Source: Macrostomum lignano (taxonomy: Eukaryota). From it: a DNA stretch of 64,000 bases. The position numbers and the translations under genes were made by a program. The notes below the pieces were generated by a model. That model made no database searches. It was not told the DNA's origin and worked only from the letters and a program-made list of their open reading frames with translations. The DNA lies in contig NIVC01001444.1 of NCBI GenBank assembly GCA_002269645.1, positions 62,001 through 126,000 on the forward strand. The letters are read 5' to 3'. This document shows, piece by piece, positions 1-64,000 of the stretch (position 1 is the stretch's first letter; each line of letters begins with the position of its first letter).

Positions 1-810
1 CTTGTGGGCAATGTACACTCTAGACTCTGGAATGCAGATATTGGCTTGTAGGCAATGTACACTCGAGACTGGTGGCAGATAAAATAGTTTTAATTGGCTT
101 GTGGGCAATGTACACTCTAGACTGGGGAATGCAGATATTGGCTTGTAGGCAATGTACACTCGAGACTGGTGGCAGATAAAATAGTTTTAATTGGCTTGTG
201 GGCAATGTACACTCTAGACTCTGGAATGCAGATATTGGCTTGTGGGCAATGTACACTCTAGACTCTGGAATGCAGATATTGGCTTGTGGGCAATGTACAC
301 TCTAGACTCTGGAATGCAGATATTGGCTTGTAGGCAATTTACACTCGAGACTGGTGGCAGATAAAATAGTTTTAATTGGCTTGTGGGCAATGTACACTCT
401 AGACTGGGGAATGCAGATATTGGCTTGTAGGCAATGTACACTCGAGACTGGTGGCAGATAAAATAGTTTTAATTGGCTTGTGAGCAATGTACACTCTAGA
501 CTCTGGAATGCAGATATTGGCTTGTGGGCAATGTACACTCTAGACTGTGGAATGCAGATATTGGCTTGTGGGCAATGTCCACTCTAGACTGTGGAATGCA
601 GATATTGGCTTGTGGGCAATGTACACTCTAGACTGTGGAATGCAGATATTGGCTTGTGGGCAATGTCCACTCTAGACTGTGGAATGCAGATATTGGCTTG
701 TGGGCAATGTCCACTCTAGACTGTGGAATGCAGATATTGGCTTGTGGGCAATGTACACTCTAGACTGTGGAATGCAGATATTGGCTTGTGGGCAATGTCC
801 ACTCTAGACT
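1..810. repeat. Minisatellite, 44-bp unit (ttggcttgtgggcaatgtacactctagactgtggaatgcagata) interspersed with a longer ~52-bp variant; truncated by window start
   Basis: Period of 44 read directly (gatatt at 601 and 645); variant carrying aaatagttttaa recurs in the first 480 bp. Confidence 0.95.
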
Positions 811-1858
811 GAAGTAGCAAATAATATTGTTTTTATAAGATGTTTGAGTGTTGTAAATAACAGATGTCGTAATTTTAGGTAGGACTGCTGATTATAGTTG
901 TTCAATATGATTTTAGGAGGTGCTTATTAAAAATTTCAAAAGGCTTCTAGTTTTTTAAATAAATATTCTAATTGACTCGAAAATAATTGTTTCATTCTTT
1001 GAAAAATCACACACAAAGCTGAGCCACAAGAGTCGCTGTCGCAGTCGCTGCTGCCACCGCGTCAGAGCAGCTTCAAATTTCGTCGCACGGCAAGTCTGGG
1101 TAGGTGTTCTTATTAGAACATTTTTGCCACTTAAATTCTCTCGAGGCGGCGCCAAGCCCACCTGGCAACAGACAGTCCTTGGGCGCTTTGATTTGTCCGC
1201 TTTCTCTGGTTTTTGCATTCATTGTCTAGAAATTTTGCATTAAAGTTTGGCTAAAAACTCACTGATTTGAACGGAACAGTAAAGCGAGATGTGCATGTTT
1301 TCGGGTGCAGTACAGTTTTTTTTCAATATTACAATGCAATAATTTGATAACATACGTTTTATTAATAGTAATTATGTAATTATGTTTATTAACATACTAA
1401 CTTATTTCCTATTGTGATTATCTATATCGCTTTTGCATGCGTATATTCAGACATGCTCCCGGCTTACCTTTGCCTTTTAATGGGTTTAATTACGCACTAA
1501 TTACAGTAATTTTTTTATTAAGTAGTATGTAAGGAACATTGACCCTATTTTGTAGTTTTTTCGCCACAAATCAATTTAATTTCTAAATTAAATACGGCTG
1601 TGCCGCTTCTTACCTCTCTACTAAAAATAGACCGTTTTGGTATTTTATTCTGTCCAATTTTTAATAACGCGCGCGCAAATTAAAATGAAAATTTGCAGCC
1701 ACCGCCAAACCTGCAGCTCAGGCGCGCAAAAAGATTCGAACCCGTGCCTCCACAATGGAAGCGGCCGACAGGCCTAGCAGTGAACTGATTGGTTAGTCCT
1801 AATCCTGTTATGCCTCTTTGCTCCTGTCGGTTTTGTGTAGCAAGACTTTTATTTTAAG

Positions 1859-2078
1859 TGTCGCCTTTTACCGCCAGATGGCCTCTTAGCCTCGGCTGAA
1901 ATCCAGTCTCCAGTTGATGGCGACTCGGCGGAGAGGCGAAACTCTCATCAGCATCAGCAGATGGAGCTGCGCGACCTGAATCAGGACAAGGGACGGCGGG
2001 AGCGGACTGAGCCGCCGCGGCAACAAAGCCCAGAGAGGGAGATTTCTGCAGAGTGACAGGACAAATGCGAGTCAGCTG
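1859..2078 (+). other. Exon-like GC-rich segment of unknown gene, with an in-frame TGA at 2054
   Basis: ttttattttaag acceptor before 1859; strong ctg|gtgagt donor after 2078; frame CRLLPPDG...EREISAE-TGA-QDKCESA. Confidence 0.3.
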
Positions 2079-2204
2079 GTGAGTTGCCGATTTCAGCACG
2101 TACGGCTTTATTTATTTATAACAGTTTGGAGTTCGAAGTCATAACTGAATCAGTCGGTCAAGGTCAAGGCTAGTGATGCAAACTCAAATAACAGATCTGG
2201 TCAA

Positions 2205-2860
2205 GGTCTCAAGTGTGAGTCAAAGTCAACTAACATAAGTTCAAGGTCTCCAAGTGAGTCAAGGTCAAATAACAGATAAGGTCAAGGTCTCAAGTGAGCC
2301 AAGGTCAAATAACAGATAAGGTCAAGGTCTCAAGTGAGTCAAGGTCAAATAGCAGATCAGTCCAAGGTCTCAAGTGAGTCAAGGTCAAATAGCAGATCGG
2401 TCCAAGGTCTCAAGTGAGTCAAGGTCAAATAGCAGATCAGTCCAAGGTCTCAAGTGAGTCAAGGTCAAATAACAGATAAGGTCAAGGTCTCAAGTGAGTC
2501 AAGGTCAAATAGCAGATCAGTCCAAGGTCTCAAGTGAGTCAAGGTCAAATAGCAGATCAGTCCAAGGTCTCAAGTGAGTCAAGGTCAAATAGCAGATCGG
2601 TCCAAGGTCTCAAGTGAGTCAAGGTCAAATAGCAGATCAGTCCAAGGTCTCAAGTGAGTCAAGGTCAAATAACAGATAAGGTCAAGGTCTCAAGTGAGTC
2701 AAGGTCAAATAGCAGATCAGTCCAAGGTCTCAAGTGAGTCAAGGCCAATTAACATAAGATCAAGGTCTCAAGTGACTCAATCTCAAATAACATCGGTTCA
2801 AGGTCTCAAGTGAGTCAAGGACAATTAACTGGTCAGGTCAAGGTCAAATGAGTCAAGGTC
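2205..2860. repeat. Minisatellite, 40-bp unit (aaggtctcaagtgagtcaaggtcaaatagcagatcagtcc), about 15 copies
   Basis: 40-bp periodicity with three variants arranged in an apparent 5-unit (200-bp) order. Confidence 0.95.
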
Positions 2861-2912
2861 ACGGAAATTTTCAAGTTCAATGTTTTTTGTTAGCTAGCAG
2901 ACAAGCTTTTAG

Positions 2913-3047
2913 GTGATTTCATCAACTTCAAAGTCGCAGCATCGACCAATTTCCAGCCTCCGATCTTCATCAAGAAGCCGCCGTTGAGTGACAGGATCAG
3001 CGACGCCCGCGTGTTTCTCAGTCTGGCCTGGTGTCAGCGCCAAAAAT
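2913..3047 (+). CDS. Candidate coding exon of unknown protein (DFINFKVAASTNFQPPIFIKKPPLSDRISDARVFLSLAWCQRQK*)
   Basis: ttttag acceptor, phase 1; open frame with clear GC3 bias ending in TAG; no recognisable homology. Confidence 0.3.
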
Positions 3048-4117
3048 AGAACAAATTTACACTTATACAGCCAATAGTTCGCGTTGATAAGCGCGGATTT
3101 TAATTGTTCTGCCAACAACGCGATGCAATTATTATTTATTCATTGTTTGTTTGATTATATTTTTTCAGCTTGTATTTGTAACAAGGATTCTGTCTTACTG
3201 TTAATAACCTGTTAACAAAAACTTTTCCATCCGGGTTTCAATTAAGTTTTTATTCTTAATTTTTAGTTGGGTTTGATTATATTATTATTATAGTAAAGGT
3301 CGACGTACTGATTTTTAGCTCTAGACTAGATATACCTAATTGTTAGTTCATAGATCTAGATTAGATATCCCTAATTGGTTTTTATAGATCTAGATTAAAT
3401 ATACCTAATTGGTGGTTTATAGATCTAGATTAGATGTACCTAATTAGTGGTTTATTTAGGTATCTGATAGCTATAGGTCAACGTATTAGATTAGATAGAT
3501 CCTGAAGCCTGAACCCTGAACTCTAGCAGAATATAAAATTAACTGTCAGTTCCTGTTAAAACCGGCTGCCAAAACCATCCCTCTGTAGTCCTTCTATCCA
3601 ACGTTTTTTCACTGCACCTGTTAATCTTTCTCATCTCATTTGAGAGGCAGGGAAAGGCCTAATAATAATTGAAGCAGAATGAAACTTAATCATTAATAAT
3701 AAATTTCATATTTTTCAATAATCCAAATCCGGTAAATTTTGCTTTCAATGCAGGTTGCAGATTGCTTATGTATATATATAGATTTCCGCCATATATCGCT
3801 GGATTCAAGGTATTTTTTCCTGACTATTCAATTGTTTGTTTCATTTCGCAGCTGCTCTGACGATTAAGCCTAAGAAGCTGATTTATAATAATTAATCAAT
3901 TTGTTTTTTATGGTGGCCAAGAGATCCTTGGAAATTAGGTTGCTTCTCAACCTAATTGTACTTCAACTGGCTTCGCCATTAGCAGATCCACCGTGTTTTA
4001 TAAGCAGAATTAATCTGGAAATTGATTGAATCTCGGATTGGATCCTAATGATCCATTGTCTACTGTGAAGATTAGATCGATCAAGCTATCTATCTAACAT
4101 TAACATTAACCCTGTCT

Positions 4118-5186
4118 ATCATGGAGATTAGATCAATGTGCTGATTTACCGTGGAGATTAGATCAATCTGCTGATTTACCATGGAGATTAGATCAATCTG
4201 CTGATTTACCATGGAGATTAGATCAATCTGCTGATTTACCATGGAGATTAGATCAATGTGCTGATCTGCCATTGAGATTATATCAATTTGCTGATCTGCC
4301 ATTGAAATCAGATCAATCTGCTGATTTACCATGGAGATTAGATCAATTTGCTGATCTGCCATTGAAATCAGATCAATCTGCTGATTTACCGTGGAGATTA
4401 GATCAATCTGCTGATTTACCATGGAGATTAGATCAATCTGCTGATTTACCATGGAGATTAGATCAATCTGCTGATTTACCGTGGAGATTAGATCAATCTG
4501 CTGATTTACCATGGAGATTAGATCAATGTGCTGATCTGCCATTGAGATTATATCAATTTGCTGATCTGCCATTGAAATCAGATCAATCTGCTGATTTACC
4601 ATGGAGATTAGATCAATGTGCTGATCTACCATGGAGATTAGATCAATCTGCTGATCTGCCATGGAGATTAGATCAATCTGCTGATTTACCATGGAGATTA
4701 GATCAATCTGCTGATTTACCATGGAGATTAGATCAATCTGCTGATTTACCGTTGAGATTAGATCAATGTGCTGATCTACCATGGAGATTAGATCAATCTG
4801 CTGATTTACCATGGAGATTAGATCAATCTGCTGATTTACCATGGAGATTAGATCAATCTGCTGATTTACCATGGAGATTAGATCAATCTGCTGATTTACC
4901 ATGGAGATTAGATCAATATACTGATTTACCATGGAGATTAGATCAATCTGCTGATTTACCGTGGAGATTAGATCAATCTGCTGATTTACCGTGGAGATTA
5001 GATCAATCTGCTGATTTACCATGGAGATTAGATCAATCTGCTGATTTACCATGGGGATTAGATCAATCTGCTGATTTACCATGGAGATTAGATCAATCTG
5101 CTGATTTACCGTGGAGATTGGATCAATCTGCTCATTTACCGTGGAGATTGGATCAATCTGCTGATTTACCGTGGAGATTAGATCAT
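4118..5186. repeat. Minisatellite, 30-bp unit (ccatggagattagatcaatctgctgattta), about 35 copies
   Basis: Rows repeat in exact 30/60-bp register; source of the 378-aa and 308-aa pseudo-ORFs. Confidence 0.97.
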
Positions 5187-6211
5187 TTTCAGATCTAGTA
5201 AATGAATCTATTGAATAGTAAGCCAATAACTAATTGGATTGTTCGCGCTATACGGAACAAGTTTTTGTTATTATTATTAAACATAGGAAATTCGCATTCC
5301 TAATTTTGTTTTCTATCTGTTTTGCTGCACTTAATTATACGGCAGTTTATTCAGGTGGCCTAAACGAAGTTCAGAAATTTGTCAGGAGCCTATGTGCTTT
5401 TAAACTACTAGTTTCAAATCAGTAGTATCGTCTTTGAAAGTTACAGTATTCCTGCACAGATGGCAGTTATTGTGGCGTTATTGTCTCTTAATAGTTTATC
5501 CAATATTAACCACTACTTTGCAGAAAATAGTAGCCATTTTCTTTACATGCTACTGAAAAAAATGTAGAGCTGGGAAATAGTGGGATATTTATTTATAGAA
5601 ATCCACTCGGTTTCTGTCAGGAATGGCCCAGGCAACAGGGGGTTGAGCTTGTTAGTTAATTAATTTCAAAGTTCGCCATCAATTTCGGCCACAATTAGTC
5701 ACGAATTTCTGCTCCGCTCTTGCAAATCACGATTTTGCTTATACTTTTGTAGTACCTAAATTTGATTGCACTGCGCCAGCGCTGTGTACAAGGCCGTAAC
5801 TAGTCCATTCCAGATGTTCTATCATTTTTTGTTAAATTGTTCAGCATCGATAAATTGAAGTGTAACACGAAAGCAATGAAAAAGTATTTTTTGGATGTAA
5901 ATATTGTTGCCGTTTTTAATTAATATTATTATTTATGCACTAGCGGTAACTTTCAAGAAATCAGGTTCAGCTCTGTGAAAAATAAATATTAATAAATTTG
6001 TATTGACCTGTTTTAATAATTAAATCCTTCTGATCTTTATCTACTGTCGGTTTTTTTCAAGACTTGAGATTTTCGGTTTACTACTTCATGGCATGACATT
6101 CTTGATGACACCCTGGAAGCTTATAAATCCTCTATCTGTCACATTCTAAGGCCTGTGAGATTTCAAGGCATTAGATTCACTGCCTTTAATGATATTTCCT
6201 GGTATATGTGA

Positions 6212-6690
6212 TTCGTGAGATGAGATTCTTCGGTCTTGATTAGATTTCGTGAGATAAAGTTCTTCGGTCTCGATGAAATTTCGGGAGATGAGATTCTTCG
6301 GTTTTGGTGAGATTTCGTGAGACGAGATTCTTCGGTCTCGATGAAATTTCGTGAGATGAGATTCTTCGGTCTTGGTGAGATTTCGTGAGATAAGATTCTT
6401 CGGTCTTGGTGAGATTTCGTGAGATGAGATTCTTCGGTCTTGGTGAGATTTCGTGAGATGAGATTCTTCGGTCTCGATGAAATTTCGTGAGACGAGATTC
6501 TTCGGTCTTGGTGAGATTTCGTGAGATAAGATTCTTCGGTCTCGATGAAATTTCGTGAGATGAGATTCTTCGGTCTTGGTGAGATTTCGTGAGATAAGAT
6601 TCTTCGGTCTCGATGAAATTTCGTTAGATAAGATTCTTCGGTCTCGATGAGATTTCGTGAGATAAGATTCCTCGGTCTCGATTAGATTTC
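6212..6690. repeat. Minisatellite, 34-bp unit (gagattcttcggtcttggtgagatttcgtgagat), about 13 copies
   Basis: attctt at 6361 and 6395; two alternating variants. Confidence 0.95.
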
Positions 6691-7288
6691 GTGGTATTAG
6701 ATCCTTTGAAGGCTACTGCTGTGCCACTGCGTGGGCGGTTCGTCAGAGCTTCAGAACTTGAGGAGCTTAGCGCGATATTCCCATGGTAGACTTTGTACTC
6801 AGTAAGTCCTACGGCTTCTTTTTGCAACAACATACGCTCCTATGATTGCTGGAGTTTATCCCGAGTAATAGGGCACGGACAGTTCTATGGGTCACTGGTC
6901 GGATCCGGCAGCAGCCCCGACAGTTCAATCAGCCTTGCGTCAGTCCATATATGCATTTATCGTGCCTACTGCGGAATCGCCTAATGGCAACTGTTGCTCA
7001 ATCGTCTTTCAGCGCCTGTTGCTTCACTACACAACGGGCCGCGGGACAGATACATGTAAATCCGAAGTTTGCTTGACAATAGTGAAGTACATTTGTACTT
7101 ATAAAGCTACAATTTCTTTTTCCTGGAACGAGGGGAGTAAGAAAAATAAAGTACCACCGATTTGGGGTAAATGGGCATTAGGAAATTGTGTTTTTTAAAT
7201 TATGTCAATTGATGGATTGATGAAGTGACAAAGGAACTAATTTTGGATAGAACAGTGGACTTACTAGTGAATTATTATTGTCTCTTGC

Positions 7289-7653
7289 TGTTTATTATTT
7301 ATTAGAGGCAGGGGGGTTGTGTGCACCCTGGTGCACTTTAAGCGACATAGGCACACAACCGGCGAGAGGCATTACTGCCCATTCCGCCGACTCCCCTGAG
7401 CAGGCATACAAGCGCGCGGATACGTACGCAGGCACACACTCACACAGGAGTGTACAGCGGCTCTAGCTTTATTTATCGTTAGGCATGTACACTTCACTGC
7501 GCCTTGGGGGGTTGGCTCTCAAGGCCGTTAATTACACGAGCAGAGCCAAGCCGAGATTCCAATTCAGCCCTAAATTAATGTGACTGCACTTGGAATCGAG
7601 CCTGGGTCGCTGGCACACCAGAGCAGCTGCGCTACCGCTGGGCTACGGCCCCC
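7289..7653 (-). mobile_element. tRNA-derived SINE, full-length copy 1, with 11-bp target-site duplication
   Basis: Minus-strand head GGGGGCCGTAGCCCAGCGG (A box 7635-7645) and GGCTCGATTCC (B box 7592-7602); A-rich tail; TTGTCTCTTGC duplicated at 7278-7288 and 7654-7664; second copy at 30780. Confidence 0.85.
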
Positions 7654-7683
7654 TTGTCTCTTGCAGAGGGTTGAGATTCTTAT

Positions 7684-8008
7684 CTACCGACAGTCTCGTA
7701 CCAACGGTTTAAGGTTCTCTACCGACAGTCTCCTACCAACGGTTTAAGGTTCTCTACCGACAGTCTCCTACCAACGGTTTAAGGTTCTCTACCGACAGTC
7801 TCCTACCAACGGTTTAAGGTTCTCTACCGACAGTCTCCTACCAACGGTTTAAGGTTCTCTACCGACAGTCTCCTACCAACGGTTTAAGGTTCTCTACCGA
7901 CAGTCTCCTACCAACGGTTTAAGGTTCTCTACCGACAGTCTCCTACCAACGGTTTAAGGTTCTCTACCGACAGTCTCCTACCAACGGTTTAAGGTTCTCT
8001 ACCAACAG
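7684..8008. repeat. Minisatellite, 35-bp unit (ctaccgacagtctcctaccaacggtttaaggttct), about 9 copies
   Basis: ggttt at 7741 and 7776; near-perfect copies. Confidence 0.95.
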
Positions 8009-9015
8009 TCTTGTATGGTCTCGTATGCTCTAAATCTACAGCATAATCTTATTTGGCGCTTACAGTACCTCTTATGAGCTTTGGTTTCTGAGTTTTTTGG
8101 TGGTAAAAATGTTTCGAAAGCGAGGGTCAGCCATGCAAAAAAGTTTTGCGTTAAAATTTTTCGAATTTCTTAATTGAAACGTTTTTTCCTTTTTTCGTGT
8201 GACAGCTGCGCACTTTAACAAACATAACCGGGCATCTGGGCAGACGCGACAGGCAAGAGGAGAACTAGCTCCCGTTTATTGTCACAATTCTTTCGAATTC
8301 TCGCCCACCGAAAAAGGGACGAAAAGCCAACTAACTGGCTGGCTGACATTGAGAGGGTGATTGAGAGTCTTCGAGCGACAGAAAATGCCGCCGCGCCTTT
8401 GACAAACGCAAACCCGGATAGCCCACTGTGCCACTGAGCCGGGCCTGCGTTTGGATAAGCGAAAGCAGCTGTTCCGCTTAGCGCAGGATTTTGGGAAGAA
8501 GATTCTCTTCAGACTGAAAGGGTGGACTGCCGGTCTACGGTTTCGGGTTCGGTCAGATCCAGAGATTTCGCGGCCCCGAACGGAGTAGGGAAGATGTGGG
8601 CCGATCGCCTTGTTGTCGGGGCGCAGGATGAGGCTGGAATTCTGGAACCCCATCACCCCCCTCCCTCCGCGCGCTCGCGTCAGGTCGCCAGCTGACGGCC
8701 GGCCGCGCCGCTGATGCAGCTGCAAATTTTGACAGGCGCGGGTGGCCACCTACGCTATACGCTAACGCTAAGTTGTTGTTTCGCTGGCTGCAGGCGCACA
8801 CTTGTCTTGCCGGACTATCTCTAACTTGCCATCAGTGCTGCTTGGCAGCTGGCCCACAATCCCTATTGGTTGAGAGCGCCTTCGGCTAGTCTTAGCATCT
8901 TCTAAAACTGTAGCTGGCGATAGTTCTAGCCGGCTTGTCGCGCTGACATCCGAGTTGCCTTTCTCTTGCCTGTCTCCTGTGAGCAATTGGGACAGAGCTA
9001 CAACTGGTAACCGGC

Positions 9016-9164
9016 ATGCACAACCTCATCAAGGAGGCCGTGCGATCGCAGCAGCGCGGAGGCGGAGACGACTCCTGCTGCGGCGACGACTCCTGCGAAT
9101 CCGGCTCGGCTGGGACGCTGGGCGCGGCGGCTGCTTCTAATAATGGCAGGAATCTATTTGAGGA
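9016..9164 (+). CDS. Candidate first coding exon A (MHNLIKEAVRSQQRGGGDDSCCGDDSCESGSAGTLGAAAASNNGRNLFE), phase-2 donor
   Basis: ATG after in-frame stop; GC3-rich codons; GA|gtgagt donor; CpG-rich upstream region. Confidence 0.5.
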
Positions 9165-9456
9165 GTGAGTCGGTTTTATCTGGTTGCTAGGGCTGTGGCA
9201 TTGCCTTTCCATAGACAGGCTTACGTGTGCTTAGAGATTTCACTTGCCGGAAATTTTGTGTTCAAAGGGCGAGTTGAGTCTGCACTTATAAACCTCACAT
9301 CGGCTTCAGAAGTTCTCATCAAAATTTTAAAAGGAAAACCTAAAGCACCCATGATGCAAGTTTCAATTATAAAAAATATTATGATTTCTTGGAACTTAAT
9401 TATTCACACTTCTTTGTATCTGAAAATACACTTTTTTAAACCCTGCATTTCAGTTA

Positions 9457-9872
9457 CACCCTCCCTCGGATCCTTTAGTGAGTCGCCGCTACCCTCCCTC
9501 AGGTCCTTTAGCGAGCCGCCGCTACCCTCCCTCGGATCCTTTAGTGAGTCGCCGCTACCCTCCCTCAGGTCCTTTAGCGAGCCGCCGCTACCCTCCCTCG
9601 GATCCTTTAGTGAGTCGCTGCTACCCTCCCTCAGGTCCTTTAGCGAGCCAACGCTACCCTCCCTCAGGTCCATTAGCGAGCCACCGCTACCCTCCCTCAG
9701 GTCCTTTAGCGAGCCACCGCTACCCTCCCTCAGGTCCTTTAGCGAGCCACCGCTACCCTCCCTCAGGTCCTTTAGCGAGCCACCGCTACTCTCCCTCAGG
9801 TCCTTTAGCGAGCCGCCGCTACCCTCCTCAGGTCCTTTAGCGAGCCACCGCTACCCTCCCTCAGGTCCTTTA
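9457..9872. repeat. Minisatellite, 33-bp unit (ggtcctttagcgagccaccgctaccctccctca), about 12 copies
   Basis: 11-aa periodicity in overlapping ORFs on both strands. Confidence 0.95.
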
Positions 9873-10454
9873 GCCTTACCCTTGCCACATTCAAACAGAT
9901 TATACGGCGTAATTCATATAAAACGATTGTCTATAAGTATGCTCCGGTCAGCTGACTTTCAACTCTGTCTAATCTAAATTTTATTACATGTATGCCAATT
10001 ACGATACCGAAACACCGCATTGGTCCCAAAATTACGCCGAAATGTCACAAAAATCTTTTTTAAGGCTGTTTCCAGGACGCAGGTAACAGTGCAGTACTGT
10101 TTTATTGTTTATGTCTAGGTTGTAAACCTTAAGCCGCAGTACTAATAGATCCCGGTGTGTTACATTAAGATTTCGAGCCGAGAGTGTATCTATCCAGTTT
10201 CCCAATTCCCATATTGTTGCTATCTGCATGCTAATCATGGCTAGAGAGGACCAAACATCGATATTAAATCTGCATTAATGGCACAGTCTGGACTGTGCTG
10301 TATTGAATTTCGGCGTTGTACCTTCAAGTAGGCGTCCTACTGTGTTGTGTCTCCTGTGCATGAGCTGTCCCTAAAGTTCCCGTTTAGCTTTCAGTAGCCA
10401 TTTTGTTGTCGCTATAGATGTCACTCTGATGCTTCCATATTGATAAGCCACTGG

Positions 10455-10735
10455 TTCCTGACTGTTGGCTGTCACAATTCGACTGTCAGCGACTGTTGGC
10501 TGTCACAATTCGACTGTCAGCGACTGTTGGCTGTCACAATTCGACTGTCAGCGACTGTTGGCTGTCACAATTCGACTGTCAGCGACTGTTGGCTGTCACA
10601 ATTCGACTGTCAGCTGTTACAATTCGACTGTCAGCGACTTTTGACTGTCACAATTCGACTGTCAGCGACTGTTGGCTGACACAATTCGACTGTCAGTGAC
10701 TGTTGATTGTCACAATTCGACTGTCAGCGAATGTT
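10455..10735. repeat. Minisatellite, 31-bp unit (gactgttggctgtcacaattcgactgtcagc), about 9 copies
   Basis: Direct periodicity. Confidence 0.93.
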
Positions 10736-10761
10736 GACTGCCGACGGTTTAGTATTAGGAT

Positions 10762-11000
10762 TAGTGTTAGGGTTATTGTTGGGGTATGTGTTAGGGTTAT
10801 TGTTGGGGTATGTGTTAGGGTTATTGTTGGGGTATGTGTTAGGGTTATTGTTGGGGTATGTGTTAGGGCTATTGTTGGGGTATGTGTTAGGGTTATTGTT
10901 GGGGTATGTGTTAGGGTTATTGTTGGGGTATGTGTTAGGGTTATTGTTGGGGTATGTGTTAGGGTTATTGTTGGGGCATGTGTTAGGGTTATTGTTGGGG
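10762..11000. repeat. Minisatellite, 24-bp unit (ttagggttattgttggggtatgtg) with one TTAGGG per unit, about 10 copies
   Basis: tgttgggg at 10801 and 10825. Confidence 0.95.
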
Positions 11001-12529
11001 TATGGAATCAATTTGTGGCTATCGTTGTACACCCTGTGTGAGCGCGCGTGTGCCAGTCTATTGCCTCAAATTGCGACACTCATCTGCCTATAGTTTTGTC
11101 TGAGTTAGACTTTCAATAAACTTCAATAGACTTTTGTCTTTGCTCAATTGTTGTATTCGTATTAGTACTCCAGTGTAACTTTAGCTGCTTATATAATACT
11201 TATTTTGGTATTTCGATTGGTTATTCGCAATTGGTTAAGCTGAATTGGTCGCGGTTAGTACGCAGGTAGCAGTTGGCGGCGCATGTATCCAGGTTGTGCT
11301 GGTCAGGTGTACAGGCGTGTATCTGTTTATTATTAATTGTTATCATAGCAATAAAAATAGAAGTTTTCATACTTGGCGGTGAGCGGCCATCCACTGCCCC
11401 AATCGCATATCGATCGCTTCTCGATCGATCGATACGCTTTTGTTTCGTATTTCTTTACTCCCCATCTCCCTATTCCCCCCCCCCCAGCGTTCCGTGTTCC
11501 CAGTCCCTCCCCGCGGTTCTCCCAGCAGTTTGCAAGCGTATCGGTTTCGCTGCTCAAGGCTCAGCGCAGGCTCTAAGGGGGCAGAGGTGCTTCTTGAATA
11601 ATGGAGCAGCTACCAAACACTGCGGCCTAAGTCATGGACTTCTAGACAGAGCATCTGGATAGCGATACTGACTCTAGGACACAACCTATTAATCGCTCTA
11701 GACCGCTGTACTCAAAACTTTGTGCCTTATAAAAGCTGCCACCTGACAGCCCATTCCACCTTATTGGACTCGAAATTTGCTGTAGTAAGATTTTCATTTC
11801 CAGTTGATGGGTTTTTTTAGCCCGGCAGTTTCCGATCCAGATAGCTGCTTCCAGAGCTGCCAGGCTTGGCCGAAGTCCCTTTCGACCGGCCGAGACCAGC
11901 TGTTAATTATTCACACCAGTCCCTCCCCTTCGCCAGCTTTATCCCCCCAATAGTTGCTCCAAATCTGAGCAACGAGCCGCCTTCTCTCTCTTCCGCCTGC
12001 TCAATAAAACTTTCCCCAATATCTGAGTGCGCTGAGCACGGGGAGCTTAGTTGGCTAAGATATTTTTGACATCATCGCGAAATTTCAGCTTTACTCCAGC
12101 ATGCATATTTTGTCTCAGTAGAGCTCTGTTCATGAGTACTAGCCTTCGATCATTTATCACTGGGCTGCGGTTGGAACGGCGGCAGCTTCATTCATTTTAA
12201 TGGCTTTTCGCACGTCTTCATCGTGTGAAGGAATTGCGAAAGGCTCTGCATTGATAAATTTGTCTTTTTGCCCGTCTGCGAAGTTCATCTAAGCAGCTAA
12301 GAGGTTGCAAACCCGTCAAGATTTCCCATTACACCTAAATCAAACAGCTCATTCATCCAGGTACTGCGTAGCTATAGATTGACAAAAAACTTTGGTTAGA
12401 GTAATAATCTAGCGTTTAGTAAACTACACTTAAAGCTGGTTTCAAAAACAGACTAATAGAGATTACAATTTTGTATTTACACACTCCATCAGGCAGAACA
12501 GGAACCATTTCCACACTTCATCGGGTAGA

Positions 12530-13257
12530 GCAGCAACCATTGCACACAGCGTCAGATAGAAGAGCGGCAACCATTGCACACAGCATCAGATAGAAGAGCG
12601 GCAACCATTGCACACAGCGTCAGATAGAAGAGCGGCAACCATTGCACACAGCGTCAGATAGAGCGGCAACCATTGCACACAGCGTCAGATAGAAGAGCGG
12701 CAACCATTGCACACAGCATCAGATAGAAGAGCGGCAACCATTGCACACAGCATCAGATAGAAGAGCGGCAACCATTGCACACAGCGTCAGATAGAGCGGC
12801 AACCATTGCACACAGCATCAGATAGAAGAGCGGCAACCATTGCACACAGCGTCAGATAGAGCGGCAACCATTGCACACAGCATCAGATAGAAGAGCGGCA
12901 ACCATTGCACACAGCATCAGATAGAAGAGCGGCAACCATTGCACACAGCGTCAGATAGAAGAGCGGCAACCATTGCACACAGCGTCAGATAGAGCGGCAA
13001 CCATTGCACACAGCGTCAGATAGAAGAGCGGCAACCATTGCACACAGCATCAGATAGAGCGACAACCAATGCACACAGCATCAGATAGAGCGGCAACCAT
13101 TGCACACAGCATCAGATAGAGCGACAACCAATGCACACAGCATCAGATAGAGCGGCAACCATTGCACACAGCATCAGATAGAGCGACAACCAATGCACAC
13201 AGCATCAGATAGAGCGGCAACCATTGCACACAGCATCAGATAGAGCGGCAACCATTG
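12530..13257. repeat. Minisatellite, 34/31-bp unit (agcggcaaccattgcacacagcgtcagatagaag), about 22 copies
   Basis: Direct periodicity with a 3-bp length variant. Confidence 0.95.
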
Positions 13258-13714
13258 CTAAAATCTCCAGAAAAAATATGCTTTAAGGCAAGTGACAAAA
13301 AAGGTAAAATAACACGCTTCTTGAGAACAAAGGAATTTTCTCAACTGGATTTATCATTCATGCTCACAACCGGGAATTCAGCATCCTCCAGAGTTTTTTT
13401 ATCCTGCTTTATCTCCATCCATTCCAATTCTCCCATTCTATAGCCCTTAAAGCGAGCGCTTCCTTGGCAAAAAATGTTGAGCAAAAAAAATAACAGCGAA
13501 CTGATGCATGACGTGCCGTGCATGGTAAGAAACTGTTTTGCCCGAAACATGCATTCTGATTCTGCAGCTGTCTTGAGCAGCACGCAATATGCTTTGTAGT
13601 CAGGCCTGAGTCAAATTAAACTAACTCTGATAAGCTAGGAGTGAGGCGGCCTGCATTGATAATTATAATAATTGCAGTAAGCACCCTGCCCATTCCTGAG
13701 CACATGCGAGCGCG

Positions 13715-13825
13715 CCAATACTGTACGCAGGCACGCACTCATACACCAAGGACTACTAGACTATAAAGAAGTGTTCCTAGTGGTCCTTGTCAAACACACT
13801 CACGCTGAGTGTACAGCGGTCCTGA
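13715..13825 (-). mobile_element. Fragment of SINE central region, interrupted by a 43-bp TIR element
   Basis: gtacgcaggcac...gagtgtacagcgg matches SINE copy 1 at about 7424-7461. Confidence 0.55.
13747..13789. mobile_element. 43-bp miniature TIR element with P-superfamily-like ends
   Basis: CAAGGACTACTAG...CTAGTGGTCCTTG (12/13 inverted match); flanks tcatacac / tcaaacac (7/8 duplication); first 11 bp identical to the end of the 24046 element. Confidence 0.7.
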
Positions 13826-14139
13826 CTTTCTAATAGTCAAGCAAATGCAGCCTCTGTGACTTGGGGGCTTAGCCCTCATGTGAGTGTGATTCGCACGACA
13901 ACCACCCGTCAATTTTCAAGCTCAAAAAGCCGCAAATCGATGCGACTAGTATCGGTTCGCAGAACCTACCGAACGCTATGGAGATTGGAGGCAGAAATTG
14001 GCGATGGGCAGGTGGAGGTGACGCGGTGCATGGAGTTGGGGTGGATCGGCGGGAAGGTTAGCAGAACAGTTGCCCAACAATGCGGCGATAGGAGAGCGAG
14101 CGTACAGGGTGAGGGGGTAGGGGTGCAAGCCAAAGGGTG

Positions 14140-14515
14140 GGGTTGGTTGGCCCAGCGCACAATGAACAGGATGAGGGGGTAGGGGTGCAAGGCAGAGCGT
14201 GGGGTTGGTTGGCCCAGCGCACAATGAACAGGGTGAGGTGGTAGGGGTGCTAGTCAAAGCGTGGGGTTGGTTGGCCCAGCGCACAATGAACAGGGTGAGG
14301 GGTAAGGGTGCAAGGCAAAGCGTAAGGTTGGTTGGCCCAGCGCACAATGAACAGGGTGAGGTGGTAGGGGTGGAAGGCAGAGCGTGAGGTTGGTTGGCCC
14401 AGCGCACAATGAACAGGGTGAGGGGGTATGGGTGCAAGGCAGAGCGTGAGGTTGGTTGGCCCAGCGCACAATGAACAGGGTAAGGGGGTAGGGGTGGAAG
14501 GCAGAGTGTGGGGTT
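14140..14515. repeat. G-rich minisatellite, about 60-bp unit (ggttggttggcccagcgcacaatgaacagggtgagggg...), about 6 copies
   Basis: Recurrent ggttggttggcccagcgcacaatgaacagg core. Confidence 0.9.
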
Positions 14516-17500
14516 GGTCAGGTGGTAGGTAAGCAGCACCCTGCGGAATATTATTGATACAAGATGTTTGAGAAAGTTTGGGGGATTTTAGGGGCTGTAC
14601 AAGCTCACGTATATGTATATCATTCCTGGATCGTCGGCTCTTTTCAAGCACAACAATCAAAACGCTCTTAGAAAATGGAAAAATCAATTGTTTTTAAATT
14701 AATAAGCCAAGTTGCGGCGCGAGAGTCAGACGCAGCCGCTCTTACCCCCTGGCAGCTTGCATTGGAATTGGAACCCAGACCAATCTGAACTGATGGATAG
14801 CTAGGCGTGAGGCAGACCAATTTGATTCGGAGATATGAGAGAGTAGAAAATATTCAAAATTTTAAGAGCGCATTGTCTGCTGCACCTCTCCCTTTACAGC
14901 CCTCGCTTTCCCCAGCAACATGGATCCCATTTGGCCCATCGCATTCCACTGTTATCCAGATGCAGTCTCCCCGCCTTCATCGTGGTCAGGAATTCTACCC
15001 ATTGTGCTAGAATTGCCGCCTACACCCCCTTAGAACTAGGAGCTGGCAAAGCTGCAATAGAAAGCCGCACATCCTTCATCGGATCGGAGCGAATCGTTCG
15101 ATTATAAAAGTACATGTTTGTGGACTCTTTAGTGCGCAGCCCGCCTCTGGGCTAGGTACGGTAGATAGGGATTATTAGAGAGAACGAGTACGAGCTACAT
15201 GTGAGAGAGAAGGAGGGCTCCCGGTTAGTGTTGCTGATGGAGCTAACATGAATATATCAGTTTGGCAGCGGCAGCAGCCCTGTTTAGCGCTGCAATCTTC
15301 ATAATCTGTCTACCACCCGCTGTGTGCGATCTATCTGCTGACGCTGACACCTCCTGGGCAGCATAGCCCGAATGGAATGCGGCTGGTTTTAACTCGTAAT
15401 TAGCTAAATTTGCCGGGCATTGGCCTGCGTTCCGCGAACCCAACAAACATCAACACGGAGTGATCGTAGGGGTGCAGGCCTGTCATGGGTGTTTTTATTG
15501 TTCCGCGAATCCACAGAACTGCTCTCGGCCATAGACAATAAAGCCGATCAAGCGGCTTGATTCCTGCTAGATTTTGCGAGCAAGACTGCTTAAAAAACGG
15601 CCCATTCTCTGCCCGATATCGGGCTGGGCCATAGACGAAGCCGAAACGATTGTATTTAAAACATTAAAAGTGCAACATTACAAAGAGGACAACAGTAACG
15701 ATTTAATATAGTCTTGTGGTGCAACCCACGCCGTCTTTACAGTACATAGGGTAGTTCAATGCCCAAATGGCGTTCGGAGGTACTCACTTATAGGAAAAAT
15801 AGAACACGGGATCAATTTTTCTCTATAGCACTGCAGTCGGCAGAACTCCATTAAAGTCCCTTTGTTCGCAGTCAACAGCAGATACTTTTAGGTCGCCACG
15901 CTCAACGCTAAAACCAGGCGATTGAAGTGGGACGTCGCTCACGACTCGTTTAACGATTGGACCAGGCGGTGAAGAATTCATTGTCAGAGCATCCGACAGT
16001 TGACGCTTCTTCCCTGGCGAGATCCGCTTTGTGTACCTCTGAACCTCTGGAGTAGTCTATCATGTTCTCAGAACGCTCGGGTCAGGAGTTAATTAATTAA
16101 ATTTTAATAAAAAGTTAGACTAATCATTACTTTGTCAGTCGCTCTTTTAGGCTCAAAAATAAAATGAAATACAGTTTGCATTTTGTGCCATAGACAAATT
16201 CATTTTCTTGCGGGCCGAGAATCAGGACTTGCACTGAACTTAGACTGAAGCGAATGCAGTTTGACTCGCGGGCCGAAGAATGTCGTTTCTCGGCCCGCTC
16301 TTGAAATCAAGAAGGAATACAAATCCAGCAGGTTGTCTAGGGCAAAAGTCGGAAAAAGTTCTCCTTTCTGCCCTAGAAGGCCTGAAGGATTTATATATTC
16401 CGGCCGCAGAGCTTCATTGTACCATGAATTTTTGCCCAGCGGGCACTTAATCAATCCCTTTAGTACCATAGACTAAATTTAAGCCCGCATGAATCGAACA
16501 GAAGTCTAAGTGGAAAATTTAATTTAATTCCCGCAAATTTGCAAGTTTTGTTTTCATCAAATGAAAGTGTCTATGGATGAGGGAATAGAAAGGATTGCTC
16601 ATCTGAAATCGAGTCTATGGCCAAAACCTCCTAAAAATTGGGATATTCCCCCCTCCCATGAATTTTATTGGCTGCTGGAATTTAAGAACCATCTCCCCTG
16701 AGTTCTTACTGGCTGAAGCTTGTACGCGGGGGAAATTCCAAAGTCACGATTAACGTTAGAAATCTATAATTGCTTTCTTCCTCTGGGCCACGACGGCTTA
16801 AGGGAAAGAAATTAGCATTTAGAACAAGAGAAAATTTTATCTATGTTAATACAAGAGCCTAGTATGCGCGTTAATCGTTTTGATTTTGTTTTTTACATAC
16901 ATACCCATGCTCTAAGGGCGTGTGGATTTTTAATTGAATAGTCCAGCTATATAGGTGAATATATTATTTTGCAAAGAAAACTTTGCAAAACTGTACTCTG
17001 GAATTTAATTATCCCCTGTTGAACTTGGTGACTGGTATCTCTAAGTAAACATCTAGCATTGTGATGCAGGTTAGCAAGGCGACTTTAATCTTTTGTTGCG
17101 TGTGTTGCAGCCCGTCACTGTCCGATTAGCAATTACTATTTTATTGAATTTCCCTCTCCGCCGGCCTGTCTGAGCACTGCTCGCCCGCGGCCAGCTCGGG
17201 CTAAACTCTTTCATCCGATGGAAGCACTCCAATCGGAAATTAGCTATATATATATACATGCAGCTATAGTAACTAAGCGCATTTCGCCGCCAGTTACGGG
17301 AATCGAGTTGAAAGAATGGCTGCTGGTCTTACTTGGTCCCGGATCTGTGAAATTTGCTTTGCAACCAGTCTAGCCCGAGGCAAGACAAGCGGGCTGTAAT
17401 TTAAAATAAAGACAGAAATGTAGATATATATATAAGTATAGCGAAGCTTATTTGAATTTGCACTTATACTATTTGAATTTATTTGACGCCCATGGCACGT

Positions 17501-18979
17501 TGTCTCCGTCTACTACAGCTCACGTTTGAGTCTATGATGGATTCTCTCTCTCTCTCTCTCTCTAGCATGTGGATAATTGGCTTCTGAATTGTGGAATTCC
17601 GGCTCAATCCGCGATGGATACCTTCTACACAGTTTAAAATGAATATTGCATTAGAAATTGAGGGTTGAATTCAACCAGAGACAAGTAGGTCTTTCGTTCC
17701 AGGTGCCTCCACAAGTTTTTGGCAAACATCCTGTTCCTGTATTAGCTTAGAATTATATGAACAAGTTTTTTCCCATCTCGAATCTACTGTTCTATTGCGG
17801 CACTAAATTTACTAAGCTTATACCTTCTTTAATCAGATCGAAGTGGAAGTTTGCCTGCCCCAATTTTCTCTCTTAATGCTACTTTCAATGAGATGATGAC
17901 ACACTCATTGCGTCAGTTCCAAACATGCTGTATTCTCTATTCTCAAGTTGGGCCAAGTGTCAGTTTTTTGGCCAAATGTTTTGTTTCAGGGACTCCTGCC
18001 GGCACTTTGTATTGCAAGGAATATTGTTAGCGAGCTCAGGAGCTATTAAATACAGAATAGTCAGCTCCCTACTGAACTTTCTGTGGGTTGAATTCGAATT
18101 TCTAGCCAACTTATGATGCATACTACTCTTGGTACTATACCAGACTAACACACGATCAATGTGTGACATCATTTATTGATCAAAACACGCTGAGTTGAAG
18201 TGAATGAGCAGTAATACGTGAACCACTGTGATCTGTGATAGAAGGTTGCTTTCACAAACGCGAAACTTTATAACCTCTACAAAGACTGACTTTTTTGCGG
18301 TCGTGAAGTTTCGCGTCCATGAAATGTAGCGCTTATGAAATTGGGTGATTTAGCGGTTGTGAAGTTTTGCGTTTGTGAAAGCCAAACCCACCAGTGATAG
18401 GAATACTTGTACATCTACTGTACACATTACCAAACTATTCAACGGTAAACTGTAGCCTCAATGTGATGCTTACACTCTAAATTTAGAATACCTTTGTCTA
18501 GTATCGAATCCTAAGCTCCTTTCGCCTTTTATTGATAGGAGCTTAGGACAGAGGATTTAACTAATCTACTCTCATTCACTCGGGGTGTCACTTTACAAGA
18601 CCTTTGCCAAAGCAGCCACGCCCAACAATGGGAAGATGTATAGCAAAGTAAGGCTACTGATGTTTTTTCTCTCCTGTTTACGAGTATTCAATCTGGACAC
18701 AACCTACAAACTGAATAACTCCTCATTGGCCTATGGACTGCTAGCATTGTGCAAGTTATATATGTGTAAGCTGCAGAGGAGCAGGCAACCATAGTGCGAG
18801 CCCACAGAGTACGATTTCGTCGAAATTCCCATAGAATAATCAAATCAAACTGTGGCTACGATCATGAAGACCCCGACAGTCTGGAGTCTGTCATGTCCAC
18901 GTACGTGCTTTTTTATCTGATTAATTATTGCCTTGGGCTCAGGTTCTTGTCGGGTTAAGATAGATAGATAGATTTATAT

Positions 18980-19693
18980 CAGGGGTCGACAGTATCTGGC
19001 TTTGACAATATCTTTCTTCTCTCTTCTTACCTCTCTCCTCTCCTATAATCTCCTCTCCTCTCCTCTCCTCCCCTCTCCTCTCCTCTCCTATCATCTCCTC
19101 TCCTCTCCTCTCCTCTCCTCTCCTCTCCTCTCCTATCCTCTCCTCTCCTACTCTATCCTCTCCTCTCCTATCCTCACCTCTTCTCTCCTCTCCTATCCTC
19201 TCCACTCCTATCCTCTCCTCTCCTCTCCTCTCCTCTCCTCTCCTCTCCTCTCCTCTCCTCTCCTCTCCTCTCCTCTCCTCTTCTCTCCTATCCTATCCTA
19301 TCCTATCCTATCCTATCCTCTCCTCTCCTCTCCTCTCCTCTCCTATCCTCTCCTCTCCTCTCCTATCCTATCCTATCCTCTCCTCTCCTATCCTATCCTA
19401 TCCTATCCTATCCTCTCCTATCCTATCCTATCCTATCCTATCCTATCCTATCCTCTCCTATCCTATCCTATCCTATCCTATCCTATCCTATCCTATCCTC
19501 TCCTATCCTATCCTATCCTATCCTCTCCTCTCCTCTCCTCTCCTCCCCTCTCTTCTCCTTTTTTCCCACGTCTCTCTTTTATTCTATCTCTCTTCCCTCT
19601 TCTCTATTCTCCTCTCTCGCCACCTCTGTCTCGCAGTCATGCGCTACGTTTTCTATCTGGCCCTTGAAGTAAAAAAAGGATTGCCGACCCCTG
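18980..19693. mobile_element. Possible hAT-like non-autonomous TIR element enclosing a pentamer microsatellite
   Basis: CAGGGGTCGACAG at 18980 versus TTGCCGACCCCTG ending 19693 (11/13 inverted match); no convincing TSD. Confidence 0.45.
19015..19555. repeat. (CTCTC)n/(CTATC)n pentanucleotide microsatellite
   Basis: Direct. Confidence 0.97.
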
Positions 19694-20769
19694 ATCTACG
19701 AGCTATATATCACCAATAGGTAGAAACATGTTAGTTTTGTTTTTTTTACTCGTAAATTGATGCCAAAGATACACTACCAGTGCAACATTTGGTCTGGGGC
19801 TTCAGTGCGCGACCATAGACTATACAATTTCAATAAGTTGCCCCGAAAAATATTTTGTCTATGGTAACTGACGGAGTTTTTGCTACTTGCTACTGGTTTG
19901 TGCAGGTCTTAAAATGTGTCTGTGACCATCAACGGCCAGACTCCTAGTGTTTGTGCTCTCAGACATGATTATCCAGTGTCTGGAGCAGAGCCAGGCGAAC
20001 TCTGTGCCGTGGGTGCATTTCACTCAGAGAAATTTTCGAACTAATTGTAGCCTGAGGAAACGCTGGTGGGTGCGTCATTTCATTCTGACCACACAGCCGC
20101 AAAAGTTGTTTTTTTCCTCCAGTCACGCAGAAAGCTGCTCACTGGCTGCTCCGTTCAGGTGCAGTTGGATGGCGGTAAACAACTATAATTAATGCTTGGT
20201 ACTTTTATTAGCCCCAAAGACCACGAGAAGCACGGGAAGGAACAAAACAAGCTTCGATCGGAAGTGGGGTGCAGCCAACAGTGAAATACTAGTGCAGAAT
20301 AAGCGCCCACGCACTCTTACACGCAAGTCCGGGATTTTGGCGCACTTTTCTACTGAGTTTCCTTGTCTCGGGAGTCCTGATTTCTTTGAACTTGGCTCCG
20401 ACTTGGAACTGGAGAGAGACTTGCCACTTGAATGATGCATAGAAGTCAAGCCGAGAAAACTTCACAGGGGGCCAACGCTAAATGCTTCTTTCACTCAGTC
20501 GCTTTCTCTAGCGCGCATAATTGCATCAGGCTCTGGTTGGGCCGCACTGCCATGCGTCATAATCGGATTAAGCAATGAGGCAATCCATTTCCCCTAGATG
20601 CGCAATCGTTCCCCTTTTTGGTGGATGCGCGCGGGCCCGGCGCATTCTTAAAAGAGTTTTGTTGGAGCTCTCAGTTGAAGCATCCCCCGGAACTGGGCGG
20701 ATAAGTTCGGCCGGTTAGGAATCTCACGGGGGAACAATGATGAAGGAAGGAGATTGAAGGTTAAAGAAT

Positions 20770-21155
20770 CAGGGGGAGAGGTAGACTAGGTAAAGAGAGA
20801 GGGATGGACAGAGACACAGAGAGGGAAAGACACAGTGAGTAGGGCACGGTGAGAAGGGGAGAGGAGAGAGAGGGAAAGACAGAGAGGGGGAGAGGAGAGG
20901 GAGAGACAAAGAGGGGGAGAGGAAAGGGAGAGTGAGAGAGGGAGAGGAGACAGAGAGGGGGAGAGAGGGAGAGGGAGAGACTGAGAGGGGGAGAGAAGGA
21001 GAGGGAGAGACTGAGAAGGGGGAGAGAAGGAGAGGGAGAGACTGAGAAGGGGGAGAGGGAGAGGGAGTGGAGGGAAAAAAAGGTGAGAGGAGAGGGAGAG
21101 ACAGAGAGGGTGAGAGGAGAGGGAGAAGGAGAGACAGAGAGGGGAGACACAGACA
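20770..21155. repeat. GA-rich low-complexity polypurine tract
   Basis: Direct. Confidence 0.9.
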
Positions 21156-21894
21156 GTAAGAAACTAAACCAATTGTTTAAATTAACATATTTTAGTTGTT
21201 ACTTGTTTTTTTCCAGCCAATGAGTAGTATACTTCGAATCTTTGCAACTGATTCTTTAAAAAATCCGGTTCTTTCTAGAAAAAATTACGGTCCAGCAGCA
21301 TCCCATACATACATGGTGGGTGACGGGGGAGGCCTCGGTTGCCTGCACGCAAAAAATGAGCCGCACAAAATACTCGCAATGCAAGCACACTCGTACGTTA
21401 CGATTTTGTTGATTGGCTTTTTACTTTTAGATTAAAAGCCAAAGCTGCTCGATAAGAACTGATGCGGCTCTCACAGTTGGCTAGAGAAATAAAAGTTAGG
21501 GGATATATACGAGCGTAGATTGGGGGGAAAGTCCTATATAGTTATGCTCCTCTCAGATTCAAAGGCCATAGCAACTCAGTAAAATGACAGTGCGTGTTCG
21601 TTAGAGTGAAAGGCTGCCAGTGGGAGGCCCGAGAATTATTCTAAGAAATCTGGAGCCCACTGTGGGAAAGAAATCCTCAGCATTGTCAAGGTGTTCTAAA
21701 ATCGGCGTCTGGAGTGGCTAATAAGAGAAACAAAACAAGGAATTTAAAATAAAATAAAATAAACATGAAAAACATGAAAACATGATTCTCTACAGCAACA
21801 CTAGCTGAGGGGTCCGCAAGATTCTTATTTACCTCAGGTACCAGATGAAGAATCCAACTCACGGCTGCGGACCAAGATGAGAGATCAAAGGATA

Positions 21895-22190
21895 GTGGAT
21901 AGAAAAGAGAGAAGAAGAAAGAGATAGAGACGAGAGAGAAGATGAGATGTACGAGAACGAGAACATGTGAGAGAGAAGCTAAGAGGAGAAAGGAGAGATG
22001 AGATGAGAGACGGGATGAGAGAAGAGGTGACAGAGGAAATGAGAGCGGAGAGAAGAGAGAACAGAGAACAGAGGAAATGAGAATGGAGAGAAGAGAGAAG
22101 AGGTGACAGAGGAAATGAGAACGGAGAGAAGAGAGAAGAGGTGACAGAGGAAATGAGAGCGGAGAGAAGAGAGAAGAGATAACAGATGAG
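21895..22190. repeat. GA-rich low-complexity tract with about 40-bp subrepeats
   Basis: Recurrent agaagaggtgacagaggaaatgaga. Confidence 0.85.
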
Positions 22191-23121
22191 GGCTGAAAAG
22201 AGACATATGCCGGGCTGGATTGCTATTGTGAAGTTTCAAAGGACTCGAGGGCTGGATACGAGTAGAAAGGCTTCGCGGGCCGAAGTTTGCCGACCCCAGG
22301 TCTAGAGCACAAAACCTTCCACAGAGCTGCATGCAAAAACTGCAGTCAGCGGATGAAAAGAGTCCATTTCCAATCCAGATTTTGGTTCTGGGAACTGCTT
22401 GTGACCAGCGTAGCTAGCTGCAGGCGAGGAAAAGAGCGATGGGTTGCTGGGAGAAGTCTCAAAGCAAAAAGTATGCGTCGGAAGAGCTGCAGACGGTGTC
22501 CTCTCCGCCTTCCCCCAAGCTAACCAGAGCATTTGCTGTCCCACAGGCTGTGTGGTATTTCCCCTCGAGTGGCCAGTATAGCAGCTCACAGAGATCTTGT
22601 GATCCCGCCCACACGATCACTGTCCGCGCGAGATCCCCGCCAGGAAGGGGGATGAAAGCAAGCAGACGGCCAACCAGATTTTGCCCAGTCTCCGGAGCCG
22701 GCGGGAGAAAAGGCCGCTCTGCACTCGCGTATTAGCCGCCAACTTTTCTATTACTAGTTTTTGCTTGCCTCGAATATTTCCTCCCCTCGAGCCCGGCGCC
22801 GGGAAGATTCGCTTTCTTGGGCAATTTTTTTTGCTATCCGCTTCATCTGTTGTAGCCGACTTTTACTTTTTCTCTCTTTCTCCTGCCGCCGCAACGCGCC
22901 TGGGGCGATAAGTTAATCCCCACCCTTCCCCCCCGCACCCCTGCTCGCTTCCTCTTAAGCCGGTTTCTCACGCTCGCCTCTCGGCGCAGATAAGCGTCCC
23001 CATTCCCCCCCCCGCCGGGCCAAACTTGTCAATCAGTTTATCTCGCTGAAGAAGCCGCGAAAAGTGAGACAGGACGAGGAAACTGGGAGGTCAGGCTTGG
23101 AGTAGCCAAGGTGCGGTTGCC

Positions 23122-23345
23122 ATGCCAACCTGCAAGCGGCTGGTTGCTCAGTCCAGCTCTGAGCACAGCCTGTCGGCATGCAGCGGCGGCGGCGCTGGCG
23201 GCGGCGGCGGGAGTCAGACAACGCTGGAGACGCCGACAACTCCGGCTGACTCGGTGGACGGGATGTCGCTGTCGCTGTGGAATCTGTACTTGGAGTACGC
23301 GGCGGCTGGAGAGGCCCAGCACGGATCTGATCAAGCCGGGGCTCA
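23122..23345 (+). CDS. Candidate first coding exon B (MPTCKRLVAQ...DGMSLSLWNLYLEYAAAGEAQHGSDQAGA), phase-2 donor
   Basis: gccATG context; GC3-rich 3' half; CA|gtaagc donor; CpG-rich upstream region. Confidence 0.5.
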
Positions 23346-23374
23346 GTAAGCCGGCGTTGGTTGCTAAGTAGGGA

Positions 23375-24045
23375 TTGTCGACTAGTGAGGATTATCGAGT
23401 AGTGAGGATTATCGAGTAGTGGGGATTGTCGATTAATGGGGATTGTGACTAGTGGGGATTTGTGACTAGTGAGGATTATCGACTAGTGAGGATTATCGAG
23501 CATTGAGGATTATCGACTAGTGAGGATTATCGAGCATTGAGGATTATCGACTAGTGAGGATTATCGAGCATTGAGGATTACCGAGTAGTGAGGATTATCG
23601 AGTAGTGAGGATTACCGAGTAGTGAGGATTATCGAGTAGTGAGGATTACCGAGTAGTGAGGATTATCGAGTAGTGAGGATTATCGAGTAGTGAGGATTAT
23701 CGAGTAGTGATGATTATCGAGTAGTGAGGATTACCGAGTAGTGAGGATTATCGAGTAGTGAGGATTACCGAGTAGTGAGGATTATCGAGTAGTGAGGATT
23801 ACCGAGTAGTGATGATTACCGAGTAGTGATGATTACCGAGTAGTGAGGATTATCGAGTAGTGAGGATTACCGAGTAGTGAGGATTACCGAGTAGTGAGGA
23901 TTATCGAGTAGTGAGGATTACCGAGTAGTGAGGATTATCGAGTAGTGAGGATTATCGAGTAGTGAGGATTATCGAGTAGTGATGATTATCGAGTAGTGAG
24001 GATTACCGAGTAGTGAGGATTATCGAGTAGTGATGATTACTGAGT
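23375..24045. repeat. Minisatellite, 17-bp unit (gagtagtgaggattatc), about 39 copies; left part of an array split by a transposon
   Basis: gaggatt at 23641 and 23658; same unit resumes at 26068. Confidence 0.95.
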
Positions 24046-26067
24046 CAAGGACTACTTAAGTATCGTTTATAGAAGGACGCTGCACTCGCGGTTCGTGTAA
24101 TTTTTTTTGAAGGCCAATTTTCGCCGAAAAATACATTAACGAGATACAAAAAATTCACGATTTTCATCTTCAATGGCTTGCTCAGACTGACTACAACCCT
24201 GCTGAAAAGAAAAAACTGCTGAAACTTATCAAAAAGACCTAGTGTATTCGCTCCTCTATTGTATTTCGCCAAGTTAGTGTCCTTGACACGTTTACTTTTA
24301 AATACTTCGTATTTTTTCGAGGGTTTTCAATTCTGTAATGTTAAATGTTAAAGGTTGGATTAAAGTGTTAGTTTCTCTCAATAATCAGTAGTTTCTTTAG
24401 CATTCTATGATGACTGCTTTCTATGTCTTTATTTTTTTGGTAAATTTAAATTAGCTATAGACATTCTATATTAAATGTTAGTCTATACCCTGGCTATGCC
24501 TGATATATAATAATATCTAGGGCCTACTATGCTTTTTTAGCATGTTCTACAAAAATGTTGTGTAGAAAGGACCTACTGATTAGTTTATGAGTAGATCGTT
24601 ATAAAGTATTATTCTTAATTTGAAGGTAGATAGATATTAGATACTTGCATATTGTATAGAAGGTACTAATTTTACTATTCTGTCAAATATCTGTAGATTA
24701 GGCTTCTTAAACGGTTCTACTGGATACAAAAGTTCTATTTTCAGACTTGTCTTGAAACTTTATATTTTATTTAAATGATAGGCCTAACAACATATTGAAT
24801 TTATTTCTGCTGTTTGGAGAGCAGTTTTTTAACCTAGTCTAGTTTAATGGAACCAAGATATATTCAATACTCAGGCCTTGCATTGAATTTAAAATATAAA
24901 TATTTATATATAGAAAGTGATTCTAAAGGAAAATGCGTATAATAGACTTTAGAAGACAAATTTTCAACTTTAGTAATACTATTGAAGTGATTTAGTATAG
25001 AATTGATTATATTGGCCTGTTGGGATAAAAGCAATACAGTATTGTAGCAATTTTTTTACTAGATATAATGTATAGAAGCTGTATATATTTCTTTTTGTTA
25101 GCTTCAGAATTTCTGCAATGCCAATGAAATGCTGTCTTCCAAAGTGTACAAGTAACTACAAATCTGGTGAGAAGGTGACAGTGTATAGCTTTCCAAAGGA
25201 TAAAGAAGACTACAGCATGTGGATCCGAGCTTTGCCACCAAATGTTAAGGTATGGTGCTATTGCTGCTATTGCATATTCTTGTAATTTGACCCATAGTCC
25301 ATGGTTGTCCATGTTTTATACAGACCCAATTCACATTCACGTCATTGAATATGCTTATGCTTTCATAAGTTGGTTTATGCATCTGTTGCTGCTTTCATAC
25401 GTTGGTTTAAACATTTGTTGCTGCTTTCATAAGTTGGTTTCTGCATTTTACTGCTGTTGCCTACCCAATAGTTGCCACAGTTTCTATACACTATACACTA
25501 TACACAGTCTTATATTTGCAGCCTTACATACATATTTGCCTTACTGTAGCTATCAATTGAGATTAAAGTACAATGAGCTGCTGTGCAACAAGCAACCAGT
25601 TCAGTTCAACATTTTTTGTTTCCAGTCCAACAACGATACATCGATTGTTATCAGCACTGGCATTGTGCCAGTTTCTCTGCTTTTGCTCTTTGTTATTTTA
25701 TTGTTGAAAAGATCAGGGATGGCTTTTGAAAAGTACAGACTGACGGGCTTCGTTCTTTGTTAATCTCATCTCATTTTAATAGGATTACATTAGCTCAATT
25801 GTCGGAATTATCCTTTAAATATCCTAGCTTTATTGTTCTATAATAAAGAAGGGGGTAACAGTACCTTGCTGTACATTTCTCGCGAATACATGTAGTTGCA
25901 GCCGAAACTGTTCACTCATCTAAAAGAGGAATAAATTCTGAGCAACCCCGTGAAAAAACTAGACCTCTACATGCAACCATTTAAAAATAACAGCATTTTG
26001 AAAAATGGCCTTCAAAAAAATCTACACCATTCGGGAGTGCAGCGTCCTTCTACTTAAGTAGTCCTTG
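24046..26067 (+). mobile_element. P-superfamily (THAP-bearing) non-autonomous DNA transposon, 2022 bp
   Basis: Ends CAAGGACTACTTAAGTA / TACTTAAGTAGTCCTTG with imperfect inverted repeat extending about 75-80 bp; exact 8-bp TSD TACTGAGT (24038-24045, 26068-26075); CANRG termini with 7-8-bp TSD typify P elements; internal THAP fragment. Confidence 0.88.
25118..25249 (+). pseudogene. N-terminal THAP zinc-finger fragment of a transposase (MPMKCCLPKCTSNYKSGEKVTVYSFPKDKEDYSMWIRALPPNVK)
   Basis: C-x4-C, FP and W-x3-LP THAP signature; ends at AAG|gtatgg donor; no C-xx-H half or catalytic domain found downstream. Confidence 0.8.
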
Positions 26068-26142
26068 TACTGAGTAGTGATGATTACCGAGTAGTGATGA
26101 TTACCGAGTAGTGAGGATTATCGAGTAGTGAGGATTACCGAG
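26068..26142. repeat. Right-hand remainder of the 17-bp minisatellite
   Basis: Same gagtagtgaggattatc unit directly after the transposon. Confidence 0.92.
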
Positions 26143-26554
26143 TTTAACAATTTTCGGATGATTTTCTCTGGCTGGCTCCACGCACTGCAGGTCAGGAGAT
26201 TTTCAATCCTACGTTTATAAATAAAAAGTTTCTTTAAAGCCTGAGTCTGCTGAGTACTATTAGAACTAATGCACTTTAGTGAGAGGCCAGTGACCGATGC
26301 AGTCAATGGTTTCGCTTCAACTGCTAATTGTGGGAAAATTTCGATTAGCCTGAGCTAGATATTAGATTAGGGGCGGCGTGCGGGATTTCCACTCCCTATA
26401 AAGTTGCGATATCTGGGATCAGATGAAACAGTTTCTCCCTTTTCGACTGACTGCATACAAAATATCTTAATGAACTTTTGCATCTGAATAATATAGTGCT
26501 TACTGTCACAACTTTGCTAGAAACAAAGTATAAAGTACACACGATACACGATGG

Positions 26555-27235
26555 GATATCCAATGAGATCCCATCGGTTCCGCCCCCCCCCCCAATACCA
26601 ATGAGATCCCATCGGTTCCGCCCCCCCCAAATACCAAGGAGATCCCATCGGTTCCGCCCCCTCCCCCTATTAATACCAATGAGATCCCATCGGTTCCACC
26701 CCCTCCCCCTGTTAATACCAATGAGATCCCATCGGTTCCGCCCCTCCCCCTGTTAATACCAATGAGATCCCATCGGTTCCACCCCCTCCCCCTGTTAATA
26801 CCAATGAGATCCCATCGGTTCCGCCCCCTCCCCCTGTTAATACCAATGAGATCCCATCGGTTCCACCCCCTCCCCCTGTTAATACCAATGAGATCCCATC
26901 GGTTCCACCCCCCCCCCCAATACCAATGAGATCCCATCGGTTCCGCCCCCCAAATACACATGAGATCCCATCGGTTCTGCCCCCCAAATACCAAGGAGAT
27001 CCCATCGGTTCCGCCCCTCCCCCTGTTAATACCAATGAGATCCCATCGGTTCCACCCCCCCCCCTAAATACCAAGGAGATCCCATCGGTTCCGCCCCCAA
27101 TACCAATGAGAACCCATCAGTTCTGCTCCCCCCTACAATACCAATGAGATCCCAATGTTTCCGCCCCCACAATACTAATGAGATCCCATCGGTTTCGCCC
27201 CCCCCCAATACCGATGAGATCCCATCGGTTCTTCC
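26555..27235. repeat. Minisatellite, about 35-42-bp unit (ataccaatgagatcccatcggttccgcccc + variable C tract), about 17 copies
   Basis: Constant core with variable poly-C. Confidence 0.93.
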
Positions 27236-28449
27236 CAGTGATCCCACTATATTAATGAAATCATCAGCTCAAAAATTTCTCTTCAGATATAATTTAAAAA
27301 TCATTCAGACCATGCCTTCTGTAACTCAAGCCTACTCGATACTTGCTACTGTAAGTAGAAAAATAAGAATATGATCATATTAATTAGTCAATGTATATAT
27401 ATAAAATAATATCACTAAACTCACATTATGATATCTCGAAAAGTCTTTTATCTACACTTGATTGCAGCATTTGTATAATAATTTCTCAAACATTTATCAA
27501 TCTCCAAAGAAGAATGGAACAGACATGTTTCGATTGTAAGGTCACTACCTGAAATGGCATTAGTTTTACAATAAATTAGTTTACATGTAGCTTCTTGTAG
27601 CTTCTTTTTTTACACATTTTTACATTTATCTGCTTTAATTTTTGTTTTTTTCTGGCTCGCTTACAGTCCAGTCCAGGCTCCAGGGGTCCACGAAACAAGC
27701 CTTGCATGCGGTCAGCTCATTTATGGCTGTGAAATTTGGTTTCTATTTTTTATTTGCCCCACTTTCGGCCTTCTTAAGTCGCACGCAATAAAACGATCTG
27801 ACAGAGCTGGTCGCATGGAGTACGAAAATGCTTAGACTGGAGTGGAGTACCCATGATCACCATGGATAGGGAAAATGGAAGTTTCCAATCCAGATACCTC
27901 TCTAGCTTAAGAACTCCGCGACTCAGACCACAGAGAGGCCGCGCTAACGTTTAATGGCCAGAGGCTGATAGTGGGGGGTTATTGTTTCCCAGTCAGTCTC
28001 ACTCTGGACATATCCTGAGGCCGTGCCAGAAATCTGGGAAGCATTATTCTTAGCTCCAGTTTCCATTCATTATTCACGCATCGTGGCGGCGCATGCGTGG
28101 ATATTCGCCCTCCCTCCTGACTGATTTGGCGATTGTCAAACTTTCTTAGAAAATTTCCGGCTTCTAATATGCTGAATGCTCTCCAGTTCTCAAGGGGGGA
28201 GAGAAGGAGTTTATCCCCTGTTTCCATTCTGAGAATTTTGCCTATACTGAGGAAACACTGATTGAAGAGGAGTTTTGCATGGTTAAAGCTCCCGTGTCAA
28301 TTCGCGCCTACGTCAATGAACAACGCGGTATTTTCCGTCTGATTCCTGTAGTAAATATTTTGGCTGTAACAATTGGTTGCCAGGATATTTAAACGATGTG
28401 AAAAATTGTCAACACAAAAATAAGCCTGTGGGTTTTTATAGAATATACT

Positions 28450-28770
28450 GTACTTTCTGTCCCTTCAATCCGATAAACGGTGCCTCCAGCCAATCAGCGC
28501 GCTAGGAGAGCCAGTAGGCAGGGGTAGGGAAATATCAGTGTACACCTAAATACTTTCCGTCCCTTCAATCCGATAAACGGTGCCGAGCCAGTAGGCAGGG
28601 ATAGAAAGATACCAACTTTTCAATCCGATTAACGATGTCCCCAGCCAATCAGTGCGCTAGGAGAGCCAGTAGACAGGGGTAGAAAATATCAGTGTACAGT
28701 TAAATAGTTTCCGTCCCTTCAATCCGATAAATGGTGCCCCCAGCCAATCAGCGCGCTAGGAGAGTCCAGT
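28450..28770. repeat. Imperfect tandem repeat, about 4 copies of a 60-110-bp module
   Basis: cccttcaatccgataaacggtgcc and cagccaatcagcgcgctaggagag recur. Confidence 0.8.
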
Positions 28771-29401
28771 AAACAGGGATATAACTTGTACGAGCTAAAA
28801 TTGCATAGCGGTCAACATAAAAACTGATTTCTCGTCGCATATTTAATTTCTATAAAAAAAGCTATAATCGCATAATGTCTCATTTAAAATATGCCCGTAT
28901 GTAAGCCAATATAAGCAGCTTTGAATAAGTGGAGAAACCAAGAATAGAAAATTCCCCCAGGAAAAAATTACAGCACACCTAATCCTGGATAAACATTGAA
29001 AAGTTTGTTTTCCAACACTGGAGTGGTATACCTATTCTTTGCATGGGGCACAGAGTTTGATAGCCTTATTGGCAGCTCCTCAAGGTGTACATCCCTAGCC
29101 CCAGCTCAGTCACAACAACTCACCAGTCCTACTAGCCAATAGAAAGTCAGGGAGAAAACGGATAGAGATTGATGGAGCCATCTATTCACGCTATCGTTTC
29201 CCAGACTCCTCTCCCAGCTCCTCATTTCTTTCTCTCTTTCTTATCTACCGGCTTGCCTCTGCCTTACCTCTCCCCAATGCCGATAAGAAGCCATAGTCGC
29301 CCATAAATCTTTCTTTGACAACACTTATCTGCTGCTCGCGCCATACAAAACCTTGCTTGGACAAAGGATGCAACAGAACACTTGCTAAGCTGTCTGGAGC
29401 A

Positions 29402-29601
29402 ATGTCCTCATCATCCTCATCTGCTTCTGCCGCAGTTGCTGGGCGGCCAAGTACAAAAATTCTGAAACAGAGACGCAACGCTGCGTTGTTTGTTGTTGAG
29501 ACAGACGATGAAGCTGCGGTAGCCAGCGGCTGTCCAGACTCCTCCTCGGCGCCGGCTGCCGCTGCCGGCGGGAGGCGAAGCGGCCAGCGTTCGCGGAACG
29601 G
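29402..29601 (+). CDS. Candidate first coding exon C (MSSSSSSASAAVAGRPSTKILKQRRNAALFVVETDDEAAVASG...RSGQRSRN), phase-2 donor
   Basis: ATG in open frame; GG|gtgagg donor; followed closely by a (TCTA)n array. Confidence 0.45.
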
Positions 29602-29641
29602 GTGAGGGGCGAGCCGCTCATTTCGTGACGAGCGGCTATTA

Positions 29642-30019
<378 letters not shown>

Positions 30020-30779
30020 GGGGATATAACTTGCATCAAGGATGTTGTCACGCAGAAATTATTTTAATAACTTCCCCTCTGAGTTGGACAACTGCGATTT
30101 GAGCTTCTTTGAGTCCAATATTAGGCAGGCAGACAGTATACATTATTTCGGAATAAGCACTTGTGCGTCGACACCTTTCATTAACCAGCCAGCACGACTC
30201 GTGCTTCTCTCTACACCTATTTCGAATCTATTGGAACCATTTCCGCCCGGCTTTGCTAAGGTAATCAACGGGGATAAATCATCATAATATTTCAATAGAA
30301 ATCAAAGGCCAGACCCGTAGAATCGAATTCTTCCCAAATATTTCTACACGGAGGGACAGGAACGGCTTTATAATGAACAGGTTGAACTATTTTCGCGAAA
30401 TGGAGGCTGATAATTGAGAAATTGGGTGGGAGGCGGGCGCAATTTTCTTGAAATGTCTGACGTCAAACGCTGCTGTCTTTTTAGATTGAATTCACTTCTG
30501 CATAGGCAGGTGGGATTGTCACTCTGATGAGCGTCAGAATGCACACCCACTACTACCTACATTCAGTCCAATACACATAAATCATAAATGGGTGTTTTTC
30601 TCCGCCAACTGCAGTGAACTACTTTAGCAAACTGAAGTACCTCGGTCAGCAGCTGCCTGACAAACTTTGATTGTTAAAGAATCTCTGACTTCATTGGCTT
30701 TTTCAAAGCTTTCTTTAGAAAGAAAGAAGGAACCAATGTAAATTTTAATGGGGTTAAAATATCTTGTTGGATAACTCCG

Positions 30780-31147
30780 GGGGGCCGTCTCCTAGTGGTC
30801 TGGTGCGGCGCTCTGATGCGCCAGCGGCCCAGGCTCGATTCCCAGTGCAGTCAACATTGATTTGGGACTAAATTGGAATCTCGGCTTGGCTATGCTCGTG
30901 CAATTAACGCCCTTGAACTTGAAGGCCAACCCCCAAGGCACAGTGAAGTGTACATGCCTAACATAGATAAACTTAGGGCCGCTGTACACTCCTGTGTGTG
31001 TGTGTGTGTGTGCCTGCGTACGTATCCGCGCGCTTGTGTTCCTGCTCAGGGGAGTCGGTGGAATGGGTAGTAATGCCTCTCGCCGGTTGTGTGACAATGT
31101 CGCTTAAAGTGCGCCAGGGTGCACACAGACCCTAACCACTAAAAAAA
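30780..31147 (+). mobile_element. tRNA-derived SINE, full-length copy 2
   Basis: Colinear with reverse complement of 7289-7653; B box GGCTCGATTCC 30832-30842; internal (TG)n; ends in A7; no TSD seen. Confidence 0.85.
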
Positions 31148-32047
31148 TTGAATGATTCCTTTAAGGACTGCTGTAACGCCAGTTTTTTTACTAATTATTG
31201 TGTCGAAAAATTTCTAAATAGTTTTTTGCGGAAAGTACTATTTTGTGTATCGCCGGCTATTTATTGCAGCAAAATATTAATTTACGCGCCTTGTCAGCGG
31301 GAACTGGCCGTGGCCGCGCTCCCCTTTGACCCGGGCAAGCGGACTGTCTGCGACTGAGCCAATGGGGGCGGGGGGCAGAGAGGGGCACTTTGATTAGCGT
31401 CCCCCGACTCGAATCTGTTTTGGCAGACCACTCTGCCCACCCCGCCCCCTGGAGACGGGAGCATCGCTTTCAAGGGGGGAGAGAGAGAGAGAGAGAGAGG
31501 AGTCTGAAAGTGGACTCCACCGCTGAAGGAGGCGGGCCTACTGAAGCGTGCGCAAGGCCACCAAGGCTGTGGCTCAAACCCATTAATGACGATGAGGGAC
31601 TCTACATAGCTTAGATATTGGTCTCTTATCCAACTAAAAATCCACATAGCGAGTCTCTGTCTCAACTGGAATTCTGAGACCCCGGGGTCTTCCAAATCCT
31701 CTTCGACCTGAGAGACTTAGCCGTCGGAAATACTTTTTTCTTACTTTCTTGTTAGGCCGTCACTTTGGCCTGCTTTCCTCTGTGCGGTTTCTCTTGCCAA
31801 TAACTGTTATCTATGAATCAATAATTAGGGTATTAAGCTGATGTTGGACTCCAGCATCTACCAATCGGAATCTGGGCATCTGTCAGCTCAAGCACGCCAT
31901 GCTGAACCGCAACTACTGGTTACTTTATAATGTCACGATGACAATGAATCATAAATAAGTTCCTCTGCATCATTGCGCAGACTCAGTTGTGCTTGAACTA
32001 ACACTATATTTACTTTACTTACTGTTACTTATTTTTACTAATTCCAG

Positions 32048-32186
32048 GTACTCCTACCAGTTCGGATGGATGAACAACAAGAAGTTTATCAAGCAGTTGC
32101 AGAAGGACAATATCGACTTGGCCATCCTACAGAGCGAAATCGGGGCTGTCAGCACCAAGCGGCGAAAGAAATCGTTAGTGAAATAA
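32048..32186 (+). CDS. Candidate shared exon of unidentified small protein (YSYQFGWMNNKKFIKQLQKDNIDLAILQSEIGAVSTKRRKKSLVK*)
   Basis: Strong acceptor ttatttttactaattccag with ctaat branch-like motif; phase 2; very high GC3 over the first 38 codons. Confidence 0.6.
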
Positions 32187-32204
32187 GGTTTATTTGCAGC
32201 GTCC

Positions 32205-32850
32205 GTGTAGGTTTGTGTCAGACATCTATGAATCAGTGTAGATTTGTGTCAGACAGCTATGCATCAGTGCAGGTTTGTGTCAGACATCTATGCATCATTG
32301 TAGATTTGTGTCAGACATCTATGCATCAGTGTAGATTTGTGTCAGACATCTATGCATCAGTGTAGATTTGTGTCAGACATCTATGCATCATTGTAGATTT
32401 GTGTCAGACATCTATGCATAGGTGTAGATTTGTGTCAGACATCTATGCATCAGTGTAGATTTGTGTCAGACATCTATGCATCATTGTAGATTTGTGTCAG
32501 ACATCTATGCATAGGTGTAGATTTGTGTCAGACATCTATGCATCAGTGTAGATTTGTGTCAGACATCTATGCATCATTGTAGATTTGTGTCAGACATCTA
32601 TGCATAGGTGTAGATTTGTGTCAGACATCTATGCATCAGTGTAGATTTGTGTCAGACAGCTATGCATAGGTGTAGGTTTGTGTCAGACATCTATGGATCA
32701 GTGCAGATTTGTGTCAGACAGCTATGCATAGGTGTAGGTTTGTGTCAGACATCTATGAATCAGTGCAGATTTGTGTCAGACAGCTATGCATAGGTGTAGG
32801 TTTGTGTCAGACATCTATGGATCAGTGCAGATTTGTGTCAGACATCTGCC
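32205..32850. repeat. Minisatellite, 31-bp unit (gtagatttgtgtcagacatctatgcatcagt), about 20 copies
   Basis: gtcagac at 32341 and 32372. Confidence 0.95.
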
Positions 32851-33162
32851 GTGTAGATTTATGTCGGTCACTTTTCTGACCACAGCATGGCTTTGCAGGA
32901 CGACTAAAAGATGAATTTGCATAGCTATCAATGTCGGAGAAACTTTTGTGGAGAAGTCAAAAGTTGGATTTTCAGGCGCTTTGCGTTGCGTAACAGCTTC
33001 AGCGCTAATGCGTTTGAATGGCTGGGAAAAGGGATTAAGCAGGACTGCCAGTGGGGCAGATAACCGCCTGTCGCTGTGTCTGCGTAATTTCCATGCAAAT
33101 TTTATTTTAGTAAATTCGGGTTGTGCCAGACACGATATCGATTTGCGGATTGTTACATTGGC

Positions 33163-34090
33163 CCTTCCAGATCCTCTGTTGCTGGGCCATCACCAGCCTC
33201 CCAGATTCTCAGTTGCTGGGCAGCCACCCTCCCAGATCCTCGGTTGCTGGGCCATCACCAGCCTCCCAGATCCTCGGTTGCTGGGCCATCACCAGCCTCC
33301 CAGATCATCGGTTGCTGGGCCATCGCCATACCAGATCCTTTAGCTTTAGTTTGGCTACTCCCAGATTCTCAGTTGCTGGGCAGCCACCCTCCCAGATTCT
33401 CAGTTGCTGGGCAGCCACCCTCCCAGATTCTCAGTTGCTGGGCAGCCACCCTCCCAGATTCTCAGTTGCTGGGCAGCCACCCTCCCAGATTCTCAGTTGT
33501 TGGGCAGCCACCCTCCCAGATTCTCAGTTGCTGGGCAGCCACCCTCCCAGATTCTCAGTTGCTGGGCAGCCACCCTCCCAGATCCTCAGTTGCTGGGCAG
33601 CCACCCTCCCAGATTCTCAGTTGCTGGGCAGCCACCCTCCCAGATCCTCGGTTGCTGGGCCATCACCAGCCTCCCAGATCCTCGGTTGCTGGGCCATCGC
33701 CATACCAGATCCTTTAGCTTTAGTTTGGCTACTCCCAGATTCTCAGTTGCTGGGCAGCCACCCTCCCAGATTCTCAGTTGCTGGGCAGCCACCCTCCCAG
33801 ATTCTCAGTTGCTGGGCAGCCACCCTCCCAGATTCTCAGTTGCTTGGCAGCCACCCTCCCAGATCCTCGGTTGCTGGACCATCACCAGCCTCCCAGATCC
33901 TCGGTTGCTGGACCATCACCAGCCTCCCAGATCCTCGGTTGCTGGACCATCACCAGCCTCCCAGATCCTCGGTTGCTGGGCCATCACCAGCCTCCCAGAT
34001 CCTCGGTTGCTGGACCATCACCAGCCTCCCAGATCCTCGGTTGCTGGGCCATCGCCATACCAGATCCTTTAGCTTTAGTTTGGCTACTCC
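33163..34090. repeat. Compound minisatellite of 31- and 34-bp units with a longer spacer unit recurring three times
   Basis: cccagattctcagttgctgggcagccaccct and cccagatcctcggttgctgggccatcaccagcct units; spacer at 33324, 33698, 34053. Confidence 0.93.
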
Positions 34091-34773
34091 AAATGCACTC
34101 TTTGTACTCACAGTGTACTTCAACTCTGAGCTGAGAGAAAGCGAGATGAAAGTAAGATAAAATGAAGACGAGCAAAGGCAGTAACTGAGCAGGAGCCTGT
34201 ACTCGCAGAAAGTTAATTAGTGAATTTAATTATCACAATATTTCAAGTGCTGGCAGATACTAATTCCCGACTCCTCCTTGATGGGGATTGCAAAAGGGCC
34301 AAGCCCAGGGATTCTCTGTGGAATGTAATGTCGCACTATCAACACTATGGAATCATCAACACTATGCTATTAGTAAAACTAGCCAATGCTTTCTAGCGGG
34401 AGTATTTTCTAGAATCCCTTTTTTCACACAGTTTTGGCTACTTTCAGTAGTATTTTGGCTATTCAGTTGTGTCAGAATTGGACAGTACGACATCTGTAAT
34501 TTTTTATCATCGTCCTTTCCAGCTGCTTTTGTCACCTGTTGACAGAGTCCGCAGGGGATTGACTCACCTGTGAAAATTTGAAGTTGATGCTTCGCTTTAA
34601 AGTTACAGCAGTGGAGACGAACTCAATTCCTTGAGTTCTTATTCTTGATGGCAGCTGGGAAAAGCCTGGCGGATTAAAAATCTGAGTCAATTTGAGTTCT
34701 AGCCGAGCAGCTGTCTGCAGATTATCAACTCGGTGGGACGGGGATTTGCTGAGGCCATCTTCAGTTCATGGGG

Positions 34774-34882
34774 ATGCAGGCGGCACCGATCAGGGCCGGT
34801 GCGTGGGCGGCTGTCACGGCGGGGCAGCGTGCTGCCGCTGCTGCTATAGCGACTTTAGGCCTGCTCAAGCTCTCATCTACAT
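34774..34882 (+). CDS. Possible upstream exon of the Hv gene (MQAAPIRAGAWAAVTAGQRAAAAAIATLGLLKLSST), phase-1 donor
   Basis: GC-rich island; ACAT|gtaaag donor in phase with the acceptor at 36002; other frames also partly open. Confidence 0.25.
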
Positions 34883-35134
34883 GTAAAGCCGAAGGAGGAA
34901 TTTCTTCTGGGTGCTTTCAGAGATAAGTTCTGCTTTTCTTGACGCCTCAGACTGGTGCACTGCATACATGTATTTTATGGCATTCTTCATGTCCTACAGG
35001 ATCTATAGAGTCGAAGGCAAGCCGAGAAACACTTTGGGGGCATTGAGCAACTTACTTAAAACGAATCAAAAAAAGCCTAGCTCTCTCAAGCAACTCCTGT
35101 CCGTCTCTTTTTTCAACTCTTTACCCCCTCCCCA

Positions 35135-35720
35135 AATCCATCGCAATGTACACACTCTCTGACCCTCCAAATCCATCGCAATGTACACACACTCTGACCC
35201 TCCAAATCCATCGCAATGTACACACACTCTGACCCTCCAAATCCATCGCAATGTACACATACTCTGATTCTCTAAATCCATCGCAATGTACACACACTCT
35301 GACCCTCTAAATCCATCGCAATGTACACACACTCTGACCCTCTAAATCCATCGCAATGTACACACACTCTGACCCTCCAAATCCATCGCACACACTCTGA
35401 CCCTCTAAATCCATCGCAATGTACACACACTCTGACCCTCTAAATCCATCGCAATGTACACACACTGTGACCCTCTAAATCCATCGCAATGTACACACAC
35501 TCTGACCCTCCAAATCCATCGCAATGTACACACACTCTGACCCTCTAAATCCATCGCAATGTACACACACTCTGACCCTCCAAATCCATCGCAATGTACA
35601 CACACTCTGACCCTCTAAATCCATCGCAATGTACACACACTCTGACCCTCCAAATCCATCGCAATGTACACACTCTGACCCTCCAAATACATTTCAATGT
35701 ACGCACTCTCTGACCCTCTA
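35135..35720. repeat. Minisatellite, about 36-bp unit (ctctgaccctctaaatccatcgcaatgtacacaca), about 16 copies
   Basis: Direct periodicity. Confidence 0.95.
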
Positions 35721-36027
35721 AAATATCCCCAATTCATTTCAATGTAAGCACACAATATTCTTCAAAACAATCTGAGCCCATCACAACGGACAGGCTCACG
35801 AACTCTTCTCCTCAAAACTCTAGCAGGGAAATTTCCATTAATATTGATATTTCATTGTCATCATGTCCGCATTTTGCTGCCACTCTCCCTGCTTCTCTCC
35901 GCCGAGAGCTCCCATTCGCTGTCGAATCATAAATAAGCATAACTTGGGATAACCCTGCGGCAGGTCGGGCATATAGAATAAGAAGGTTTTAACTCTATCA
36001 GTAGCATTTGCCCCGAGCATTGAGGTG

Positions 36028-36298
36028 ATGTCGGAGCCCAGCTCTCAGCTCAGCCTGTTGCCAGGCAGCTGGCGTCATCAGCGAGACTCGCCTCCCATTG
36101 ATGAGGAGGAAATTTACCAGAGAAGTCGCGGCCCCAGCTCTAAGAATCCGCATTCCGCTCGGGCCCGTTACAGGTGGCGCGAACGGCTGCTGCACGTGAT
36201 CCGGTCCAATGTTGCGCAGATCATCCTGTGCGCTCTGGTGCTCATCGATGCGGTCATTGTCATAGCTGAGATCATCCTGGAGATCAAGGCCATCACCA
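36028..36298 (+). CDS. HVCN1: Voltage-gated proton channel (Hv-like), coding exon 1: N-terminus and S1
   Basis: WRERLLHVIRSNVAQIILCALVLIDAVIVIAEIILE matches Hv S0-S1 with the Asp equivalent to human D112; donor ACC A|gtgagt (phase 1). The exon may start at acceptor 36002, so the start codon is uncertain. Confidence 0.9.
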
Positions 36299-36364
36299 GT
36301 GAGTTCTTCGCGGACTGGGGCGCGGGATGAGCCTGGTCTGGCTCAGTGATTTGTTTGTGCTAAC

Positions 36365-37355
36365 CGATAGATGAAGGAAGAGAGTGGGTTGCTAATCTAG
36401 CCTACATCATGATTGATGAAGGAATAGAATGGATTGCTAATCTAGCCTACATCATGATTGATGAAGGAATAGAATGGATTGCTAATCTAGCCTACATCAT
36501 GATTGATGAAGGAATGGAATGGATTGCTAATCTAGCCTACATCATGATTGATGAAGGAATAGAATGGATTGCTAATCTAGCCTACATCATGATTGATGAA
36601 GGAATAGAATGGATTGCTAATCTAGCCTACATCATGATTGATGAAGGAATAGAATGGATTGCTAATCTAGCCTGCATCATGATTGATGAAGGAATAGAAT
36701 GGATTGCTAATCTAGCCTACATCATGATTGATGAAGGAATAGAATGGATTGCTAATCTAGCCTACATCATGATTGATGAAGGAATAGAATGGGTTGCTAA
36801 TCTAGCCTACATCATGATTGATGAAGGAATAGAATGGATTGCTAATCTAACCAGCATCATGATTGATGAAGGAATAAATGGATTGCTAATCTAGCCTTCA
36901 TCATGGATGCAGGAATAGAGTGGGTTGCTAATCTAGCCAACATCATGATTAATGAAGGAATAGAATGAATTGCTAATCTAGCCAACATCATGATTAATGA
37001 AGGAATAGAATGAATTGCTAATCTAGCCAACATCATGATTGATGAAGGAATAGAATGAATTGCTAATCTAGCCAGCATTATGATTAATGAAGGAATAGAA
37101 TGAATTGCTAATCTAGCCAACATCATGATTGATGAAGGAATGGAATGGATTGCTAATCTAGCCTACATCATGATTGATGAAGGAATGGAATGGATTGCTA
37201 ATCTAGCCTGCATCATGATTGATGAAGGAATGGAATGGATTGCTAATCTAGCCTGTATCATGATTGGTGAAGGAATGGAATGGATTGCTAATCTATCCAA
37301 CATCATGAATGAAGGAATGAATTGCTTATCTAGCCAATCACGGATGAAAGAATAG
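36365..37355. repeat. Intronic minisatellite, 45-bp unit (gatgaaggaatagaatggattgctaatctagcctacatcatgatt), about 21 copies
   Basis: ggaat at 36421 and 36466; 15-aa pseudo-ORF periodicity. Confidence 0.96.
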
Positions 37356-38337
37356 AATGAATTGCTGTTTCATACCAGTAAAGAAGAATCAGAGCCATAA
37401 TTCCATACATTCGAAGTCAGCAGCCATTAGGAAGTGTTTCTTGACAACCTGACTGGTAAATGCCGCCCATCCTGGCAACACAACTCATAACTGCCTTTCC
37501 TTGCTTTCTTACTCGCCAAAGAGTGGATCAGCCCTTCACTGTCACTGAGTGCATGTCGCCAGGTCATTCATTACGGCCAGAAGTGCACCCGCTGAATCCC
37601 CTGGAATCACAGCACTCCCGGAGTCGTCCATCATCTGCGAATTGTCGCTTTGTATTTTTGCACCCTAAGATTCTTCAAGTTGGCCTCGCACAATGCGACA
37701 GAGCCACAGTTTCCACTTTCGCTATAAAATAATATATGCATCCTATAGTTATGATTGACAGTTCGAGTTTGGGCAGAAAATCTAAAAAACCGCACCATAC
37801 TTGGGATAGAGTTCGGTTCGAATGGGGTATTGCACACTTCTATGAAATCAAATATAAAGGTAATTATTGTCTTAGATTTGTTATAGCTGGATAAATAATA
37901 AAGGCAGGCAGTGAAGGGAAATGGAAAAGTGAACGGAGAATTATTGATGGAATGAATTGACCTTTTAATGGACTGGCACACAAGGAGTTCAGAATCTATG
38001 CTCATATTGGGAAGCATTGGTGCAGACAATTAGTTGTCTAGCAGAAGCAAAGTTGCGACAAAAGAGGCCAATAGTTGCTAGCAGTCCGGGAAAGGTGAGT
38101 AGTCAGACTGCAAAGAAACAAAACAAAAAGCTCAGAAGGCTTTTGTGGCGTGAGTACGCTCGTACTCAAAACAAAAGCACTTGGTTGGTCCTATTGGATT
38201 GTCTGCTTTTAGAAGGCTTTTGCCACCTGAATGGATTAGTGATGTGTCAGTCCAAATGGTTCAACCATGGACGACTTTATTCAAGCAGCTGGACTGGAGT
38301 CTACTCGTAATCTAGGATTCCACATGGTTAAAAAAAA

Positions 38338-38712
38338 CTCAGATCCCGAATCCCAACTCAGATCCTGAATCCCAACTCAGATCCCGAATCCCAACTCAGA
38401 TCCCGAATCCCAACTCAGATCCCGAATCCTAATTCAGATCCTGAATCCCAACTCAGATCCCGAATCCCAACTCAGATCCCGAATCCCAACTCAGATCCCG
38501 AATCCCAACTCAGATCCCGAAACCCAACTCAGATCCCGAAACCCAACTCAGATCCTGAATCCCAACTCAGATCCCGAATCCCAACCCAGATCCCGAATCC
38601 GAATTCAGATACCAAATCCCAGCTCCGATGCGGAATCCCAACTCAGATCCCGAATCCCAACTGAGATTCCAATACAAACACAAAATTCTATATCCGATCC
38701 CAGATCCCAACT
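38338..38712. repeat. Intronic minisatellite, 19-bp unit (ccaactcagatcccgaatc), about 18 copies
   Basis: Direct periodicity, decaying toward the acceptor. Confidence 0.93.
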
Positions 38713-38749
38713 CAAATTAAATCCCTTCTCAAACAACCCCTTGCGACAG

Positions 38750-39339
38750 GCGAGAAGGTGGCCCTGGAAGGCGCCTTCGTCAAGACCGCCAGCTTCGTGA
38801 ACGAGACCTTCGCAAACTGCCTGTCGGAGCGCGGCCTGCTGCTGCCCGAGTTCACCCAGCGCCTGCTCTCGTCGCCGCAGTTTGCAGAGCGCCTGGCCTC
38901 CAGCATGCTGAGCATCCTGCTGGCCCTCGGCGGCCACAACTCCAGCTCGGTGTGCAACGTCACAGGGGTCGCCACGGCGGTGGCTTCGGCGGGCTCCGCG
39001 GCTGCGTCCTCCTCGCCGGCGGCGGCGGCAGCGGCTGCTCGTTCGTCAACAGCTGGACGACCGGCGTCGGCAACTGCCGCTGGACTCCGGTTGAGACGGG
39101 CGGCAAGCGGGGGCGGCAGCAGCGGAGGCGGCAGCGGCGGAGGCGGCAGCAGTGGAGGCGGCGGCGGCGGAGTTAGAATATTCAGCAGCTACCAGCAGGA
39201 TTACAGCCACGCGAAGCTGCTGCACGACGTGTCCTCGGTGCTGCACTACGTCAGCATCGGCATTCTGGGCCTGTTCGTGCTGGAAGTGGCGCTGAAAGTT
39301 GCCTGCTTGGGACGGAACTTCGTGAGGGAAAAATTTGAG
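38750..39339 (+). CDS. HVCN1: Hv-like channel exon 2: long S1-S2 loop, S2 and start of S3
   Basis: gacag acceptor (phase 1, A+GC=Ser); VLHYVSIGILGLFVLEVALKV matches Hv S2 (H140, F150, E153, K157 equivalents); KFE|gtaaag donor, phase 0. Confidence 0.9.
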
Positions 39340-39394
39340 GTAAAGTTTTACTTGTCTGTTAGAATTTTAGCTCACTAGAGAGGACTGGGGAATA

Positions 39395-39967
39395 GCAGGG
39401 GGAGCAGACAGGGAAACAGCGCGGAGACAGGGTGTGGGGAGAAGAACAGACAGGGAAACAGCACGGAGACAGGATGTGGGGAGGGGAACAGACAGGGAAA
39501 CAGCACAGAGACAGGGTGTGGGGAGAAGAACAGACAGAGAAACAGCACGGAGACAGGATGTGGGGAGGGGAACAGACAGGGAAACAGCGCGGAGACAGGA
39601 TGTGGGGAGAAGAACAGACAGGGAAACAGCACGGAGACAGGATGTGGGGAGGGGAACAGACAGGGAAACAGCACGGAGACAGGGTGTGGGGAGAAGAACA
39701 GACAGAGAAACAGCACGGAGACAGGATGTGGGGAGGGGAACAGACAAGGAAACAGCGCGGAGACAGGATGTGGGGAGAAGAACAGACAGGGAAACAGCAC
39801 GGAGACAGGATGTGGGGAGGGGAACAGACAGGGAAACAGCACGGAGACAGGATGTGGGGAGGGGAACAGACAGGGAAACAGCACGGAGACAGGATGTGGG
39901 AAGGGGAACAGACAAGGAAACAGCGCGGAGACAGGATGTGGGGAGGGGAACAGACAGGGAAACAGCA
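39395..39967. repeat. Intronic G-rich minisatellite, 42-bp unit (ggagacaggatgtggggaggggaacagacagggaaacagcac), about 13 copies
   Basis: 14-aa pseudo-ORF periodicity in several frames. Confidence 0.96.
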
Positions 39968-40469
39968 TTTAATTTGGCCAAATTAAGCTGCCCGATGAAA
40001 GGTATGCGGAAAATCAAAAAAACATTCAGTGAAAAAAGACTAGCTAGGACTAAAAGTCTTTTATGACTGACTGTATGGAAACAAGGTTCAAGGTGGCTAG
40101 GGGGGGGGAGTGTTTTGGCAGGAAGTGCGTGCAGGCGCAAACAGGGGGGCTGTCGGTCATGGAAGACGAGCAGGGAAATTCCATTCTGCCCAGTCTGGTC
40201 CGGGAAGGGGAGGGGTACAGAGGTAAGAATGCCGAAAGTAAAAGTAATGATAATAGGGCCTTGGACACGGACCTGTGCCGTGCGTGTGCCAAGAAGTGGC
40301 CTTGAGAGATAGAAAGCACTCGGAATTCTACAGGGGTGATGTGGACCCCGGGGCTAGTGAAACAGGATATTCATACTTGCGGAGCCAAGTTGGGGTGGCG
40401 GCATGTTCCAGCGAATATTTCTGCTGGGACCACCCACCCCGCGATGCTGAGGTACTAATTACTGACTGA

Positions 40470-41110
40470 TTGTGTGATTGTGGCTGCGGGACTCAGCACT
40501 AATTGTGTGTGATTGTGGCTGCGGGACTCAGCACTGAGTGTGTGATTGTGGCTGCGGGACTCAGCACTGAGTGTGTGATTGTGGCTGCGGGACTCAGCAC
40601 TGAGTGAGTGAGATTGTGGCTGCGGGACTCAGCACTGATTTTGTGTGATTGTGGCTGCGGGACTCAGCACTGAGTGTGTGATTGTGGCTGCGGGACTCAG
40701 CACTGAGTGAGTGAGATTGTGGCTGCGGGACTCAGCACTGATTGTGTGATTGTGGCTGCGGGACTTAGCACTGAGTGTGTGATTGTGGCTGCGGGACTCA
40801 GCACTGATTGTGTGTGATTGTGGCTGCGGGACTCAGCACTGAGTGTGTGATTGTGGCTGCGGGACTCAGCACTGAGTGAGTGAGATTGTGGCTGCGGGAC
40901 TCAGCACTGAGTGTGTGATTGTGGCTGCGGGACTCAGCACTGAGTGAGTGAGATTGTGGCTGCGGGACTCAGCACTGAGTGTGTGATTGTGGCTGCGGGA
41001 CTCAGCACTGATTGTGTGTGATTGTGGCTGCGGGACTCAGCACTGTGTGTTAGATTGTGGCTGCGGGACTCAGCACTGTGTGTTAGATTGTGGCTGCGGG
41101 ACTCAGCACT
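40470..41110. repeat. Intronic minisatellite, 31-36-bp unit (gtgtgattgtggctgcgggactcagcactga), about 19 copies
   Basis: Constant gattgtggctgcgggactcagcactg core. Confidence 0.95.
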
Positions 41111-41175
41111 GTGTGTGACTGAGAGACAGACTGCAAAAGAGATTTACGACCCAATGTGACTGTACACCCGCGCAG

Positions 41176-41299
41176 ATCGTGGACGCCACAGTGATCCTGA
41201 TCTCATTCGTGGCAGACATCGTGTTCGTGAAGCTGGAATCCACAGAGGTGTCTGTCATGGTTCTGTTCCTGCTGTGGCGCATTGTTCGCGTCATCAATG
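41176..41299 (+). CDS. HVCN1: Hv-like channel exon 3: S3 and S4 (IVDATVILISFVADIVFVKLESTEVSVMVLFLLWRIVRVING)
   Basis: cgcag acceptor, phase 0; D174 and D185 equivalents; WRxxRxxNG S4 motif; AAT G|gtgagt donor, phase 1. Confidence 0.92.
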
Positions 41300-41574
41300 G
41301 TGAGTTATAGCCAGTCTCCTAATTGAATTAATGGGCATCACTAGTTTGGGAAAGATATTGTCTTTTTGCCAATGAAATGGAAATTCAAACATAAAGACAT
41401 TTTTTCTAAAATTGAATTTTCAATATTGCTTTTGATTAATTAAAAATGGCTTTTTAACGACTGTTTGGTAGGGTTGTTCGCTAATTGCTTTCAGAAACTC
41501 AATGTGATTAATTTTATTGCTGCGGAACTTCGGGAGGTGGGGGGCAGAGGGTGACAGCTGATCCAGTGCAGGAG

Positions 41575-41640
41575 TCCAATGCTGTACGCAGGCACGGCCG
41601 CACTCATACACACGCTCACACAGGAGTGTACAACTGGAGG
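41575..41640 (-). mobile_element. Fragment sharing the SINE central motif
   Basis: ccaatgctgtacgcaggcacg...ctcacacaggagtgtaca matches 13715-13820 and the SINE body. Confidence 0.5.
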
Positions 41641-42119
41641 CAGAGGCCCGAACTTGCCAATGCATTTCACGAGTATTTGTTTGCCTTTTCCCGTGACTGA
41701 CTGGCACCTGCGCGCCAGGTGCGGCAGTGGCTGCAAGCCTCTCCGGCCCTCCTACTGTGGGATGCAATTTCAGCTGGAAACTGCGGGGGTTACAAGCGGG
41801 CTCAGGTGTTAATTTGTAATCGGCGAGGAGAAATAGCTGCATTCTACAAGCTATCACAGCTTATTAATGGCGTACACACTGTACTAGTGCATGCCAAGTT
41901 GTTCTCCCCTGGTTTTATACTGTTAATTACACGGTTCGCTTGTACCAAAGTGATTGGGTGCGAGGCTGCACTTTTCATTGATGCGGCAGTTTCCAGCTGG
42001 GCTTTCGCGAGTTTTAGGGCTTCCGTGTAAAGCCAAGTTTAATTTTGGGGCTTGTGCACGAAAATTGGCCGAAGGCTGTACATGCCGCACTATGGGAGGA
42101 GTCTGGGCTGTACACCCTG

Positions 42120-42829
42120 CAGGGGCGTCGCCACCGGGGGGACATTCCCCCCCCCCAGTAAAAGCTATGGGGGGGACATGCCAATGCTTTGTCCCCCCCC
42201 ACCCCACCTTGTTGACCCGTTATGGAAATCAATAATTTTGCTTCAGGGCGACAAAACATAGCGCCTGCGGCACCAAAATGAGTGCCTGTGGCACCAAAAT
42301 GAGTGCCTGTGGCACCAAAATGAGTGCCTGTGGCACCAAAATGAGCGCCTGCGGCACCAAAATGAGTGCCTGTGGCGCTTAAATGAGTCTCTGCGGTGTA
42401 AGCTAAGTGCCTGCGGCGCCAAAACGAGTACCTGCGGCGCTAAAATGAGTGCCTGCGGCGCTAAAATGAGTGCCTGCGGCGCCAAAACGAGTACCTGCGG
42501 CGCTAAAATGAGTGCCTGCGGCGCCAAAATGAGTACCTGCGGCGCTAAAATGAGTGCCAGCGACGCCAAAATGAGTGCCTGTGGCGCCAAAATGAGTACC
42601 TGGGGCGCCAAAACGAGTACCTGCGGCGCTAAAATGAGTGCCTGCGGCGCCAAAATGAGTACCTGCGGCGCTAAAATGAGTGCCAGCGACGCCAAAATGA
42701 GTGCCTGTGGCGCCAAAATGACCGATTCGGAAATAAGTACATGTACAATAGGAATTTTGTCATGTAAATGTACATGTAGAAGTCTGGGCTTTGTCCCCCC
42801 CCACCATAAAATCCATGGCGACGTCCCTG
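42120..42829. mobile_element. Putative non-autonomous TIR element enclosing a 21-bp minisatellite
   Basis: CAGGGGCGTCGCCA at 42120 and TGGCGACGTCCCTG ending 42829 (13/14 inverted match); gggggaca/tgtccccc subterminal motifs; no TSD seen. Confidence 0.55.
42258..42722. repeat. Intronic minisatellite, 21-bp unit (ggcgccaaaatgagtgcctgc), about 21 copies
   Basis: 7-aa pseudo-ORF periodicity. Confidence 0.95.
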
Positions 42830-42935
42830 ACTGTGTGAGCGCCTGCATACAGTATCAGGGTTCGCATGGATGTGGTATAGCAACATAATCGTGACAGTGG
42901 CGCTCACACAAAGCCGCTTTGGTCGCCCCTGACAG

Positions 42936-43051
42936 GCCTGATGATGCACGAGAAGCAGAGGGACGAATTTCGAATTCAACTGCAGAAGCGAGCCCGGCGA
43001 ATGTCCGAGATGAAGTGCGACACCCTGGAGACAGAGCGCGACCTTCAAGAG
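42936..43051 (+). CDS. HVCN1: Hv-like channel exon 4: C-terminal coiled coil (GLMMHEKQRDEFRIQLQKRARRMSEMKCDTLETERDLQE)
   Basis: cctgacag acceptor (phase 1, G+GC=Gly); continues the S4 helix into a charged heptad-like segment; GAG|gtttgt donor, phase 0. Confidence 0.85.
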
Positions 43052-43558
43052 GTTTGTTTGTTTGCTGCAAAACAATTTGTTTGTTTCTTTTAGCAATGAA
43101 TTGATAATATGTCACTTTTTAGACTACCGAATTGCGACTTCTACTGAAATAATTTTTAGAAGGGAGGTTTTACTGAAATAATACATTACGGAGCTTGGGA
43201 GTTTTCATTTTATCACCACAGAAGGCAGACCCAATGCTCAAAAGCAACTACAATTTTTGTGCTGAAAAAATGAAAACCTCCTATCTCCGTAATGTACTTT
43301 TTAGGTAAAAACTGCCTCCTAGAAATTTTCCAAGAAACGTATAGTTTCCGGTCGTTCTAGCTGAGTAGTTCTTGGTTTATATCATTAAAAAATTTCGATT
43401 AAAAGCACTAATTAGAGTTTTGCCCGAACTTTGCTTTCTCATCAAAAAATATGACTAGTCAAAAAAGTCAAAAAAGTTCTTGTTTAGTTCTCAAACTTGA
43501 GAGAGATAATTTGACAATAAGATTCACTTCAGCCTAACCCTACACCGGATTACCGCAG

Positions 43559-43637
43559 AAGCAGATCCTGTTCCTGGAGGAGCTCTGCCGCGAGCTCGGC
43601 GGAAGCGAAGATCAAATCGGCAACTGCAAGCCGCGGT
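43559..43637 (+). CDS. HVCN1: Hv-like channel exon 5 (KQILFLEELCRELGGSEDQIGNCKPR)
   Basis: cctaac branch-like motif and ccgcag acceptor, phase 0; resembles the Hv coiled-coil end (human EQEIERLNKLLRQHG); T|gtgagt donor; no stop reached. Confidence 0.8.
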
Positions 43638-44138
43638 GTGAGTTGCTCTGACTGCTAAATTGCTCCAATTAATCTCTTAGACAGTCGGCTCTCACCAATT
43701 GCTAAATTAACAAAAGCATTACGACCAACGCGTTGGTTAAAAGCTTGGAAGCAGACTTGTTGCCTACTAGATTTCTTGTGCTTTTTTGTGAGCAAGCAAT
43801 GCAGATGGAGCAGTTATAGAGGAAAAGAGATCGAAGCTGCTTATTAGCCAATTCCCAAATGAAAGCGTAGAGGCGGCTGGCTTTTTCATCATTGCCGAAA
43901 AAAGGGGCTAAAAACAGGTTCTTGATGCAACTGATGCAGCAGCCCACTCAGGGCTGGAAACTGCGCGGAGGAAGGCGCATTACTAGCAAATGCTGGCTGC
44001 ATCTTTTTGTCTAAGCACAGCTTTTTTATGCAGGTATTATTACCTGATATCAAATTTGTCGGAGTGAGAACGTAAGGGAACCAATCAGGGATGGGTTTAG
44101 AAATGAAATTGTTACAAGATTGCACTATTCCTTTGGCT

Positions 44139-47100
44139 CTCTGACACCCAACGATCACACACATCACTCAGCTGTCCATGCAGCTCCGATGCCTCTGACA
44201 CCCACCGATCACACACATCACTCAGCTGTCCATGCAACTCCGATGCCTCTGACACCCACCGATCACACACATCACTCAGCTGTGACCTGTCCATGCAACT
44301 CCGATGCCTCTGACACCCACCGATCACACACATCACTCAGCTGTCCATGCAGCTCCGATGCCTCTGACACCCACCGATCACACACATCACTCAGCTGTGA
44401 CCTGTCCATGCAACTCCGATGCCTCTGACACCCACCGATCACACACATCACTCAGCTGTGACCTGTCCATGCAACTCCGATGCCTCTGACACCCACCGAT
44501 CACACACATCACTCAGCTGTCCATGCAGCTCCGATGCCTCTGACACCCACCGATCACACACATCACTCAGCTGTGACCTGTCCATGCAACTCCGATGCCT
44601 CTGACACCCACCGATCACACACATCACTCAGCTGTCCATGCAGCTCCGATGCCTCTGACACCCACCGATCACACACATCACTCAGCTGTCCATGCAGCTC
44701 CGATGCCTCTGACACCCACCGATCACACACATCACTCAGCTGTGACCTGTCCATGCAACTCCGATGCCTCTGACACCCACCGATCACACACATCACTCAG
44801 CTGTCCATGCAGCTCCGATGCCTCTGACACCCACCGATCACACACATCACTCAGCTGTGACCTGTCCATGCAACTCCGATGCCTCTGACACCCACCGATC
44901 ACACACATCACTCAGCTGTCCATGCAGCTCCGATGCCTCTGACACCCACCGATCACACACATCACTCAGCTGTCCATGCAGCTCCGATGCCTCTGACACC
45001 CACCGATCACACACATCACTCAGCTGTGACCTGTCCATGCAACTCCGATGCCTCTGACACCCACCGATCACACACATCACTCAGCTGTCCATGCAGCTCC
45101 GATGCCTCTGACACCCACCGATCACACACATCACTCAGCTGTCCATGCAGCTCCGATGCCTCTGACACCCACCGATCACACACATCACTCAGCTGTGACC
45201 TGTCCATGCAACTCCGATGCCTCTGACACCCACCGATCACACACATCACTCAGCTGTCCATGCAGCTCCGATGCCTCTGACACCCACCGATCACACACAT
45301 CACTCAGCTGTGACCTGTCCATGCAACTCCGATGCCTCTGACACCCACCGATCACACACATCACTCAGCTGTCCATGCAGCTCCGATGCCTCTGACACCC
45401 ACCGATCACACACATCACTCAGCTGTCCATGCAGCTCCGATGCCTCTGACACCCACCGATCACACACATCACTCAGCTGTGACCTGTCCATGCAACTCCG
45501 ATGCCTCTGACACCCACCGATCACACACATCACTCAGCTGTGACCTGTCCATGCAACTCCGATGCCTCTGACACCCACCGATCACACACATCACTCAGCT
45601 GTGACCTGTCCATGCAACTCCGATGCCTCTGACACCCACCGATCACACACATCACTCAGCTGTGACCTGTCCATGCAACTCCGATGCCTCTGACACCCAC
45701 CGATCACACACATCACTCAGCTGTCCATGCATGCTCCGATGCCTCTGACACCCACCGATCACACACATCACTCAGCTGTCCATGCAGCTCCGATGCCTCT
45801 GACACCCACCGATCACACACATCACTCAGCTGTGACCTGTCCATGCAACTCCGATGCCTCTGACACCCACCGATCACACACATCACTCAGCTGTCCATGC
45901 AGCTCCGATGCCTCTGACACCCACCGATCACACACATCACTCAGCTGTGACCTGTCCATGCAACTCCGATGCCTCTGACACCCACCGATCACACACATCA
46001 CTCAGCTGTGACCTGTCCATGCAACTCCGATGCCTCTGACACCCACCGATCACACACATCACTCAGCTGTGACCTGTCCATGCAACTCCGATGCCTCTGA
46101 CACCCACCGATCACACACATCACTCAGCTGTCCATGCAGCTCCGATGCCTCTGACACCCACCGATCACACACATCACTCAGCTGTGACCTGTCCATGCAA
46201 CTCCGATGCCTCTGACACCCACCGATCACACACATCACTCAGCTGTCCATGCACTCCGATGCCTCTGACACCCACCGATCACACACATCACTCAGCTGTC
46301 CATGCAGCTCCGATGCCTCTGACACCCACCGATCACACACATCACTCAGCTGTCCATGCAGCTCCGATGCCTCTGACACCCACCGATCACACACATCACT
46401 CAGCTGTCCATGCAGCTCCGATGCCTCTGACACCCACCGATCACACACATCACTCAGCTGTGACCTGTCCATGCAACTCCGATGCCTCTGACACCCACCG
46501 ATCACACACATCACTCAGCTGTCCATGCAGCTCCGATGCCTCTGACACCCACCGATCACACACATCACTCAGCTGTCCATGCAGCTCCGATGCCTCTGAC
46601 ACCCACCGATCACACACATCACTCAGCTGTGACCTGTCCATGCAACTCCGATGCCTCTGACACCCACCGATCACACACATCACTCAGCTGTCCATGCAGC
46701 TCCGATGCCTCTGACACCCACCGATCACACACATCACTCAGCTGTGACCTGTCCATGCAACTCCGATGCCTCTGACACCCACCGATCACACACATCACTC
46801 AGCTGTGACCTGTCCATGCAACTCCGATGCCTCTGACACCCACCGATCACACACATCACTCAGCTGTCCATGCAGCTCCGATGCCTCTGACACCCACCGA
46901 TCACACACATCACTCAGCTGTGACCTGTCCATGCAACTCCGATGCCTCTGACACCCACCGATCACACACATCACTCAGCTGTCCATGCACTCCGATGCCT
47001 CTGACACCCACCGATCACACACATCACTCAGCTGTGACCTGTCCATGCAACTCCGATGCCTCTGACACCCACCGATCACACACATCAGCTGTGACCTGTC

Positions 47101-50100
47101 CATGCAACTCCGATGCCTCTGACACCCACCGATCACACACATCACTCAGCTGTGACCTGTCCATGCAACTCCGATGCCTCTGACACCCACCGATCACACA
47201 CATCACTCAGCTGTCCATGCAGCTCCGATGCCTCTGACACCCACCGATCACACACATCACTCAGCTGTGACCTGTCCATGCAACTCCGATGCCTCTGACA
47301 CCCACCGATCACACACATCACTCAGCTGTCCATGCAGCTCCGATGCCTCTGACACCCACCGATCACACACATCACTCAGCTGTCCATGCAGCTCCGATGC
47401 CTCTGACACCCACCGATCACACACATCACTCAGCTGTCCATGCAGCTCCGATGCCTCTGACACCCACCGATCACACACATCACTCAGCTGTCCATGCAGC
47501 TCCGATGCCTCTGACACCCACCGATCACACACATCACTCAGCTGTGACCTGTCCATGCAACTCCGATGCCTCTGACACCCACCGATCACACACATCACTC
47601 AGCTGTCCATGCAGCTCCGATGCCTCTGACACCCACCGATCACACACATCACTCAGCTGTCCATGCAGCTCCGATGCCTCTGACACCCACCGATCACACA
47701 CATCACTCAGCTGTGACCTGTCCATGCAACTCCGATGCCTCTGACACCCACCGATCACACACATCACTCAGCTGTCCATGCAGCTCCGATGCCTCTGACA
47801 CCCACCGATCACACACATCACTCAGCTGTGACCTGTCCATGCAACTCCGATGCCTCTGACACCCACCGATCACACACATCACTCAGCTGTCCATGCAGCT
47901 CCGATGCCTCTGACACCCACCGATCACACACATCACTCAGCTGTCCATGCAACTCCGATGCCTCTGACACCCACCGATCACACACATCACTCAGCTGTGA
48001 CCTGTCCATGCAACTCCGATGCCTCTGACACCCACCGATCACACACATCACTCAGCTGTGACCTGTCCATGCAACTCCGATGCCTCTGACACCCACCGAT
48101 CACACACATCACTCAGCTGTGACCTGTCCATGCAACTCCGATGCCTCTGACACCCACCGATCACACACATCACTCAGCTGTGACCTGTCCATGCAACTCC
48201 GATGCCTCTGACACCCACCGATCACACACATCACTCAGCTGTCCATGCAACTCCGATGCCTCTGACACCCACCGATCACACACATCACTCAGCTGTGACC
48301 TGTCCATGCAACTCCGATGCCTCTGACACCCACCGATCACACACATCACTCAGCTGTCCATGCAACTCCGATGCCTCTGACACCCACCGATCACACACAT
48401 CACTCAGCTGTGACCTGTCCATGCAACTCCGATGCCTCTGACACCCACCGATCACACACATCACTCAGCTGTGACCTGTCCATGCAACTCCGATGCCTCT
48501 GACACCCACCGATCACACACATCACTCAGCTGTGACCTGTCCATGCAACTCCGATGCCTCTGACACCCACCGATCACACACATCACTCAGCTGTGACCTG
48601 TCCATGCAACTCCGATGCCTCTGACACCCACCGATCACACACATCACTCAGCTGTCCATGCATGCAACTCCGATGCCTCTGACACCCACCGATCACACAC
48701 ATCACTCAGCTGTGACCTGTCCATGCAACTCCGATGCCTCTGACACCCACCGATCACACACATCACTCAGCTGTGACCTGTCCATGCAACTCCGATGCCT
48801 CTGACACCCACCGATCACACACATCACTCAGCTGTCCATGCAACTCCGATGCCTCTGACACCCACCGATCACACACATCACTCAGCTGTGACCTGTCCAT
48901 GCAACTCCGATGCCTCTGACACCCACCGATCACACACATCACTCAGCTGTCCATGCAGCTCCGATGCCTCTGACACCCACCGATCACACACATCACTCAG
49001 CTGTGACCTGTCCATGCAACTCCGATGCCTCTGACACCCACCGATCACACACATCACTCAGCTGTGACCTGTCCATGCAACTCCGATGCCTCTGACACCC
49101 ACCGATCACACACATCACTCAGCTGTCCATGCAGCTCCGATGCCTCTGACACCCACCGATCACACACATCACTCAGCTGTGACCTGTCCATGCAACTCCG
49201 ATGCCTCTGACACCCACCGATCACACACATCACTCAGCTGTCCATGCAACTCCGATGCCTCTGACACCCACCGATCACACACATCACTCAGCTGTCCATG
49301 CAGCTCCGATGCCTCTGACACCCACCGATCACACACATCACTCAGCTGTGACCTGTCCATGCAACTCCGATGCCTCTGACACCCACCGATCACACACATC
49401 ACTCAGCTGTCCATGCAGCTCCGATGCCTCTGACACCCACCGATCACACACATCACTCAGCTGTCCATGCAACTCCGATGCCTCTGACACCCACCGATCA
49501 CACACATCACTCAGCTGTCCATGCAGCTCCGATGCCTCTGACACCCACCGATCACACACATCACTCAGCTGTGACCTGTCCATGCAACTCCGATGCCTCT
49601 GACACCCACCGATCACACACATCACTCAGCTGTCCATGCAACTCCGATGCCTCTGACACCCACCGATCACACACATCACTCAGCTGTGACCTGTCCATGC
49701 AACTCCGATGCCTCTGACACCCACCGATCACACACATCACTCAGCTGTGACCTGTCCATGCAACTCCGATGCCTCTGACACCCACCGATCACACACATCA
49801 CTCAGCTGTCCATGCAGCTCCGATGCCTCTGACACCCACCGATCACACACATCACTCAGCTGTGACCTGTCCATGCAACTCCGATGCCTCTGACACCCAC
49901 CGATCACACACATCACTCAGCTGTCCATGCAGCTCCGATGCCTCTGACACCCACCGATCACACACATCACTCAGCTGTCCATGCAACTCCGATGCCTCTG
50001 ACACCCACCGATCACACACATCACTCAGCTGTGACCTGTCCATGCAACTCCGATGCCTCTGACACCCACCGATCACACACATCACTCAGCTGTCCTGTCC

Positions 50101-53100
50101 ATGCAACTCCGATGCCTCTGACACCCACCGATCACACACATCACTCAGCTGTCCATGCAACTCCGATGCCTCTGACACCCACCGATCACACACATCACTC
50201 AGCTGTCCATGCAACTCCGATGCCTCTGACACCCACCGATCACACACATCACTCAGCTGTGACCTGTCCATGCAACTCCGATGCCTCTGACACCCACCGA
50301 TCACACACATCACTCAGCTGTCCATGCAGCTCCGATGCCTCTGACACCCACCGATCACACACATCACTCAGCTGTCCATGCAACTCCGATGCCTCTGACA
50401 CCCACCGATCACACACATCACTCAGCTGTCCATGCAACTCCGATGCCTCTGACACCCACCGATCACACACATCACTCAGCTGTCCATGCAACTCCGATGC
50501 CTCTGACACCCACCGATCACACACATCACTCAGCTGTCCATGCAACTCCGATGCCTCTGACACCCACCGATCACACACATCACTCAGCTGTCCATGCAAC
50601 TCCGATGCCTCTGACACCCACCGATCACACACATCACTCAGCTGTGACCTGTCCATGCAACTCCGATGCCTCTGACACCCACCGATCACACACATCACTC
50701 AGCTGTCCATGCAACTCCGATGCCTCTGACACCCACCGATCACACACATCACTCAGCTGTCCATGCAACTCCGATGCCTCTGACACCCACCGATCACACA
50801 CATCACTCAGCTGTCCATGCAACTCCGATGCCTCTGACACCCACCGATCACACACATCACTCAGCTGTCCATGCAGCTCCGATGCCTCTGACACCCACCG
50901 ATCACACACATCACTCAGCTGTCCATGCAACTCCGATGCCTCTGACACCCACCGATCACACACATCACTCAGCTGTCCATGCAACTCCGATGCCTCTGAC
51001 ACCCACCGATCACACACATCACTCAGCTGTCCATGCAACTCCGATGCCTCTGACACCCACCGATCACACACATCACTCAGCTGTCCTGTCCATGCAACTC
51101 CGATGCCTCTGACACCCACCGATCACACACATCACTCAGCTGTCCATGCAACTCCGATGCCTCTGACACCCACCGATCACACACATCACTCAGCTGTCCA
51201 TGCAACTCCGATGCCTCTGACACCCACCGATCACACACATCACTCAGCTGTCCATGCATGCTCCGATGCCTCTGACACCCACCGATCACACACATCACTC
51301 AGCTGTGACCATGCATGCTCCGATGCCTCTGACACCCACCGATCACACACATCACTCAGCTGTCCATGCATGCAACTCCGATGCCTCTGACACCCACCGA
51401 TCACACACATCACTCAGCTGTCCTGTCCATGCAACTCCGATGCCTCTGACACCCACCGATCACACACATCACTCAGCTGTGACCTGTCCATGCAACTCCG
51501 ATGCCTCTGACACCCACCGATCACACACATCACTCAGCTGTGACCTGTCCATGCAACTCCGATGCCTCTGACACCCACCGATCACACACATCACTCAGCT
51601 GTCCATGCAGCTCCGATGCCTCTGACACCCACCGATCACACACATCACTCAGCTGTGACCTGTCCATGCAACTCCGATGCCTCTGACACCCACCGATCAC
51701 ACACATCACTCAGCTGTGACCTGTCCATGCAACTCCGATGCCTCTGACACCCACCGATCACACACATCACTCAGCTGTCCATGCAACTCCGATGCCTCTG
51801 ACACCCACCGATCACACACATCACTCAGCTGTCCTGTCATGCAACTCCGATGCCTCTGACACCCACCGATCACACACATCACTCAGCTGTCCATGCAACT
51901 CCGATGCCTCTGACACCCACCGATCACACACATCACTCAGCTGTGACCTGTCCATGCAACTCCGATGCCTCTGACACCCACCGATCACACACATCACTCA
52001 GCTGTCCATGCAGCTCCGATGCCTCTGACACCCACCGATCACACACATCACTCAGCTGTCCATGCAGCTCCGATGCCTCTGACACCCACCGATCACACAC
52101 ATCACTCAGCTGTCCTGTCCATGCAACTCCGATGCCTCTGACACCCACCGATCACACACATCACTCAGCTGTCCATGCATGCTCCGATGCCTCTGACACC
52201 CACCGATCACACACATCACTCAGCTGTCCATGCAACTCCGATGCCTCTGACACCCACCGATCACACACATCACTCAGCTGTCCATGCAACTCCGATGCCT
52301 CTGACACCCACCGATCACACACATCACTCAGCTGTCCATGCATGCTCCGATGCCTCTGACACCCACCGATCACACACATCACTCAGCTGTCCATGCAGCT
52401 CCGATGCCTCTGACACCCACCGATCACACACATCACTCAGCTGTCCATGCAACTCCGATGCCTCTGACACCCACCGATCACACACATCACTCAGCTGTGA
52501 CCTGTCCATGCAACTCCGATGCCTCTGACACCCACCGATCACACACATCACTCAGCTGTGACCTGTCATGCAACTCCGATGCCTCTGACACCCACCGATC
52601 ACACACATCACTCAGCTGTCCATGCAGCTCCGATGCCTCTGACACCCACCGATCACACACATCACTCAGCTGTCCATGCAACTCCGATGCCTCTGACACC
52701 CACCGATCACACACATCACTCAGCTGTGACCTGCATGCTCCGATGCCTCTGACACCCACCGATCACACACATCACTCAGCTGTCCATGCAGCTCCGATGC
52801 CTCTGACACCCACCGATCACACACATCACTCAGCTGTCCATGCAACTCCGATGCCTCTGACACCCACCGATCACACACATCACTCAGCTGTGACCTGTCC
52901 ATGCAACTCCGATGCCTCTGACACCCACCGATCACACACATCACTCAGCTGTCCATGCATGCTCCGATGCCTCTGACACCCACCGATCACACACATCACT
53001 CAGCTGTCCATGCAGCTCCGATGCCTCTGACACCCACCGATCACACACATCACTCAGCTGTCCATGCAGCTCCGATGCCTCTGACACCCACCGATCACAC

Positions 53101-56100
53101 ACATCACTCAGCTGTCCATGCAGCTCCGATGCCTCTGACACCCACCGATCACACACATCACTCAGCTGTCCTGTCCATGCAACTCCGATGCCTCTGACAC
53201 CCACCGATCACACACATCACTCAGCTGTCCTGTCATGCAACTCCGATGCCTCTGACACCCACCGATCACACACATCACTCAGCTGTCCATGCAGCTCCGA
53301 TGCCTCTGACACCCACCGATCACACACATCACTCAGCTGTCCTGCATGCTCCGATGCCTCTGACACCCACCGATCACACACATCACTCAGCTGTGACCTG
53401 TCCATGCAACTCCGATGCCTCTGACACCCACCGATCACACACATCACTCAGCTGTCCATGCAACTCCGATGCCTCTGACACCCACCGATCACACACATCA
53501 CTCAGCTGTCCATGCAACTCCGATGCCTCTGACACCCACCGATCACACACATCACTCAGCTGTGACCATGCAACTCCGATGCCTCTGACACCCACCGATC
53601 ACACACATCACTCAGCTGTCCATGCAGCTCCGATGCCTCTGACACCCACCGATCACACACATCACTCAGCTGTCCATGCAACTCCGATGCCTCTGACACC
53701 CACCGATCACACACATCACTCAGCTGTCCTGCATGCAACTCCGATGCCTCTGACACCCACCGATCACACACATCACTCAGCTGTCCATGCAGCTCCGATG
53801 CCTCTGACACCCACCGATCACACACATCACTCAGCTGTCCATGCAACTCCGATGCCTCTGACACCCACCGATCACACACATCACTCAGCTGTCCATGCAA
53901 CTCCGATGCCTCTGACACCCACCGATCACACACATCACTCAGCTGTCCATGCATGCTCCGATGCCTCTGACACCCACCGATCACACACATCACTCAGCTG
54001 TCCATGCAGCTCCGATGCCTCTGACACCCACCGATCACACACATCACTCAGCTGTCCATGCAACTCCGATGCCTCTGACACCCACCGATCACACACATCA
54101 CTCAGCTGTGACCTGTCCATGCAACTCCGATGCCTCTGACACCCACCGATCACACACATCACTCAGCTGTCCATGCAGCTCCGATGCCTCTGACACCCAC
54201 CGATCACACACATCACTCAGCTGTCCATGCATGCTCCGATGCCTCTGACACCCACCGATCACACACATCACTCAGCTGTCCTGTCATGCAACTCCGATGC
54301 CTCTGACACCCACCGATCACACACATCACTCAGCTGTCCATGCAGCTCCGATGCCTCTGACACCCACCGATCACACACATCACTCAGCTGTCCATGCAAC
54401 TCCGATGCCTCTGACACCCACCGATCACACACATCACTCAGCTGTCCATGCAACTCCGATGCCTCTGACACCCACCGATCACACACATCACTCAGCTGTG
54501 ACCTGTCCATGCAACTCCGATGCCTCTGACACCCACCGATCACACACATCACTCAGCTGTCCATGCAACTCCGATGCCTCTGACACCCACCGATCACACA
54601 CATCACTCAGCTGTCCATGCATGCTCCGATGCCTCTGACACCCACCGATCACACACATCACTCAGCTGTCCATGCAACTCCGATGCCTCTGACACCCACC
54701 GATCACACACATCACTCAGCTGTCCATGCAACTCCGATGCCTCTGACACCCACCGATCACACACATCACTCAGCTGTCCTGCATGCAACTCCGATGCCTC
54801 TGACACCCACCGATCACACACATCACTCAGCTGTCCATGCAACTCCGATGCCTCTGACACCCACCGATCACACACATCACTCAGCTGTCCATGCAACTCC
54901 GATGCCTCTGACACCCACCGATCACACACATCACTCAGCTGTGACCTGTCCATGCAACTCCGATGCCTCTGACACCCACCGATCACACACATCACTCAGC
55001 TGTCCATGCAACTCCGATGCCTCTGACACCCACCGATCACACACATCACTCAGCTGTGACCTGTCCATGCAACTCCGATGCCTCTGACACCCACCGATCA
55101 CACACATCACTCAGCTGTGACCTGTCCATGCAACTCCGATGCCTCTGACACCCACCGATCACACACATCACTCAGCTGTCCATGCAACTCCGATGCCTCT
55201 GACACCCACCGATCACACACATCACTCAGCTGTCCATGCAACTCCGATGCCTCTGACACCCACCGATCACACACATCACTCAGCTGTCCATGCAACTCCG
55301 ATGCCTCTGACACCCACCGATCACACACATCACTCAGCTGTCCATGCAACTCCGATGCCTCTGACACCCACCGATCACACACATCACTCAGCTGTCCATG
55401 CAACTCCGATGCCTCTGACACCCACCGATCACACACATCACTCAGCTGTCCATGCAGCTCCGATGCCTCTGACACCCACCGATCACACACATCACTCAGC
55501 TGTCCTGTCATGCAACTCCGATGCCTCTGACACCCACCGATCACACACATCACTCAGCTGTCCATGCAGCTCCGATGCCTCTGACACCCACCGATCACAC
55601 ACATCACTCAGCTGTCCATGCACTCCGATGCCTCTGACACCCACCGATCACACACATCACTCAGCTGTCCATGCAACTCCGATGCCTCTGACACCCACCG
55701 ATCACACACATCACTCAGCTGTCCATGCAGCTCCGATGCCTCTGACACCCACCGATCACACACATCACTCAGCTGTCCATGCAACTCCGATGCCTCTGAC
55801 ACCCACCGATCACACACATCACTCAGCTGTCCTGTCCATGCAACTCCGATGCCTCTGACACCCACCGATCACACACATCACTCAGCTGTGACCTGTCCAT
55901 GCAACTCCGATGCCTCTGACACCCACCGATCACACACATCACTCAGCTGTCCTGCATGCACTCCGATGCCTCTGACACCCACCGATCACACACATCACTC
56001 AGCTGTCCATGCAACTCCGATGCCTCTGACACCCACCGATCACACACATCACTCAGCTGTGACCTGTCCATGCAACTCCGATGCCTCTGACACCCACCGA

Positions 56101-59100
56101 TCACACACATCACTCAGCCTGTCCATGCAACTCCGATGCCTCTGACACCCACCGATCACACACATCACTCAGCTGTCCATGCAACTCCGATGCCTCTGAC
56201 ACCCACCGATCACACACATCACTCAGCTGTCCTGTCATGCAACTCCGATGCCTCTGACACCCACCGATCACACACATCACTCAGCTGTGACCTGTCCATG
56301 CAACTCCGATGCCTCTGACACCCACCGATCACACACATCACTCAGCTGTCCTGCATGCACTCCGATGCCTCTGACACCCACCGATCACACACATCACTCA
56401 GCTGTCCATGCAACTCCGATGCCTCTGACACCCACCGATCACACACATCACTCAGCTGTCCTGTCCATGCAACTCCGATGCCTCTGACACCCACCGATCA
56501 CACACATCACTCAGCTGTCCATGCAACTCCGATGCCTCTGACACCCACCGATCACACACATCACTCAGCTGTGACCTGTCCATGCAACTCCGATGCCTCT
56601 GACACCCACCGATCACACACATCACTCAGCTGTCCATGCAACTCCGATGCCTCTGACACCCACCGATCACACACATCACTCAGCTGTCCATGCACTCCGA
56701 TGCCTCTGACACCCACCGATCACACACATCACTCAGCTGTCCATGCATGCTCCGATGCCTCTGACACCCACCGATCACACACATCACTCAGCTGTGACCT
56801 GTCCATGCAACTCCGATGCCTCTGACACCCACCGATCACACACATCACTCAGCTGTCCATGCAACTCCGATGCCTCTGACACCCACCGATCACACACATC
56901 ACTCAGCTGTCCATGCACTCCGATGCCTCTGACACCCACCGATCACACACATCACTCAGCTGTGACCTGTCCATGCAACTCCGATGCCTCTGACACCCAC
57001 CGATCACACACATCACTCAGCTGTCCATGCAGCTCCGATGCCTCTGACACCCACCGATCACACACATCACTCAGCTGTCCATGCAACTCCGATGCCTCTG
57101 ACACCCACCGATCACACACATCACTCAGCTGTGACCTGTCCATGCAACTCCGATGCCTCTGACACCCACCGATCACACACATCACTCAGCTGTCCATGCA
57201 GCTCCGATGCCTCTGACACCCACCGATCACACACATCACTCAGCTGTCCATGCAACTCCGATGCCTCTGACACCCACCGATCACACACATCACTCAGCTG
57301 TGACCTGTCCATGCAACTCCGATGCCTCTGACACCCACCGATCACACACATCACTCAGCTGTCCATGCAGCTCCGATGCCTCTGACACCCACCGATCACA
57401 CACATCACTCAGCTGTCCATGCAGCTCCGATGCCTCTGACACCCACCGATCACACACATCACTCAGCTGTGACCTGTCCATGCAACTCCGATGCCTCTGA
57501 CACCCACCGATCACACACATCACTCAGCTGTCCTGTCATGCTCCGATGCCTCTGACACCCACCGATCACACACATCACTCAGCTGTCCATGCAGCTCCGA
57601 TGCCTCTGACACCCACCGATCACACACATCACTCAGCTGTGACCTGTCCATGCAACTCCGATGCCTCTGACACCCACCGATCACACACATCACTCAGCTG
57701 TCCTGTCCATGCAACTCCGATGCCTCTGACACCCACCGATCACACACATCACTCAGCTGTCCATGCAACTCCGATGCCTCTGACACCCACCGATCACACA
57801 CATCACTCAGCTGTGACCTGTCCATGCAACTCCGATGCCTCTGACACCCACCGATCACACACATCACTCAGCTGTCCATGCAGCTCCGATGCCTCTGACA
57901 CCCACCGATCACACACATCACTCAGCTGTCCTGTCCATGCAACTCCGATGCCTCTGACACCCACCGATCACACACATCACTCAGCTGTCCCATGCAACTC
58001 CGATGCCTCTGACACCCACCGATCACACACATCACTCAGCTGTCCATGCATGCTCCGATGCCTCTGACACCCACCGATCACACACATCACTCAGCTGTCC
58101 ATGCAACTCCGATGCCTCTGACACCCACCGATCACACACATCACTCAGCTGTCCTGTCCATGCAACTCCGATGCCTCTGACACCCACCGATCACACACAT
58201 CACTCAGCTGTGACCTGTCCATGCAACTCCGATGCCTCTGACACCCACCGATCACACACATCACTCAGCTGTGACCTGTCCATGCAACTCCGATGCCTCT
58301 GACACCCACCGATCACACACATCACTCAGCTGTCCATGCAACTCCGATGCCTCTGACACCCACCGATCACACACATCACTCAGCTGTCCATGCAACTCCG
58401 ATGCCTCTGACACCCACCGATCACACACATCACTCAGCTGTGACCTGTCCATGCAACTCCGATGCCTCTGACACCCACCGATCACACACATCACTCAGCT
58501 GTGACCTGTCCATGCAACTCCGATGCCTCTGACACCCACCGATCACACACATCACTCAGCTGTCCATGCAACTCCGATGCCTCTGACACCCACCGATCAC
58601 ACACATCACTCAGCTGTCCTGTCCATGCAACTCCGATGCCTCTGACACCCACCGATCACACACATCACTCAGCTGTCCATGCAACTCCGATGCCTCTGAC
58701 ACCCACCGATCACACACATCACTCAGCTGTCCATGCAACTCCGATGCCTCTGACACCCACCGATCACACACATCACTCAGCTGACCTGTCCATGCAACTC
58801 CGATGCCTCTGACACCCACCGATCACACACATCACTCAGCTGTCCATGCAACTCCGATGCCTCTGACACCCACCGATCACACACATCACTCAGCTGTCCA
58901 TGCAACTCCGATGCCTCTGACACCCACCGATCACACACATCACTCAGCTGTGACCTGTCCATGCAACTCCGATGCCTCTGACACCCACCGATCACACACA
59001 TCACTCAGCTGTCCATGCAACTCCGATGCCTCTGACACCCACCGATCACACACATCACTCAGCTGTCCATGCAACTCCGATGCCTCTGACACCCACCGAT

Positions 59101-62100
59101 CACACACATCACTCAGCTGTGACCTGTCCATGCAACTCCGATGCCTCTGACACCCACCGATCACACACATCACTCAGCTGTGACCTGTCCATGCAACTCC
59201 GATGCCTCTGACACCCACCGATCACACACATCACTCAGCTGTGACCTGTCCATGCAACTCCGATGCCTCTGACACCCACCGATCACACACATCACTCAGC
59301 TGTCCATGCAACTCCGATGCCTCTGACACCCACCGATCACACACATCACTCAGCTGTCCATGCAACTCCGATGCCTCTGACACCCACCGATCACACACAT
59401 CACTCAGCTGTCCATGCAACTCCGATGCCTCTGACACCCACCGATCACACACATCACTCAGCTGTGACCTGTCCATGCAACTCCGATGCCTCTGACACCC
59501 ACCGATCACACACATCACTCAGCTGTGACCTGTCCATGCAACTCCGATGCCTCTGACACCCACCGATCACACACATCACTCAGCTGTCCATGCAGCTCCG
59601 ATGCCTCTGACACCCACCGATCACACACATCACTCAGCTGTGACCTGTCCATGCAACTCCGATGCCTCTGACACCCACCGATCACACACATCACTCAGCT
59701 GTGACCTGTCCATGCAACTCCGATGCCTCTGACACCCACCGATCACACACATCACTCAGCTGTCCATGCACTCCGATGCCTCTGACACCCACCGATCACA
59801 CACATCACTCAGCTGTGACCTGTCCATGCAACTCCGATGCCTCTGACACCCACCGATCACACACATCACTCAGCTGTGACCTGTCCATGCAACTCCGATG
59901 CCTCTGACACCCACCGATCACACACATCACTCAGCTGTCCATGCAGCTCCGATGCCTCTGACACCCACCGATCACACACATCACTCAGCTGTGACCTGTC
60001 CATGCAACTCCGATGCCTCTGACACCCACCGATCACACACATCACTCAGCTGTCCATGCAACTCCGATGCCTCTGACACCCACCGATCACACACATCACT
60101 CAGCTGTCCATGCAACTCCGATGCCTCTGACACCCACCGATCACACACATCACTCAGCTGTGACCTGTCCATGCAACTCCGATGCCTCTGACACCCACCG
60201 ATCACACACATCACTCAGCTGTGACCTGTCCATGCAACTCCGATGCCTCTGACACCCACCGATCACACACATCACTCAGCTGTGACCTGTCCATGCAACT
60301 CCGATGCCTCTGACACCCACCGATCACACACATCACTCAGCTGTCCATGCAACTCCGATGCCTCTGACACCCACCGATCACACACATCACTCAGCTGTCC
60401 ATGCACTCCGATGCCTCTGACACCCACCGATCACACACATCACTCAGCTGTCCATGCAACTCCGATGCCTCTGACACCCACCGATCACACACATCACTCA
60501 GCTGTGACCTGTCCATGCAACTCCGATGCCTCTGACACCCACCGATCACACACATCACTCAGCTGTGACCTGTCCATGCAACTCCGATGCCTCTGACACC
60601 CACCGATCACACACATCACTCAGCTGTCCATGCAACTCCGATGCCTCTGACACCCACCGATCACACACATCACTCAGCTGTGACCTGTCCATGCAACTCC
60701 GATGCCTCTGACACCCACCGATCACACACATCACTCAGCTGTCCATGCAACTCCGATGCCTCTGACACCCACCGATCACACACATCACTCAGCTGTGACC
60801 TGTCCATGCAACTCCGATGCCTCTGACACCCACCGATCACACACATCACTCAGCTGTCCATGCAACTCCGATGCCTCTGACACCCACCGATCACACACAT
60901 CACTCAGCTGTCCATGCAACTCCGATGCCTCTGACACCCACCGATCACACACATCACTCAGCTGTCCTGTCCATGCAACTCCGATGCCTCTGACACCCAC
61001 CGATCACACACATCACTCAGCTGTCCATGCAGCTCCGATGCCTCTGACACCCACCGATCACACACATCACTCAGCTGTCCATGCAACTCCGATGCCTCTG
61101 ACACCCACCGATCACACACATCACTCAGCTGTCCATGCAGCTCCGATGCCTCTGACACCCACCGATCACACACATCACTCAGCTGTCCTGTCATGCAACT
61201 CCGATGCCTCTGACACCCACCGATCACACACATCACTCAGCTGTCCATGCAGCTCCGATGCCTCTGACACCCACCGATCACACACATCACTCAGCTGTCC
61301 ATGCAACTCCGATGCCTCTGACACCCACCGATCACACACATCACTCAGCTGTGACCTGTCCATGCAACTCCGATGCCTCTGACACCCACCGATCACACAC
61401 ATCACTCAGCTGTCCATGCATGCTCCGATGCCTCTGACACCCACCGATCACACACATCACTCAGCTGTCCATGCAGCTCCGATGCCTCTGACACCCACCG
61501 ATCACACACATCACTCAGCTGTGACCTGTCCATGCAACTCCGATGCCTCTGACACCCACCGATCACACACATCACTCAGCTGTGACCTGTCCATGCAACT
61601 CCGATGCCTCTGACACCCACCGATCACACACATCACTCAGCTGTCCATGCACTCCGATGCCTCTGACACCCACCGATCACACACATCACTCAGCTGTCCA
61701 TGCAACTCCGATGCCTCTGACACCCACCGATCACACACATCACTCAGCTGTGACCTGTCCATGCAACTCCGATGCCTCTGACACCCACCGATCACACACA
61801 TCACTCAGCTGTCCTGTCATGCAACTCCGATGCCTCTGACACCCACCGATCACACACATCACTCAGCTGTCCTGTCCATGCAACTCCGATGCCTCTGACA
61901 CCCACCGATCACACACATCACTCAGCTGTCCATGCAACTCCGATGCCTCTGACACCCACCGATCACACACATCACTCAGCTGTCCATGCAACTCCGATGC
62001 CTCTGACACCCACCGATCACACACATCACTCAGCTGTGACCTGTCCATGCAACTCCGATGCCTCTGACACCCACCGATCACACACATCACTCAGCTGTCC

Positions 62101-64000
62101 ATGCAGCTCCGATGCCTCTGACACCCACCGATCACACACATCACTCAGCTGTCCATGCAACTCCGATGCCTCTGACACCCACCGATCACACACATCACTC
62201 AGCTGTCCATGCAGCTCCGATGCCTCTGACACCCACCGATCACACACATCACTCAGCTGTGACCTGTCCATGCAACTCCGATGCCTCTGACACCCACCGA
62301 TCACACACATCACTCAGCTGTGACCTGTCCATGCAACTCCGATGCCTCTGACACCCACCGATCACACACATCACTCAGCTGTCCATGCAGCTCCGATGCC
62401 TCTGACACCCACCGATCACACACATCACTCAGCTGTCCTGTCATGCAACTCCGATGCCTCTGACACCCACCGATCACACACATCACTCAGCTGTCCATGC
62501 AACTCCGATGCCTCTGACACCCACCGATCACACACATCACTCAGCTGTGACCTGTCCATGCAACTCCGATGCCTCTGACACCCACCGATCACACACATCA
62601 CTCAGCTGTCCTGTCCATGCAACTCCGATGCCTCTGACACCCACCGATCACACACATCACTCAGCTGTCCATGCAGCTCCGATGCCTCTGACACCCACCG
62701 ATCACACACATCACTCAGCTGTCCATGCAGCTCCGATGCCTCTGACACCCACCGATCACACACATCACTCAGCTGTCCATGCAGCTCCGATGCCTCTGAC
62801 ACCCACCGATCACACACATCACTCAGCTGTCCATGCAGCTCCGATGCCTCTGACACCCACCGATCACACACATCACTCAGCTGTCCATGCAGCTCCGATG
62901 CCTCTGACACCCACCGATCACACACATCACTCAGCTGTGACCTGTCCATGCAACTCCGATGCCTCTGACACCCACCGATCACACACATCACTCAGCTGTC
63001 CATGCAGCTCCGATGCCTCTGACACCCACCGATCACACACATCACTCAGCTGTCCTGTCCATGCAACTCCGATGCCTCTGACACCCACCGATCACACACA
63101 TCACTCAGCTGTCCATGCAACTCCGATGCCTCTGACACCCACCGATCACACACATCACTCAGCTGTCCATGCAACTCCGATGCCTCTGACACCCACCGAT
63201 CACACACATCACTCAGCTGTCCATGCAGCTCCGATGCCTCTGACACCCACCGATCACACACATCACTCAGCTGTGACCTGTCCATGCAACTCCGATGCCT
63301 CTGACACCCACCGATCACACACATCACTCAGCTGTGACCTGTCCATGCAACTCCGATGCCTCTGACACCCACCGATCACACACATCACTCAGCTGTCCAT
63401 GCAACTCCGATGCCTCTGACACCCACCGATCACACACATCACTCAGCTGTCCTGTCCATGCAACTCCGATGCCTCTGACACCCACCGATCACACACATCA
63501 CTCAGCTGTCCATGCAACTCCGATGCCTCTGACACCCACCGATCACACACATCACTCAGCTGTCCATGCAACTCCGATGCCTCTGACACCCACCGATCAC
63601 ACACATCACTCAGCTGTGACCTGTCCATGCAACTCCGATGCCTCTGACACCCACCGATCACACACATCACTCAGCTGTCCATGCAACTCCGATGCCTCTG
63701 ACACCCACCGATCACACACATCACTCAGCTGTCCATGCAACTCCGATGCCTCTGACACCCACCGATCACACACATCACTCAGCTGTCCATGCAGCTCCGA
63801 TGCCTCTGACACCCACCGATCACACACATCACTCAGCTGTCCTGCATGCTCCGATGCCTCTGACACCCACCGATCACACACATCACTCAGCTGTCCATGC
63901 ATGCTCCGATGCCTCTGACACCCACCGATCACACACATCACTCAGCTGTCCATGCAACTCCGATGCCTCTGACACCCACCGATCACACACATCACTCAGC
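44139..64000. repeat. Satellite array of at least 19.8 kb, about 350 units of 54 bp (gcctctgacacccaccgatcacacacatcactcagctgtccatgcagctccgat) and 61 bp (+gacctgt)
   Basis: Continuous to the window end; invariant core of about 40 bp; 115- and 169-bp higher-order periods visible in ORF offsets (56984, 57153, 57322). Confidence 0.99.

What the first reader, a model, noticed from the sequence alone, without database searches (positions are those of the whole stretch)
41176..41299. Proton channel lacking the first S4 gating arginine (LLWRIVRVING)
The canonical Hv signature is RxWRxxR; here codon CTG puts Leu at R1, leaving two arginines. The S1 Asp, F150, E153, K157, D174, D185 and N214 equivalents are all retained. 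As I recall, the molluscan Hv3 type (LPWRxxR) also lacks R1 and leaks protons at rest, and R1 substitutions in human Hv1 open a resting-state pathway. This may be a non-molluscan member of that class without the proline, predicted to show reduced gating charge or leak. The retained S1 Asp argues against TMEM266.
Basis: partly seen in the sequence, partly recalled or inferred. Interest (0 to 1): 0.72.

Follow-up and report, generated by a model that had tools for sequence, protein, structure and literature searches.

The report
Two-arginine proton channel gene of flatworms

Summary
Window 41176-41299 (+) is an exact exon (AG acceptor, GTGAGT donor) encoding S3-S4 of an Hv-family voltage sensor. 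Its S4 reads L-L-W-R-I-V-R-V-I-N, so Leu (CTG, 41269-41271) sits where human Hv1 has R205. The equivalents of D112, F150, E153, K157, D174, D185 and N214 are all present on this and two upstream exons.

The DNA is Macrostomum lignano or a very close relative. Leu at R1 is not an error, because all 25 flatworm homologues carry it.

The protein belongs to a spiralian family without R1 and without the Hv3 proline. Its members have a long S1-S2 loop, an N-terminal KDNID motif, FRIxLQKRARR after S4, and cysteines at +49 and +62. I found it in flatworms, an annelid, a nemertean, a bryozoan and a brachiopod.

In a neighbour-joining tree this family is sister to the LPWR (Hv3) clade (bootstrap 0.89) and far from TMEM266. 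Unlike Hv3, it keeps the hydrophobic-gasket residues.

A 2023 review already notes proline-less "unconventional" Hv channels in annelids, bryozoans and nemerteans. This gene is therefore a new (flatworm) member of a known but functionally untested kind. Reduced gating charge is a reasonable prediction; leak is not.

The parts
32048..32173 (+). Coding exon for the cytoplasmic N-terminus: (R)YSYQFGWMNNKKFIKQLQKDNIDLAILQSEIGAVSTKRRKK. It corresponds to exon 2 of the Spirometra gene. The ATG-bearing first exon was not located.
   Evidence: tblastn with Spirometra P0003 residues 26-69 gives E = 2e-6. Acceptor is ttccag|G and donor is GTTAGT. The same exon and phase are seen in Spirometra locus L001. 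The KDNID-type motif is present in 18 of 23 members of the family.
36174..36298 (+). Exon encoding S1: (S)WRERLLHVIRSNVAQIILCALVLIDAVIVIAEIILEIKAIT. The selectivity-filter Asp (GAT, 36247-36249) is the hHv1 D112 equivalent. The E119 equivalent is at 36268-70.
   Evidence: The acceptor ttacag|G yields K-K-S-W-R, which matches trematode K[ST]WR. The ATG at 36028 that I first used is intronic.
38750..39339 (+). Exon encoding the roughly 166-residue extracellular S1-S2 loop and S2. The loop has three N-glycosylation sequons (NET, NSS, NVT) and a poly-Ala/Gly/Ser tract. The H140, F150, E153 and K157 equivalents are at 39244-46, 39274-76, 39283-85 and 39295-97.
   Evidence: The acceptor matches M. 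lignano model P0001 (...KAITS|EKVALEG) and cestode ...KAEKLSLE.
41176..41299 (+). The exon of the finding, encoding S3 and S4. The D174 equivalent is at 41182-84 and the D185 equivalent at 41215-17. The S4 signature L-L-W-R-I-V-R-V-I-N spans 41269-41298.
41269..41271 (+). CTG (Leu) at the position of the first gating arginine (hHv1 R205). R2 is at 41278-80 and R3 at 41287-89.
   Evidence: Alignment to 5OQK. The column table shows Leu in 25 of 25 flatworm sequences.
42936..43051 (+). Exon encoding the post-S4 helix: (G)LMMHEKQRDEFRIQLQKRARRMSEMKCDTLETERDLQE. This is the start of the predicted coiled coil and carries the family motif FRIxLQKRARR.
   Evidence: AlphaFold2 predicts one continuous helix from S4 through this exon.
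43559..43637 (+). Exon encoding KQILFLEELCRELGGSEDQIGNCKPR, with Cys at +49 and +62 after the N214 equivalent. A GTGAGT donor lies at 43638 in phase 1. If the donor is not used, read-through gives CELL and a stop at 43649-51. The expected last exon (NNAVKSMA motif) is not in the window.
   Evidence: Spirometra has a phase-1 donor at the same place after CRPN, followed by a last exon. The M. lignano paralogue P0159 continues CKPK-F-VCISKQQSNNAVKSM.

Best explanation
The exon is part of an apparently intact gene, at least eight exons long by comparison with Spirometra, of Macrostomum lignano or a very close relative. It encodes a pore-less four-helix voltage-sensor protein of the Hv (voltage-gated proton channel) family.

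It belongs to a spiralian subfamily that I call 'class C'. Its members share these features:
- Leu at R1 and no proline before the S4 Trp.
- A long extracellular S1-S2 loop with N-glycosylation sequons.
- An N-terminal KDNID motif.
- An FRIxLQKRARR helix after S4.
- A Cys pair at +49 and +62 after the N214 equivalent.

Class C is the sister group of the LPWR clade that contains the characterised Aplysia Hv3.

Inferred mechanism. Protons would pass through the voltage sensor itself. Selectivity would come from the S1 Asp paired with R2 or R3. Only two S4 arginines carry gating charge, so voltage dependence should be shallower, and probably shifted, relative to three-arginine Hv1. The S4-contiguous helix should dimerise the protein. 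The hydrophobic gasket (V109, F150, V177, V178 equivalents) is intact and R1 is replaced by a hydrophobic Leu. I therefore expect a closed state that still seals, rather than the strong resting leak of AcHv3.

Shown: gene structure, homology, residue pattern, family membership and conservation. Inferred: proton conduction (about 0.65), reduced gating charge (about 0.6 given conduction), absence of large leak (about 0.5).
For: Identity. The best protein hits are M. lignano 'Voltage-gated hydrogen channel 1' entries at 96-100% identity. PDB hits are Hv1 at E = 3e-17. Pfam Ion_trans scores 26.3 bits over S2-S4 only. AlphaFold2 gives TM helices with pLDDT 84-93 and one continuous helix from S4 into the coiled-coil region.

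Gene model. All junctions are GT-AG. Intron positions and phases match the Spirometra gene.

Family. In a profile search of 1.84 billion representatives, the top hits are all [LIV]-x-W-R-x-x-R proteins. They come from cestodes, trematodes, a monogenean, Lingula, Owenia, Bugula and Tubulanus.

Signature motifs are near-exclusive to the family.

Neighbour-joining bootstraps: flatworms 0.99, class C 0.86, class B 0.90, B+C 0.89 (0.82 without the R1 and x columns).

Pore and gating residues. D112, D174, D185, R2, R3 and N214 are essentially invariant in class C. The gasket residues are kept in flatworms, whereas the Hv3 clade has N/A/S at position 109 and L/M at position 150.

Literature. AcHv3 conducts protons despite lacking R1 (PMC10911540). 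R205A lowers apparent gating valence from 0.90 to 0.57 (PMC10377628). Gasket mutations cause closed-state leak (PMC6754559).
Against: No functional or expression data exist for any class C protein. The first (ATG) exon and the expected last exon were not found in the window, and a satellite array of at least 20 kb starts about 500 bp after the last recognisable exon. This particular copy could therefore be truncated. The TM core alone does not resolve whether class C is closer to Hv3 or to canonical Hv1: core identity of the window protein is 37% to class A and 33% to class B; hhalign scores are C-A 205.6 and C-B 196.6; B+C bootstrap on the core alone is 0.36. The tree is neighbour-joining on hand-picked taxa without an outgroup. 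Foldseek against PDB gave no significant match (best E = 0.9). Parasitic flatworm members have lost E153, a monogenean has lost W207 and a leech has lost R2. Conduction is therefore not guaranteed across the family.
Confidence: 0.7

Rival explanations
1. It is simply the flatworm orthologue of canonical Hv1 that lost R1 independently. It would be unrelated to molluscan Hv3 and would behave like an ordinary Hv1 with a slightly altered G-V relation.
For: UniProt names these proteins 'Voltage-gated hydrogen channel 1'. In the TM core the window protein is 37% identical to canonical Hv1s but 33% to the LPWR class. hhalign scores are C-A 205.6 and C-B 196.6. F150 and V109 are canonical. No canonical RLWR gene from a flatworm appeared among the hits examined.
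Against: With the post-S4 helix included, the A+C grouping has bootstrap below 0.01 and B+C has 0.89. Classes B and C share Cys at +49 and +62 and a QLQK-ARR motif, whereas class A and TMEM266 have Cys at +35. B and C also share the loss of R1 and the long S1-S2 loop (median 134-139 residues against 13 in class A). Non-flatworm phyla that have a canonical Hv1 also have a class C gene, for example Lingula.
Confidence: 0.12
2. It is a non-conducting voltage sensor in the manner of TMEM266/HVRP1. It would sense voltage and perhaps signal through its cytoplasmic tail, but carry no proton current.
For: NCBI labels isoforms of the Lingula class C gene 'transmembrane protein 266' (the review supplement lists it as 'C15orf27 homolog'). 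Relatives have long, probably disordered C-terminal tails. Several family members have lost residues thought important for Hv1 gating: E153, W207 or R2.
Against: Human TMEM266 has V111, M185 and D217 where Hv1 has D112, D185 and N214, and it keeps all three S4 arginines (PMC6392501). The window protein shows the opposite pattern at every one of these sites. Core identity to TMEM266 is 25%. The HMM score is 45.8 bits for TMEM266 against 113-118 bits for Hv classes. The TMEM266 clade has bootstrap 1.0 and C+T is below 0.01. AcHv3, from the sister clade, does conduct protons.
Confidence: 0.1
3. The Leu is an assembly or sequencing artefact, or this copy is a decaying pseudogene in a repeat-ridden polyploid genome.
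For: The genome is packed with minisatellites. One M. lignano database model (P0001) shows compensated frameshifts in S4 and in the loop. The first and last exons were not found here, and a satellite of at least 20 kb abuts the 3' end.
Against: Leu at R1 occurs in 25 of 25 flatworm sequences from independent projects and in three other M. lignano models. All six recognisable exons are open, and their GT-AG junctions and phases are conserved with Spirometra. Every functionally critical residue is kept.
Confidence: 0.05

Closest known systems
Aplysia californica AcHv3 and the molluscan 'unconventional' Hv3 family (Chaves et al. 2023, PMC10911540); found here as P0096 (980 aa, L429-P430)
   Same: No arginine at R1 (Leu instead). 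W, R2, R3, N214, the S1 Asp, D174 and D185 are retained. Both have a very long S1-S2 loop and Cys residues at +49 and +62 in the post-S4 helix. It is the sister clade in the neighbour-joining tree (bootstrap 0.89).
   Different: The window protein has no proline before Trp. It keeps F150 and V109, whereas Hv3 has L/M and N/A/S at those positions. Its S3-S4 linker is 11 residues against 16. It has an N-terminal KDNID motif and the CKP motif. The C-terminus is short as far as the window shows. It lies outside the LPWR clade (class B bootstrap 0.90). Its function is unknown.
Proline-less 'unconventional' HV channels of Annelida, Bryozoa and Nemertea noted in the review 'Voltage-Gated Proton Channels in the Tree of Life' (PMC10377628, section 2.1.4 and Figure S1: Eisenia GIUK01058977, Dendrobeania GJXY01243660, Lingula XM_013530614)
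   Same: Same family by every criterion tested: S4 motif, loop, FRIxLQKRARR, C(K/R)P at +62, and clade support 0.86.
   Different: The review does not place flatworms in this group. It describes only two other Schistosoma channels with long S3-S4 loops, and it states that R1 is naturally replaced only in HV3. Flatworm members have a shorter S3-S4 linker, and the parasitic ones have lost E153.
Canonical Hv1 / HVCN1 (human Q96D96; structures 5OQK and 3WKV)
   Same: Four-helix voltage sensor without a pore domain. D112, F150, E153, K157, D174, D185, W207, R208, R211, N214, H140 and the hydrophobic gasket are retained. S4 continues into a helix.
   Different: R205 is replaced by Leu. The S1-S2 loop is 166 residues against 12. 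The H193 equivalent is absent. Cys is at +49 and +62 instead of +35. There are extra N-terminal and post-S4 motifs.
TMEM266 / HVRP1 (C15orf27)
   Same: Hv-like voltage sensor with a coiled coil. An invertebrate relative of the window protein has been auto-named TMEM266.
   Different: TMEM266 has V, M and D at the D112, D185 and N214 positions and keeps R1. Core identity is 25%. It forms a separate clade with bootstrap 1.0.

Membership tests
Hv (voltage-gated proton channel) family, broad sense | Four transmembrane helices (S1-S4) forming a voltage sensor, with no S5-S6 pore domain | tested here: met
   The PDB sequence search hits Hv1 only in two stretches, S1 and S2-S4. Pfam Ion_trans matches profile positions 27-109 of 241. 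AlphaFold2 helices are consistent with S1-S4 plus one long C-terminal helix. No further exons with pore-like sequence were found.
Hv (voltage-gated proton channel) family, broad sense | Asp (or Glu) selectivity filter in S1 (hHv1 D112) | tested here: met
   GAT at 36247-36249. Asp in 18 of 19 flatworm and 8 of 8 other class C sequences.
Hv (voltage-gated proton channel) family, broad sense | S4 signature RxWRxxR | tested here: not met
   S4 reads LLWRIVR. W, R2 and R3 are present and R1 is Leu. The same departure occurs in AcHv3, which still conducts protons.
Hv (voltage-gated proton channel) family, broad sense | Proton-selective, voltage- and delta-pH-dependent conductance | not testable with these tools
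   Needs patch-clamp of the expressed protein.
Molluscan Hv3 (AcHv3 type) | xPWRxxR: no R1, and a proline directly before the S4 Trp | tested here: not met
   R1 is absent, which fits, but the residue before Trp is Leu, not Pro. All 63 members of the LPWR class have Pro.
Molluscan Hv3 (AcHv3 type) | [quoted passage not shown] | tested here: met
   166 residues here. Class B median is 134 (range 95-582), and AcHv3 has 299.
Molluscan Hv3 (AcHv3 type) | Large intracellular C-terminal domain | tested here: inconclusive
   Only about 65-70 residues after the N214 equivalent are encoded in the window, but a conserved donor implies a missing last exon. Flatworm relatives have 68-561 residues.
Molluscan Hv3 (AcHv3 type) | Falls inside the Hv3 clade in a phylogeny | tested here: not met
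   The LPWR clade excludes it (bootstrap 0.90). It falls in the sister clade (0.86), and the two together have 0.89.
Spiralian R1-less, proline-less Hv ('class C'; the review's unconventional HV without S4 proline) | Hydrophobic residue at R1, no proline, W-R-x-x-R-x-x-N kept | tested here: met
Spiralian R1-less, proline-less Hv ('class C'; the review's unconventional HV without S4 proline) | Cytoplasmic signature motifs: N-terminal D[NDS]xD, post-S4 F[RK]IxLQKR, and C[KRH]P exactly 62 residues after the N214 equivalent | tested here: met
   All three are present in the window protein. Frequencies in class C are 18/23, 20 sequences and 23/28. In the LPWR class they are 0/44, 0 and 1/59. In canonical Hv1 they are 2/54, 0 and 0/23.
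Spiralian R1-less, proline-less Hv ('class C'; the review's unconventional HV without S4 proline) | Clusters with named members from other phyla | tested here: met
   Class C bootstrap is 0.86 with Lingula, Bugula, Tubulanus and P0023 (unnamed, Logan assembly) included. The flatworm sub-clade has 0.99.
TMEM266 / HVRP1 | Non-acidic residues at the D112 and D185 positions (V111, M185), Asp at the N214 position, and three S4 arginines plus K213 | tested here: not met
   The window protein has D, D, N and only two arginines.
TMEM266 / HVRP1 | Groups with vertebrate TMEM266 sequences | tested here: not met
   TMEM266 clade has bootstrap 1.0 and C+T is below 0.01. Core identity is 25%. HMM score is 45.8 bits.

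The most novel reading that the evidence does not exclude
Class C may be an ancient spiralian proton channel that gates with only two S4 arginines behind an intact hydrophobic gasket. It would be a natural experiment that separates loss of R1 from the proline and gasket changes of Hv3. Measuring it would show which change causes the AcHv3 leak. In flukes, tapeworms and schistosomes, which have also replaced E153, the channel could be a constitutively biased proton pathway with no close counterpart in the vertebrate host.
Probability: 0.3. Interest if true: 0.6.

Novelty: new member of a known kind. Interest (0 to 1): 0.4.

Why it matters
Only one natural Hv channel without R1 (AcHv3) has been characterised. 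Its leak cannot be assigned to a cause, because it also has the S4 proline and an altered hydrophobic gasket. The flatworm and spiralian family identified here lacks R1 but keeps the gasket and has no proline. Expressing it would test directly what R1 contributes to gating charge and to sealing of the closed state. M. lignano is a laboratory flatworm, so an in vivo role could in principle be examined there. The same family is present, with further changes at E153, in medically and veterinarily important flukes and tapeworms. It also suggests two annotation problems: 'Voltage-gated hydrogen channel 1' for these proteins and 'transmembrane protein 266' for the Lingula member both look imprecise.

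Tried and rejected
1. My first gene model started at the ATG at 36028. I rejected it when a conserved upstream exon (32048-32173) and the acceptor at 36174 were found.
2. I first set the exon 4 end at 39342, one codon too long. I corrected it to 39339.
3. The search for the ATG-bearing first exon found no convincing candidate, whether I looked for acidic tails or for any short ATG ORF ending in AG/CG|GT.
4. tblastn for the last exon (NNAVKSMA motif) found nothing in the window.
6. The profile word-index search with alignment A3 returned only 14 hits; the tool scored only the 8000 candidates sharing most words.
7. Neighbour-joining trees on 103-113 taxa gave the B+C split in the best tree, but with only 0.19-0.26 bootstrap. 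One search also had a numerical overflow and should be disregarded. TM-core-only analyses are unresolved.
8. Foldseek of the AlphaFold2 model against PDB gave no significant match (best E = 0.9), although nearly all listed matches are voltage-sensor domains.
9. Literature searches for functional work on flatworm Hv channels, or on proline-less Hv3-like channels, found none.

Full report
**What is at the coordinates**

Window 41176-41299 (+) is preceded by an AG acceptor and followed by GTGAGT. It translates in one frame to IVDATVILISFVADIVFVKLESTEVSVMVLFLLWRIVRVIN(G).

It also finds an S1 exon near 36.2 kb and an S2 exon near 39.3 kb. phmmer of the assembled protein against PDB sequences gives human Hv1 (5OQK) at E = 3.1e-17 and the mouse Hv1 chimera (3WKV) at 6.2e-16. 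In the printed alignment, 'lfllwrivrving' lies over 'lllrlwrvarIing'.

The residue at the R205 (R1) position is therefore the first Leu of LLW (CTG, 41269-41271). W207, R208, R211 and N214 are present. All key codons were re-read individually:
- S1 Asp at 36247-49.
- F150, E153 and K157 equivalents at 39274-76, 39283-85 and 39295-97.
- D174 and D185 equivalents at 41182-84 and 41215-17.

**Organism and gene model**

The closest database proteins are Macrostomum lignano 'Voltage-gated hydrogen channel 1' entries at 96-100% identity. M. lignano is a free-living flatworm of the Macrostomorpha.

My first model began at an ATG at 36028, and that was wrong. The N-terminus of the Spirometra homologue matches window 32046-32177 (E = 2e-6). 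Splicing 32173|36174 produces ...KKSWRERLL..., which matches the trematode K[ST]WR context.

The recognisable coding exons are 32048-32173, 36174-36298, 38750-39339, 41176-41299, 42936-43051 and 43559-43637. All are GT-AG. The Spirometra gene (locus L001) has eight coding exons, and its introns lie at the same positions and phases. It has a 25-residue first exon, and a phase-1 donor directly after C-R-P-N followed by a last exon.

In the window the matching GTGAGT donor sits after C-K-P-R. The M. lignano paralogue P0159 continues there with F-VCISKQQSNNAVKSM. Neither the first exon nor this last exon could be found in the window. A satellite array of at least 20 kb begins at 44139. The protein is therefore incomplete at both ends as seen here, but the whole channel core is present and open.

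**Is the Leu real?**

Every one of 25 flatworm homologues has Leu at this column. They include four M. lignano models, cestodes, trematodes including schistosomes, and a monogenean. A sequencing error is therefore excluded for practical purposes.

**Family assignment**

I searched a profile of the window protein plus three cestode homologues against 1.84 billion representative proteins. It gave 1004 hits at E < 1e-3. The best 150 fall into three S4 classes:
- Class A: canonical R-L-W-R-x-x-R, with a short S1-S2 loop (median 13 residues).
- Class B: L-P-W-R-x-x-R. It includes P0096, which is Aplysia LOC101855857 at 980 aa with L429-P430, i.e. AcHv3.
- Class C: [LIV]-x-W-R-x-x-R without proline. 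This class holds the window protein and all of its best hits.

Named class C members come from these taxa:
- Cestodes: Hymenolepis, Rodentolepis, Spirometra, Sparganum, Taenia, Mesocestoides, Anoplocephala.
- Trematodes: Clonorchis, Fasciola, Calicophoron, Schistosoma mekongi, Heterobilharzia.
- A monogenean: Cichlidogyrus.
- Other phyla: the brachiopod Lingula, the annelid Owenia, the bryozoan Bugula and the nemertean Tubulanus.

Class C has its own signature:

| Motif | Class C | Class B | Class A |
|---|---|---|---|
| N-terminal D[NDS]xD | 18/23 | 0/44 | 2/54 |
| F[RK]IxLQKR after S4 | 20 sequences | 0 | 0 |
| C[KRH]P exactly 62 residues after the N214 equivalent | 23/28 | 1/59 | 0/23 |

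**Relation to Hv3, Hv1 and TMEM266**

In the TM core alone the three Hv classes are about equidistant:
- hhalign scores are C-A 205.6, C-B 196.6 and B-A 212.9.
- The window protein is 37% identical to class A and 33% to class B.
- The core-only B+C bootstrap is 0.36.

The 58 residues after S4 align without gaps in all classes, and they are informative. Classes B and C share Cys at +49 and +62 and a QLQK-ARR motif. For example, the nemertean LPWR protein P0030 reads IRMQLQKHARRK...LCRKHGAEEREINAC. Class A and TMEM266 instead have Cys at +35, as in human C249.

I ran neighbour-joining with 500 bootstraps on 47 taxa and 161 columns:

| Grouping | Bootstrap |
|---|---|
| Flatworm class C | 0.99 |
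| Class C | 0.86 |
| Class B | 0.90 |
| B+C | 0.89 (0.82 with the R1 and x columns removed) |
| TMEM266 | 1.0 |
| A+C | below 0.01 |
| C+T | below 0.01 |

TMEM266 is also excluded by residues. The human protein has V111, M185 and D217 and keeps three S4 arginines (PMC6392501). My recalled sequence matched all 14 residues cited there.

Class C is therefore best read as the sister family of the Hv3 clade. Loss of R1 and gain of the long loop most simply occurred once in their common ancestor. The caveats are that the method is neighbour-joining, the taxa were hand-picked from hits to a flatworm profile, and there is no outgroup.

**What is known already**

Chaves et al. showed that AcHv3 is proton selective, has about 60 mV per e-fold voltage dependence, and shows a conspicuous proton leak (PMC10911540).

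The 2023 review (PMC10377628) says that 'unconventional' HV channels with large loops but without the S4 proline exist in Annelida, Bryozoa and Nemertea. Its supplement prints Eisenia, Dendrobeania and Lingula sequences that are class C by my criteria. For Platyhelminthes the review discusses only two other Schistosoma channels with long S3-S4 loops, and lists accession numbers that include a Macrostomum transcript. It also states that R1 is naturally replaced only in HV3.

I found no functional work on any class C or flatworm Hv protein. The window gene is thus a new, flatworm member of a kind that is known at sequence level and uncharacterised functionally.

**Likely mechanism**

The residues that make Hv1 a proton channel are essentially invariant in class C. 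These are the S1 Asp, R2, R3, N214, D174, D185 and W207.

AlphaFold2 with a 26-sequence class C alignment gives mean pLDDT 72, with 84-93 in the TM helices. It predicts one continuous helix from S4 through the post-S4 exons, as in dimeric Hv1. It also predicts a disordered low-complexity stretch in the loop (partial-model residues 145-224, pLDDT below 50). The first half of the loop is predicted helical. The loop carries three N-glycosylation sequons, which fits an extracellular position.

With two rather than three S4 arginines, I expect less gating charge. In human Hv1, R205A lowers the apparent valence from 0.90 to 0.57.

I do not think leak follows. The hydrophobic gasket of human Hv1 consists of V109, F150, V177 and V178. 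Weakening it produces closed-state proton leak (PMC6754559). In flatworm class C these positions are V, F, V/I and I. The Hv3 clade instead has N/A/S at 109 and L/M at 150. R1-to-Ala mutants of Hv1 were reported not to leak. The window protein should therefore separate the effect of losing R1 from the other Hv3 peculiarities. All of this is inference, and nothing about function was tested here.

**Variation inside the family**

Macrostomum keeps E153. Parasitic flatworms have C, Q, T or Y at that position. The monogenean has lost W207, and the leech Helobdella has Gln at R2. Cestodes carry two class C paralogues, for example Sparganum P0004 and P0013 on one contig. M. lignano has at least two loci, about 72-82% identical in the core.

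**Verdict**

It overstates two things, the singularity of the gene and the expectation of leak. Interest is moderate.

Noticed in passing
window 44139-64000: A satellite array of at least 20 kb fills the rest of the window. Its unit is about 54 bp with a 115-bp higher-order period, about 350 copies at 92% identity, and GC skew is about -0.5. It starts about 500 bp after the last recognisable exon of the channel gene, where the last intron would be expected.
   Followed up: partly
window 32205-32847, 33162-34049, 35132-35722, 36366-37312, 38336-38667, 39399-39967, 40465-41117, 42263-42721: Four of the five introns between the recognised exons of the channel gene carry one or more minisatellite arrays, with units of 19-45 bp and 13-28 copies. 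The rest of the window is similarly packed: 37 Tandem Repeats Finder rows score at least 300. Most long ORFs in the window are translations of these repeats.
   Followed up: partly
window 38990-39175 (within exon 38750-39339): The S1-S2 loop contains a GC-rich poly-Ala/Gly/Ser coding tract. It differs between M. lignano copies (GGGSGGGG here, GGGGGGGG in P0001) and is much shorter in the paralogue P0159. It looks like a rapidly evolving low-complexity insert inside an otherwise conserved loop.
   Followed up: partly
protein P0001 (UniProt A0A1I8F401, M. lignano) against window 41263-41299 and 38850-38900: This database model reads LLCAHCRVING in S4 and TSACSRRRKRLASS in the loop. Both look like compensated frameshifts relative to the window sequence. 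They are either indel errors of an older assembly or a decaying paralogue.
   Followed up: no
proteins P0003-P0020, P0021, P0126 (relatives, not in the window): Parasitic flatworm members of the family have replaced the highly conserved E153 with Q, C, T or Y. A monogenean (Cichlidogyrus) has Leu for W207, and the leech Helobdella has Gln for R2. Macrostomum keeps the ancestral residues.
   Followed up: partly
proteins P0017 (Schistosoma mekongi), P0018 (Heterobilharzia americana): Schistosomes carry a class C gene. It differs from the two long-S3-S4-loop Hv genes printed for Schistosoma in the 2023 review. Schistosomes may therefore have three Hv-family genes.
   Followed up: no
protein P0019 and cluster members (Lingula anatina LOC106155662): NCBI names some isoforms of this class C gene 'transmembrane protein 266'. 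By residues and by the tree it is not a TMEM266 orthologue. The TMEM266 homologues I retrieved whose source names an organism were all vertebrate.
   Followed up: yes
protein P0030 (Lineus longissimus, Nemertea): A nemertean protein has the LPWR (proline) S4 motif. The review attributes this motif only to molluscs, brachiopods and phoronids. Conversely, the mollusc Dreissena has a proline-less VLWR member (P0110).
   Followed up: no
protein P0159 (UniProt A0A1I8GWV1, M. lignano paralogue): This 1103-residue model fuses the paralogous channel to what seems to be a downstream gene related to a B-box-type-domain protein (P0052 overlaps it). It is probably a gene-model fusion. It shows that the paralogous locus has a different 3' neighbourhood from the satellite seen here.
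   Followed up: no
window 19033-19559 and 29646-30019: Long microsatellites, (CTCTC)n at about 105 copies and (ATCT)n at about 94 copies, lie upstream of the channel gene.
   Followed up: no
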